Shown one piece after another: positions 1 to 64,000 of a stretch of DNA of 64,000 nt. The stretch covers positions 26,908,001 through 26,972,000 of the forward strand of contig NC_092002.1 of assembly GCF_044704955.1 (NCBI RefSeq), read 5' to 3'. Both the position numbers and the translations under genes were made by a program. The stretch is from Pristiophorus japonicus (taxonomy: Eukaryota). Each line of letters starts with the position of its first letter. The first letter of the stretch is position 1. The notes beneath the pieces are model-generated. The model did not search any database and was not told the origin of the DNA. It worked only from the letters and a program-made list of their open reading frames with translations.

Positions 1-1972
1 AGAGAGAGAGACTGCGCCTATAGAGAGAGAGAGACTGTGCCTATAGAGAGAGTCACTGAATCTATAAAAAGTCACTGAGCCTATAGAGAGACATGGAGCT
101 TATAGAGAGACACTGCGCCTATAGAGAAACACTGAGCCATAGAGAGAGACATGGAGCTTATAGAGAGACATCAAGCCTATAGAGAGAGACGCAGAGCCTA
201 TAGAGAGATACGGAGCCTATAGAGGAAGAGCCTATTGAGAGACACTGAGCCTATAGAGAGAGACACTCAGCCTATAGAGAGACACGGAGCCTATAGAGAG
301 TGACACTGGGCCTACAAGAAACACTGAACCTATAGAGTGAGACACTGAGCCTTTAGAGAGACACCGCGCCTACAGAGAGAGACAGGGAGCCTATAGACAT
401 TGGCACTGGGCCTATAGAGAGATACTGAGCCTATAGAGAGACTCTGAGCCTATAGAGAGACACTGAGCCTATAGTGATTGACACAGCCTATAGAGACACT
501 GAGCCTACAGAGAGACACATGGAGCCGATAGAGAGACACTGAGCCTATAGAGAGAGACACGGAGCCTATAGAGAAAGACACTGAGCCCATAGTGAGACAC
601 TGAGCCTATAGAGAGACATGGAGCCTATAGAGAGAGATGCAGAGAGTATAGAGAGACACTGCGCCTATAGAGAGAGACACTGCGCCTATAGAGAGACACG
701 GAGCCTATAGAGAAGGAGCCTGTAGAGAGACACTGAGCCTATAGAGAGAAACTGAGCCTAAAGAGAGAGACTCGGAGTTGATAGAGAGATACTGCACCTA
801 TAGAGAGACACTGTGTCTATAGAGAGAGAGAGACACACTGAGCCTGTAGAGACACAGAGGCTAGAGAGAAAGTCACTGAGCCTATAGAGAGAATCACTGA
901 GCGTATAGAGAGAGGCACGGAACCTATAGAGAGACACAGCCTATAGAGAGAGACACTGAGCGTATAGAGTGAGACACTGAGCCTATAGAGAGACACTAAG
1001 CCCGTAGAGAGACATGGAGCCTATAGAGAGCGACACGGAGAGTATAGAGAGAGACAAGCCTATTGAGAGACACTGAGCCTATAGAGAGACACTGCGTCTA
1101 TAGAGAGAGACACACACACTGAGCCTATAGAAACTGAGCCTATAGAGAAACAGAGGCTATAGAATGACACTGCGCCTATAGAGAGAGAGATGCAGAGCCT
1201 ATCGACAGACACTGAGCCTATAGAGAGACACTGCGTCTATAGAGAGAGACACACACACTCAGCCTATAGAAACTGAGCCTATAGAGACACAGGCTATAGA
1301 ATGACACTGCGCCTATAGAGAGGCACTGAGCCTATAGAGAGAGTAACTGAGCGTATAGAGAGAGGCACGGAACCTATACAGAGAGGCTGAGCCTATAGAG
1401 AGAGACATTGAGTGTATAGAGAGACACGGAGACTATAGAGAGAGACGCAGTGCCTATAGAGAGACATGGAGCCTATAGAGAGACACTGAGCCTATAGATT
1501 GCCACAGCCTGTAGAGACACTGAGCCTGTAGAGAGACACACGGAAACGATAGAGAGACACTGCGCCTAGAGAGAGACACTGCGCCGAGAGAGAGTGACGC
1601 GGAGAGTATAGAGAGAGACACTGAGCCTGTAGAGAGATAAACAGCATGTATGGAGAGACACAGCACATATGGAGAGACACTGAACCCATAGAGAGACACT
1701 GGACGATAGACAGACATGGCGCCTATAGAGAGACGTTGAGAGTATAGAGAGACATTGCGCCTATAGAGAGAGAGAGAGACTGCGCCTATGGAGAGAGAGA
1801 GACTGCGCCTATAGAGAGAGTCACTGAGCCTATAGAGAGAGACACTGAGCCTATTGAGAGACACTGCGTCTAAAGAGAGACACAACCTATAGAGACACTG
1901 AGCCTATAGAGAGTGACACTGAACCTATAGAAAGACACTGAGCCTATAGAGAGAGACAAAGAGCTTATAGAG
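1..1972. repeat. Satellite A, block 1: tandem repeat, core unit 19 bp AGAGAGACACTGAGCCTAT with variable (GA)n
   Basis: Direct reading; unit length varies (about 17-25 bp) with the number of GA dinucleotides; palindromic CTATAG at unit junctions. Confidence 0.97.
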
Positions 1973-1987
1973 GCCATTGCAGAGGCC

Positions 1988-1995
1988 TATAAAAG
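1988..1995 (+). promoter_or_regulatory. TATA-box-like TATAAAAG at the 5' end of CR1-a
   Basis: Exact TATAAAAG followed by a GC/CpG-rich stretch; function is inferred only. Confidence 0.35.
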
Positions 1996-2110
1996 GCACA
2001 GCAGGGAGTCCGGGGCCCAGCGTCGGCGGCAGTCGGGAGCAGCGTCGGGAGTCCGTTGGACTTGTGCAGCTACAGGGAGAAGGCAAAAAAGAAGTAGAAA
2101 GAAACAGAAA

Positions 2111-2155
2111 GGTGACATCACAGCCAAGGGGGTAAGTGATTGGCTGGTGATTGGT
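2111..2155 (+). promoter_or_regulatory. Putative internal promoter core of CR1-a: decayed CRE (TGACATCA) plus two inverted CCAAT boxes (GATTGG x2)
   Basis: The same block is conserved in CR1-b, where the CRE is a perfect TGACGTCA (17341-17348). Confidence 0.45.
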
Positions 2156-2231
2156 GACGAGTTTTTCTTTTTTTTCTTCTATAACAGTGAGTAAACTTTA
2201 GCATTGTTGTTGCCTATCTAAGGGTTAAGTC

Positions 2232-3160
2232 ATGGCAGGAGAGCTCGGTCACGTGATATGCTCCTCCTGTACCATTCCGGTGTCCCTGACGACTACGTGT
2301 GCGGGAAGTGTATCCACCTCCAGCTTCTGACGGACCGCGTCGCGGATTTGGAGCTGAGGGTGGATTCACTCTGGAGCATCCACGATACTGAGAATGACGT
2401 GAATAGCACGTTGAGTTAGTTGGTCATACCGCAGGTGAAGGATCCACAGCCAGCTAGGGAGAGGAAGACCAGCAGGAAGAGCAGTGCAAGGAAGGTAGTG
2501 CAGGGGTCCCCTGCGGTTATCCCCCTGCAAAACAGATACACCGCTTTGAGGACTGTTGAGGGGGATGACTCATCAGGGGAGGGCAGCAGCAGCCAAGTTC
2601 ATGGCACTGTGGCTGGCTCTGCTACACAGGAGGGCAGGAAAACGAGTGGGAGAGCGATAGTGATAGGGGATTCGATTGTAAGGGGAATAGATAGGCGTTT
2701 CTGCGGCCGCAACCGAGACTCCAGGATGGTATGTTGCCTCCCTGGTGCAAGAGTCAAGGATGTCTCGGAGCGGGTGCAGGACATTCTGAAAAGGCAGTGT
2801 GAACAGCCAGTTGTCGTGGTGCACATAGGTACCAACGATATAGGTAAAAAAAGGGATGAGGTCCTATGAGATGAATTTAAGGAGCTAGGCGCTAAATTAA
2901 AACGTAGGACCTCAAAAGTAGTAATCTCGGGATTGCTACCAGTGCCACGTGCTAGTCAGAGTAGGAATTGCAGGATAGCTCAGATGAATACGTGGCTTGA
3001 GCAGTGGTGCAGCAGGGAGGGATTCAAATTTCTAGGGCATTGGAACCGGTTCTGGGGGAGGTGGGACCAGTACAAACCGGACGGTCTGCACCTGGGCAGG
3101 ACCAGAACCAATGTCCTGGGGGGAGTGTTTGCTAGTGCTGTTGGGGAGGAGTTAAACTAA
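2232..3160 (+). pseudogene. CR1 ORF1 (CxxC-CxxC zinc finger, coiled coil, SGNH/GDSL esterase), disrupted
   Basis: Motifs IGDSIVR, PGA, HIGTND, PDGLHL; 19-nt deletion near 2274 relative to CR1-b; premature stops near 2417 and at 2867-2869 (CGA>TGA). Confidence 0.92.
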
Positions 3161-6142
3161 TATGGCAGGGGAATGGGAACCAATGCAGGGAGACAGAGGG
3201 AAACAAAAAGGTGACAAAAGCAAAAGACAGAAAGGAGATGAGTAAAAGTGGAGGGCAGAGAAACCCAAGGCAAAAAACAAAAAGGGCCATTGAATGTAAA
3301 GGGGCTGCAGGAGGGGTCAAAACTAAAAATCATGCATTAAAAACTAGTATTAAAACACTCGACCTAAACGCACGCAGCATTCGAAATAAAGTAAATGAGT
3401 TGACGGCACAAATCATTACAAAAAATTACAGAAACGTGGTTGCAGGGTGGCCAAGACTGGGAATTAAATGTACAGGGGTATCTGACGATTCGGAAAGATA
3501 GACAAGAAGGGAAAGGAGGTGGGGTAGCTCTGTTAATAAAAGATGACATCAGGGCAGTTGTGAGAGACGATATTGGCTCAAATGAACAAAATGTTGAATC
3601 ATTTTGGGTGAAGATTAGAGATAGTAAGGGGAAAAAGTCACTGGTGGGCGTAGTTTATAGGCCCCCAAATAATAACTTCACGGTGGGGCGGGCAATAATC
3701 AAGGGAATAATGGAGGCATGTGAAAAAGGAACGGCAGTAATCATTGGGGATTTTAACCTACATATCGATTGGTCAACTCAAATCGCACGGGGTTGCCTGG
3801 AGGAGGAATTCATAGAATGCAAACTGGATTGTTTCTGAGAACAGTATGTAACAGAACCTACAAGGGAGCAAGCTATCTTAGACCTGGTCCTGTGTAAAGA
3901 GACAGGAATAATAAACGATCTCCTGGTAAAAGATCCTCTCGGAATGAGTGATCACAGTATGGTTGAATTTGTAATACAGATTGAGGGTGAGGAAGTAGTG
4001 TCTCAAACGAGCGTGCTATGCTTAAACAAAGGGGACTACAGTGGGATGAGGGCAGAGTTGGCTAAAGTAGATTGGAAACACAGACTAAACGGTGGCACAA
4101 TTGAGGAACAGTGGAGGACTTTTAAGGAGCTCTTTCATAGTGCTCAACAAAAATATATTCCAATGAAAAAGAAGGGCGGTAAGAGAAGGGATAACCAGCC
4201 GTGGATAACCAGGGAAATTAAGGAGAGTATCAAATTAAAAACCAATGCGTATAAGGTGGCCAAGGTTAGTGGGAAAATAGAAGATTGGGAAAATTTTAAA
4301 CGACAGCAAAGAATGACTAAGAAAGCAATAAAGAAAGGAAAGATAGATTACGAAGGTAAACTTGCGCAAAACATAAAAACGGATAAGTAAAAGCTTTTAC
4401 AGATATATAAAACGGAAAAGAGTGACTGAAGTAAATGTTGGTCCCTTAGAAGATGGGAAGGGGGATTTAATAATGGGAAATGTGGAAATGGCTGAGACCT
4501 TAAACAATTATTTTGCTTCGGTCTTCACAGTGGAAGACACAGAAAACATGCCAGAAATTGCTGGTTACGGGAATGTGGGAAGGGAGGACCTTGAGACAAT
4601 CACTATCACTAGGGGGGTAGTGCTGGACAGGCTAATGGGACTGAAGGTAGACAAGTCCCCTGGTCCTGATGAAATGCATCCCAGGGTATTAAAAGAGATG
4701 GTGGAAGTTATAGCAGATGCATTCGTTATAAACTACCAAAATTCTCTGGACTCTGGGGAGGTACCAGCGGATTGGAAAGCAGCTAATGTAACGCCTCTGT
4801 TTAAAAAAGGGGGCAGACAAAAGGCAGGTAACTAACGGCCGGTTAGTTTAACATCTGTAGTGGGGAAAATGCTTGAAACTATCATTAAGGAAGAAATAGC
4901 GGGACATCTAGATAGGAATAGTGCAATCAAGCAGACGCAACATGGATTCATGAAGGGGAAATCATGTTTAACTAATTTACTGGAATTCTTTGAGGTTATA
5001 ACGAGCATGGTGGATAGAGGTGTACCGATGGATGTGGTGTATTTAGATTTCCAAAAGGCATTCGATAAGGTGCCACACAAAAGGTTACTGCAGAAGATAA
5101 AGGTACGCGGAGTCAGAGGAAATGTATTAGCATGGATAGAGAATTGGCTGGCCAACAAAAAGTAGAGAATCGGGATAAATGGGTCCTTTTCCGGTTGGAA
5201 ATCAGTGGTTAGTGGTGTGCCACAGGGATCGGTGCTGGGACCACAACTGTTTACAATATACATAGATGACCTGGAAGAGGCGACAGAAAGTAGTGTAACA
5301 AAATTTGCAGATGACACAAAGATTAGTGGGAAAGCGGGTTGTGTAGAGGACAGAGAGAGGCTGCAAAGAGATTTAGATAGGTTAAGCGAATGGGCTAAGG
5401 TTTGGCAGATGGAATACAATGTCGGAAAATGTGAGGTCATCCACCTTGGGAAAAAAACAGTAAAAGGGAATACTATTTGAATGGGGAGAAATTACAACAT
5501 GCTGCGGTGCAGAGGAACCTGGGGGTCCTTGTGCATGAATCCCAAAAAGTTAGTTTGCAGGTGCAGCAGGTAATCAGGAAGGCGAGTGGAATGTTGGCCT
5601 TCATTGCGAGAGGGATGGAGTACAAAAGCAGGGAGGTCCTGCTGCAACTGTATAGGGTATTGGTGAGGCCACACCTGGAGTACTGCGTGCAGTTTTGGTC
5701 GCCTTACTTAAGGGAGGATATACTGGCTTTGAAGGGGGTACAGAGACGATTCACGAGGCTGATTGCGGAGATGACGGGGTTACCTTATGATGATAGATTG
5801 AGTAGACTGGGTCTTTACTCGTTGGAGTTCAGAAGGATGAGGGGTGATCTTATAGAAACATTTAAAATAATGAAAGGGATAGACAAGATAGAGGCAGAGA
5901 GGTTGTTTCCACTGGTCGGGGAGACTAGAACTAGGGGGCACAGCCTCAAAATACGGGGGAGCCAATTTAAAATCGAGTTGAGAAGGAATTTCTTCTCCCA
6001 GAGGGTTGTGAATCTGTGGAATTCTCTGCCTAAGGAAGCAGTTGAGGCTAGCTCATTGAATGTATTCAAGTCACAGATAGATAGATTTTTATCCAATAAG
6101 GGAATTAAGGGTTACGGGGAGAGGGCGGGTAAGTGGAGCTGA
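3140..6142 (+). pseudogene. CR1 ORF2 (APE endonuclease + reverse transcriptase), several stops and frameshifts; start approximate
   Basis: LNARS, VYRPP, GDFN, SDH (APE); KSPGPD, QHGF, YLDFQKAFDKV, GVPQGSVLGP, FADD (RT); CR1-type C-terminus RPHLEYCVQFWSP...RTRGH...RVVNLWNSLP. Confidence 0.95.
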
Positions 6143-6178
6143 GTCCACGGCCAGATCAGCCATGATCTTGTTGAATGG

Positions 6179-6236
6179 CGGAGCAGGCTCGAGGGGCTAG
6201 ATGGCCTACTCCTGTTCCTAATTCTTATGTTCTTAT
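6179..6236 (+). other. CR1-a 3'UTR stem-loop and octamer tail
   Basis: GGAGCAGG...CCTGTTCC complementary arms followed by (TTCTTATG)n, as is typical of CR1 3' ends. Confidence 0.75.
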
Positions 6237-9200
6237 AGAGAGACACTGCGCCTATAGAGAAACACTGAGCCTATAGAGAGAGAGACATGGAGCTTATAGA
6301 GAGACACCAAGCCTATAGAGAGAGTCACGGAGCCTGTAGAGATAGAGCTATTGAGAGACACTGAGCCTATAGAGAGAGGCACTTAGCCTTTCGAGTCACA
6401 CTGAGCCTATAGAGAGAGATACAGCGTGTATGGAGAGACACTGAGCCCATAGAGAGACACTGAGCCCATAGAGAGTGACGCTGAGCCTATAGAGAGAGAC
6501 ACTGAGCCTATAGAGAGTGACACTGAGCCTATAGAGAGACACTGAGCCCATAAAGAGGCACTGAGCCCATAGAGAGGCACTGAGCCCATAGAGAGGCACT
6601 GAGCCCATAGAGAGACACTGAGCCCATAGAGAGACACTGAGCCCATAGAGAGACACTGAGCCCATAGAGAGACACTGAGCCCATAGAGAGACACTGAGCC
6701 CATAGAGAGACACTGAGCCCATAGAGAGACACTGAGCCCATAGAGAGACACTGAGCCCATAGAGAGACACTGAGCCCATAGAGAGACACTGAGCCCATAG
6801 AGAGACACTGAGCCCATAGAGAGACACTGAGCCCATAGAGAGACACTGAGCCCATAGAGAGAGACACTGAGCCCATAGAGAGAGACGCAGAGAGTATAGA
6901 GAGATTCACTGCACCTATAGAGAGCGACACTGAACCTACAGAGAGACACTGAGCCTATAGAGAGACGCAGTGCCTATAGAGAGACACGGAGCCTATAGAG
7001 AAGGAGCCTGTAGAGAGACACTGAGCCTATAGAGAGACACTGAGTCTATAGAGAGAGAGACACTGAGCCTGGAGAGACAGACACTGAGCCTATGGAGAGA
7101 ATCACTGAGCGTATAGAGAGAGGCACGGAACCTATAGAGAGACACTGAGACTACAGAGAGAGACACGGAGTTTATAGAGAGACACTGATCCTATAGAGAG
7201 ACGCAGTGCCTATAGAGAGACACGGAGCCGAAAGAGATTGCCACAGCCGATAGAGACACTGCGCCTATAGAGAGAGATGCGGAGTCTATCGACAGACACT
7301 GAGCCTATAGACAGACACTGAGCCTATAGAGAGAGTAACTGAGCCTGTAGAGAGAGGCACTGAGCCTATAGAGAGAGATTGCGCATATAACGAGACACTG
7401 AGCCTATAGCGGAACCCAGCCTATAGCGAGAGACTCTGAGTCTATGGAGAGGAACACTGAGCCTCTATAGAGGAACAATGAGCCTATAGAGACACTGAGC
7501 CTATATAGAGAGAGACACTGAGCCTGTAGTCACTGACCCTATAGAGTGAGACATTGACGCTGTAGTCACCGATGCTATAGAGAGACACTGAGCCTATAGA
7601 CACAGCCTATGGAGACACTGAACCTATAGAGAGAGAGAGACACTGAGCCTGTAGTCACTGAGCCTATAGAGTGAGACACTGACCCTGTAGTCACTGATCC
7701 TATAGACACTGCCTATAGAGACACAGAGTCCATAGAGAGACACTGAGCCTCTAGAGATTGACACAGTCTATAGAGACACTGAGCCTATAGAGAGACACAT
7801 GGGACCGATAGAGAGAGATACTGAGCCTATAGAGAGACACATGGAACCGATAGAGAGACACTGCGCCTAGAGAGAGAGAGAGAGAGAGAGAGACACTGAG
7901 CCTATAGAGTGAGACACTGACCCTGTAGTCACTGATCCTATAGACACTGCCTATAGAGACACTGAGCCTCAAGAGATTGACACAGTCTATAGAGACACTG
8001 AGCCTATAGAGAGACACACGGAACCGATAGAGAGAGACACTGAGCCTATAGAGAGACAAACGGAACCGATAGAGACACTGCGCCTAGAGAGAGAGAGAGA
8101 CACTGAGTCGATAGAGTGAGACACTGAGCGTATAGAGAGACACTGAGCCCATAGAGAGACATGGAGCCTATAGAGAGAGATGCGTAGAGTATAGAGAGAC
8201 ACTGAGCTTATAGAGAGAGACACTGAGCCCATAGAGAGACACTGAGCCGATATAGAGGAACACTGAGCCTATAGTCACTGAGCCTATAGACACAGTCAAT
8301 AGAGACACTGAGTCCATAGAGAGACACTGAGCCTATAGAGAGAGACACTGAGCCCATAGAGAGACACTGAGCCTATAGAGAGAAATGGAGCCTTTCGAGA
8401 GAGAGAGACTGAGCCCATAGAGAGTCACTGAGCCTATAAAGAAACACTGCGCCTAGAGAGAGACATGGAGCCGAAAGAGAGAGACGTGGAGAGTATAGAG
8501 ACACTGAGCCTATATAGAGAGACACTGAGCCCATAGAGAGACACTGAGCCCATAGAGAGACACTGAGCCTATAGAAAGAAATGGAGCCTTTCGAGAGAGA
8601 GAGACTGAGCCCATAGAGAGTCACTGAGCCTATAGAGAGACACCGAGCCTATAGCCAGGCTGGGAGCCTATAGAGAGAGACGCGGAGAGTATAGAGAGAC
8701 ACTGCGCCTATAGAGAGAGACACTGCGCCTAAAGAGAGAGATACTGAACCTATAGAGAGACGCTGAGCCTATAGAGAGAGATGCAGAGCCTATAGACAGA
8801 CAGGGAGCCTATAGAGAGACACTGAGCCTATTGAGACATTGAGCCTATAGAGACAGACATGGAGCCTATAGAGAGAGACACTGAGCCTATAGAGAGACAC
8901 TGAGCCTATAGAGGGAGACACGGAGCCTATAACGAGACACGGAGCCCATAGAGAGAGAGCCTATAGAGAGACACTGAGTCTATAGAGAGACACTGAGCCC
9001 ATAGAGAAAGACACTGAGCCTATAGAGAGACACTGAGCCTCTCGAGACACACACTGAGCTCTTAGAGAGAGACGCAGCCTATAGAGACAGTGAGCCTATA
9101 GAGAGAGACACAGAGCTTATAGAGAGACACAGCGCCTATAGAGAGACACTGTGCCTATAGAGACACAGAGGCTATAGAATGACACTGCGCCTATAGAGAG

Positions 9201-12200
9201 AGATGCGGAGTCTATCGACAGACACTAAGCCTATAGAGAGACACTGAGCCTATAGAGAGAGAGACACCGCCTATAGAGAAAGTCACTGAGCCTATAGAGA
9301 AAGTCACTGAGCCTATAGAGAGAGTAACTGAGACTGTAGAGAGAGGCATGGAGCCTGTAGAGCGAGACACTGAGCCTATAGAGAGACACTGAGCCTATAG
9401 AGAGAGATTGCACCTATAACGAGACACTGAGCCTATAGCGGAACCCAGCCTATAGCGAGAGACTCTGAGTCTATGGAGAGGAACACTGAGCCTCTATAGA
9501 GGAACACTGAGCCTATAGAGACACTGAGCCTATATCGAGGAACACTGAGCCTATAGTCACTTAGCCTATAGAGTGAGACACTGACCCTGTAGTCACTGAG
9601 CCTATAGGCACTGTCTATAGAGACACTGCGCCTATAGAGAAACACTGCGCCTAGAGAGAGACATGGAGCCTTTCGAGAGAGACGCGGAGAGTATAGAGAC
9701 ACTGAGCCTATAGAGAGAGACACTGAGCCCATAGAGAGACACTGAGCCTATAGAGAGACATGGAGCCTTTAGAGAGAGAGAGACTGAGCCCATAGAGAGT
9801 CACTGAGCCTATAGAGAGACACTGAGCCTATAGAGAGTCACTGAGCCTATAGAGAGACATGGAGAGTATAGAGAGACACTGAGCCTATAGAGAGACACAG
9901 CCTATAGCCAGACTGGGAGCCTATAGAGAGACGCGGAGAGTATAGAGAGACACTGCGTCCATAGAGAGAGACACTGCGCCGAAAGAGAGAGATACTGAAC
10001 CTATAGAGAGACACTGAGCCTGTAGAGAGAGATTGCGCCTATAACGAGACACTGAGCCTATAGCGGAATCCAGCCTATAGCGAGAGACTCTGAGTCTATG
10101 GAGAGGAACACTGAGCCTCTATAGAGGAACACTGAGCCTATAGAGACACTGAGCTTATATAGAGTGAGACACTGACCCTGTAGTCACTGAGCCTATAGGC
10201 ACAGTCTATAGAGACACTGCGCCTATAGAGAAACACTGCGCCTAGAAAGAGACATGGAGCCTATAGAGAGAGACGCGGAGAGTATAGAGACACTGAGCCT
10301 ATAGAGAGAGACACTGAGCCCATAGAGAGACACTGAGCCCAGAGAGAGACACTGAGCCCAGAGAGAGACACTGAGCCTATAGAGAGACATGGAGCCTATA
10401 GAGAGAAACGCGGAGAGTATAGAGACACTGAGCCCATAGAGAGACACTGAGCCTATAGAGAGACAAGGAACCTATAGAGAGAGACACGGAGAGTATAGAG
10501 AGACACTGAGCCTATAGAGAGACACTGAGCCAATAGCCAGACTGGGAGCCTATAGAGAGAGACGCGAAGAGTATAGAGAGACACTGCGCCTATAGAGAGA
10601 GACACTGCGCCGAAAGAGAGAGATACTGAACCTATAGAGAGACACGGAGCCTATAGAGAGAGACAGGGAGCCTATAGAGAGACATGGGGCCTATAGAGAC
10701 AGAGCCTATGGAGAGGCACTGAGCCTATAGAGCAACACAGAGCTTATAGAGAGACATTGAGCGTATAGAGAGACACTGAGCCTATTGAGACATTGAGCCT
10801 ATAGAGACAGACATGGAGCCTATAGAGAGAGACACTGAGCCTATAGAGGGAGACGCGGAGCCTATAACGAGACACGGAGCCCATAGAAAAAGAGCCTATA
10901 GAGAGACACTGAGTCTATAGAGAGACACTGGGCCTAAAGAGAGAGATACTGAGTCTATAGCGAGACACTGAGCCCATAGAGAAAGACACTGAGCCTATAG
11001 AGAGACACTGAGCCTCTCGAGACACACACTGAGCTCTTAGAGAGAGACGCAGCCTATAGAGACAGTGAGCCTATAGAGAGAGACACAGAGCTTATAGAGA
11101 GACACAGCGCCTAACTGTACCTATAGAGACACAGAGGCTATAGAATGACACTGCGCCTATAGAGAGAGATGCGGAGTCTATCGACAGACACTAAGCCTAT
11201 AGAGTGACACTGAGCCTATAGAGAGAGAGACACCGCCTATAGAGAAAGTCACTGAGCCTATAGAGAGAGTAACTGAGACTGTAGAGAGAGGCACGGAGCC
11301 TGTAGAGAGAGACACTGAGCCTATAGAGAGACACTGACCCTATAGAGAGAGATTGCGCCTATAACAAAATACTGAGCCTATAGCGGAACCCAGCCTATAG
11401 CAAGAGGCTCTGAGTCTATGGAGAGAAACACTGAGTCTCTATAGAGGAACACTGAGCCTATAGAGACACTGAGCCTATAGAGAGAGAGGCACTGAGCCTG
11501 TAGTCACTGACCCTATAGAGTGAGACATTGACCCTGTAGTCACCGAGCCTATAGAGAGACACTGAGCCTATAGACACAGCCTATGGAGACACTGAACCTA
11601 TAGAGAGAGAGAGACATTGAGCCTGTAGTCACTGATCCTATAGACACTGCCTATAGAGACACAGAGTCCATAGAGAGACACTGAGCCTCTAGAGATTGGC
11701 ACATTCTATAGAGACACTGAGCCTATAGAGAGACACACGGAACCGATAGAGAGACACTGCGCCTAGAGAGAGAGAGAGACACTGAGCCTATAGAGTGAGA
11801 CACTGAGCGTATAGAGAGACACTGAGCCCATAGAGAGACATGGAGCCTATAGAGAGAGATGCGGAGAGTATAGAGAGAGACACTGAGCTTATAGAGAGAG
11901 ACACTGAGCTTATAGAGAGACACACGGAACCGATAGAGAGACACTGAGCCTATAGAGAGACACACGGAACCGATAGAGAGACACTGCGCCTAGAGAGAGA
12001 GAGAGACACTGAGCCTATAGAGTGAGACACTGAGCGTATAGAGAGACACTGAGCCCATAGAGAGACATGGAGCCTATAGAGAGAGATGCGGAGAGTATAG
12101 AGAGAGACACTGAGCTTATAGAGAGAGACACTGAGCTTATAGAGAGAGACACTGAGCCTATATAGAGGTTCACTGAGCCGATATAGAGGAACATTGAGCC

Positions 12201-13263
12201 TATAGTCACTGAGCCTGTAGAGTGAGACACTGACCCTGTAGTCACTGAGCCTATAGACACAGTCTGTAGAGACCTGAGGCTATAGAGAGGCACTGAGTCT
12301 ATAGAGAGACACTGCGCCTATAGAGAAACACTGCGCCTAGAGAGAGACACTGAGCCTATAGAGAGAGACACTGAGCCCATAGAGAGACACTGAGCCTATA
12401 TAGAGACATGGAGCCTTTAGAGAGAGAGTCACTGAGCCCATAGAGAGTCACTGAGCCTATAGAGAGACAAGGAACCTATAGAGAGAGACGCGGAGAGTAT
12501 AGAGAGACATTGCACCTATAGAGAGAGAGAGACTGCGCCTATAGAGAGAGAGTCTGCGCCTATTGAGAGAGACTGCGCCTATTGAGAGACACTGCGTCTA
12601 TAGAGAGACACAGCCTATACAGACACTGAGCCTATAGAGAGAGACACTGAGCCTTTAGAGGGACACTGAGCCCATAGAGATTGCGCCTTTAACAAGACAC
12701 TGAGTCTATAGAGAGGAACACTGCACCTATAGAGAGACACTGAGCCTATAGAGAGACACTGAGCCGATAGAGAATCACTGAGCCTATAGAGCGAGACACT
12801 GACCCTGTAGTCACTGAACCTATGGAGAGACACTGAACCTATAGACACAGCCTATAGAGAGACACTGAGCCGATAGAGATTGACACAGCCTATAGAGACA
12901 CTGAGCCTATAGAGATACACACGGAAGCGATAGAGAGACACTGAGTCTATAGAGAAACACTGAGCCAAAAGAGGGACATGGAGCCTATAGAGAGAGACGC
13001 GGAGAGTATAGAGAGACACTGAGCATAAAGAGAGAGACACGGAACCTATGGAGAGATACTGAACCTATAGAGATACACGGAGCCTATAGAGGGAGACACA
13101 GCCTATAGAGAGACACAGAGCCAAAAGAGAGAGACGCAGAGCCTTTAGAGACATAGAGGCTATAGAATAACACTGCGCCTATAGAGAGAGACACTGAGCC
13201 TATAGAGAGAGACACTGAGCGTATAGAGAAAGTCACTGAGCCTATAGAGAGACAGCCTATAGA
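6232..13263. repeat. Satellite A, block 2 (includes a homogeneous run of GAGCCCATAGAGAGACACT at about 6541-6880)
   Basis: Direct reading; variant strings recur at kb spacing. Confidence 0.97.
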
Positions 13264-13299
13264 AACATAGAAAATAGTTTCTATGGCTGATCATTCACC

Positions 13300-16290
13300 T
13301 CAGTACCCCTTTCCTGCTTTCTCTCCATACCCCTTGATCCCTTTAGCCGTAAGGGCCATATCGAGCTCCCTCTTGAATATATCCAATGAACTGGCATCAA
13401 CAACTCTCTGCGGCAGGGAATTCCACAGGTTAACAACTCTGAGTGAAGAAGTTTCTCCTCATCTCAATCCGAAATGGCCTACCCCTTATCCTAAGACTAT
13501 GTCCCCTGGTTCTGGACCTCCTCAACATCGGGAACGTTCTTCCCGCATCTAACCCGTCCCTTCCCGTCAGAATCTTATACGTTTCTACGAGATAACCCTC
13601 TCATCCTTCTAAACTCCAGTGAATAAAGGCTCAGTTGATCCAGTCTCTCCTCATATGACAATCCAGCCATCCCTGGAATTAGTCTGGTGAACCTTTGCTG
13701 CACTCCCTCAATAGCAAGAATGTCCTTCCTCAGATTAGTAGACCAAAACTGAACACAATATTCCAGGTGAGGCCTCACTAAGGCCCTGTACAACTGCAGT
13801 AAGACCTCCCTGCTCCTATACTCAAATACCCTAGCTATGAAGCCCAACATACCATTTGCCGCCTTCACCGCCTGTTGTACCTGCATGCCAACTTTCAGTG
13901 ACTGATGAACCATGACACCCAGGTTTCGTTGTACCTCCCCTTTTCCTAATCTGCCACCATTTAGATAATATTCTGCCTTCGTGTTTTTGCCCCCAAAATG
14001 GATAACCTCACATTTATGCACATTATTCTGCATCTGCCATGCATTTGCCCACTCACCTAACCTGTCCAACTCACCCCGCAGCCTCTTAGCATCCTCCTCA
14101 CAGCTCACACCACCACCCAGTTTAGTGTCATCTGCAAACTTGGAGATATTACATTCAATTCCTTCATCTAAATCGTTAATGTATATTGTAAAGAGCTGGA
14201 GTCCCAGCACTGAGCCCTGCGGCACTCCACTAGTCACTGCCTGCCATTCTGAAAACGATCCATTTATCTCGACTCTCTGCTTCCTTTCTGCCAACCAGTT
14301 CTCTATCCACTTCAGTACATTACCCCCAATACCATGTGCTTTGACTTTGCACACCAATCTCTGGTGCGGGACCTTGTCAAAAGCCTTTTGAAAGTCCAAA
14401 TACACCACATCCACTGGTTCTCCCTTGTCCACTCTGCTAGTTACATCCTCAAAAAATTCCAGAAGATTCATCAAGCATGATTTCCCTTTCATAAATCCAT
14501 GCTGACTTGGACCGATCCTGTCACTGATTTCCAAATGCACTGCTATTTCATCTTTAATGATTGATTCCAACATTTTCCCCACTACTGATGTCAGGCTAAC
14601 CGGTCTATAATTACCCGCTTTCTCTCTCCCTCCTTTTATAACAAGTGGTGTTACATTAGCTACCCTCCAGTCCATGGGAACTGATCCAGTGTCAATAGGC
14701 CGTTGGAAAATGATCACCAATGCATCTACTATTTCTAGGGCCACTTATTAAGTACTCTGGGATGCAGACTATAAGGCCCCGGGGATTTATCAGCCGTCAA
14801 TCCCATCAATTTCCCTAACACAATTTCCCGCCTAATAAGGATATCCCTCAGTTCCTCCTTCTCACTAAACTCACTGTCCCCGAGTACATTCGGAAGGTTA
14901 TTTGTGTCTTCCTTCGTGAAGACAGAACCAAAGTATTTGTTCAATTGGTCTGCCATTTCTTTGTTCCCCATTATAAATTCACCTGAATCCGACTGCAAGG
15001 GACCTACATTTGTCTTCACTAATCTTTTTCTCTTCACATATTTATAGAAGCTTTTGCAGTCAGTTTTTATGTTCCCTGCAAGCTTCCTCTCATACTCTAT
15101 TTCCCCTTCTTAATTAAACCCTTTGTCCTCCTCTGTTGAAGTCTAAATTTCTCCCAGTCCTCAGGTTTGTTACTTTTTCTAGCCAATTTATATGCCTCTT
15201 CCTTGGTTTTAACACTCTCCTTAATTTCTCTTGTTAGCCACGGTTGAGCCACCTTCCCCGTTTTATTTTTATTCCAGGCAGAGATGTACAATTGCTGAAG
15301 TTCATCCATGTGATCTTTAAATGTCTGCCATTGCTAATCCACCATCAACCCTTTAAGTATCATTTGCCAGTCTATTCTAGCCAATTCATGCCTCATACCA
15401 TCGAAGTTACCTTTCCTTAAGTTCAGGACCCTAATTTCCGAATTAACTGTGTCACTCTCCATCTTAATAAAGAATTCTACCATATTATGGTCACTCTTCC
15501 CCAAGGGGCCTCGCACAACAAGATTGCTAATTAATCCTCTCTCATTACACATCACCCAGTCTAGGATGGCCAGCTCTCTAGTTGGTTCCTCGACATATTG
15601 GTCAAGAAAACCATCCCTAATACACTCCAGGAAATCCTCCTCCACCGCATTGCTACCAGTTTGGTTAGCCCAATCAATATGTAGATTAAAGTCGCCCATG
15701 ATAACTGCTGTACCTTTATTGCACACATCCCTTATTTCCTGTTTGATGCTGTCCCCAACCTCACTACTACTATTTGGTGGTCTGTACACAACTCCCACTA
15801 GCGTTTTCTGCCCTTTGGTATTCCATAGCTCCACCCATACCGATTCCACATCATCCAAGCTAATGTCCCTCCTCACTATTGCATTAATTTCATCTTTAAC
15901 CAGCAACGCCAGCCCACCTCCTTTTCCTTTCTGTCTATCCTTCCTAATCGTTGAATACCCCTGGATGTTGAGTTCCCAGCCTTGGTCACCCTGGAGCCAT
16001 GTCCCCGTGATACCAGTTACATCGTATCCGTTAACTGCTATCTGCGCAGTTAATTCATCCACCTTATTCCGAATACTCCTCGCATTGAGGTACAGAGACT
16101 TCAGGCTTGTCTTTTTAACACACTTTGCCCCTTTAGAATTTTGCTGTAATGTGGCCCTTTTGCTTTTTGCCTTAGGTTTCTCTGCCCTCCACTTTTACTA
16201 TTCTCGTTTCTGTCTTTTGCTTCTGCCTCCATTTTATTTCCCTCTGTCTCCTTGCATAGGTTCCCATCCCCCTGCCATGTTAGTTTAACT
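13300..16290 (-). pseudogene. CR1-b ORF2 (APE + RT), frameshifted; start approximate
   Basis: ORF pieces 15334-16062 (APE: VYRPP, GDFN, SDH), 15097-15309, 14735-15037 and 13575-14744 (RT: QHGF, DFQKAFDKV, PQGSVLG, FADD). Confidence 0.95.
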
Positions 16291-17227
16291 CCTCCCCAAC
16301 AGCACTTGCAAACACTCCCCCTAAGACATTGGTTCCGGTCCTGCCCAGGTGCAGACTGTCCGGTTTGTACAGGTCCCTCTTCCCCCAGAACCGGTTCCAA
16401 TGTCCCAGGAATTTGAATCCCTCCCTTTTGCACCACTCCTCAAGCAACGTATTCATCTGCGCTATCCTGCGATTCCTACTCTGACTAGCACGTGGCACTG
16501 GTAGCAATCCTGAGATTACTACTTTTGAGGTCCTACTTTTTAATTTAGCTCCTAGCTCCCTAAATTCATCTCGTAGGACCTCATCCCAATTTTTACCTAT
16601 ATCATTGGTACCTATGTGCACCACGACAACTGGCTGTTCACCCTCCCTTTTCAGAATGCCCTGCACCCGCTCTGAGACATCCTTAACCCTTGCACCAGGG
16701 AGGCAACATACCATCCTGGAGTCTCGGTTGCAGCCGCAGAAACGCCTATCTATTCCCCTTACAATAGAATCCCCTACCACTATCGCTCTCCCACTCTTTT
16801 TCCTGTCCTCCTGTGCAGCAGAGCCACCCACAGTGCCATGAACTTGGCTGCTGCTGCCCTCCCCTGATGAGTCATCCCCCTCAACAGTACCCAAAGCGGT
16901 GTATCTGTTTTGCAGGTGGATGACCGCAGGGGACCCCTGCACTACCTTCCTTCCACTGCTCTTCCTGTTGGTCTTCCACTCCCTATCTGGCTGGGTACCC
17001 TTTACCTGCAGTGAGACCAACTCGCTAAACGTGCTATTCACATCATTCTCAGCATCGTGGATGCTCCAGAGTGAATCCACCCGTAGCTCCAGTGCCGCAA
17101 TGCGGTCTGTCAGGAGCTGCAGGCGGATACACTTCCCGCACACATAGTCGTCAGGGACACCGGAAGTGTCCCTGACTTCCCACATCGTACAGGAGGAGCA
17201 TAACATGTGTCCGAGCTCTCCTGCCAT
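16280..17227 (-). CDS. CR1-b ORF1p, intact 315 aa: zinc finger, leucine-zipper/coiled coil, SGNH esterase
   Basis: ATG to stop is open; CSSC...CGKC, LQLLTDRIAALELRVDSL heptads, VGDSIVR, HIGTND, PDSLHL. Confidence 0.9.
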   Translation of the reverse strand: MAGELGHMLCSSCTMWEVRDTSGVPDDYVCGKCIRLQLLTDRIAALELRVDSLWSIHDAENDVNSTFSELVSLQVKGTQPDREWKTNRKSSGRKVVQGSPAVIHLQNRYTALGTVEGDDSSGEGSSSQVHGTVGGSAAQEDRKKSGRAIVVGDSIVRGIDRRFCGCNRDSRMVCCLPGARVKDVSERVQGILKREGEQPVVVVHIGTNDIGKNWDEVLRDEFRELGAKLKSRTSKVVISGLLPVPRASQSRNRRIAQMNTLLEEWCKREGFKFLGHWNRFWGKRDLYKPDSLHLGRTGTNVLGGVFASAVGEELN

Positions 17228-17307
17228 GACTTAACCCTTACATTAACTTAATTTGGCAACAGCAAGGTTACTTACTGATAAAGAAAAGAAAAAGAAAAAC
17301 TACTCAC

Positions 17308-17348
17308 CAATCACCAGCCAATCACTTACCCCCTTGGCTGTGACGTCA
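17308..17348 (-). promoter_or_regulatory. Putative internal promoter core of CR1-b: CRE TGACGTCA plus two CCAAT boxes
   Basis: CCAATCA occurs twice, 12 bp apart, near a perfect TGACGTCA at 17341-17348; homologous to 2111-2155. Confidence 0.45.
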
Positions 17349-17402
17349 CCTTTCGATTTCTTTCTACTTCTTTTTTGCCTTCTCCCTGTAGCTGTACCGG
17401 CC

Positions 17403-18257
17403 CCGCCTCCTCGATCTCCCGCTCCGCCTCTCCGACCCCTTCTCGATCTCCCGTTCCGCCTCCTCGATTTCCCGCTCCGTCTCTCCGACCCCTCCTCGAT
17501 CTCCCGCTCCGCCTCCTCGATCTCCCGCTCCGTCTCTCCGACCCCTCCTCGATCTCCCGCTCCGCCTCCTCGATCTCCCGCTCCGCCTCCTCGATCTCCC
17601 GCTCCGCCTCTCCGACCCCTCCTCGATCTCCCGCTCCGCCTCTCCGACCCCTCCTCGATCTCCCGCTCCGCCTCTCCGACCCCTCCTCGATCTCCCGCTC
17701 CGCCTCTCCGACCCCTCCTCGACCTCCCGCTCCGCCTCTCCGACCCCTCCTCGATCTCCCGCTCCGCCTCTCCGACGCCTCACCAACATCCCGCTTCACC
17801 TCTCCGACCCCTCCTCGACCTCCCGCTCCACCTCTCCGACCCCTCCTCGACCTCCCGCTCCACCTCTCCGACCCCTCCTCGACCTCCCGCTCCGCCTCCT
17901 CGATCTCCCGCTCCGCCTCCTCGATCTCCCGCTCCACCTCTCCGACCCCTCCTCGATCTCCCGCTCCGCCTCTCCGACCCCTCCTCGACCTCCCGCTCCA
18001 CCTCTCCGACCCCTCCTCGATCTCCCGCTCCACCTCTCCGACCCCTCCTCGATCTCCCGCTCCGCCTCTCCGACCCCTCCTCGATCTCCCGCTCCACCTC
18101 TCCGACCCCTCCTCGATCTCCCGCTCCACCTCTCCGACCCCTCCTCGATCTCCCGCTCCACCTCTCCGACCCCTCCTCGATCTCCCGCTCCACCTCTCCG
18201 ACCCCTCCTCGACCTCCCTCTCCGACGCCTCACCAACATCCCGCTCCGCCTCCGACG
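17403..18257 (-). repeat. CpG-rich tandem array of 32-bp monomers (with 21-bp partial units) forming the 5' end of CR1-b
   Basis: + strand unit CCTCTCCGACCCCTCCTCGATCTCCCGCTCCG, period 32 checked at 17701/17733; lies inside the flanking direct repeats of CR1-b. Confidence 0.93.
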
Positions 18258-18260
18258 ATG

Positions 18261-18366
18261 CTATAGAGAGACACGTAGCCTATAGAGACACAGCTTATAG
18301 AGAGACATTGCGCCTATAGAGGGACACTGAGCCTATAGTGGGACACAGCCTATCGCGAGAGACACG
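18261..18366. repeat. Satellite A, block 3 (short spacer between CR1-b and CR1-c)
   Basis: About 5 degenerate units of GAGACACTGAGCCTATA. Confidence 0.9.
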
Positions 18367-20475
18367 TAGAAACATAGAAAATAGGTGCAGGAGTAGGCCA
18401 TTCGGCCCTTCGAGCCTGCACCACCATTCAATAAGATCATGGCTGATCATTCACCTCAGTACCCCTTTCCTGCTTTCTCTCCATACCCCTTGATCCCTTT
18501 AGCCGTAAGGGCCATATCTAACTCCCTCTTGAATATATCCAATGAACTGGCATCAACAACTCTCTGCGGCAGGTAATTCCACAGGTTAACAACTCTGAGT
18601 GAAGAAGTTTCTCCTCATCTCAGTCCTAAATGGCCTACCCCTTATCCTAAGACTGTGTCCCCTGGTTCTGGACTTCCCCAACATCGGGAACATTCTTCCT
18701 GCATCTAACCTGTCCAATCCCGTCAGAATTTTATATGTTTCTATGAGATCCCCTCTCATTCTTCTAAACTCCAGTGAATACAGGCCCAGTCGATCCAGTC
18801 TCTCCTCATATGTCAGTCCTGCCATCCCGGGAATCAGTCTGGTGAACCTACGCTGCACTCTCTCAATAGCAAGAACGTCCTTCCCCAGATTAGAAGACCA
18901 AAACTGAACATAATACTCCAGGTGAGTCCTCACTAATGGCCCTGTACATTTGCAGTAAGACCTCCCTGCTCCTATACTCAAATCCCCTCGCTATGAAGGC
19001 CAACATGCCATTTGCCTTCTTCACTGCCTGCTGTACCTGCATGCCAAATTTCAATGACTGATGTACCATGACACCCAGGTCTCGTTGCACCTCCCCTTTT
19101 ACTAATCAGTCGCCATTCAGATAATATTCTGCCTTCGTGTTTTTCCCCCCAAAGTGGATAACCTCACATTTATTCACATTATACTGCATCTGCCATGCGT
19201 TTGCCCACTCACCTAACCTATCCAAGTCACCCTGCAGCCTCTCAGCATCCTCCTCACAGCTCACACCACCACCCAGCTTAGTGTCATCTGCAAACTTGGA
19301 GATATTACACTCAATTCCTTCATCTAAATCGTTAATGTATATTGTAAAGAGCTGGGGTCCCAGCACTGAGCCCTGCGGCACTCCACTAGTCACTGCCTGC
19401 CATTCTGAAAAGGACCCGCTTATCCCGACTCTCTGCTTCCTGTCTGCCAACCAGTTCTCTATCCACGTCAATACATCACCCCCAATACCATGTGCTTTAA
19501 TTTTGCACTCCAGTCTCTTGTTTGGGACCATGTCAAAAGCCTTTTGAAAGTCCAAATATACCACATCCACTGGTTCTCCCTTGTCCACTCTACCAGTTAC
19601 ATCCTCAAAAAATTCTAGAAGATTTGTCAAGCAGGATTTCCCTTTCATAAATCCATGCTGACTTGGACCGATCCTGTCACTGCTTTCCAAATGCGCTGCT
19701 ATTACATCTTTAATAATTGATTCCAACATTTTCCCCACTACTGATGTCAGGCTAACCGGTCTATAATTACCCATTTTCTCTCTCCCTCCTTTCTTAAAAA
19801 GTGGTGTTACATTAGCTACCCTCCAGTCCATAGGAACTGATCCAGAGTCGATAGACTGTTGGAAAATGATCACCAATGCATCCACTATTTCTCGGGCTAC
19901 TTCCTTAAGTAGTCGGAGATGCAGACTATCAGGCCCCGGGGATTTATCGACCTTCAATCCCATCAATTTCTCGAACACAATTTCCCGCCTAATAAGGATT
20001 TCCTTCAGTTACTCCTCCTCACTAGACACTCGGTCCCCCAGTATTTTCAGAAGGTTATCTGTGTCTTCCTTCGTGAAGACAGAACCAAAGTTTTTGTTTA
20101 ACTGGTCTGCCATTTCTTTGTTCCCCATTATAAATTCACCTGAATCTGACTGCAAGGGACCTATGTTTGTTTTCACTAATCTTTTTCTCTTCACATGTCT
20201 ATAGAAGCGTTTGCATTCAGTTTTTATGTTCCCAGCAAGCTTCCTCTCATACTCTATTTTCCCCCTCCCAATTAAACACTTTGTCCTCCTCTGCTGTATT
20301 ACAAAATTCTCCTGTCTCAGGTTTGCTGCTTTTTCTGACCAATTTATATGCCTCTTCCTTGGTTTCAACACTTTCCTTAATTTCCCTTGTTGAGCCACCT
20401 TCCCCGTTTTATTTTTACTCCAGGCAAGGATGTACAATTGTTGAAGTTCATCCATGTGTTCTTTAAATGTTTGCC
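18367..20475 (-). mobile_element. CR1 LINE, 5'-truncated, same subfamily as CR1-b (CR1-c); RT pseudogene with complete 3'UTR
   Basis: Tail TAGAAACATAGAAA; RT ORF 19106-19978; colinear with 13283-15329; homology stops at TTGCC (20475). Confidence 0.95.
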
Positions 20476-21082
20476 TATAAAGGGAGCCACTGAGCCTATT
20501 GAGAGACACTGAACCTATAGAGAGATGCTGAGCCCTTAGAGAGACACAGAGCCTATAGAGAGAGACGTGGAGCGTATAGCGAGACACGGAGCCTATAGAG
20601 AGACACTGCGCCTATAGAGAGAGACACTGAGCTTATAGAGAGAGAGGGACACTGAACCTATCAAAAGAGACACTGAACCTATAGAGTGACACTGAGCCTA
20701 TAGAGAGACACTGAGCCTATAGAGAGACACTGAGCCTATAGAGAGACACTGAGCCTATAGAGAGACACTGAGCCTATAGAGAGAGAGAGACACTGAACCT
20801 ATCGAAAGAGACACTGAACCGATAGAGTGACACTGAGCGTCTTGAGAGACACAACCTATAGAGTGTCACTGAGCCTATAGAGAGAGACACTGAGCCTATA
20901 GAGAGAGACACGGAGCCTATAGAGAGAGACACTGAGCCTATAGAGAGAGACACGGAGCCTATAGAGAGACACTGAGCCTATAGTCACTCAGCCTATATAG
21001 AGAGACGCGGAGCCCATAGACATAGACACTGTGCCTATAGAGAAACACAACGTATAGAGAGAGACACTGAGCCTAGAGAGAG
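20473..21082. repeat. Satellite A, block 4
   Basis: Direct reading; several perfect 19-mers at about 20690-20780. Confidence 0.96.
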
Positions 21083-21089
21083 CCAACGG

Positions 21090-21130
21090 GCCGCACAGTC
21101 TGATGGGCTGAATGGCCTCCCTCTGTGCAG
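21090..21130 (+). mobile_element. Tiny remnant of a CR1/CR1-derived SINE 3' end
   Basis: GATGGGCTGAATGGCCTCCCTCTGTGC resembles the 3' stem-loop at 24198-24228 and the reverse complement of 23562-23590. Confidence 0.45.
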
Positions 21131-21300
21131 GAATGCCCTGTGGTGGGTGCTGCTGGTGTTGGGTATAATCCGCGTCCCGAGACTCAATGCCACCCGATGA
21201 GGAGCTGGTTAAGCGGGTACTGATTGCCGTGCAGGGCCTGGAGCTGCACGTTGACGTGTCCCTGAGTGGCTGTGGGGCTAATCGTGTGTTTCTGGCGCAG

Positions 21301-21505
21301 TGAGCAGATCAGCAAGCAACAATCTCAGATGGACCGTTTGTACGTGAGCCTGAAGGACCTCGCCGAGGAGCGGAAAGGCAAGCTCGAGCAACATTACTGG
21401 CTCTTCCAGCTCAACCGGGAGGTTGACGAACTGGAGCAGTGGATCGCACAACGAGAGGTTGTAGCGGGGTCGCCAGAACTGGGACAGGACTATGAGCACG
21501 TGACA
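21301..21505 (+). CDS. SPTBN4: Beta-spectrin internal exon (spectrin repeats), most similar to beta-IV spectrin; 205 nt, phase 2 to 0
   Basis: Acceptor TTCTGGCGCAG|, donor ACA|GTAAGT; peptide [68 protein letters not shown]; the YWL and GSPELG residues are as I recall for SPTBN4 rather than SPTBN1. Confidence 0.9.
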
Positions 21506-21829
21506 GTAAGTGAGGACCCCACTGATGTCAGCCATTGGATTGTGGAGTTGTGAGTCTGATATTAATGGGTGGGAGGGGGTTACGGGGGAGGGAGTGCTTA
21601 AACCCTAAAAAATGCAAAACGGGCCCCCCCCCCACTCGATGCGTACGTGTCAGCCGCTATTTCCAAGGGGTTTTCAGGTGTCCCGCTCTCACCAGACGGG
21701 ATGCTTCATTCACACAGTTAGATCGGGGCAATGGGGAGCTGCATTTAAATATAACCCCGGCCGGCAGGGCAGTGGGCACAAGGGACATGCCTTTCCCAGC
21801 ACAGCTCATGGGCCGGGAGGTGTGAGAGC

Positions 21830-22500
21830 CCCTGTGGCCCTCCCATCGCCCCCGCACCTCTCCACCCTCACCCCCCCTCCCCACCCCAGGTCTCTCAGTG
21901 AAACGTTCAGCCTTTCCCCTGTTAGTCACAGACATCCCCCAGCCCCGATGCCTCACTCCCCCTCCGCTCCACCCCCCACACTCACATCCCGCCCCCCCCC
22001 CCCCCCCCCCCGCAGATCCAATCTCTCACCCCCCCAATCTCAACGATCTCACCCCCACCCCCGAACTCTCTCCCCAGCCCTGATCTCTCTTCCCCCGATC
22101 CCGCCTCACCCCCCCCCCCCCGGCCCCGATCCCTGTCAGCCCCCACTCCAGCCCCAATATCTTACCCCTCTCCACCCCCCCCCTCGCCCCGATCCCTGGC
22201 AGCCCCCACTCCAGCCCCAATATCTTACCCCTCTCCACGCCCCCCCCTCGCCCCGATCCCTGGCAGCCACCCCACACCAGTCCCGATCTCCCTTCCCTGC
22301 CCAACCCCGATTCCTCTCAGCAAACCTCCCCCGCCCCTGTCCCCCCCCAACCCCCCCAGCCCCAATATCTCCCCCTCCCCACCCCGATCCCTGGCAGCCC
22401 CAATATCTCCCCCCCACTCCCCCCGCCCCGATCCCTCTCAGCCCCACCCACCCCACCCTAGCCCCGATATTTCCCCCCCACCCTTCTCGCCTCCCGCTGA
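21830..22500. repeat. C-rich low-complexity tract with an internal ~63-bp tandem duplication
   Basis: Long C runs; CCCCGATCCCTG(T/G)CAGCCCCCACTCCAGCCCCAATATCTTACCCCTCTCCAC repeated at about 22124 and 22187, with partial copies afterwards. Confidence 0.8.
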
Positions 22501-22950
22501 TTATTGGGCCGGATGTGTCCCAGGGGCTGAAGGGCTCCTTGTATCTGGGCCGACTTCTCCTGTCTCTTGTCCCATTGAGAGGAGCATGGGAAATACAGCA
22601 TGAAGGATTACCGCCAATGGCCCGTCACATTGAATGCTCTCGGTGCAGCCAATCTTCGGGTTGATTGGTGCTGGGGTGATAATCAGGCCTGCAGTGCGGA
22701 CCCCAGGGGTCGAGAGCTCGCCCATAGTGCACAGCCTGCTCTCGTACACGGAGATGCAGATCATAGTGTGGGACCCCCAGTTTGACTGGCAGCTAGCGGG
22801 CACTGCAGGCCGGGGCTCGGGGCTTGGGGTTTGGAATCCCGAAAGGGCAGCAAGGTAATCTGTGACCAAGGGTTAGCAAAAGAGCATTTGTGTACAGGGT
22901 TCGCAAAGGACTTCCCCTTGGTCAGCAGCACTCACGGTCTGTGGGTCTTA

Positions 22951-23240
22951 GGGTCTGTGGGGAGAGTGGGTCTGTGGGGAGAGTGGGTCTGTGGGAAGAG
23001 TGGGTCTGTGGGAAGAGTGGGTCTGTGGGAAGAGTGGGTCTGTGGGGAGAGTGGGTCTGTGGGGAGAGTGGGTCTGTGGGGAGAGTGGGTCTGTGGGGAG
23101 AGTGGGTCTGTGGGGAGAGTGGGTCTGTGGGGAGAGTGGGTCTGTGGGGAGAGTGGGTCTGTGGGGAGAGTGGGTCTGTGGGGAGAGGGTCTGTGGGGCA
23201 GTGGGTCTGGGGAGAGTGGGTCTGGGGAGAGTGGGTCTGT
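22951..23240 (+). repeat. 17-bp minisatellite (GGGTCTGTGGGGAGAGT)n, about 17 copies
   Basis: Direct reading; period 17. Confidence 0.96.
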
Positions 23241-23546
23241 GAGGCCTGACATTCAGGCCTCAGTATACTCAGTGCTGAACTACTGTGCGAGCAGAGGTTG
23301 GGAGAAATGTTGAGCCAGCACATTTTCCCAGATGGTCCCTTCAATGTGGTGTGTCGGGTGCGTGGATCTGGATTTGCTGGGACCTGTCTGACACGGGCAC
23401 GGAGGCAGCTGTGTGTGGTTGGGTGAAGAATGTAAAGCAGTGTGCACTCTTGAGACTGCTGTTTTAACGTCACTGACTGAACTTTGATCAGCACAGCTAC
23501 TGAATTCTTTCCCAGCTGCTCTCCTTTGGTGCTGACCTCCCAAGGT

Positions 23547-24620
23547 ATCACAGAATCTTACTGCACAGAAGGAGGCCATTCGGCCCATCGTGCCTATGCC
23601 GGCTCTTTCAAAGAGCAGTCCAGTTAGTTCCACTCCCCCGCTCTTTCCCCGTAGCCCTGTAATTTTCCCCCTTCAAGTATTTACCAAATTTCCTTTTGAA
23701 AATGACCATTGAATCTGCTGCCCCCACTCTTTGAGGCAGAGCATTCCAGGTCGCTAAAACACTGGTTAGGCCACAGCTGGAGTACTGCGTGCAGTTCTGG
23801 TCACCACGTTACAGGAAAGATGTGATTGCACTGGAGAGGGTACAGAGGAGATTTATGAGGATGTTGCCTGGACGGGAGAATTTTGACTATGAGGAAAGAT
23901 TGGAGATGCTGGGTCTGTTTTCTTTGGAACAGAGGAGGCTGAGGGGAGACCTGATTGAGGTGTATAAAATTATGAGGGGCCTGGATAGAGTGGATAGGAA
24001 GGACCTGTTTCCCTGGGCAGAGGGGTCAACAACCAGAGGGCATGGATTTAAAGTAATTGGTGGGACGTTTAGAGGAGATATGAGGGGAAATTTCTTCACC
24101 CAGAGGATGGTGGGGGTCTGGAACTCACTGCCTGAAAGGACCAAGAGCTGGAAAGTGGGATTAGGCCGGATAGCTCTTGGTCGGCCGGCACGGACACGAT
24201 GGGCCGAAATGGCCTCCTTCCGTGCTGCAAATTTCTCTGATTCTATGATCACAACACACTGTTCAAAGTAAGATTCTCCTCGTGTCGCCTCTGGTTTTTT
24301 TGCCAGTTATCTGAGCTCTGTGTGCTCTGACTACCCACTCTCCGGCACTGGCAGCAATTTCTCTTCATTTATTCTGTAAAAAACCTCATGATTTTAAACC
24401 CCTCTATCAAATCTCCCCTTAACCTTCTATGCTGTCAGGAGAAATTCTCCCAGCTTATCCAGCCCCTCCACATAACTGAATTCCCTCATCCCTGGCACCG
24501 GTCTAGTCAATCTCCTCTGCACCCTCTCAAGGCCGTGACAGACTTCCTCAAATGTGGTGCCCAGAACTCAACGCAATGTTCCAGCTGGGCCCAACCAGTG
24601 AGTTATAAAGGTTTAGCGTG
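23547..24620 (-). mobile_element. Old 5'-truncated CR1 fragment, split by a nested insertion at 23753-24250
   Basis: 3' stem-loop CAGAAGGAGGCCATTCGGCCCATC; both halves align colinearly with the fragment at 63250-63830. Confidence 0.8.
23753..24250 (+). mobile_element. 5'-truncated CR1 fragment nested in the opposite orientation
   Basis: ORF 23789-24271 matches the ORF2 C-terminus (QFWSPRYRKDVIALERVQRRF...RRLRGDLIEVYKI...TRGH); tail TTTCTCTGATTCTATGA. Confidence 0.9.
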
Positions 24621-24859
24621 AAAGTCGGGATCGGACCCGTCACACAGGATTTTTTTCCGTGCGGGACGGCAGATGGGGATCATGAAGCAGGAGGGAGTTC
24701 TGGTCAGTTGATGCCTTCGAGTCAGGATCAGTACCTGAGGAAGGGATTGAGTGTTGGAGGGATGTTGATCGATCGCTTTCTGGTAATTACCTGGTAATTG
24801 AAGGCAGTGTTTTCTGGGACTGACTGTGGAATCAGGAATTCTCTGATTGTTTCCCTCAG

Positions 24860-25234
24860 CTACTGCTGGACAAGTTCACGGAGTTTGCTCACGAGACAGG
24901 GGTGATTGGGCAGGAGCGGGTCAACACCATCAATCAGATGGTGGACGAGCTGATTGATTACGGCCACACAGACGCAGCCACCATCGCGGAGTGGAAGGAT
25001 GGTGTGGGTGAAGCCTGGGCAGATCTGCTGGAACTGATAGAGACTCGAGCTCAGATGTTGTCAGCCTCCCAGGAACTGCACAAGTTCTTCACTGACTGTA
25101 AGGAGGTGGTTGTCCACATTGAGGAGAAACACAAACAGCTCCCGAACGTTGCCGTCGGCGATTCCAGCAGCACCTTTACTCTGCAACGAATGCTGAGTTC
25201 ATTCGAACACGATATCCAGGTGCTGGTCACACAG
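24860..25234 (+). CDS. SPTBN4: Beta-spectrin internal exon (spectrin repeats, ankyrin-binding region), 375 nt, phase 0 to 0
   Basis: Acceptor TTTCCCTCAG|, donor CAG|GTATTT; LLLDKFTEFAHETGVIGQERVNTINQMVDELIDYGHTDAATIAEWKDG...TRAQMLSASQELHKFF...FEHDIQVLVTQ joins in frame to the previous exon. Confidence 0.92.
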
Positions 25235-25369
25235 GTATTTCTTCAGTTATCTGTCATTGTCCTTCTGCTTTCCTTGTCCTTGCAGTGCGAGTGTTGTCGG
25301 GCGCAAGATCTCGGGCCACCCGCTCAGTCACAGGCAACCGCCTCGTTTAAACCGGAGTTTGGAGTTTGC

Positions 25370-28300
25370 TCTGACATTGGTCAAGTGGTGGTCCCTCGGA
25401 CATTGGTCAAGGATAGGGCCTTCAGACATTGGTAAAGGGTGGGGCCCTTGGATATTGGTCAAGGGTGGTCCCCTTGGATATTGGTCAAGTTGTGGGCCCT
25501 CGGTCATTGGTCCAGGGTTGGCCGTTCGGACATTGGTCAAGGGTGGGGCCTTCAGACATTGGTCAATGGGTGGGTCCCTCAGACATTGGTCAAGGGGTTG
25601 GCCGCACGAACATTGGTCAATAGGTGGGCCCCTCCGACATTGGTCAAGGGATGGGCCCCACGGACATTGGTCAAGGGATGGGCCCCTCCAACATTGGTCA
25701 AGGGGTGGGTCCCTCGGACATTGGTCAAGGGGTGGGCCCTCGGTCATTGGTCAAGGATGGGCCCCTCCAACATTGGTCAAGGGATGGTCCCTTCAGACAT
25801 TGGTCAAGGGTGGGGCCTTTAGACATTGGTCAAGGATAGGGCCTTCAGACATTGGTCAAGGGTGAGGCCCTTGGACATTGGTCCAGGGGTGGGGCCCTCG
25901 GTCATTGGTCAAGGGGTGTGGCTTTCGGTTATTGGTCAAGGGTGGTCCCTCGGTCATTGGTCAAGTTGTGAGTCCCTTGGACATTGGTCAACGGGTGGGG
26001 CCCTCCGACATTGGTCAAGGGCGGGTGCCCCACGGACATTGATCAAGGGCTGGGTACCTGGGACATTGGTCAAGGGGTGGGGTCCTCGGACATTGGTCAA
26101 GGGTGGGGCCCTCGGTCATTGGTCAAGGAGTGGGGCCCTCGGACATTGGTCAAGGGCTGGGCCTCTGGGGCATTGGTCAAGGGTGGGGCCCTCGGACATT
26201 GGTCAAGTTGTGGGCCCCTCGGACATTGGTCAAGGGGTGGGGCACTCGGACATTGGTCAAGGGGTGGGGCCCAGGACAGTGGTCAAGGTTGGGCCAATCG
26301 GACATTGGTCAAGTTGTGGGCCCCTCGGACATTGGTCAAGGGGTGGGGCACTCGGACATTGGTCAAGGGGTGGGCCCCCCGGACAATGGACAAGGTTGGG
26401 CCAATCGGACATTGGTCAAGGGTGGGCCCCTCGAACATTGGTCAAGGGTTGGGACCCTCGGACATTGGTCAGGGGGTGGGCCCTTCGGAAATTGGTCAAG
26501 TGGGCGCTCGGACATTGGTCAAGGCTGGGGCCCTCGGACATTGATCAACGGGTGGGGCCCCCGGACAGTGGTCAAGGTTGGGCCCCTCGGACATTGGTCA
26601 AGGGGTGGGACCTTCAGACATTGGTCAAGAGGTGGGGCTTTCGGTCATTGGTCAAGAGGTGGGGCTTTCGGTCATTGGTCAAGAGATGGGCCATTGGACA
26701 TTGGTCAAGTTGTGGACGCTTGGACATTGGTCAAGGGGTGGGCCCTTGGACATTGGTTAAGTGGTGGGCCCTTGGACATTGGTCAAGGGGTTGTCCCCTC
26801 AGACATTGATCAAGGGGTGGGCCCTCGGACATTGGTCAAGGTTGGTCAAGGGGTCAAGGGGTCGGGCCCTTGGACATTGGTCAATGCTGGACCCTCGCTC
26901 ATTGGTCAAGGGAGACCATTGGTCATGGGCCATTGGACAGTGGTCAAGGGGTGGGCCCTTGGACATTGGTCAGGGGGTGGGCCCTTGGACATGGGTCAAG
27001 GGCGGCCCCTCAGTCATTGGTCAAGTTGTGAGCCCTTCGGACATTGGTCAAGAGGTGGGGCCCTCGGATATTGATCAAGGGTGGGGCCCTCGGACATTGG
27101 TCAAGGGTGGCCCCTCGGTCATTGGTCAAGCGATTGGCCCCTCGAACATTGATCAAGGGGTGGGCCCTCGGAGATTGGTCAATGCTGGACCCTCGGTCAA
27201 GGGAGAGGCCCCTCGGACATTGGTCAAGTTGTGGGCCCCTCCGACATTGGTCAAGGGTAGCCCCTCGGTCATTTGTCAAAGGGTGGGCCCCTCCGATATT
27301 GGTCAAGGGTGGGCCCCTTGGACATTGGTCAAGGATGGGGCCTTCAGACATTGGTCAAGGGGTGTGTACCTCTGACATTGGTCAAGGGGTTGGCCCCTCG
27401 GACATTGATCAAGGGGTGGGCCCTCGGACATTGGTCAAGGGTGGGCCCCTCGATCATTGGTCAAGGGGTGGGGCCCTTAGACATTGGTCAATGGTGGGAC
27501 CCTCGGACCTTGGTAAAGTGGTGGAACCCTCGGACACTGGTCAATTGTGGCTCCTCCGTCATTGGTCAAGGGATGGGCCCCACGGACATTGATCAAGTTG
27601 TGGGCCCCTCGGACATTGGTCAAGGGGTGGGCATAAGACATTGGTCAAGGGGGCCGCTCGGACATTGGTCAAGGGTGGCCCCTCGGTCATTAGTCAAGGG
27701 GTGGGCCCCTCGGACATTGGTCAAAGGGTGGGCCCCTCCAATATTGGTCAAGGATGGGGCCCTCGGACATTGGTCAAGGATGGGCCCTCGGACATTGGTC
27801 AAGGGTGGGGCCCCAGGATATTGGTCAAGGTTGGACCGCTCGGACATTGGTCAAGGGTGTGCCCCTCGGTCATTGGTCAAAAGGTGGGTCCCTCTGTCAT
27901 TGGTCAAGGGTGGGCCTCTCGGTCATTGGTCAAGGGATGGGCCCCTCGGTCATTGGTCAAGGGATGGGCTCCTCGGACATTGGACAAGTTGTGGGCCCCT
28001 CGGACATTGGTCAAGGGGTGGTCCCTTGGACATTGGTCAAGGGGTGGGCCCCTCGGACATTGATCAAGTGGTTGGCCACTCAGACATTGGTCAAGGGTGG
28101 GGCCATCCGACTTTGGTCAAGGGTGGGACCCTAGGACATTGGTCAAGGGATGGGCCCCTCGGACATTGGTCAAGGGTGGCCCCTCGGACATTGATCAAGG
28201 GGTAGGCCCCTCGGACATTGATCAACAGCGGGCCCCTCGCACATTGGTCAAGGGGCTGGCTGCTCGGACATTTGTCAAGGTGTGGGACCCTCAGACATTG

Positions 28301-31300
28301 GTCAGGGGGTGGGCCCTTCGGACATTGGTCAAGGGGTAGGCCCCTCGGACATTGATCAACAGCGGGCCCCTCGGACATTGGTCAAGGGGCTGGCTGCTCG
28401 GACATTGGTCAAGGTGTGGGACCCTCGGACATTGGTCAAGGCATGGGCCCCTCGGATATTGGTCAAGGGTGGCCCCTGGGACATTGGTCAACGGTGCGCC
28501 CCTCGGACATTGGTCAAGGGATGGGCCCCTCTGTCATTGGTCAAGGGGTGGGACTTTCGGTCATTGGTCTAGTTGTGAGCCCCTTGGACATTGGTCAAGG
28601 GGGAGTGCCCCTCCGTCATTGGTCAAGGGAAGGGGCCGTCATACATTGGTCAAGGGTCGACCCCTCGAACATTGGTCAAGGGTGGGGCCCTTGGACATTG
28701 GTCAAGCGTGGTGTCTTCAGACATTGGTAATGTCTGGGGCCCTCGGACAATGGTCAAGGAGTGGGGCCCTCGGTCATTGGTCAAGGGTGGGCCCCTGGGA
28801 CATTGGTCAAGGGGTGGGCCCTCGGTCATTGGTCAGGGGGTCGGGCCTTCAGACATTAGTCAAGGCTGGAGCACTCGGACATCGGTCAAGGGGTTGAGGC
28901 TTCAAACATTGGTCAAGGGGTGGGGCCTTCAGACATTGGTCAAGGAGTGGGGCTTTCAAACATTGGTCAAGGGATGGGCCCCTTGGACATTGGTCAAGGC
29001 ATGGGACCCTTGGACATTGGTCGAGGCTGGCCACTCGGACATTGGTCAATGGTGGGCCCCTTGGACATTGGTCAAGGGATGGGCCCCTCGGTCATTGGTC
29101 AAGGGGTGGGGCTTTCGGTCATTGGTCTAGTTGTGAGCCCCTTGGACATTGGTCAAGGGGGTTGCCCCGCCATCATTGGTCAAGGGAAGGGGCCGTCACA
29201 CATTTTCCAAGGGTCGACCCCTCGGACATAGGTCAAGGGTGGGGCCATCTGACTTTGGTCAAGGGTGGGGCCCCTGGGACATTGGTCAAGGGTGGCCCCT
29301 CGGACATTGGTCAAGGGGTAGGCCCCTTGGACATTGATCAACAGCGGTCCCCTCGGACATTGGTCAAGGGGCTGGCTCCTCGGACATTGGTCAAGAAGTG
29401 GGACCGTCAGACATTGGTCAGGCGTGGGCCCTTCGGACATTGGTCAAGGGGTAGGCCCCTTGGATATTGGTCAAGGGTGGCACCTGGGACATTGGTCAAG
29501 GGATGGGCCCTCGGTCATTGGTCAGGGGGTCGGGCCTTCATACATTAGTCAAGGCTGGAGCACTCGGACATCGGTCAAGGGGTGGGGCTTCAAACATTGG
29601 TCAAGGGGTGGGGCCTTCAGACATTGGTCAAGGAATGGGGCTTTCAAACATTGGTCAAGGGATGGGCCCCTTGGACATTGGTCAAGGCATGGGACCCTTG
29701 GACATTGGTCGAGGCTGGCCACTCGGACATTGGTCAATGGTGGGCCCCTTGGACATTGGTCAAGGGATGGGCCCCTCGGTCATTGGTCAAGGGGTGGGGC
29801 TTTCGGTCATTGGTCTAGTTGTGAGCCCCTTGGACATTGGTCAAGGGGGTTGCCCCGCCGTCATTGGTCAAGGGAAGGGGTCGTCACACATTGGTCAAGG
29901 GTCGACCCCTCGGACATAGGTCAAGGGTGGGGCCATCTGACTTTGGTCAAGGGTGGGGCCCCTGGGACATTGGTCAAGGGGTAGGCCCCTTGGACATTGA
30001 TCAACAGCGGTCCCCTCGGACATTGGTCAAGGGGCTGGCTCCTCGGACATTGGTCAAGAAGTGGGACCCTCAGACATTGGTCAGGGGGTGGGCCCTTCGG
30101 ACATTGGTCAAGGGATAGGCCCCTCGGACATTGATCAACAGCGGGCCCCTCGGACATTGGTCAAGGGGCTGGCTGCTCGGACATTGGTCAAGGTGTGGGA
30201 CCCTCGGACATTGGTCAAGGCATGGGCCCCTCGGATATTGGTCAAGGGTGGCCCCTGGGACATTGGTCAAGGGATGGGCCCTCGGTCATTGGTCAGGGGG
30301 TCGGGCCTTCAGACATTAGTCAAGGCTGGAGCACTCGGACATCGGTCAAGGGGTGGGGCTTCAAACATTGGTAAAGGAGTGGGGCTTTCAAACATTGGTC
30401 AAGGTTGGGCCCTTGGACATTGGTCAAGAGGTGGGGATTTTCGGTCATTGGTCAAGGGTGGACCGTCAGTCATTGGTCAAGAGATGGGCCCTCGGATATT
30501 GGTCAAGTAATGGACCACTTGGACATTGGTCAAGGGGTGGGCCCTTGGACAGTGGTCAAAGGGTGGGGCCCTTGGACATTGGTCAAGGGATGGGCTCCTC
30601 GGTCATTGGTCAAGGGATGGGGCTTTCGGTCATTGGTCTAGTTGTGAGCCCCTTGGACATTGGTCAAGGGGGTTGCCCCACCGTCATTGGTCAAGGGAAG
30701 GGGCCATCACACATTGGTCAAGGGTCGACCCCTTGGACATTGGTCAAGGGTGGGGCCAACTGACTTTGGTCAAGGGTGAGGCCCCTGGGACATTGGACAA
30801 GGGTGGCCCCTCGGACATTGGTCAAGGGGTAGGCCCCTCGGACATTTTTCAACAGCGGGCCCCTCGGACATTGGTCAAGGGGCTGGCTGCTCGGACATTG
30901 GTCAAGGTGTGGGACCCTCAGACATTGGTCAGGGGGTGGGCCCTTCGGACATTGGTCAAGTTGTGGGCCCTCGGACATTTGTCAAGGGGTGGGACCCTAG
31001 GACATTGGTCAAGGGATGGGCCCCTCGGTCATTGGTCAAGGGGTGGGGCTTTCGGTCATTGGTCTAGTTGTGAGCCCCTTGGACATTGGTCAAGGGGGAG
31101 TGCCCCTCTGTCATTGGTCAAGGGAAGGGGCCGTCACACATTGGTCAAGGGTCGACCCCTCGGACATTGGTCAAGGGTGGGGCCCTTGGACCTTGGTCAA
31201 GCGTGGGGTCTTCAGACATTGGTAATGGCTGGAGCCCTCGGACAATGGTCAAGGAGTGGGGCCCTTGGTCATTGATCAAGGGTGGGCTCCTGGGACATTG

Positions 31301-34300
31301 GTCAAGGGGTGCGCCCTCGGTCATTGGTCAGGGGGTCGGGCCTTCAGACATTAGTCAAGGCTGGAGCACTCGGACATCGGTCAAGGGGTGGGGCTTCAAA
31401 CACTGGTCAAGGGTGGGCCCTTGAACATTGGTCAAGAGGTGGGGCTTTTCGGTCATTGGTCAAGGGCGGACCGTCAGTCATTGGTCAAGAGATGGGCCCT
31501 CGGACATTGGTCAAGTTGTGGACCACTTGGACATTGGTCAAGTGGTTGGGCCCCTGGACATTGGTCAAGGGTGGCCACTCGGACATTGGTCAACGGTGGG
31601 CCCCTCGGACATTGGTCAAGAGTTGGGACCCTCGGACATTGGTCAAGGGTGCGGCCCTCGGACATTGGTCAAGTGGTGGGTCCCTCGGACATTGGTCAAG
31701 GTGTTGGCCGCTCCGACATTCATCAAGGGGTGGGGCCCTCGGACATTGCTCAAGGTGTAGGACCCTCGGACATTGGTCAAGGGTGGGGCCCTCGGACATT
31801 GGTCAAGGGGTGGGCCCTTGGACATTGGTCAAGGGGTGGGGTCGTCGGACATTGGTCAAGGGGTGGGCCCTCGGACATTGGTCAAGAGGTGGTTCACTCG
31901 GACATTGCTCAAGGGATGGGCCCCTCGGACATTGGTCAAGGCATGGGCCCATTGGATATTGGTCAAGGGGTGGGGCTTTCGGTCATTGGTCTAGTTGTGA
32001 GCCCCTTGGACATTGGTCAAGGGGGTTGCCCCCCCATCATTGGTCAAGGGAAGAGGCCGTCACACATTGGTCAAGGGTCGACCCCTCAGACATAATCAAG
32101 GGTGGGGTCCCTGGGACATTGGTCAAGGGTGGCCCCTCGGACATTGGTCAAGGGGTAGGCCCCTCGGACATTGATCAACAGCGGGCTCATCAGATATTGG
32201 TCAAGGGGCTGGCCGCTGGGACATTGGTCGAGTTGTGGGCCCCTCGGACATTGGTCAAGGGGTGGGCACTTGGACATTGGTCAAGGGGGGCCCCTTGGAC
32301 ATTGGTCAAGGGTTGGGCTCCTGGGTCATTGGTCAATGGTGAACCCCTCGGACATTGATCAAGGGGTTTGCCGCTCGGACATTGGTCAAGGGTTGGGCCA
32401 TCAGACTTTGGTCAAGGGGTGGGCCAATCAGACATTGGTCAAGTTGTGGGCCCTCGGTTATTGGTCAAAGGGTGGGGCCCTCGGTTATTCGTCAAGGGGT
32501 GGGGTTTTCGGTCATTGGTCAAGAGTGGCACCGTGGTCATTGATCAAGAGATGGGCCCCTTGGACATTAGTCAAGGCGTGGGCCCTTGGACATTGGTCAA
32601 GGGCTGTGCCCTTCAGACATTGGTCAAGTGGTTGGCCGCTCGGACTTTGGTCAGGGGTTGGGGCCTTCGGACATTGGTCAAGATGTGGGCCACTCGGACA
32701 TTGGTCAAGGGATGGGCCCTCAGACATTGGTCAAGGGATGAGCCACTCGGACATTGGTCAAGGGGCAGGCCCTCGGATATTGGTCAAGGGTGGGCCCTTT
32801 GGACATTGATCAAGGGTGGGCCCTTCGAACATTGGTCAAGGCTGGGCCCTCGGACATTAGTCAAGGGTTGAGCCTTCAGACATTGGTCAAGGGTGGGGCC
32901 TTCGGCATTGGTCAAGGGTGGGTCATCGGCATTAGTTAAGGGTGGGGCCTTCTGACATTGGTCAATGGGTGTGGCCCTCGGACATTGGTCAAGGGGTGGG
33001 GCCCTCGGACATTGGTCAAGTGTGGTCCCCTCGGACATTGGTCAAGTTGTGGGCCCTCGGCCATTGGTCAAGGGGTGGGACCTTCGATCATTGGTCAAGG
33101 GGTGGGGCTTTTGGTAATTGGTCTAGTGTGACCCCTCGGTCATTGGTCAAGGGATGGGCCCCTCGGACATTGGTCAATGGGTGGGCCCTCGGGCATTGTT
33201 CAAGCGTGGGGCCTTTGGACATGGTCAAGGTGCGGGGCCTTTGGACATTGGTCAAGAGGTGGGCCTTGAGACATTGGTCAAGTTGTGGGCCCCTTGGACA
33301 ATGGTCAAGGGGGGCCCATTGGTCAAGGGGAGAGGCAGTCAGGCATTGGTCAAGGGGTGGATCCTCGGACATAGGTCAAGGGTGGGCCCCTCTGACATTG
33401 GTCAAGGGTGTGGCCTTTAGACATTGGTCAAGGCTGGCGCCCTCGGACAATGTTCAAAGGGTGCAGCCCTCGGACATTGGTCAAGGGATGGGCCCCTCGG
33501 ACATTGGTCAAGGGGTGGGGCCTTCGGTCATTAGTCAAGGTATGGGCCCTCGGACTTTGGTTAAGGGGTGGTGCCCTCGGTCATTGGTCAAGGGGTGGGG
33601 CCTTCGGTCATTGGTTAAGGGGTGGGCCCCTCGGACATTGGTCAAGGGTGGGGCCTTCAGACATTGGCCAAGCGTGGTGCCCTCGGTCATTGGTCAAGGG
33701 GAGGGGCCTTCGGTCATTGGTTAAGGGGTGGGCCCCTCGGACATTGGTCAAAGGTGGGGCCTTCAGACATTGGCCAAGGGTGGGGTCCTCGGACATTGGT
33801 CAAGGGGTGGGCCCCGGGACATTGGTCAAGGGGTGGGCCATTCAGACATTGATCAAAGGGTGGGACCCTCGGACATTGGTCAAGGGTTGGGCCCCTCGGA
33901 CATTGAACAAGTGGTGGATCCCTCGGACATTGGTCAAGGTGTAGGCCGCTCGGACATTGGTCAAGGGGTGGGCCCTCGATCATTGGTCAAGGGTGGGATC
34001 CTCGGACATTGGTCAAGGGATGGGCCAATCGGACATTGGTCAAGGTGGGCCCCTCGGACATTGGTCAAGGGGTGGTCCCCTGGAACATTGGTCAAGGGGT
34101 GGGCCCATCAGACATTGGTCAAGGGGTTTGCCACTTGGACATTGGTCAAGGGTGGGGCCATCAGACTTTGGTCAAGGGTTAGGCCCCTCGAACATTGGTC
34201 AAGTTGTGGGCCCTCGGTTATTGGTCAAGGGGTTCGGCCCTCGGTCATTCATCAAGGGGTGGGGTTTTCGGTCATTGGTCAAGGGTGGCACCGTGGTCAT

Positions 34301-37300
34301 TAGTCAAGGGATGGGCCCCTCAGACATTGGTGAAGTGGCCACCATGGAGATTGGTCAAGGGGTGGGCCCTGGGACATTGGTCAGTGGGTGGACCTCTCAG
34401 ACATTAGTCAAGGGTGGGGCCTTCAGATATTGGCCAAGGGTGGGGCCTTCGGCATTGGCCAAGTGTGGGGCCTTCGGCATTGGTCAAGGGTGGGGCCTTC
34501 TGACGTTGGTCAAGGGTGGTCCCATCGGCCATTGGTCAAGGGGTGGGACCTTCGATCATTGGTCAAGGGGTGGGACTTTCGGTAATTGGTCTAGGGTGGC
34601 CCTTCGGTTATTGGTCAAGGGTGGGCCCCTCGGACATTGGTCAAGGGGTGGGCACTCGGGCATTGTTCAACGGTGGGGCCTTTGGACATTGGGCAAGGGG
34701 TGGGGCCTTGAGACATTGGTCCAGTTGTGGGCCCCTTGGACAACGGGGGGGCCATCGGTCATTGGTCAAGGGAGGGGCAGGCAGACATTGGTCAAGTGGT
34801 GGGTCCTCGGACATAGGTCAAAAGTAGCCCCTCTGACATTGGTCAAGGGTGGAGCCTTTAGACATTGGTCAAGGCTGGGGCACTCGGACAATGGTCAAGG
34901 GGTGGGGCCCTCGGACATTGGTCAAGGGATGGGCCCCTCGGACATTGGTCAAGGGCTGGGCACTTGGACATTGGTCAAGGGCTGGGCCATTTGGACATTG
35001 GTCAAGGGGTTGGCCGTTTGGACATTGGTCAAGGGTTGGGCCCCTCGGACATTGGACAAGGGTGGGGCCCTCGGACATTGGTCAAGAGTGGGGCCCTCGG
35101 ACATTGGTCAAGGGTTGGGCTCCTCGGACATTGAACAAGTGGTGGGTCCCTCGGACATTGGTCAAGGTGTAGGCCGCTCGGACATTGGTCAAGGGGTGGG
35201 CCCTCGATCATTGGTCAAGGGTGGGATCCTCGGACATTGGTCAAGGGGTGGGCCCTCGGACATTGGTCAAGGGGTGGGCCTTCGGAAATTGGCCAAGTGG
35301 TGTGACTCTCAGACATTGGTCCAGGGGTGGGCACTTGGACATTGGTCAAGGGTGGGCCCCTCGGTCATTGGTCAAGTGGTGTGCCCTCGGACATTATTCA
35401 AGTGGTGGGGCCCTCGGACATTGGTCTAGTGGTGGGACCCTCGGACATTGGTCAAGGGTGGCCCCTCGGTCATTGGTCAAGGGATGGGCCAATCGGACAT
35501 TGGTCAAGGTGGGCCCCTCGGACATTGGTCAAGAGGTGGTCCCCTGGAACATTGGTCAAGGGGTGGGCCCATCAGACATTGGTCAAGGGGTTTGCCACTT
35601 GGACATTGGTCAAGGGCGGCCCCTCAGTCATTGGTCAAGTTGTGAGCCCTTCGGACATTGGTCAAGAGGTGGGGCCCTCGGATATTGATCAAGGGTGGGG
35701 CCCTCGGACATTGGTCAAGGGTGGCCCCTCGGTCATTGGTCAAGCGATTGGCCCCTCGAACATTGATCAAGGGGTGGGCCCTCGGAGATTGGTCAATGCT
35801 GGACCCTCGGTCAAGGGAGAGGCCCCTCGGACATTGGTCAAGTTGTGGGCCCCTCCGACATTGGTCAAGGGTAGCCCCTCGGTCATTTGTCAAAGGGTGG
35901 GCCCCTCCGATATTGGTCAAGGGTGGGCCCCTTGGACATTGGTCAAGGATGGGGCCTTCAGACATTGGTCAAGGGGTGTGTACCTCTGACATTGGTCAAG
36001 GGGTTGGCCCCTCGGACATTGATCAAGGGGTGGGCCCTCGGACATTGGTCAAGGGTGGGCCCCTCGATCATTGGTCAAGGGGTGGGGCCCTTAGACATTG
36101 GTCAATGGTGGGACCCTCGGACCTTGGTAAAGTGGTGGAACCCTCGGACACTGGTCAATTGTGGCTCCTCCGTCATTGGTCAAGGGATGGGCCCCACGGA
36201 CATTGATCAAGTTGTGGGCCCCTCGGACATTGGTCAAGGGGTGGGCATAAGACATTGGTCAAGGGGGCCGCTCGGACATTGGTCAAGGGTGGCCCCTCGG
36301 TCATTAGTCAAGGGGTGGGCCCCTCGGACATTGGTCAAAGGGTGGGCCCCTCCAATATTGGTCAAGGATGGGGCCCTCGGACATTGGTCAAGGATGGGGC
36401 CCTCGGACATTGGTCAAGGGTGGGGCCCCCGGATATTGGTCAAGGTTGGACCGCTCGGACATTGGTCAAGGGTGTGCCCCTCGGTCATTGGTCAAAAGGT
36501 GGGTCCCTCTGTCATTGGTCAAGGGTGGGCCTCTCGGTCATTGGTCAAGGGATGGGCCCCTCGGTCATTGGTCAAGGGATGGGCTCCTCGGACATTGGAC
36601 AAGTTGTGGGCCCTACGGACATTGGTCAAGGGGTGGTCCCTTGGACATTGGTCAAGGGGTGGGCCCCTCGGACATTGATCAAGTGGTTGGCCACTCAGAC
36701 ATTGGTCAAGGGTGGGGCCATCCGACTTTGGTCAAGGGTGGGACCCTAGGACATTGGTCAAGGGATGGGCCCCTCGGACATTGGTCAAGGGTGGCCCCTC
36801 GGACATTGATCAAGGGGTAGGCCCCTCGGACATTGATCAACAGCGGGCCCCTCGCACATTGGTCAAGGGGCTGGCTGCTCGGACATTTGTCAAGGTGTGG
36901 GACCCTCAGACATTGGTCAGGGGGTGGGCCCTTTGGACATTGGTCAAGGGGTAGGCCCCTCGGACATTGATCAACAGCGGGCCCCTCGGACATTGGTCAA
37001 GGGGCTGGCTGCTCGGACATTGGTCAAGGTGTGGGACCCTCGGACATTGGTCAAGGATGGGGCCCTCGGACATTGGTCAAGGGTGGGGCCCCCGGATATT
37101 GGTCAAGGTTGGACCGCTCGGACATTGGTCAAGGGTGTGCCCCTCGGTCATTGGTCAAAAGGTGGGTCCCTCTGTCATTGGTCAAGGGTGGGCCTCTCGG
37201 TCATTGGTCAAGGGATGGGCCCCTCGGTCATTGGTCAAGGGATGGGCTCCTCGGACATTGGACAAGTTGTGGGCCCCTCGGACATTGGTCAAGGGGTGGT

Positions 37301-40300
37301 CCCTTGGACATTGGTCAAGGGGTGGGCCCCTCGGACATTGATCAAGTGGTTGGCCACTCAGACATTGGTCAAGGGTGGGGCCATCCGACTTTGGTCAAGG
37401 GTGGGACCCTAGGACATTGGTCAAGGGATGGGCCCCTCGGACATTGGTCAAGGGTGGCCCCTCGGACATTGATCAAGGGGTAGGCCCCTCGGACATTGAT
37501 CAACAGCGGGCCCCTCGCACATTGGTCAAGGGGCTGGCTGCTCGGACATTTGTCAAGGTGTGGGACCCTCAGACATTGGTCAGGGGGTGGGCCCTTCGGA
37601 CATTGGTCAAGGGGTAGGCCCCTCGGACATTGATCAACAGCGGGCCCCTCGGACATTGGTCAAGGGGCTGGCTGCTCGGACATTGGTCAAGGTGTGGGAC
37701 CCTCGGACATTGGTCAAGGATGGGGCCCTCGGACATTGGTCAAGGGTGGGGCCCCCGGATATTGGTCAAGGTTGGACCGCTCGGACATTGGTCAAGGGTG
37801 TGCCCCTCGGTCATTGGTCAAAAGGTGGGTCCCTCTGTCATTGGTCAAGGGTGGGCCTCTCGGTCATTGGTCAAGGGATGGGCCCCTCGGTCATTGGTCA
37901 AGGGATGGGCTCCTCGGACATTGGACAAGTTGTGGGCCCCTCGGACATTGGTCAAGGGGTGGTCCCTTGGACATTGGTCAAGGGGTGGGCCCCTCGGACA
38001 TTGATCAAGTGGTTGGCCACTCAGACATTGGTCAAGGGTGGGGCCATCCGACTTTGGTCAAGGGTGGGACCCTAGGACATTGGTCAAGGGATGGGCCCCT
38101 CGGACATTGGTCAAGGGTGGCCCCTCGGACATTGATCAAGGGGTAGGCCCCTCGGACATTGATCAACAGCGGGCCCCTCGCACATTGGTCAAGGGGCTGG
38201 CTGCTCGGACATTTGTCAAGGTGTGGGACCCTCAGACATTGGTCAGGGGGTGGGCCCTTCGGACATTGGTCAAGGGGTAGGCCCCTCGGACATTGATCAA
38301 CAGCGGGCCCCTCGGACATTGGTCAAGGGGCTGGCTGCTCGGACATTGGTCAAGGTGTGGGACCCTCGGACATTGGTCAAGGCATGGGCCCCTCGGATAT
38401 TGGTCAAGGGTGGCCCCTGGGACATTGGTCAACGGTGCGCCCCTCGGACATTGGTCAAGGGATGGGCCCCTCTGTCATTGGTCAAGGGGTGGGACTTTCG
38501 GTCATTGGTCTAGTTGTGAGCCCCTTGGACATTGGTCAAGGGGGAGTTCCCCTCCGTCATTGGTCAAGGGAAGGGGCCGTCATACATTGGTCAAGGGTCG
38601 ACCCCTCGAACATTGGTCAAGGGTGGGGCCCTTGGACATTGGTCAAGCGTGGTGTCTTCAGACATTGGTAATGTCTGGGGCCCTCGGACAATGGTCAAGG
38701 AGTGGGGCCCTCGGTCATTGGTCAAGGGTGGGCCCCTGGGACATTGGTCAAGGGGTGGGCCCTCGGTCATTGGTCAGGGGGTCGGGCCTTCAGACATTAG
38801 TCAAGGCTGGAGCACTCGGACATCGGTCAAGGGGTTGAGGCTTCAAACATTGGTCAAGGGGTGGGGCCTTCAGACATTGGTCAAGGAGTGGGGCTTTCAA
38901 ACATTGGACAAGGGATGGGCCCCTTGGACATTGGTCAAGGCATGGGACCCTTGGACATTGGTCGAGGCTGGCCACTCGGACATTGGTCAAGGGGTGGGGC
39001 TTTCGGTCATTGGTCTAGTTGTGAGCCCCTTGGACATTGGTCAAGGGGGTTGCCCCGCCGTCATTGGTCAAGGGAAGGGGCCGTCACACATTTTTCAAGG
39101 GTCGACCCCTCGGACATAGGTCAAGGGTGGGGCCATCTGACTTTGGTCAAGGGTGGGGCCCCTGGGACATTGGTCAAGGGTGGCCCCTCGGACATTGGTC
39201 AAGGGGTAGGCCCCTTGGACATTGATCAACAGCGGTCCCCTAGGACATTGGTCAAGGGGCTGGCTCCTCGGACATTGGTCAAGAAGTGGGACCGTCAGAC
39301 ATTGGTCAGGCGTGGGCCCTTCGGACATTGGTCAAGGGGTAGGCCCCTTGGATATTGGTCAAGGGATGGGCCCTCGGTCATTGGTCAGGGGGTCGGGCCT
39401 TCATACATTAGTCAAGGCTGGAGCACTCGGACATCGGTCAAGGGGTGGGGCTTCAAACATTGGTCAAGGGGTGGGGCCTTCAGACATTGGTCAAGGAGTG
39501 GGGCTTTCAAACATTCGTCAAGGGATGGGCCCCTTGGACATTGGTCAAGGCATGGGACCCTTGGACATTGGTCGAGGCTGGCCACTCGGACATTGGTCAA
39601 TGGTGGGCCCCTTGGACATTGGTCAAGGGATGGGCCCCTCGGTCATTGGTCAAGGGGTGGGGCTTTCGGTCATTGGTCTAGTTGTGAGCCCCTTGGACAT
39701 TGGTCAAGGGGGTTGCCCCGCCGTCATTGGTCAAGGGAAGGGGTCGTCACACATTGGTCAAGGGTCGACCCCTCGGACATAGGTCAAGGGTGGGGCCATC
39801 TGACTTTGGTCAAGGGTGGGGCCCCTGGGACATTGGTCAAGGGTGGCCCCTCGGACATTGGTCAAGGGGTAGGCCCCTTGGACATTGATCAACAGCGGTC
39901 CCCTCGGACATTGGTCAAGGGGCTGGCTCCTCGGACATTGGTCAAGAAGTGGGACCCTCAGACATTGGTCAGGGGGTGGGCCCTTCGGACATTGGTCAAG
40001 GGATAGGCCCCTCGGACATTGATCAACAGCGGGCCCCTCGGACATTGGTCAAGGGGCTGGCTGCTCGGACATTGGTCAAGGTGTGGGACCCTCGGACATT
40101 GGTCAAGGCATGGGCCCCTCGGATATTGGTCAAGGGTGGCCCCTGGGACATTGGTCAAGGGATGGGCCCTCGGTCATTGGTCAGGGGGTCGGGCCTTCAG
40201 ACATTAGTCAAGGCTGGAGCACTCGGACATCGGTCAAGGGGTGGGGCTTCAAACATTGGTCAAGGAGTGGGGCTTTCAAACATTGGTCAAGGTTGGGCCC

Positions 40301-43300
40301 TTGGACATTGGTCAAGAGGTGGGGCTTTTCGGTCATTGGTCAAGGGTGGACCGTCAGTCATTGGTCAAGAGATGGGCCCTCGGATATTGGTCAAGTTGTG
40401 GACCACTTGGACATTGGTCAAGGGGTGGGCCCTTGGACATTGGTGAAAGGGTGGGGCCCTTGGACATTGGTCAAGGGATGGGCTCCTCGGTCATTGGTCA
40501 AGGGATGGGGCTTTCGGTCATTGGTCTAGTTGTGAGCCCCTTGGACATTGGTCAGGGGGGTTGCCCCACCGTCATTGGTCAAGGGAAGGGGCCATCACAC
40601 ATTGGTCAAGGGTCGACCCCTTGGACATTGGTCAAGGGTGGGGCCAACTGACATTGGTCAAGGGTGAGGCCCCTGGGACATTGGACAAGGGTGGCCCCTC
40701 GGACATTGGTCAAGGGGTAGGCCCCTCGGACATTTTTCAACAGCGGGCCCCTCGGACATTGGTCAAGGGGCTGGCTGCTCGGACATTGGTCAAGGTGTGG
40801 GACCCTCAGACATTGGTCAGGGGGTGGGCCCTTCGGACATTGGTCAAGTTGTGGGCCCTCGGACATTTGTCAAGGGGTGGGACCCTAGGACATTGGTCAA
40901 GGGATGGGCCCCTCGGTCATTGGTCAAGGGGTGGGGCTTTCGGTCATTGGTCTAGTTGTGAGCCCCTTGGACATTGGTCAAGGGGGAGTGCCCCTCTGTC
41001 ATTGGTCAAGGGAAGGGGCCGTCACACATTGGTCAAGGGTCGACCCCTCGGACATTGGTCAAGGGTGGGGCCCTTGGACCTTGGTCAAGCGTGGGGTCTT
41101 CAGACATTGGTAATGGCTGGAGCCCTCGGACAATGGTCAAGGAGTGGGGCCCTTGGTCATTGATCAAGGGTGGGCTCCTGGGACATTGGTCAAGGGGTGC
41201 GCCCTCGGTCATTGGTCAGGGGGTCGGGCCTTCAGACATTAGTCAAGGCTGGAGCACTCGGACATCGGTCAAGGGGTGGGGCTTCAAACACTGGTCAAGG
41301 GTGGGCCCTTGAACATTGGTCAAGAGGTGGGGCTTTTCGGTCATTGGTCAAGGGCGGACCGTCAGTCATTGGTCAAGAGATGGGCCCTCGGACATTGGTC
41401 AAGTTGTGGACCACTTGGACATTGGTCAAGTGGTTGGGCCCCTGGACATTGGTCAAGGGTGGCCACTCGGACATTGGTCAAAGGTGGGCCCCTCGGACAT
41501 TGGTCAAGAGTTGGGACCCTCGGACATTGGTCAAGGGTGCGGCCCTCGGACATTGGTCAAGTGGTGGGTCCCTCGGACATTGGTCAAGGTGTTGGCCGCT
41601 CCGACATTCATCAAGGGGTGGGGCCCTCGGACATTGCTCAAGGTGTAGGACCCTCGGACATTGGTCAAGGGTGGGGCCCTCGGACATTGGTCAAGGGGTG
41701 GGCCCTTGGACATTGGTCAAGGGGTGGGGTCGTCGGACATTGGTCAAGGGGTGGGCCCTCGGACATTGGTCAAGAGGTGGTTCACTCGGACATTGCTCAA
41801 GGGATGGGCCCCTCGGACATTGGTCAAGGCATGGGCCCATTGGACATTGGTCAAGGGGTGGGGCTTTCGGTCATTGGTCTAGTTGTGAGCCCCTTGGACA
41901 TTGGTCAAGGGGGTTGCCCCCCCATCATTGGTCAAGGGAAGAGGCCGTCACACATTGGTCAAGGGTCGACCCCTCAGACATAATCAAGGGTGGGGTCCCT
42001 GGGACATTGGTCAAGGGTGGCCCCTCGGACATTGGTCAAGGGGTAGGCCCCTCGGACATTGATCAACAGCGGGCTCATCAGATATTGGTCAAGGGGCTGG
42101 CCGCTGGGACATTGGTCGAGTTGTGGGCCCCTCGGACATTGGTCAAGGGGTGGGCACTTGGACATTGGTCAAGGGGGGCCCCTTGGACATTGGTCAAGGG
42201 GTGGGCTCCTGGGTCATTGGTCAATGGTGAACCCCTCGGACATTGATCAAGGGGTTTGCCGCTCGGACATTGGTCAAGGGTTGGGCCATCAGACTTTGGT
42301 CAAGGGGTGGGCCAATCAGACATTGGTCAAGTTGTGGGCCCTCGGTTATTGGTCAAAGGGTGGGGCCCTCGGTTATTCGTCAAGGGGTGGGGTTTTCGGT
42401 CATTGGTCAAGAGTGGCACCGTGGTCATTGATCAAGAGATGGGCCCCTTGGACATTAGTCAAGGCGTGGGCCCTTGGACATTGGTCAAGGGCTGTGCCCT
42501 TCAGACATTGGTCAAGTGGTTGGCCGCTCGGACTTTGGTCAGGGGTTGGGGCCTTCGGACATTGGTCAAGATGTGGGCCACTCGGACATTGGTCAAGGGA
42601 TGGGCCCTCAGACATTGGTCAAGGGATGAGCCACTCGGACATTGGTCAAGGGGCAGGCCCTCGGATATTGGTCAAGGGTGGGCCCTTTGGACATTGATCA
42701 AGGGTGGGCCCTTCGAACGTTGGTCAAGGCTGGGCCCTCGGACATTAGTCAAGGGTTGGGCCTTCAGACATTGGTCAAGGGTGGGGCCTTCGGCATTGGT
42801 CAAGGGTGGGTCATCGGAATTAGTTAAGGGTGGGGCCTTCTGACATTGGTCAATGGGTGTGGCCCTCGGACATTGGTCAAGGGGTGGGGCCCTCGGACAT
42901 TGGTCAAGTGTGGTCCCCTCGGACATTGGTCAAGTTGTGGGCCCTCGGCCATTGGTCAAGGGGTGGGACCTTCGATCATTGGTCAAGGGGTGGGGCTTTT
43001 GGTAATTGGTCTAGTGTGACCCCTCGGTCATTGGTCAAGGGATGGGCCCCTCGGACATTGGTCAATGGGTGGGTCCTCGGGCATTGTTCAAGCGTGGGGC
43101 CTTTGGACATGGTCAAGGTGCGGGGCCTTTGGACATTGGTCAAGAGGTGGGCCTTGAGACATTGGTCAAGTTGTGGGCCCCTTGGACAATGGTCAAGGGG
43201 GGCCCATTGGTCAAGGGGAGAGGCAGTCAGGCATTGGTCAAGGGGTGGATCCTCGGACATAGGTCAAGGGTGGGCCCCTCTGACATTGGTCAAGGGTGTG

Positions 43301-46300
43301 GCCTTTAGACATTGGTCAAGGCTGGCGCCCTCGGACAATGTTCAAAGGGTGCAGCCCTCGGACATTGGTCAAGGGATGGGCCCCTCGGACATTGGTCAAG
43401 GGGTGGGGCCTTCGGTCATTAGTCAAGGTATGGGCCCTCGGACTTTGGTTAAGGGGTGGTGCCCTCGGTCATTGGTCAAGGGGTGGGGCCTTCGGTCATT
43501 GGTTAAGGGGTGGGCCCCTCGGACATTGGTCAAGGGTGGGGCCTTCAGACATTGGCCAAGCGTGGTGCCCTCGGTCATTGGTCAAGGGGAGGGGCCTTCG
43601 GTCATTGGTTAAGGGGTGGGCCCCTCGGACATTGGTCAAAGGTGGGGCCTTCAGACATTGGCCAAGGGTGGGGTCCTCGGACATTGGTCAAGGGGTGGGC
43701 CCCGGGACATTGGTCAAGGGGTGGGCCATTCAGACATTGATCAAAGGGTGGGACCCTCGGACATTGGTCAAGGGTTGGGCCCCTCGGACATTGAACAAGT
43801 GGTGGATCCCTCGGACATTGGTCAAGGTGTAGGCCGCTCGGACATTGGTCAAGGGGTGGGCCCTCGATCATTGGTCAAGGGTGGGATCCTCGGACATTGG
43901 TCAAGGGATGGGCCAATCGGACATTGGTCAAGGTGGGCCCCTCGGACATTGGTCAAGGGGTGGTCCCCTGGAACATTGGTCAAGGGGTGGGCCCATCAGA
44001 CATTGGTCAAGGGGTTTGCCACTTGGACATTGGTCAAGGGTGGGGCCATCAGACTTTGGTCAAGGGTTAGGCCCCTCGAACATTGGTCAAGTTGTGGGCC
44101 CTCGGTTATTGGTCAAGGGGTTCGGCCCTCGGTCATTCATCAAGGGGTGGGGTTTTCGGTCATTGGTCAAGGGTGGCACCGTGGTCATTAGTCAAGGGAT
44201 GGGCCCCTCAGACATTGGTGAAGTGGCCACCATGGAGATTGGTCAAGGGGTGGGCCCTGGGACATTGGTCAGTGGGTGGACCTCTCAGACATTAGTCAAG
44301 GGTGGGGCCTTCAGATATTGGCCAAGGGTGGGGCCTTCGGCATTGGCCAAGTGTGGGGCCTTCGGCATTGGTCAAGGGTGGGGCCTTCTGACGTTGGTCA
44401 AGGGTGGTCCCATCGGCCATTGGTCAAGGGGTGGGACCTTCGATCATTGGTCAAGGGGTGGGACTTTCGGTAATTTGTCTAGGGTGGCCCTTCGGTTATT
44501 GGTCAAGGGTGGGCCCCTCGGACATTGGTCAAGGGGTGGGCACTCGGGCATTGTTCAACGGTGGGGCCTTTGGACATTGGGCAAGGGGTGGGGCCTTGAG
44601 ACATTGGTCCAGTTGTGGGCCCCTTGGACAACGGGGGGGCCATCGGTCATTGGTCAAGGGAGGGGCAGGCAGACATTGGTCAAGTGGTGGGTCCTCGGAC
44701 ATAGGTCAAAAGTAGCCCCTCTGACATTGGTCAAGGGTGGAGCCTTTAGACATTGGTCAAGGCTGGGGCACTCGGACAATGGTCAAGGGGTGGGGCCCTC
44801 GGACATTGGTCAAGGGATGGGCCCCTCGGACATTGGTCAAGGGCTGGGCACTTGGACATTGGTCAAGGGCTGGGCCATTTGGACATTGGTCAAGGGGTTG
44901 GCCGTTTGGACATTGGTCAAGGGTTGGGCCCCTCGGACATTGGACAAGGGTGGGGCCCTCGGACATTGGTCAAGAGTGGGGCCCTCGGACATTGGTCAAG
45001 GGTTGGGCTCCTCGGACATTGAACAAGTGGTGGGTCCCTCGGACATTGGTCAAGGTGTAGGCCGCTCGGACATTGGTCAAGGGGTGGGCCCTCGATCATT
45101 GGTCAAGGGTGGGATCCTCGGACATTGGTCAAGGGGTGGGCCCTCGGACATTGGTCAAGGGGTGGGCCTTCGGAAATTGGCCAAGTGGTGTGACTCTCAG
45201 ACATTGGTCCAGGGGTGGGCACTTGGACATTGGTCAAGGGTGGGCCCCTCGGTCATTGGTCAAGTGGTGTGCCCTCGGACATTATTCAAGTGGTGGGGCC
45301 CTCGGACATTGGTCTAGTGGTGGGACCCTCGGACATTGGTCAAGGGTGGCCCCTCGGACATTGGTCAAGGGATGGGCCAATCGGACATTGGTCAAGGTGG
45401 GCCCCTCGGACATTGGTCAAGAGGTGGTCCCCTGGAACATTGGTCAAGGGGTGGGCCCATCAGACATTGGTCAAGGGGTTTGCCACTTGGACATTGGTCA
45501 AGGGTGGGGCCATCAGACTTTGGTCAAGGGTTAGGCCCCTCGAACATTGGTCAAGTTGTGGGCCCTCGGTTATTGGTCAAGGGGTTCGGCCCTCGGTCAT
45601 TCATCAAGGGGTGGGGTTTTCGGTCATTAGTCAAGGGATGGGCCCCTCAGACATTGGTGAAGTGGCCCCCATGGACATTGGTCAAGGGGTGGGCCCTGGG
45701 ACATTGGTCAGTGGGTGGACCTCTCAGACATTAGTCAAGGGTGGGGCCTTCAGATATTGGCCAAGGGTGGGGCCTTCGGCATTGGCCAAGGGTGGGGCCT
45801 TCGGCATTGGTCAATGGTGGGGCCTTCTGACGTTGGTCAAGGGTGGTCCCCTCGGCCATTGGTCAAGGGGTGGGACCTTCGATCATTGGTCAAGGGGTGG
45901 GACTTTCGGTAATTGGTCTAGGGTGGCCCCTCGGTCATTGGTCAAGGGTGGGCCCCTCGGACATTGGTCAAGGGGTGGGCACTTGGTCATTGTTCAATGG
46001 TGAGGCGTTCGGACATGGTCAAGGGGTGGGGCCTTTGGACATTGGTCAAGGGGTGGGCTCCTGGGTCATTGGTCAATGGTGATCCCCTCGGACATTGATC
46101 AAGGGGTTTGCCGCTCAGACATTGGTCAAGGGTTGGGCCATCAGACTTTGGTCAAGGGGTGGGCCATTCGGACATTGGTCAAGTTGTGGGCCCTCGGTTA
46201 TTGGTCAAAGGGTGGGGCCCTCGGTTATTCGTCAAGGGGTGGGGTCTTCGGTCATTGGTCAAGAGTGGCACCGTGGTCATTGGTCAAGAGATGGGCCCCT

Positions 46301-49300
46301 TGGACATTAGTCAAGGCGTGGGCCCTTGGACATTGGTCAAGGGGTGGGCCCTTCAGACATTGGTCAAGTGGTTGGCCGCTCGGACTTTGGTCAGGGGTTG
46401 GGGCCTTCGGACATTGGTCAAGACGTGGGCCACTCGGACATTGGTCAAGGGATGGGCCCTCAGACATTGGTCAAGGGATGAGCCACTCAGACATTGATCA
46501 AGGGGCGGGCCCTCGGATATTGGTCAAGGGTGGGCCCTTTGGACATTGATCAAGGGTGGGCCCTTCGAACATTGGTCAAGGCTGGGCCCTCGGACATTAG
46601 TCAAGGGTTAGGCCTTCAGATATTGGTCAAGGGTGGGGCCTTCGGCATTGGTCAAGGGTGGGCCTTCGGCATTAGTCAAGGGTGGGGCCTTCTGACATTG
46701 GTCAATGGGTGTGGCCCTCGGACATTGGTCAAGGGGTGGGGCCCTTGGACATTGGTCAAGGGTGGTCCCCTCGGACATTGGTCAAGTTGTGGGCCCTCGG
46801 CCATTGGTCAAGGGGTGGGACCTTCGATCATTGGTCAAGGGGTGGGGCTTTTGGTAATTGGTCTAGTGTGACCCCTCGGTCATTGGTCAAGGGATGGGCC
46901 CCTCGGACATTGGTCAATGGGTGGGCCCTCGGGCATTGTTCAAGGGTGGGGTCTTTGGACATGGTCAAGGTGCGGGGCCTTTGGACATTGGTCAAGAGGT
47001 GGGGCCTTGAGACATTGGTCAAGTTGTGGGCCCCTTGGACAATGGTCAAGGGGGGCCCATCGGTCATTGGTCAAGGGGAGAGGCAGTCAGGCATTGGTCA
47101 AGGGGTGGGTCCTCGGACATAGGTCAAGGGTGGGCCCCTCTGACATTGGTTAAGGGTGTGGCCTTTAGACATTGGTCAAGGCTAGCGCCCTCGGACAATG
47201 TTCAAGGGGTGCAGCCCTCGGACATTGGTCAAGGGATGGGCCCCTCGGACATTGGTCAAGAGGTGGGGCCTTCGGTCATTAGTCAAGGGATGGGCCCTCG
47301 GACTTTGGTTAAGGGGTGGTGCCCTCGGTCATTGGTCAAGAGGTGGGCCTTCGGTCATTGGTTAAGGGGTGGGCCCTTTGGACATTGGTCAAGGGTGGGG
47401 CCTTCAGACATTGGCCAAGCGTGGTGCCCTCGGTCATTGGTCAAGGGGAGGGGCCTTCGGTCATTGGTTAAGGGGTGGGCCCCTCGGACATTGGTCAAAG
47501 GTGGGGCCTTCAGACATTGGCCAAGGGTGGGGTCCTCGGACATTGGTCAAGGGGTGGGCCCCGGGACATTGGTCAAGGGGTGGGCCACTCAGACATTGAT
47601 CAAGGGGTGGGACCCTCGGACATTGGTCAAGGGTTGGGCCCCTCGGACTTTGAACAAGTGGTGGGTCCCTCGGACATTGGTCAAGGTGTAGGCCGCTCGG
47701 ACATTGGTCAAGGGGTGGGTCCTCGATCATTGGTCAAGGGTGGGATCCTCGGACATTGGTCAAGGGGTGGGCCCTCGGACATTGGTCAAGGGTGGGTCCC
47801 TCGGTCATTGGTCAAGGGGTGGGCCTTCGGACATTGGCCAAGTGGTGTGACTCTCAGACATTGGTCCAGGGGTGGGCACTTGGACATTGGTCAAGGGTGG
47901 GCCGCTCGGTCATTGGTCAAGGGGTGTGCCCTCGGACATTATTCAAGTGGTGGGGCCCTCGGACATTGGTCTAGTGGTGGGACCCTCGGACATTGGTCAA
48001 GGGTGGCCCCTCGGTCATTGGTCAAGGGATGGGCCAATCGGACATTGGTCAAGGTGGGCCCATCAGACATTGGTCAAGGGATTTGCCGCTTGGACATTGG
48101 TCAAGGGTGGGGCCATCAGACTTTGGTCAAGGGTTAGGCCCCTCGAACATTGGTCAAGTTGTGGGCCCTCGGTTATTGGTCAAGGGGTTCGGCCCTCGGT
48201 CATTCATCAAGGGGTGGGGTTTTCGGTCATTGGTCAAGGGTGGCACCGTGGTCATTAGTCAAGGGATGGACCCCTCAGACATTGGTGAAGTGGCCCCCAT
48301 GGACATTGGTCAAGGGGTGGGCCCTGGGACATTGGTCAGTGGGTGGACCTCTCAGACATTAGTCAAGGGTGGGGCCTTCAGATATTGGCCAAGGGTGGGG
48401 CCTTCGGCATTGGTCAAGGGTGGGGCCTTCTGACGTTGGTCAAGGGTGGTCCCCTCGGCCATTGGTCAAGGGGTGGGACCTTCGATCATTGGTCAAGGGG
48501 TGGGACTTTCGGTAATTGGTCTAGGGTGGCCCCTCGGTCATTGGTCAAGGGTGGGCCCCTCGGACATTGGTCAAGGGGTGGGCACTTGGTCATTGTTCAA
48601 TGGTGGGGCGTTCGGACATGGTCAAGGGGTGGGGCCTTTGGACATTGGTCAAGGGGTGGGCTCCTGGGTCATTGGTCAATGGTGATCCCCTCGGACATTG
48701 ATCAAGGGGTTTGCCGCTCAGACATTGGTCAAGGGTTGGGCCATCAGACTTTGGTCAAGGGGTGGGCCATTCGGACATTGGTCAAGTTGTGGGCCCTCGG
48801 TTATTGGTCAAAGGGTGGGGCCCTCGGTTATTCGTCAAGGGGTGGGGTCTTCGGTCATTGGTCAAGAGTGGCACCGTGGTCATTGGTCAAGAGATGGGCC
48901 CCTTGGACATTAGTCAAGGCGTGGGCCCTTGGACATTGGTCAAGGGGTGGGCCCTTCAGACATTGGTCAAGTGGTTGGCCGCTCGGACTTTGGTCAGGGG
49001 TTGGGGCCTTCGGACATTGGTCAAGACGTGGGCCCCTCGGTCATTGGTCAAGGGATGGGCCAATCGGACATTGGTCAAGGTGGGCCCCTCGGACATTGGT
49101 CAAGGGGTGGTCCCCTGGAACATTGGTCAAGGGGTGGGCCCATCAGACATTGGTCAAGGGGTTTGCCACTTGGACATTGGTCAAGGGTGGGGCCATCAGA
49201 CTTTGGTCAAGGGTTAGGCCCCTCGAACATTGGTCAAGTTGTGGGCCCTCGGTTATTGGTCAAGGGGTTCGGCCCTCGGTCATTCATCAAGGGGTGGGGT

Positions 49301-52300
49301 TTTCGGTCATTGGTCAAGGGTGGCACCGTGGTCATTAGTCAAGGGATGGGCCCCTCAGACATTGGTGAAGTGGCCACCATGGAGATTGGTCAAGGGGTGG
49401 GCCCTGGGACATTGGTCAGTGGGTGGACCTCTCAGACATTAGTCAAGGGTGGGGCCTTCAGATATTGGCCAAGGGTGGGGCCTTCGGCATTGGCCAAGTG
49501 TGGGGCCTTCGGCATTGGTCAAGGGTGGGGCCTTCTGACGTTGGTCAAGGGTGGTCCCATCGGCCATTGGTCAAGGGGTGGGACCTTCGATCATTGGTCA
49601 AGGGGTGGGACTTTCGGTAATTTGTCTAGGGTGGCCCTTCGGTTATTGGTCAAGGGTGGGCCCCTCGGACATTGGTCAAGGGGTGGGCACTCGGGCATTG
49701 TTCAACGGTGGGGCCTTTGGACATTGGGCAAGGGGTGGGGCCTTGAGACATTGGTCCAGTTGTGGGCCCCTTGGACAACGGGGGGGCCATCGGTCATTGG
49801 TCAAGGGAGGGGCAGGCAGACATTGGTCAAGTGGTGGGTCCTCGGACATAGGTCAAAAGTAGCCCCTCTGACATTGGTCAAGGGTGGAGCCTTTAGACAT
49901 TGGTCAAGGCTGGGGCACTCGGACAATGGTCAAGGGGTGGGGCCCTCGGACATTGGTCAAGGGATGGGCCCCTCGGACATTGGTCAAGGGCTGGGCACTT
50001 GGACATTGGTCAAGGGCTGGGCCATTTGGACATTGGTCAAGGGGTTGGCCGTTTGGACATTGGTCAAGGGTTGGGCCCCTCGGACATTGGACAAGGGTGG
50101 GGCCCTCGGACATTGGTCAAGAGTGGGGCCCTCGGACATTGGTCAAGGGTGTGGCCCTCAGACATTGGTCAAGAGGTGGGACCCTCAGACATTGGTCAAG
50201 GGATGGGCCCGCGAACATTGGTCAAGGGTGCGGCCCTCGGACATGGGTCAAGGGATGGCACCCTCGGACATTGGTCATGGGGTGGGTCCCTCGGCCATTG
50301 GTCAAGGGTTGGGCCCTCGGACATTGGTCAAGGGTGCGGCCCTCGGACATTGGTCAAGGGGTGGGGCCCTCAGACATTGGTCAAGGATCGGGCCCTCGGA
50401 CATTGGCCAAGGGTGGGGCCCTCGGACATTGGTCAAGGGGTGGGGCCCTCTGACATTGTTCAAGGGGTGGGGCTTTCGGACAATGATCAAGGGTTGCCCA
50501 TTAGTCATTGGTCAAGGGATGGGCCCCTCGGACATTGGTCAAGGCGAGGGCCCTCGGACATTGGTCAAGGGGTGGGCCCTCAGACATTGGTCAAGTGGTG
50601 GGCCCCTCGGGCATTGGTCAAGGGGAGGGCCCTCGGACATTGGTCAAGAGGTGGGCCCTCCGACATTGGTCAAGGGTGGCCCCTCGGTCATTGGTCAAGG
50701 GTGGGCCCCTCGGTCATTGGTCAAGGTGTTGGCCTCTCGGACATTGGTCAAGGTGTGGGCCCTTGGACATTGGTCAAGTGGTGGCGCCCTCGGACATTAC
50801 TCAAGTGGTGGGAACCTCAGACATTGGTCAAGCGATGGGCCCCTCGGACATTGGTCAAGTTGTGGGCTCCTCGGACATTGGTCATGGGAAGGGCACTTGG
50901 TCATTGAACAAGGAGTCCCCTCAGACATTGGTCAAGGGGTGTGACCCTGGGACATTGGTCAAGGGGTGGGCCCCTCGGACATTGGTCAAGGGGTGCGGCT
51001 TCAAACATTCGTCAAGGGGTGGGGCCTTCAGACATTGGTCAAGAGGTGGAGCCTTCAGACATTGGTCAAGGGGTGGGGCTTTCAAACATTGGTCAAGGGT
51101 GGGGCCCTCGGACATTGGTCAAGGGTGAGCCCCTCGGTCATTGGTCAAGGGATGGGTCCTCGGGCATTGTTCAACGGTGGGGCCTTCGGACAAGGTCAAG
51201 GGATGGGCCCTTTGGACATTGGTCAAGGGGTGGGGCCTTGAGACATTGGTCCAGTTGTGGGCCCCTTGGACAACGGTCAACGGGGGGCCATCGGTCATTG
51301 TTAAGGGGAGGGGCAGTCAGACATTGGTCAAGTGGTGGGTCCTTGGACATAGGTCAAGAGTGGCCCCTCTGACATTGGTCAAGGGTGGGGCCTTTAGACA
51401 TTGGTCAAGGCTGGGGCACTCGGACAATGGTCAAGGGGTGGGGCCCTCGGACATTGGTCAAGGGATGGGCCCCTCGGACATAGGTCAAGGGGTGGGTCCT
51501 TGAACATTGGTCAAGGGGTTTGCCCTTGGACATTGGTCAAGGGGTGGGCCATTTGGACATTGGTCAAGGGGTTGGCCGTTTGGACATTGCTCAAGGGGTG
51601 GGCCCCTCGGACATTGGTCAAGAGATGGGTCCTTGAACATTGGTCAAGGGTTGGTCCCTTGGACATTGATCAAGGGGTGGGCCCTTCGGACATTGGTCAA
51701 GGGGTGCGACACTCGGAAATTGGTCAAGGGATGGGCCCCTCGGACTTCTGTCAAGGTTGGGCCCTCGGACATTGGTCAAGCGGTGGGGCCCTCCGTCATT
51801 GGTCAAGAGGTGGGGCTTTCCATCAATGGTCAAGGGGTGTGGCTTTCCATCAATGGTCAAGGGGTGGGCTCCTCGGACATTAGTCAAGGGGTGGAGCCCC
51901 TTGGACATTGGTCAAGTGTTGGGCTTTCGGTTATTGGTCAAGGGTGGCCCCTCGGATATTGGTCAAGGGACGGGCCCTCGGACATTGGTTAAGGGGTGGG
52001 CCCCTCGGACATTAGTCAGGAGGTGGGACCCTCGGACATTGGTCAAGGGATTGGCCCTCGGACATTGGTCAAGGGTGGGGCCCTCGGACATGGGTCAAGG
52101 GGTGGGTCCCTCGGCCATTGGTCAAGGGGTGGGTCCCTCGGCCATTGGTCAAGGGTGGGGCCCTCGGACATTGGTCAAGGGTGGGGCCCTCGGACATTGG
52201 TCAGGGGTGGGGCACTCAGACATTGGTCAAGGATGGGGCCCTCGGACATTGGTCAAGGATGGGGCCCTCTGACATTGTTCAAGGGGTGGGGCTTTCGGAC

Positions 52301-55300
52301 ATTGATCAAGCGTGGCCCCTTGGTTATTGGTCAAGGGATGGGCCCTCAGACATTGGTCAAGGGATGAGCCACTCGGACATTGGTCAATTGTGGGGCCTTC
52401 GGCATTGGTCAAGGGTGGGCCCTCGGACATTGGTCAAGGGGTGGGCCCTCAGACATTGGTCAAGGGGTGGGCCCTCGGACATTGGTCAAGGGTGGCCCCT
52501 CGGACATTGGTCAAGGGGTGGATCCTTGGACATTGGTCAAGGTTGGGCCCCTCGGACATTGGTCAAGTGCTGGGGCCCTCGGACATTAGTCAAGTGGTGG
52601 GAACCTCGGACATTGGTCAAGTTGTGGTCTCCTCGGACATTAGTCAAGGGGAGGGCACTTGGTCATTGGGCAAGGGATCCCCTCGGACATTGGTCAAGGG
52701 ATGGGCCCCTGGGACATTGGTCAAGGGGTGGGCCATTTGGACATTGGTCAAGGGGTGGGCCCTTCGGACATTGGTCAAGGGGTGCGACACTCGGAAATTG
52801 GTGAAGGGATGGGCCCCTCGGACTTCTTTCAAGGTTGGGCCCTCGGACATTGGTCAAGCGGTGGGGCCCTCGGTCATTGGTCAAGAGGTGGGGCTTTCCA
52901 TCAATGGTCAAGGGGTGTGGCTTTCCATCAATGGTCAAGGGGTGGGCCCCTCGGACATTAGTCAAGGGGTGGAGCCCCTTGGACATTGGTCAAGTGTTGG
53001 GCTTTCGGTTATTGGTCAAGGGTGGCCCCTCGGATATTGGTCAAGGGATGGGCCCTCGGACATTGGTTAAGGGGTGGGCCCCTCGGATATTAGTCAGGAG
53101 GTGGGACCCTCGGACATGGGTCAAGGGGTGGGTCCCTCGGCCGTTGGTCAAGGGGTGGGTCCGTCGGCCATTGGTCAAGGGTGGGGCCCTCGGACATTGG
53201 TCAAGGGTGGAGCCCTCGGACATTGGTCAAGGGTGGGGCACTCAGACATTGGTCAAGGATGGGGCCCTCGGACATTGGTCAAGGGTGGGGCCCTCTGACA
53301 TTGTTCAAGGGGTGGGGCTTTCGGACATTGATCAAGCGTGGCCCCTTGGTTATTGGTCAAGGGATGGGCCCTCAGACATTGGTCAAGGGATGAGCCACTC
53401 GGACATTGGTCAATTGTGGGGACTTCGGCATTGGTCAAGGGTGGGCCCTCGGACATTGGTCAAGGGATGGGCCCCTCGGACATTGGTCAAGGGGTGGGCC
53501 CTCGGACATTGGTCAAGGGGTGGGCCCTCGGACATTGGTCAAGGGTAGCCCCCATTGGTCAAGGGTGGGCCCCTCAGTCATTGGTCAAGGTGTTGGCCTC
53601 TCGGACATTGGTCAAGGGGTGGGTCCTTGGACATTGGTCAAGGGTGGGACCCTCGGACATTGGTCAAGTGCTGGGGCCCTCGGACATTAGTCAAGTGGTG
53701 GGAACCTCGGACATTGGTCAAGCGATGGGCCCCTCGGACATTGGTCAAGTTGTGGTCTCCTCGGACATTAGTCAAGGGGAGGGCACTTGGTCATTGGTCA
53801 AGGGATCCCCTCGGACATTGGTCAAGGGATGGGCCCCTGGGACATTGCTCAAGGGGTGGGCCGCTCGGACATTGGTCAAGGGGTGCGGCTTCAAACATTG
53901 GTCAAGAGGTTGGGCCTTCAGAAATTGGTCAAGGGGTGGGGCCTTCAGACATTGGTCAAGGGTTGGGGCTTCTAAACATTGGTCAAGGGTGGGGCCTTCG
54001 GCATTGGTCAAGGGTGGGGCCTTCGGCATTGATCAAGTGTGAGGCCTTCTGGCATTGGTCAAGGGGTGGGGCCCTCGGACATTGGTCAAGGGGTGGGGCC
54101 CTCGGACATTGGTCAAGTTGTGGGCCCTCGGCCATTGGTCAAGGGGTGGGACCTTCGATCATTGGTCAAGGGGTGGGGCTTTCGGTAATTGGTCTAGGGT
54201 GGCCCCTCGGTCATTAGTCAAGGGATGGGCCCCTCGGACATTGGTCAATGGGTGGGCCCTCGGGCATTGTTCAAGGATGGGGCTTTTGGACATGGTCAAG
54301 GGGTGGGGCCTTCGGACATTGGTCAAGGGGTGAGGCCTTGAGACATTGGTCAAGTTGTGGGCCCCTTGGACAATGGTCAAGGGGGGCCCATCGGTCATTG
54401 GTGAAGGGGAGGGGCAGTCAGGCATTGGTCAAGGGGTGGGTACTCGGACATAGGTCAAGGGTGGGCCCCTCTGACATTGGTCACGGGTGGGGCCTTTAGA
54501 CATTGGTCAAGGCTGGCGCCCTCGGACAATGGTCAAGTGGTGCAGCCCTCGGACATTGGTCAAGGGATGGGCCCCTCGGACATTGGTAAAGGGGTGGGCC
54601 CTTGGACATTAGTCAAGGGGTGGGCCCTTCAGACATTGGTCAAGGGGTTGACCGCTCAGACATTGGCCAAGGGGTAGGACCCTCGGACATTGGTCAAAGG
54701 TTGGGCCCCTCGGACATTGGTTAAGAGATGGGCCCCTCGGACATTGATCAAGGGGGCTACTCTGTCATTGGTCAAGGCGAGGGACCGTCAAACATTGGTC
54801 AAGGGTGGGACCCTCGGACATTGGTCAAGGGGTGGGTCCTCGGACATTGGTCAAGGGTGGGCCCCTCTGACATTGGTCAAGGGTGGGGCCGTTGGACATT
54901 GGTCAAGGGTGGGGCCTTCAGACATTGGTCAAGGCTGGGGCCCTCGGACAATGGTAAAGGGGTGGGGCCCACGGACATTGGTCAAGGGTGGGCCCCACGG
55001 ACATTGGTCAAGGGGTGGGGCCCTCGGTCATTGGTCAATGGGTGGGGCTTTCGGTCATTGGTCAAGGGGTGGGCCCCTCTGACATTGGTCAAGGCTGGGG
55101 CCTTCAGACATTGGCCAAGGGTGGGGCCATCGGACATTGGTCAAGGGATGGGCCCCTCGGACATTGGTTAAGGGGTGGGCCCCTCGGATATTGGTCAAGA
55201 GGGGAGACCCTCAGACATTGGTTAAGCGTCTGGGCCCCTCGGACATTGGTCAAGAGGGGAGACCCTCCGACATTGGTCAAGGTATGGCCCTTCGGACATT

Positions 55301-58300
55301 GGTCAAGGCTTGGGCCCCTCAGACATTGGTTAAGTTGTGGGTCCCTCGGACATTGGTCAAGGTGTTGGCCGCTCGGACATTGGTCAAGGGGTGGGACCCT
55401 CGGATATTGGTCATGGGTGTGGCCATCGGACATTGGTCAAGGAGTAGGACCCTCGGACATTGGTCAAGGGGTGGGGCCCTCGGACATTGGTCAAGGGTGG
55501 GCCCCTCGGACTTTGGTCAAGGGGTGGGCCCTCGGACATTGGTCAAGGGGTGGGCCCCTCGGACATTGGTCAAGGGGTTGGCCGCTCGGACATTGGTCAA
55601 GGGTGGGGCCTTCAGAATTTGGTCAAGGGGTGGGCCCCTAGGACATTGGTCAAGTTGTGGGCCCTCGATTATTGGTCACGGGGTGGGGCTCTCGGTCATT
55701 GGTCAAGGTGTTGGCCACTCGGACATTGTTCAAGGGGTGGGCCCTCGGACATTGGTCAAGGGTGGCCCCTCGGTCATTGTTCAAGGGTTGGGCCCTCGGA
55801 CATTGGCCAACTTGTTGAGCCCCTCGGACATTGGTCAATTTGTTGAGCCCCTCGGACATTGGTTAAGGGGTGGGCCCCAGGACATTGGTCAAGGGGTGGG
55901 CCCTCGGACATTGGTCCAGGCTGGCCCCTCGGTCATTGGTCAAAGGTGGGCCCCTCAGTCATTGGTCAAGGTGTTGGCCTCTCGGACATTGTTCAAGGGG
56001 TGGGTCCTTGGACATTGGTCAAGTGGTGGGGCTCTCGGACATTAGTCAAGTTGTGGGCCCCTCGGACATTGGTCAAGGGATGGGCACTTGGACATTGGTC
56101 AAAGGAGGCCCCTTGGACATTGGTCAAGGGGTGGGCCCCTGGGTCATTGGTCAAGGGTGAGCCCCTCGGACATTGGTCAAGGGGTTTGCCGCTCGGACAT
56201 TGGTCAAGGGTTGGGCCATCAGACTTTGGTCAAGGGGTGGGCCACTCGGACATTGGTCAAGTTGTGGGCCCTCGGTTATTGGTCAAAGGGTGGGGCCCTC
56301 GGTTATTCGTCAAGGGGTGGGGATTTCGGTCATTGGTCAAGGGTGGCACCATGGTCATTGGTCAAAAGATGGGCCCCTTGGACATTGGTCAAGGGGTGGG
56401 CCCTTCAGACATTGGTCAAATGGTTGGCCGCTCGGACTTTGGTCAGGGGGTGTGACCTTTGGACATTGGTCAAGATGTGGGCCACTCGGACATTGGTCAA
56501 GGGTGGGGCCCTCGGACATTAGTCAAGGATTGGGCCTTCAGATATTGGTCAAGGGTGGGGCCTTCGGCATTGGTCAAGGGTGGAGCCTTCTGACATTGGT
56601 CAAGGGGTGGAGCCTTCTGACATTGGTCAAGGGGTGGGGCCCTCGGACATTGGTCAAGGGGTGGGGCCCTAGGACATTGGTCAATGGGTGGGCCCTCGGG
56701 CATTGTTCAAGGGTGGGGCCTTTGGACATGGTCAAGGGGTGGGGCCTTGAGACATTGGTCAACTTGTGGGCCCCTTGGACAATGGTCAAGGGGGGCCAAT
56801 CGGTCATTGGTGAAGGGGAGGGGCAGTCAGGCATTGGTCAAGGGGTGGGTGCTCGGACATAGGTCAAGGGTGTGCCCCTCTGACATTGGTCAAGGGTGGG
56901 GCCTTTAGACATTGGTCAAGGCTGGCGCCCTCGGACAATGGTCAAGTGGTGTAGCCCTCGGATATTGGTCAAGGGATGGGCCCCTCGGACATTGGTCAAG
57001 GGGTGGGCCCTTGGACATTAGTCAAGGGGTTGGCCCTTCGGACATTGGTCAAGGGGTTGACCACTCAGACATTGGCCAAGGGGTAGGACACTCGGACATT
57101 GGTCAAAGGTTGGACCCCTCGGACATTGGTTAAAGGATGGGCCTCTCGGACGTTGGTCAAGAGGGCTACTCTGTCATTGGTCAAGGCGAGGGGCCGTCAA
57201 ACATTGGTCAAGGGGTCCCCTCGGACATTGATCAAAGAGTGGGCCCCTCGGACATTGGTCAAGGGGTGGGCCCCTCGGATATTGGTCAAGAGGTGGGGCC
57301 TTCAGACATTGGTCTAGGGGTGGGGCCTTCAGACATTGGTCAAGGGTTGGGGCTTTCAAACATTGGTCAAGGGTGAGGCCCTCGGACTTTGGTCAAGGGT
57401 GGCCCCTCGTTCATTGGTCAAGGGATGGGCCCCTCGGACATTGGTCGAGTTGTGGGCCCTTCGGACATTGGTCAAGGGGTGGGCATTTGGACATTGGTCA
57501 AAGGGGGCCCCTCGGACATTGGTCAAGGGTGAGCCCCTCGGACATTGGTCAAGGGGTTTGCCGCTCGGACATTGGTCAAGGGTGGGGCCATCAGACTTTG
57601 GTCAAGGGGTGGGCCACTCGGACATTGGTCAAGTTGTGGGCCCTCGGTTATTGGTCAAAGGTTGGGGCCCTCGGTTATTCGTCAAGGGGTGGGGTTTTCG
57701 GTCATTGGTCAAGGGTGGCACCGTGGTCATTGGTCAAGAGATGGGCCCCTTGGACATTAGTCAAGGCGTGGGCCCTTGGACATTGGTCAAGGGGTGGGCC
57801 CTTCAGACATTGGTCAAATGGTTAGCCGCTCGGACTTTGGTCAGGGGGTGGGGCCTTCGGACATTGGTCAAGATGTGGGCCACTCGGACATTGGTCAAGG
57901 ATGGGGCCTTCGGACATTGGTCAAGGGGTGGGCCCTCGGACATTGGTCAAGGGTGGGCCCTTTGGACATTGATCAATGGTGTGGGCCCTTCGGACATTGG
58001 TCAAGGTTGGGGCCCTCGGACATTAGTCAAGGATTGGGTCTTCAGATATTGGTCAAGGGTGGGGCCTTCGGCATTGGTCAAGGGTGGGGCCTTCGGCATT
58101 GGTCAAGTGTGGGACCTTCTGACATTGGTCAAGGGGTGGGGCCCTCGGACATTGGTCAAGGTGTGGGGCCCTCGGACATTGGTCAATGGGTGGGCCCTCG
58201 GGCATTGTTCAAGGGTGGGGCCTTTGGACATGGTCAAGGGGTGGGGCCTTCGGACATTGGTCAAGGGGTGGGGCCTTGAGACATTGGTCAACTTGTGGGC

Positions 58301-60520
58301 CCCTTGGACAATGGTCAAGGGGGGCCAATCGGTCATTGGTGAAGGGGAGGGGCAGTCAGGCATTGGTCAAGGGGTGGGTGCTCGGACATAGGTCAAGGGT
58401 GTGCCCCTCTGACATTGGTCAAGGGGTTGACCACTCAGACATTGGCCAAGGGGTAGGACACTCGGACATTGGTCAAGGGGTGGGGCCCTCGGACATTGGT
58501 CAAGGGTGGGGCCTACAGACATTGGTCAAGGCTAGGGCCCTCGGACATTGGTCAAGGGGTTGGGCTTTCGGTTATTGGTCGAGGGTGGCCCCTCGGTCAT
58601 TGGTCAAGTGATGGGCCTTTGGACATTGGTCAAGGGATGGGCTCGTCGGACATTGGTTAAGGGGTGGCCCCTCGGATATTGGTTAAGTGGTGGGTTCCTC
58701 GGACATTGGTCAAGGTGTTGGCCGCTCGGACATTGGTCATGGAGTGGGGCCCTCGGATATTGGTCATGGGTGTGGCCCTCGGACATTGGTCAAGGAGTAG
58801 GACCCTCGGACATTGGTCAAGGGGTGGGGCCCTCGGACATTGGTCAAGGGTGGGCCCCTTGGACTTTGGTCAAGGGGTGGGCCCTTGGACATTGGTCAAG
58901 GGATGGGCCCCTCGGACATTGGTCAAGGGATGGGCCATCAGAATTTGGTCAAGGGGTGGGCCCCTAGGACATTGGTCAAGTTGTGGGCCCTCGATTATTG
59001 GTCATGGGGTGGGGCCCTCGGTCATTGGTCAAGGTGTTGGCCACTCGGACATTGTTCAAGGGGTGGGCCCTCGGACATTGGTCAAGGGTGGCCCCTCGGC
59101 CATTGGTCAAGGGTTGGGCCCCTCAGACATTGGTCAAGGGATGGGCCCCTCAGACATTGGTGAAGTTGTGGGCCCCTTGGACATTGGTTAAGGGGTGAGC
59201 CCTTGGACATTGGTCAAGGGGTGGGCCTTTCGGACATTGGTCAAGGTTGGGCCCCTCTGACATTGGTCAAGGGTGGGGCCTTCAGACATTGGTCAAGGGT
59301 GGGCCCTCGGACAATGGTCAAGGGGTGGGGCCATCGGACGTTGGTCTAGGGTGGGCCCCACGGACATTGGTCAAGGGGTGGGCACCACGGACATTGGTCA
59401 AGGGTGGTCCCTTCGGACATTGGTCAAGGTTGGGCCCCTCTGTCATTGCTCAAGGGTGGGGCCCTCGGACATTGGTCAAGGGTGGGGCCTTCAGACATTG
59501 GTCAAGGTTGGGGCCCTCGGACAGTGGTCAAGGGTGGGCCTCTCGGACATTGGTCAAGGGATGGGCCCTTCGGACATTGGTCAAGCTTGGTCCCCTCTGT
59601 CATTGCTCAAGGGTGGGGCCCTCGGACATTGGTCAAGGTTGGGGCCCTCGGACAATGGTCAAGGGGTGGGGCCCTCTGACGTTGGTCAAGGGTGGGCCTC
59701 TCGGACATTGGTCAAGTGATGGGCCCCTCGGGCATTGGTCAAGGGGTGGGCCCCTTGGACATTGGTCAAAGGTGGGGCCTTCAGACATTGGTGAAGGGTG
59801 GGGCCCTCGGACATTGGTCAAGGGGTGGGGCCCCTCGTACATTGGTCAAGGGGTTGGGCTTTTGTTTATTGGTCAAGCGTGGCCCCTTGGTCATTGGTCA
59901 AGGGATGGGCCTTCGGACATTGGTCAAGTGTGGGGCACTCGGACATTGGTCAAGGGTGGGGCCCTCGGACATTGGTCAATGATGGTGCCCTCAGACATTG
60001 GTCAAGGGGTGGGCCCTCGGACATTGGTCAAGGGGTGGGACCCTCAGACATTGGTCAAGGGGTGGGTCACTTGGACATTGGTCAAGGGGTGGGCCCTTGG
60101 TCATTGGTCAAGTGTGGGCCCTTGGACATTGGTCAAGTGTGGGCCCTCAGACATTGGTCAAGGGTTGGGGCCCTCGGATATTGGTCAAGGATGGGACCTT
60201 CAGACATTGGTCAAGTGTGGGCCCTTGGACATTGGTCAAGTGTGGGCCCTCGGACATTGGTCAAGTGTGGGCCCTCAGACATTGGTCAAGGGTTGGGGCC
60301 CTCGGATATTGGTCAAGGATGGGACCTTCAGACATTGGTCAAGGGTGGGCCCTTTGACATTAGTCAATGGGAGGGCCCTCGGTCATTGGTCAAGGGTTGG
60401 GGCCCTCGGATATTGGTCAAGGATGGGGCCTTCAGACATTGGTCAAGGGTGGGCCCTTTGACATTAGTCAATGGGAGGGCCCTCGGTCATTGCTTAAGGG
60501 TTGGGGCACTCGGACAATTC
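25370..60520 (+). repeat. Satellite B: ~35-kb intronic tandem array, 24-27-bp unit, consensus about GGACATTGGTCAAGGGGTGGGCCCTC, roughly 1,350-1,400 units
   Basis: Direct reading; conserved core CATTGGTCAAG with a variable G/C-rich spacer; copy number estimated from length divided by period. Confidence 0.98.
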
Positions 60521-60629
60521 TTTTTGACCACTGTTTGATCTCAGTTTTATTGATTGTTTTACATCAGTCCTTCCTGCTGAGAGTGTTCTGGTATAAAGAT
60601 CAGCATCTCAATAGAGGAAAGTCCAGTTA

Positions 60630-61072
60630 AAACATAGGAACACAAGGAGACCGTTCAGCCTCTCCAGCCTGTTCCACCATTCAGTTAGATCGATGCTAAT
60701 CTGTCGTTTAACTTCATTTAACTGCCTTGGTTCCGTCTGTCGATCTCAGTTTTGAAATTTTCAATTGACCCACGGCCTGAACAGCTTTTTGGGGGCGTGA
60801 GTTCCAGATTCCCACTCCCCTTTCTGTGCTTCCTGACATCACCCCTGGGTGGCCTAGTTTTCATGTTAAGGTTATGCCCCCTTGCTCTGGACTCTTTCCC
60901 CCTCCCACCAGAAGAGTCACCATCTACTCTATCAAATCCTTTAATCATCTTAAACACATCAATTACTTTACCCCTTAATCTTCTACACTCGCGGGAATAC
61001 AAGCCCAGTCTGTGTAGCCTGTCCTCGTAATGTACCTTTTACCCTGGTATCACTACACTGCACCCCCTCCTT
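60630..61072 (-). mobile_element. Old 5'-truncated CR1 fragment
   Basis: ORF 60718-61002 resembles the ORF2 C-terminus (YSRECRRLRGKVIDVFKMIKGFDRVD...RARGHNL); tail remnant AACATAGGAAC. Confidence 0.8.
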
Positions 61073-61077
61073 CCCCA

Positions 61078-62602
61078 AATATAAACAGGACATGCTGGGA
61101 ACACTCAGCAAGTCAGGCAGCATCTGTGAAGAGAGTTAACGTTTCAGGTCTGTGACCTTTCATCAGAACTGAGAAAGTTAGAGATGCAACAGTGCAGGGG
61201 CAGGGAAAGGGGGAGGGCAGGGAAGTACAGAAGGGAAGGTCTGTGGTAGTGTGGGAGGCAGGAGAGATTGAATGACAAATGATGGTGCAAGATGAAAGGA
61301 GATGGTAATGGGACAAGTAAAGAAACAAGAGATAAGTCTAGACAGGGTGTGAATGGGAATATCAGAAATATCAGCTAGAGCCGGCATCAGGAAAACATGT
61401 GGGCAGAGGTTACGGTCTGAAATTGTTGAACTCGATGTTGAGTCCGGAAGGCTGTAAAATGCCTAAACAAAAGATGAGGTGCTGTCCCTCCAGCTTGCGT
61501 TGGAAAGTGCAGGAGGCCGAGGACGGAGAGGTCAGAGTGGGAGTGGAGCGGAGAATTAAAGTGACCGGAAGCTCGCGGACTGAACGGAGAAGTTCCACAA
61601 AGCGGTCACCCAATCTACGCTTGGTCTCCCCAGTGTAGAGACCACCACATCGTGAGCAGCGAATACAGAATACTACATTGAAAGTAGTACAAGTAAATCG
61701 CTGTTTCACCGGGAAGGAGTGTTTGGGGCCCTGGACAGTGGGAAGGGAGGGGGTAAAAGGGCAGGTGTTGCATCTCCAGCGCTTGCACGGGAAGGTGCCT
61801 TGGGAAGGGGAGGGGGTGCTGGGGGTAACTGCGGAATGGACCAGGGTATCGGGGAAGGAGCGGTCCCTGCGGAACGCTGAGGGGGGAGGGGAGGGGAAGA
61901 TGTGATTGGTGGTGGGATCACGCTGGAGGTGGCGGAAATGGCGGAGGATGATCCATGGAACGTGGAGGCTGGTGGGGTGAAAGGTGAGGACAAGGGGAAC
62001 CCTGTCCTGGTTCTGAGAGGGAGGGGAAGGGCTGAGAGCAGAGGTGCGGGAAATAGAACGGACACGGGCGAGGGCCATGTTAACCACGGCGGAGGGGAAT
62101 CCTCGGTTGAGGAAAAAGGAAGACATGTCAGAGACACTAGTGTGGAAGGTGGCATCGTCAGAGCAGATGCGACGGAGACAGAGAAACTGGGCGAATGGAA
62201 TGGAGTCCTTACAGGAAGCGGGCTGGGAGGAAGTGTAGGCCAGGTAGCTGTGGGAGTCAGTGGGCTTATAGTGGATACTGGTCGAAAGCCTATTCCCAGA
62301 GATGGAGACAGAAAGTCGAGGAAGGGAAGGGGAGAGTCGGAGATGGACCATGTGAAGGTGGGGGAAGGGTGGAAATTTGATGCAAAGTGAATGAAATTTT
62401 CCAGTTTGGGGCGAGAGCAGGAAACAGCATCGATACAGTCATCAATGTACCGGAAAAAGAGGTGAGGGAGAGGACCCGAGTATATTCCACATATCCCACG
62501 AAGAGGCAGGCATAGCCAGGACCCTTGCGGGTTCCCATCGCAGCCCCTTTTATGTGGAGGAAGTGAGAGGAGTTGAAGGAGAAGTTGTTCAATGTGAGAG
62601 CA
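61078..62602 (-). mobile_element. Penelope-like retroelement, 5'-truncated: RT remnant, GIY-YIG endonuclease and terminal repeat region
   Basis: LTLNNFSFN..HIKGAAMGTRKGPGYACLF, FFRYIDDC, LPFLD, YKPTDSHSYL (PLE RT); CxxxxCxxC and VVFCIRCSRCGGLYTGETKRRLGDRF...LQPSGLN (GIY-YIG); frameshifted. Confidence 0.9.
61134..61170 (-). ncRNA. Minimal type I hammerhead ribozyme motif in the Penelope terminal repeat
   Basis: Minus strand reads AGTT-CTGATGA-A-AGGTC-ACA-GACCT-GAAA-CG-TT-AACT: helix I (AGTT/AACT), conserved core, 5-bp helix II, palindromic minimal helix III. Confidence 0.75.
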
Positions 62603-62886
62603 GGTTGAGGGAGGCGGTGGAGGAGCGTGGGTGGGGGCTGGGCGGGACCCCTCACTCGGGGCCGAAGCAGCAAGCCCCCCTTCCGGAGGTGAGCTGAAGG
62701 CGGTGTCCAGGTGGGGTCTAACTCGGGCTTCGGTACGGTGCACGGTGCCGGCCCACCGCTGTCTGCCTCACCGGTGAGCCAGGTCGAATGGCGAGATGTT
62801 GCTGCATTTACACCGTTGATACAAGGCACAGGAGGCGCAGGCTTGTCCATTTCAGTCAAAATACCCTTTCAACAATGTGATGATTG

Positions 62887-63130
62887 TTAATTACTCCCTG
62901 TCAACCTCTGGCACGGAAAACTGACTATTCCAATGTGGAGCCCCATTCCTTCAGCTTTTAATTGCTGTTGGAGATTTCCCGTGTAAGCGTTTACCACATT
63001 CCCCTCATCAGCTGCAACCAGTTCCTTTATATCCCTTGGCTGTTCTTTATACCGCTCCCAGTCTGTGGACTCGCGACCGTTCTTTGCCTTCAAAGCAGCC
63101 CTTTCCATTATTTATAAACCTCTCTTTCCC
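62887..63130 (-). mobile_element. Highly degenerate CR1 ORF2-like remnant
   Basis: Weak peptide similarity only (DWERYKEQ; DEGNVVNAY resembles VDxGxxVDVVY). Confidence 0.3.
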
Positions 63131-63249
63131 CGTGTTGAGTTACCGACATCGAGCTCCTGCCCTTCAGGGCTAGTCTGGTCTTGAGCCACACTTCGCACTG
63201 TTCATCCACAGTGTTATCCATTTCTAGTGCGACCCAGTCTATCCACAGA

Positions 63250-63830
63250 CCCCTACCACAGGAGGAGGCCATTCACCCCCTTGTGCCTGTGCCAGACCTA
63301 TCCCATTAATCCCACTGCCCCGCTCTTTTCCCATTGCTTGGTACACTTTTCCCTTCAGTATTTATCCAATTCCTTTTTGAAAGGAAGGCTGTTATTGAAT
63401 CTGCTCTCACTGTCTTTTCAGCGTGCACTCCAGATCACAACTCGCTGCGTAAAAAACTATTTCCTCGTGTCGCCTCGGGTTCAGTTGCTAATCTCCTTAA
63501 ATCTGTGCCTTCTGGTAACCGACCCGTCTGCCCCTGGAAACATTTCTCTTTATCTACTCTATTAAAACCATCCATCATTTTAAACCCCTCCATCAAATCT
63601 CCCCTTCTCTGCTGTAACGAGAACAATCCCAGCTTCTTCAATCTCTCCAAATAACTCCAGTCCCTCATCCCTGGTCTTATTCCAGTAAATCCCTCCTGCA
63701 CCCTCTCCAAGGCCTTGCTACCCCTCCTGAAGTGTGCTGCACAGAATTGGATGCAATACTCCAGCTGATACCTAACTAGTGATTTATAAAGGTTTACCAT
63801 AACGGCCTTGCTTTTTGTACACTATTCCTC
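63250..63830 (-). mobile_element. Old 5'-truncated CR1 fragment (same family as 23547-24620)
   Basis: ORF 63435-63800: LYKSLVRYQLEYCIQF...ALERVQ..FT..LERLKKLGLFSL..RGDL; 3' stem-loop CAGGAGGAGGCCATTC. Confidence 0.85.
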
Positions 63831-63934
63831 TATTAATAATAAAGCTCAATCAATGAGTGTAATCTAAACTGACTTCGCTTAAATTTCACATACTCCTCCG
63901 CTACGTGAACTGACGTGCATAAAGTCACCGGCAC

Positions 63935-64000
63935 TGCTCCCCCACTGTCTGCCCCGCTCTCTCCCCCGCTCTCTCCCCCGCTCTCTCCCCACTCTGCCCC
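63935..64000. repeat. Start of a C-rich 10-12-bp simple repeat (CTCTCCCCCG-like) running off the window
   Basis: Direct reading. Confidence 0.7.

Follow-up and report, generated by a model that had tools for sequence, protein, structure and literature searches.

The three CR1 elements that interrupt satellite A in this window, a 64,000-nucleotide stretch of Pristiophorus japonicus DNA, very probably inserted independently of one another, each by ordinary untargeted target-primed reverse transcription and at about the density found across the genome. We favour this reading because the repeat occupies a single locus, because the density of CR1 within it is close to the genome-wide one, and because its tail-target overlaps are as seen elsewhere. 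The first-pass annotation had proposed that the satellite is targeted as a landing pad by these subfamilies. It is partly supported, since the insertions and junctions that it described are real, but the targeting claim fails: the satellite is a single locus against more than 100,000 dispersed copies, insertion density is that of the background, and the palindrome held to be the target is not enriched. The arrays and the coding stretches between them are the following:

1 to 1972, no strand assigned: left block of satellite A (window part), 19-bp unit AGAGAGACACTGAGCCTAT
6237 to 13263, no strand assigned: middle block of satellite A
18261 to 18369, no strand assigned: satellite A spacer between CR1-b and CR1-c, containing the sister variant unit ACGTAGCC
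20473 to 21082, no strand assigned: right end of satellite A
21329 to 21505, + strand: coding stretch with spectrin repeat (PF00435, 2.3e-07), probably a host-gene exon
24860 to 25234, + strand: coding stretch with spectrin repeat (PF00435, 2.5e-15), probably a host-gene exon
25369 to 60516, no strand assigned: satellite B, 27-bp unit

Satellite A is a minisatellite at one locus, not a multicopy target. All 75 matches of a 25-mer taken from it fell at the window locus or at its second assembled copy, and a further exact-pattern search gave eight matches, all eight at the same locus; both searches used exact patterns, which may overlook diverged arrays. A family spread through the genome was accordingly rejected. 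The left block runs upstream beyond the window for about 19 kb, to window coordinate about -19,000, and these 19 kb contain no CR1; the stretch of array to the left of CR1-a, about 21 kb in the window copy and 26.8 kb on contig C3959, is likewise free of CR1. The whole array measures 28.7 kb in the window copy and about 35 kb on C3959, rather than the 10 kb or so of the first-pass annotation, and its left block differs by 5.8 kb between the two assembled copies. Redundancy was measured by 50-mer diagonals, and as satellite A is 99% non-redundant on this measure it is probably old. Its units carry CCTATAG 709 times vs CTTATAG 27 times, and GAGCC 777 times vs TAGCC 14 times. Inside a neighbouring, unrelated GTAC minisatellite there is one more CR1, the fourth, which belongs to the b/c type, measures 3.8 kb and is absent from C3959.

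The elements, their parts and their target-site duplications lie as follows:

1964 to 1972, + strand: CR1-a target-site duplication CTTATAGAG, left copy, in a variant, non-palindromic unit
1973 to 6236, + strand: CR1-a, near-full-length, with 3' stem-loop and (TTCTTATG)n tail
6232 to 6240, + strand: CR1-a target-site duplication CTTATAGAG, right copy
13257 to 13263, + strand: CR1-b duplication CTATAGA, left copy, with intact CTATAG palindrome
13259 to 18260, - strand: CR1-b, full-length, ORF2 broken
13266 to 13285, + strand: CR1-b fold-back, CATAGAAA-ATAG-TTTCTATG
13578 to 14744, - strand: CR1-b RT part (PF00078)
15337 to 16194, - strand: CR1-b APE part (PF03372/PF14529)
16283 to 17224, - strand: CR1-b ORF1, open, esterase (PF13472, E 2e-12)
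17406 to 18224, - strand: CR1-b tandem 5' region, 32-bp repeat
18261 to 18267: CR1-b duplication CTATAGA, right copy, at the start of the satellite A spacer
18367 to 20475, - strand: CR1-c, 5'-truncated, 2.1 kb, 91% identical to CR1-b
19109 to 20008, - strand: CR1-c RT part (PF00078), frame broken

The three, all dead copies, are CR1-clade LINEs, an assignment that rests on element structure, with pairwise identities of 70-91% (differences of 9-30%). The ORF1 of CR1-b is PF13472 and the ORF1 region of CR1-a is 88-95% identical to it; Kapitonov and Jurka reportedly described in 2003 that the ORF1 of this clade carries an esterase domain. CR1-a has two internal stops in ORF1 and a broken ORF2. 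Its 5' end consists of about 9 extra bases followed by a start within the last 5' monomer, and its first 26 bases have exact matches only at this locus because the extra junction bases are included in them; a separate search located 5' ends of the family elsewhere. In having APE and RT parts with an esterase (GDSL/SGNH) ORF1, a repeat of 8 bp behind a 3' hairpin, short duplications and many copies truncated at the 5' end, the elements resemble the vertebrate CR1s described in the excerpts compared (PMC8665684, PMC4245944). Unlike the avian CR1 tail, ATTCTRTG, the octamers here are TTCTTATG and TTTCTATG, and the 5' ends are tandem monomers with TATAAAA, unlike those of the vertebrate CR1s compared; both are traits of the lineage and not a new mechanism.

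The junctions were largely as first described. CR1-a lies between its two copies of CTTATAGAG with a tail-target overlap of 5 bp (CTTAT), CR1-b lies between two copies of CTATAGA with an overlap of 5 bp (TCTAT, element strand), and CR1-c is joined through TAG at its 3' end (18367 to 18369) and GCC at its 5' end (20473 to 20475), with at most 1 bp duplicated. Removal of the elements restores satellite-like sequence, the rebuilt CR1-a and CR1-b sites showing 2 mismatches in 28 against other units, and all six CR1-satellite junctions are identical on C28 and C3959. The sites were, however, wrongly taken to be all at the palindromic CTATAG, with CR1-c at the same unit position. They differ, being CTTATAG (not a palindrome) for CR1-a, CTATAG for CR1-b and TAGCC for CR1-c, with no fixed unit position, and the intact palindrome hosts one of the three local copies, CR1-b only. 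The target TAG of CR1-c is found within the variant ACGTAGCC, upstream of and outside the core, where the usual unit has GAGCC, and its rebuilt empty site reads CCTATAAA, not CTATAG.

Exact searches found 76,733 and 29,807 CR1 3' ends for the two subfamilies genome-wide, together at least 106,540 dispersed ends. A satellite A flank was present at 0 of 198 distinct 3' ends sampled elsewhere, a sample drawn largely from the start of contig C1, and no 3'-flank consensus emerged beyond the tail overlap and the first base. With background density measured as 31 ends in 400 kb, the 3 copies in the 28.7 kb of satellite A compare with 2.2-2.9 expected (P of at least 3, 0.38-0.55), base totals of the array carrying about 10 tail bases in this and the other density and P-value tests. 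Insertion into satellite A is thus no denser than into bulk DNA, contrary to the targeting claim. The contrast first drawn with satellite B stood in part: satellite B does hold zero CR1, and 3 in 9.7 kb vs 0 in 35.1 kb gives P=0.010, but with the whole of array A this becomes P=0.09, and P=0.19 when restricted to non-duplicated satellite bases. Its emptiness is probably explained by tandem arrays being poor in CR1, by recent internal duplication, which makes up about 40% of satellite B (longest run 5.65 kb), and by slightly fewer priming sites. That CR1 is enriched in tandem DNA overall was rejected, as 14 of 168 flanks were tandem vs 21-47% tandem DNA in the background.

Tail-primed retrotransposition, also part of the first proposal, is upheld as a genome-wide property. 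In 57 insertion targets rebuilt from host repeats the tail-target overlap averaged 1.98 bp vs 0.55 in the shuffled null (maximum of 5000 shuffles, 1.04), and in 47 sites 2.04 bp vs nulls of 0.34-0.52. Overlaps of 5 bp occur in two of the three local copies vs 1 of 57 sites elsewhere, and the array offers such sites in bulk. Direct calling found target-site duplications in 15 of 87 copies vs 7.5 by chance, mostly of 4-7 bp, and is weak because the duplications are short. Apart from a weak preference for A directly after the tail (79 of 160 vs 47-51 expected), there was no target motif beyond the overlap. A preference for the palindrome was rejected: AG follows a TAT-ending tail in 439 of 12,304 and 148 of 4,309 cases (3.4-3.6% vs 5.6-6.3% expected) and in 1 of 35 junctions of a cleaned sample, CTATAG occurs in 0 of the 57 rebuilt sites, and of 30 copies on C1 that are flanked by CTATAG, 0 lie in satellite A. 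When overlaps are weighted as observed, with rough weights from 44 sites, the position between CTAT and AG ranks above every other in the satellite A unit, on either strand; satellite A then scores 1.3 times background and satellite B 0.8-0.87 times, while the core carries 27-32% of the weight in 7.1% of the sites. Two of three insertions at the core has P=0.22 under this model vs P=0.014 under uniform sites.

Untargeted insertion would proceed as follows. The APE domain may nick with little sequence preference, and the freed DNA end would pair over 1-5 bases, the footprint of which is present at the junctions, with the 8-nt repeat tail of the RNA, so that nicks beside tail-like bases would be extended more often. 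Within the satellite A unit such pairing would favour TAT or CTAT on either strand, as well as variant units with a closer match to the tail. A short stagger in second-strand cleavage could have produced the duplications of 9 bp at CR1-a and 7 bp at CR1-b, whose lengths are uncertain because tandem-repeat flanks are alike by default. The 5' end of CR1-c was presumably joined via its 3-bp overlap, and that of CR1-a would have gained its extra bases on joining.

Satellite A might instead serve long CR1s as a sink or refuge, locally and to a modest extent, the family itself being untargeted, either because it is nicked or accessible more often or because an old intronic array loses fewer of its long copies. 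We regard this as unlikely. Relative to other tandem arrays, with 4 ends in 133.5 kb, its density is about 3.5-fold higher, but with P=0.11, and the long stretch of array to the left of CR1-a is empty. The copies are long, all three being at least 2 kb vs 18 of 70 sampled copies (post hoc P=0.017) and two near full length vs 7 of 70 (P=0.028), and the neighbouring fourth CR1 is likewise long; sampled lengths, however, come out too short where a copy is interrupted, since scoring covered no more than its 3'-most aligned block, and the window was chosen for its striking look. The two 5-bp overlaps and the probable age of the array fit a sink, and the three copies are grouped at one array end (P=0.15).

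At least as unlikely, taken as a whole, is a fuller version in which a palindromic, tail-matching minisatellite acts as a two-strand sink that takes up long CR1s several-fold above other arrays, with 5-bp tail pairing stabilising priming and favouring complete reverse transcription, and in which CR1-b also records reverse transcriptase folding back on its own cDNA and skipping the RNA stem-loop during priming. CR1-b carries a short inverted copy of its tail in place of about 53 bp of 3' UTR including the stem-loop, an arrangement found at this locus only, and the same nested 3' hairpin that is lost in CR1-b is predicted in CR1-a and CR1-c (z -0.77 and -2.25, respectively). A source element without the stem-loop was rejected as the origin of CR1-b, with 2 matches only.

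It is highly improbable that the layout arose after insertion, whether the array expanded, CR1s recombined with one another or the assembly is wrong, or that the duplications are chance matches between satellite units. The 5.8-kb difference in the left block and the default likeness of flanks in any tandem-repeat insertion would allow it, but the six junctions agree between C28 and C3959, the rare CTTATAG variant stands on both sides of CR1-a, and none of the three elements is a copy of another. That these subfamilies insert specifically at the CTATAG palindrome, or at the satellite A unit, as members of the Tx1 or R1 clades do at their targets, has practically no chance of being correct: two of three junctions do lie at the core, on opposite strands, but the dispersed copies, the unenriched TAT-AG junction, the counts of 0 of 30 and 0 of 57 and the single local copy at an intact palindrome refute it at the family level, so that only a hidden sub-lineage of these three divergent elements could escape.

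According to the excerpts of PMC4640811, target-specific non-LTR elements comprise the Tx1 clade, the R1 clade and RLE clades such as those of Utopia and Togen, and repeat targeting is found mainly in these. The elements studied here share with them a location inside repeats, and Tx1 and R1 also use APE; in those elements most copies occupy one constant position in a target present many times over (PMC4640811), whereas here 0 of 198 sampled copies have the flank in common and the presumed target is one locus. Satellite targeting, if true, would have made this a CR1 whose target is a fixed repeat; at the family level it is not real, and no title on satellite-targeted CR1 was found in the literature searched. 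With its more than 100,000 young copies, its two kinds of tail and empty alleles at some loci, this genome would be a good data set, in which the effects of overlap length and first flanking base on CR1 site choice could be measured. Tails of CR1, L2 and RTE elements overlap their targets by one to several bp in the excerpts of PMC6007223, and 3'-microhomology-primed reverse transcription of these elements is attributed to Ichiyanagi and Okada (2008), as cited in PMC6007223 and PMC4245944. The overlap at the target start seen here, with a mean of about 2 bp, shows no essential difference from that process; it is known CR1 behaviour and a tidy example of tail priming. The weak preference for A after the tail is absent from the accounts of microhomology priming compared, as excerpted (PMC6007223, PMC4245944). 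Target duplications of L2 and CR1 peak at 3-5 bp in the excerpts of PMC4245944, a peak that the local 9- and 7-bp duplications exceed, and the 5-bp overlaps of CR1-a and CR1-b stand at the long end.

The window (G000:C28:26,908,001-26,972,000) belongs to a contig of 27.5 Mb, whose end is about 0.55 Mb away, in an assembly of 5.92 Gb. It holds two arrays, satellite A, with a 19-bp unit, and satellite B, with a 27-bp unit (25369-60516), and both are probably intronic because spectrin-repeat coding stretches stand between them, in a host gene that we take to be beta-spectrin-like. In window coordinates, where negative values are upstream, satellite A reaches back to about -19,000, and 28.7 kb was taken for the density comparison. 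A second copy of the locus, on contig C3959, has all six CR1 junctions identical to those on C28, and we read it as the other haplotype.

CR1 copies and coding stretches at the locus (window coordinates)
-23,445 to -19,630 (G000:C28, L073-L070): b/c-type CR1 of 3.8 kb, in an unrelated GTAC minisatellite
1973-6236, + strand: CR1-a, flanked by CTTATAGAG on both sides
13259-18260, - strand: CR1-b, a CTATAGA copy on each side, 5-bp overlap
18367-20475, - strand: CR1-c, joined through TAG and GCC, at most one base duplicated
21329-21505: spectrin-repeat coding stretch between satellites A and B
24860-25234: spectrin-repeat coding stretch between satellites A and B

The three copies in satellite A, which presumably resemble cartilaginous-fish CR1s, represent three events, given their pairwise identities (a-b 74%, a-c 70%, b-c 91%), and their ORF2 frames are all broken. 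The first-pass annotation had placed all of them at a palindromic CTATAG, but this holds for CR1-b only. CR1-a entered CTTATAG, which occurs in 27 units against 709 with CCTATAG and shares 5 bases with the tail of this element, compared with 3 for the common unit; the CR1-a tail, (TTCTTATG)n, and its target have CTTAT in common. CR1-c entered ACGTAGCC, whose one intact occurrence in the array lies about 90 bp leftward. The targets of CR1-a and CR1-c are consistent with pairing of the tail and not with a fixed position in the unit. At the 5' end of CR1-a, comparison with other long copies shows about 9 extra bases, followed by a start within the last 5' monomer.

The proposal that satellite A serves as a landing pad for CR1 is refuted at the level of the family. 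All 75 matches to an exact 25-mer of the unit, and all 8 to an exact 51-mer, fall at the window locus on C28 or C3959, a search by exact patterns that could miss diverged arrays elsewhere. Exact 3'-end 42-mers find 76,733 matches genome-wide for the b/c type and 29,807 for the a type, and none of 198 distinct 3' ends in loci fetched outside the window locus (0/168 in an earlier pass) is flanked by satellite A, in a sample unevenly composed of top BLAST hits, the first-listed places on contig C1 and 40 evenly selected 10-kb stretches. The neighbouring 3.8-kb copy serves as a control, since its b/c-type subfamily also enters a repeat without CTATAG; GTAC is duplicated around it, the overlap is 2 bp, and its presence on C28 and absence from C3959 make it a polymorphism with a readable empty site.

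Nor is the palindrome itself preferred to any great extent. Of 12,304 tails that end in CTAT and have A, C or T as the next base, 439 continue with AG (3.6%; a type, 148/4,309, 3.4%), where background predicts 5.6-6.3%; these denominators include mutated longer tails (4/7 in a small check), and the true share could rise to about 8%, so that enrichment of CTATAG is at most about 1.4-fold. In a cleaned sample AG follows a TAT end in 1/35, and of 30 C1 copies flanked by CTATAG, none lies in satellite A.

The density of insertions is likewise unexceptional against bulk DNA. Forty background stretches (400 kb) contain 31 young 3' ends (13 in the genome-wide stretches, 18 in those from C28), which gives an expectation of 2.2-2.9 in 28.7 kb against the 3 copies found (P(>=3) 0.38-0.55), and since the 3'-end anchor used for the background would miss CR1-b, the like-for-like count is 2. 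Tandem arrays make up 133.5 kb of that background and flank 4/31 ends; relative to their rate satellite A is about 3.5-fold higher (P=0.11), which counts against an ordinary density. The reported contrast between three CR1s in satellite A and none in satellite B stands as to the copies, but blastn and tblastn find no CR1 in the roughly 21 kb of satellite A left of CR1-a (26.8 kb on C3959). For satellite B, an array free of CR1 has P=0.03-0.07 if insertions come at the bulk rate, and about one insertion is expected there at the array rate. The non-redundant part of satellite B is 21.1 of its 35.1 kb, with recent internal duplications of up to 5.65 kb. With lenient settings, tandem repeat makes up 47% of twenty 10-kb C28 samples (L243-L262) and 21% of twenty from larger contigs.

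What does hold, as a footprint seen genome-wide, is tail priming. For CR1 copies inserted in another repeat, the target was reconstructed from the host repeat's other copies. An initial pass over 134 clean flanks gave 68 with host matches, of which 21 were dropped for a start mismatch; the remaining 47 sites overlap by 2.04 bp on average (shuffled tails 0.52, random places 0.34), with at least 2 bp at 30 of them. A larger pass, excluding 38/198 ends with degenerate tails, gave 57 sites from 160 ends and a mean of 1.98 bp (null 0.55; maximum over 5000 shuffles 1.04), both subfamilies behaving alike. Directly after the tail, 79 of the 160 clean ends have A, where 47-51 would be expected (P about 1e-7), and G is underrepresented (23 vs 42); the excess of A is not seen for TAT ends (13/35), and these 160 ends show no other flank consensus past the overlap.

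Weights derived from 44 of these sites, with 3 duplicate rows taken out, predict 1.3x background for satellite A and 0.8-0.87x for satellite B (scored over its first 12 kb). The top-weighted position is the CTAT|AG boundary on both strands, and the satellite A core carries 27-32% of the weight on 7.1% of the sites. Two of three insertions at the core have P=0.014 under uniform choice and P=0.22 under overlap weights, and therefore the non-random phase is real and is explained without targeting. The earlier observation is partly confirmed, and the behaviour of CR1 found here is already known: the tails of CR1, L2 and RTE elements share one to several bp with the target, an overlap attributed to RNA-DNA pairing (PMC6007223). 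Duplications peak at 3-5 bp for L2 and CR1 and extra 5' bases are frequent in ZfL2-2 (PMC4245944), 5' joining is treated in PMC4760211, CR1 is defined by EN, RT, a hairpin and an 8-bp tail (PMC8665684), and most target-specific families belong to early-branched, Tx1 and R1 groups (PMC4640811). A literature search, whose coverage left out most subscription journals, found no title on satellite-targeted CR1.

A modest surplus of long copies in satellite A is a compatible, though less likely, reading of the data. All three are at least 2 kb long, as are 18/70 in the sample (P=0.017, post hoc); two of three are near full length, against 7/70 (P=0.028), the sampled lengths being lower bounds; all lie within 7.1 kb of array (P=0.15). 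From the 3' UTR of CR1-b about 53 bp are missing, among them the hairpin that is predicted for CR1-a and CR1-c; a short inverted copy of the tail (13266-13285) replaces the 3' stem-loop, with a junction found at this locus on C28 and C3959 only. Since the first cDNA strand of CR1-b corresponds to the top strand, reverse transcriptase may have folded back at the RNA hairpin; later repair with templated insertion fits equally well.

Between CR1-a and CR1-b (2064-6200 vs 13290-17397) the ORF1 region is 88-95% identical and ORF2 69-77%, and L127 and L129 are b/c-type copies with a-type 5' monomers, which suggests, from sequence comparison, that 5'/ORF1 modules may have been exchanged between the subfamilies. 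Long copies (L263-L287; window 1983-1997) start with GC-rich tandem monomers with TATAAAA, variable in number, and CR1-b (17406-18224) has a 32-bp repeat without this box. At G000:C2:240,847,174-240,887,141, four 3' ends of the CR1-a type follow one another at intervals of about 13 kb; the two that were fetched (L018, L019) have identical flanks, so that this is likely a tandem segmental duplication. Broken ORFs at 61410-62868 (- strand), with no Pfam match for 61413-62438, presumably resemble a Penelope-type RT/GIY-YIG element. Older short CR1-related fragments lie outside the satellites at 23735-24271 (+) and about 63600-63815 (-).

Follow-up and report, generated by a model that had tools for sequence, protein, structure and literature searches.

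Two CR1 retrotransposons of Pristiophorus japonicus raise the question of how elements can look like two copies of one lineage at the front and like distant lineages at the rear. The window analyzed, a 64-kb stretch of DNA, contains two long copies, CR1-a and CR1-b, and a third, CR1-c (table 1). All three are flanked by one and the same 19-bp satellite. Two spectrin-repeat exons lie on the + strand downstream of the CR1/satellite block.

Table 1. Positions of the CR1 copies, their modules and the satellite in the 64-kb window.
Feature	Position	Strand	Remarks
CR1-a	~1973-6238	+	long copy, decayed
CR1-a 5' module	1973..2063	+	~90 bp, internal repeats of 9-14 nt
CR1-a shared 5'UTR core	2064..2231	+	TGACATCA, GGTAAGT, GATTGG twice; 144/158 identical to CR1-b
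CR1-a ORF1, SGNH esterase type	2232..3160	+	855/929 nt and 267/308 codons (same amino acid) as CR1-b
CR1-a ORF1 end, G-TTA-AAC-TAA	3151..3160	+	ORF2 in -1 frame; candidate frameshift site; CR1-b equivalent 16289-16280
CR1-a shared basic linker, start of ORF2 frame	3161..3289	+	113/129 nt, 32/44 aa identical to CR1-b
CR1-a breakpoint interval	3265..3292	+	best point 3282 (CR1-b 16158); reading frame unbroken across it
CR1-a ORF2 (APE + RT), a-type	3290..6142	+	stops and frameshifts; 68.1% nt identity to CR1-b
CR1-a 3'UTR and tail	6143..6238	+	tail TTCTTATG; passes into satellite at TTATAG
CR1-b	18260-13257	-	long copy; ORF1 open
CR1-b 5' module	17398..18260	-	~25 copies of a 32-bp tandem repeat
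CR1-b shared 5'UTR core	17228..17397	-	TGACGTCA palindrome
CR1-b ORF1	16280..17227	-	open, 315 aa, SGNH/GDSL esterase
CR1-b shared linker	16152..16279	-	aligned with CR1-a linker
CR1-b ORF2 (APE + RT), b-type	13300..16151	-	decayed; Pfam domains
CR1-b 3'UTR and tail	13257..13299	-	tail TTTCTATG; ~50 nt shorter than CR1-c 3'UTR
CR1-c	18366..20475	-	5'-truncated, b-type ORF2; internal calibration for the CR1-a/CR1-b comparison
19-bp satellite	6234..13254; 26-1954, 18261-18364, 20484-21082		first array lies between CR1-a and CR1-b

The copies appear to be canonical vertebrate CR1 elements, judging from an ORF2 with APE and RT, an ORF1 of the esterase type (type IV) and a microsatellite tail; their placement in the clade would follow from ORF1 matches in sharks and rays and from a by-eye likeness to published consensus sequences. 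ORF1 of CR1-b carries CxxC...CxxC at its N-terminus and matched PF13472 (E 2e-12) and the PDB entry 4c1b, 'ORF1-encoded protein' (E 5e-29), and its ORF2 matched PF03372 (E 2e-9), PF14529 (E 6e-9) and PF00078 (E 3e-31). No Pfam match was obtained with the three short open pieces of the CR1-a ORF2 that were scanned, and the homology of its domains is based on the 60-68% amino acid identity of its APE and RT to those of CR1-b. The CR1-a ORF1 is disrupted by a 19-nt gap near 2274 and by stops at 2417 and 2867. We take the motifs of the CR1-a 5'UTR core to be CRE-like, splice-donor-like and CCAAT-like. The canonical vertebrate CR1 ends in a short microsatellite instead of poly-A, and all three copies have 8-nt tails, that of CR1-c being TTTCTATG as in CR1-b. 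In the accessible text of PMC13343379, poly-A is confined to Zenon. Positions 1900-25400 contained no Rfam match.

Global alignment of the front block (CR1-a 2066-3289, CR1-b 17395-16152), which runs from the 5'UTR core through ORF1 to codon 43 of the ORF2 frame, gave 1112 identical bases in 1216 ungapped columns (91.4%), whereas the rear part of CR1-a (3290-6142) was identical to CR1-b at only 1916 of 2815 positions. The sequence-only reading had set the shared region at these same coordinates and had reported an abrupt loss of similarity at the N-terminal linker of ORF2, and both statements were confirmed. When a single change-point was fitted, the log-likelihood ratio reached 144, while none of 200 permutations exceeded 10.5; the 2-unit support interval is the breakpoint interval of table 1. 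Differences rose from 102/1209 before the change-point to 901/2822 after it (Fisher p 1.7e-64). Uniform identity along the elements is ruled out by this step, and the RT peptides previously quoted as differing are both present in the sequence.

Synonymous sites gave the same picture. Among four-fold degenerate sites, 17 of 122 differed in ORF1 and none of 9 in the linker, as against 40/57, 12/23 and 53/89 in segments of ORF2 (105/169 in total), and dS was 0.158 in ORF1, while pS in ORF2 was 0.73-0.77 and thus saturated (NG86). These results demonstrate that CR1-a and CR1-b form a mosaic with a defined breakpoint. That ancestry differs between the two sides of the breakpoint is decided by the contrast in pairwise dS, whereas the putative parents were assigned by eye, using the first 400 nt of consensus sequences together with the RT partners they have in common. 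The cassette is also wider than had been proposed, since it takes in the ORF1/ORF2 junction.

CR1-c allows the closeness of the front block to be calibrated. CR1-b and CR1-c were identical at 1867 of 2034 positions (91.8%, dS 0.16-0.18), and CR1-c sided with CR1-b at 575 sites, versus 63 and 77 for the other groupings, a result that holds in every 200-column window. The earlier description of the front as 'nearly identical' and of the recombination as 'recent' was therefore overstated, because the shared block is only as close as CR1-b is to CR1-c. The sharing of UTR and ORF1 itself is real, and the transfer of a promoter-ORF1 cassette between two deeply split ORF2 lineages is supported, but a dS of 0.16 weakens the claim that the transfer was recent. 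Moreover, the cassette differs at 8.6% of sites with a dN/dS of about 0.39, indicating that part of this divergence accrued under selection.

In Table S5 of PMC13343379, RT Ks values of 0.19-0.44 are given for matched CR1 lineages of dogfish and white shark. Compared with these values, a cassette dS of 0.16 between two decayed copies implies that the swap need not be young, and an age of tens of millions of years may be plausible. Dating is blurred by the catshark consensus ScyCan_CR1-1a, whose ORF1 end is about 90% identical to that of CR1-a (a count by eye gave some 27 mismatches over 270 nt), as this stretch may evolve slowly.

The 5' and 3' ends of the elements were compared separately. 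The end of similarity upstream of about 2066/17395, and the view of the 5' end as a separate module, were upheld: nothing is shared beyond 2064/17397, and the 5' ends of CR1-a and CR1-b are unrelated although their cores are shared. A search for similarity between the CR1-a 5' module and the CR1-b 5' array (17406-18224, period 32, 24.7 copies) gave a local score of 18, which was reached by 252 of 500 shuffles. In the supplement of PMC13343379, the first 400 nt of SquAca-7 and -15b, read by eye, contain a common 5' tandem repeat while their RT partners are disjoint, supporting a separate 5' module. 5'UTR replacement is described as frequent in mammalian L1 in the accessible part of PMC5381506. 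At the 3' end, the difference in tails that had been noted is real, while the contrast in 3'UTRs was inflated because CR1-b lacks about 50 nt that are present in CR1-c. CR1-a and CR1-c were 76% identical (86/113) over the end of ORF2 and the 3'UTR, which is above the ORF2 average.

ORF1 of both long copies ends in the same sequence with ORF2 in the -1 frame (table 1), and no ATG is common to the two linkers. Slippery heptamers for -1 frameshifting follow the consensus X XXY YYZ, to which G-UUA-AAC is an imperfect fit; relatives have U-UUA-AAC. A C-terminal Leu-Asn (LN) was found in 55 of 77 ORF1-like matches, and in the supplement of PMC13343379 TTTAAACTA stands at the ORF1 end in 15 of the 20 rows listed of 23 matches, from elephant shark to crocodile. 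A stimulatory structure is expected 5-9 nt downstream of such a site, but among simple hairpin folds no strong structure was found after the candidate heptamer: the hairpins were weak, at -6 kcal/mol (z -1.5) and -8.1 kcal/mol (z -1.4), and 21 and 22 of 200 shuffles folded equally well. Two stingray gene models (P0003 and P0191), which are predictions only, run ORF1 into ORF2 at the junction. Taken together, the data suggest a candidate -1 frameshift that would fuse ORF1p to ORF2p through the basic linker. Older turtle and chicken CR1 papers reportedly discuss the overlap of the ORFs; a search of titles and abstract starts, with most subscription papers outside its coverage, returned no paper on CR1 frameshifting. 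With or without a frameshift, the linker lies free of constraint between domains that fold on either side of it, and promoter core, ORF1 and junction travel as one cassette.

Among 88 protein matches to ORF1, the best were two P. japonicus proteins (84-86% identity), followed by two others at 74-78%. The remaining full-length relatives were at most 59% identical, with sharks and rays spanning 45-60%, and the other named matches were mostly from sharks and rays. ORF1 is thus not generally as conserved as the cassette of CR1-a and CR1-b. The CR1-a ORF1 was 89-90% identical to the two P. japonicus proteins and 87% to CR1-b, and these three clustered apart from CR1-b with a bootstrap value of 88 in a hand-picked subset of 17 sequences. 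At the 39 residues that differ between CR1-a and CR1-b, both proteins agreed with CR1-a at 21 and with CR1-b at 9; about four of the 21 are derived against both outgroup proteins, and most of them reflect CR1-b's own decay.

The direction of the exchange was addressed with consensus sequences in the supplement of PMC13343379, of which the first 400 nt were compared by eye and the RT grouping was read indirectly from shared cross-species partners; as products of automatic extension, the consensus sequences may themselves be chimeric. Dogfish SquAca_CR1-1 has the linker of CR1-a and CR1-b followed by a b-type APE start. Its RT group in Table S5, based on shared cross-species partners, includes SquAca-5, SquAca-11 and white shark CarCar-20, whose visible ORF1 is of the type found in CR1-a and CR1-b. 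In white shark, the APE of CarCar_CR1-19c resembles the CR1-a type, and CarCar-19a, CarCar-10 and SquAca-21, whose family number or RT identity places them with it, have another ORF1 type. Dogfish and white shark each seem to possess both ORF2 lineages. The occurrence of b-type ORF2 with this linker in dogfish, and of a-type ORF2 with another ORF1 in white shark, points to CR1-a as the recipient, and the cassette is most likely native to the CR1-b lineage, with transfer from b to a. Six a-type APE motifs sought in the same supplement gave no match, and four of five linker, APE and junction motifs were uninformative there.

Other sharks showed similar combinations in this supplement. Catshark ScyCan_CR1-1a, for which 62 insertions were counted, has a CR1-a-like ORF1 end and the same linker start, followed by a third APE type, and by eye the switch falls within the same linker as the CR1-a breakpoint. 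Dogfish SquAca-14 and -6a agree nearly letter for letter in the UTR and the start of ORF1, with no RT partner in common (3 and 10 listed). In white shark, CarCar-5 matches CarCar-6, -12 and -15 in the 3' half of its UTR and where ORF1 begins, and the RT partners listed for it differ from those of -6 and -12. Sharing of cassettes between distinct RT groups therefore appears to recur in dogfish, white shark and catshark.

The CR1-a junction probably belongs to a recombinant family that was propagated, rather than to a chimera formed once. The frame is intact across the join, and stops have accumulated on both sides of it (2 of 308 ORF1 codons and 5 of 806 ORF2 codons, one or two of which may be alignment artefacts). 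These features, and the grouping of the CR1-a ORF1 with the P. japonicus proteins, hint at propagation. It is unlikely that a single template switch at this insertion joined an a-type ORF2 to a b-lineage 5' half that never replicated. Such an event would account for the absence of a second copy of the junction from the searches made, since a linker profile run against longer proteins gave none in 17 candidates and a GTDB scan for contaminant shark contigs returned nine unrelated loci at 23-29%, none of them a CR1. Protein searches of this kind carry neither linker nor genomic context. A search for fused ORF1-ORF2 proteins found only two ray gene models at 58-60%, of no use for linkage, and plasmid blastn gave no match. 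Chimeric insertions are documented for L1 in the accessible part of PMC13174262, and the two CR1-a-like P. japonicus ORF1 proteins could adjoin a b-type ORF2. On the other hand, an in-frame join is expected by chance in one case in three, a full-length chimera would be rare a priori among full-length copies, and mosaics of the same form appear at the family level in three other sharks, with 62-1975 insertions per family (Table S3 of PMC13343379).

A local event after insertion was rejected as very improbable, whether gene conversion between CR1-a and CR1-b, which lie only 13 kb apart in inverted orientation, or nesting of a 5'-truncated a-type element in a b-type linker, insertion between ORF1 and ORF2 being a proposed route of ORF1 shuffling (PMC4120745, accessible text). 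Against it, the shared block bears the divergence and dN/dS given above, the CR1-a ORF1 is closer to other copies than to CR1-b, and no b-type ORF2 remnant follows the CR1-a tail, which passes directly into satellite. A nested insertion in an ancestor may nevertheless have founded the CR1-a family.

Strong constraint at the DNA level, holding UTR, ORF1 and linker together while ORF2 diverged without any recombination, was likewise rejected and is hardly credible. The catshark similarity across the ORF1 end would fit such constraint, but the four-fold sites contrast sharply between ORF1 and ORF2, the non-coding UTR tracks ORF1, the change is stepwise and not gradual, identity to the ORF1 of other sharks and rays drops to 45-60%, and by eye the a-type ORF2 group elsewhere bears another ORF1 type. 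An assembly artefact fusing the halves of two copies, to which the position of all three CR1 copies in satellite arrays might point, was rejected as scarcely conceivable, because unique sequence surrounds the join, the closest satellite being about 1.3 kb away, the frame is kept across it, and the CR1-a 5' half is no duplicate of that of CR1-b.

CR1-a is thus probably a recombinant LINE, in which ORF2, 3'UTR and tail of an old lineage were combined with promoter core, ORF1 and ORF1/ORF2 junction from the CR1-b lineage. In the proposed mechanism, ORF2 would be read by a -1 frameshift at G-UUA-AAC, and the 43 or more codons after this site would form a low-complexity linker before the APE domain. 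This linker may be the sole place where elements 68% identical can be joined in frame, sparing both the folded domain and the junction signal. RT copying an a-type RNA from its 3' end would have switched to a b-lineage RNA in the A/G-rich linker, and as the switch would lie after the frameshift site, ORF2 would be kept in frame. The recombinant would have been active and then spread, and its extreme 5' end could have come to differ from that of CR1-b by a separate exchange or replacement. A plausible driver would be selection for a promoter or ORF1 escaping host silencing. Recombination at the DNA level may have acted instead of template switching, and would leave the same signature in these data.

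Mosaics of this kind are known from the mouse LINE-1 families Gf and Tf (Sookdeo et al. 2013, PMC3600994), in which ORF1 and the 5' end of ORF2 derive from one lineage and the rest of ORF2 from another. According to the accessible text of that study, Gf recombined twice independently near the 5' end of ORF2, at breakpoints separated by about 30 bp; the three mechanisms proposed include strand switching by RT, and 5'UTRs were exchanged too. In mouse, the parental lineages had been active in the past few million years, whereas the shark ORF2 lineages are 68% identical with synonymous sites saturated; in addition, ORF1 of mouse L1 is of the coiled-coil/RRM type and that of shark CR1 is an esterase.

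Earlier work on reticulate evolution in CR1/L2 proposed that recombination or cross-insertion can carry an ORF1, esterases among them, from one ORF2 lineage to another (Metcalfe and Casane 2014, PMC4120745; an esterase study, PMC3905857). In the accessible portions of these papers, reticulation was inferred from domain types across clades and over deep time without a nucleotide breakpoint, and the word 'shark' is absent from that of PMC4120745. The present exchange, by contrast, joins esterase subtypes of CR1 itself and is mapped to a 28-nt interval. The canonical CR1 families of elasmobranchs (Stuart et al. 2026, PMC13343379) have the same esterase ORF1 and APE-RT ORF2, and by eye CR1-b resembles their SquAca_CR1-1/5/11 group and the CR1-a ORF2 their CarCar_CR1-19/SquAca_CR1-21 group. 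The main text of that study, as accessible, contains neither 'recombination' nor 'frameshift' and notes modular ORF1 turnover at a deep scale only, so that mosaics visible in the supplement are undiscussed there. A search of titles and abstract starts on CR1/LINE inter-family recombination and shark CR1, with Repbase reports and most subscription papers outside it, found no shark report of such a mosaic, and the accessible part of PMC4255032 held nothing relevant to one. The kind of mosaic is therefore known; what is new is the depth of the joined lineages, the mapped and apparently reused breakpoint region, and the tie to a conserved ORF junction.

As a tentative extension, which we regard as possible though doubtful, the modules of shark CR1s (5' tandem repeat, promoter core, ORF1 with frameshift signal, ORF2 with tail) might be drawn from a common pool and reassorted. 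Promoter-ORF1 cassettes would sweep repeatedly through RT lineages whose origin predates the extant orders of sharks, via a linker hotspot after a vertebrate-wide -1 frameshift giving an esterase-APE-RT fusion protein, and some cassettes may cross shark species.

In sharks and rays, CR1-group elements make up 22-34% of the genome, and their classification uses only the RT (PMC13343379, accessible text). If cassettes move between RT lineages, many coexisting families would share regulation and packaging in a way that is hidden from RT trees, and 80/80 family definitions would blend histories. Hitherto, domain types were the basis for proposing ORF1 exchange in CR1; with a breakpoint that is mapped and recurs, such exchanges can be counted in the genome of any shark. 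The conserved ORF1/ORF2 junction offers a testable route by which CR1 makes ORF2, and it can likewise be tested whether the many CR1 lineages of sharks survive because they take over whichever promoter is successful at the time, a strategy proposed for L1 of mammals.

CTATAG or TTATAG was found at the point where CR1 meets the 19-bp satellite at five of six ends of the three copies in the window, and this motif overlaps the CR1 tail sequence. These junctions suggest either pairing between tail and target or a target preference, and target duplications of 7–9 nt are possible at them. The motif may also stand at the CR1 ends by chance, as the density of CTATAG in the 19-bp satellite is 25.5 per kb. 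Copy CR1-b (13262-13299, minus strand) lacks about 50 nt of 3'UTR that are present in CR1-c and CR1-a, and its tail was retained despite this loss.

In the satellite array of 26–27 bp units, ORF patterns recur at an offset of about 9.9 kb with a self-match of 84%, and this array apparently contains a higher-order duplication of that length. The decayed element had no Pfam match in the domain scans; its translation looks like an RT of the Penelope type whose end is GIY-YIG-like.

Features of the window, with strand and basis of assignment
Feature	Position	Strand	Basis
CR1/satellite junctions	1964-1972, 6232-6240, 13257-13263, 18261-18267, 20475		
Two spectrin-repeat exons of host gene	~21280-21490 and 24860-25235	+	PF00435
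3' fragments of other CR1 families, older and more diverged	23735-24271 (+), 24247-24615, 63433-63796		67-72% matches
35-kb array of 26-27 bp satellite	25369-60516		
Decayed element	61410-62868	-	translation

At the 3' end of CR1 ORF1 a slippery-type heptamer precedes the stop codon, and ORF2 lies in the -1 frame (3151-3160, plus strand, and 16289-16280, minus strand). Among the matches listed from the PMC13343379 supplement, CR1 consensus sequences with the same TTTAAACTA ORF1 end represent elephant shark, rays, sharks, bowfin, coelacanth, frog and crocodilians. In the literature searched, no paper on frameshifting in CR1 was found by title or opening of the abstract.

One ORF1 relative, P0162, comes from a 4.2-kb contig and is labelled as an SGNH hydrolase of Pseudomonas aeruginosa. 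It matched CR1 ORF1 at 59% identity, with 95% of the length covered, and was placed among shark ORF1s in a tree of 17 sequences, a hand-picked subset of the matches; it is probably a contaminant or mislabel.

The ORF1 end of CR1-a (2932-3200, plus strand) was, by eye, about 90% identical to the catshark consensus ScyCan_CR1-1a, a higher similarity than in the dogfish-catshark RT comparisons seen in part of Table S5 of PMC13343379. Either slow evolution or transfer between species could account for this closeness. The promoter core shared by CR1-a and CR1-b (2064-2170, plus strand; 17397-17290, minus strand) resembles by eye the cores of the dogfish families SquAca_CR1-15a/15b, -3 and -18 in the first 400 nt of their consensus sequences. 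In these consensus starts, ORF1 is of another type than that of CR1-a and CR1-b. The promoter core may constitute a fourth exchangeable module of these elements.
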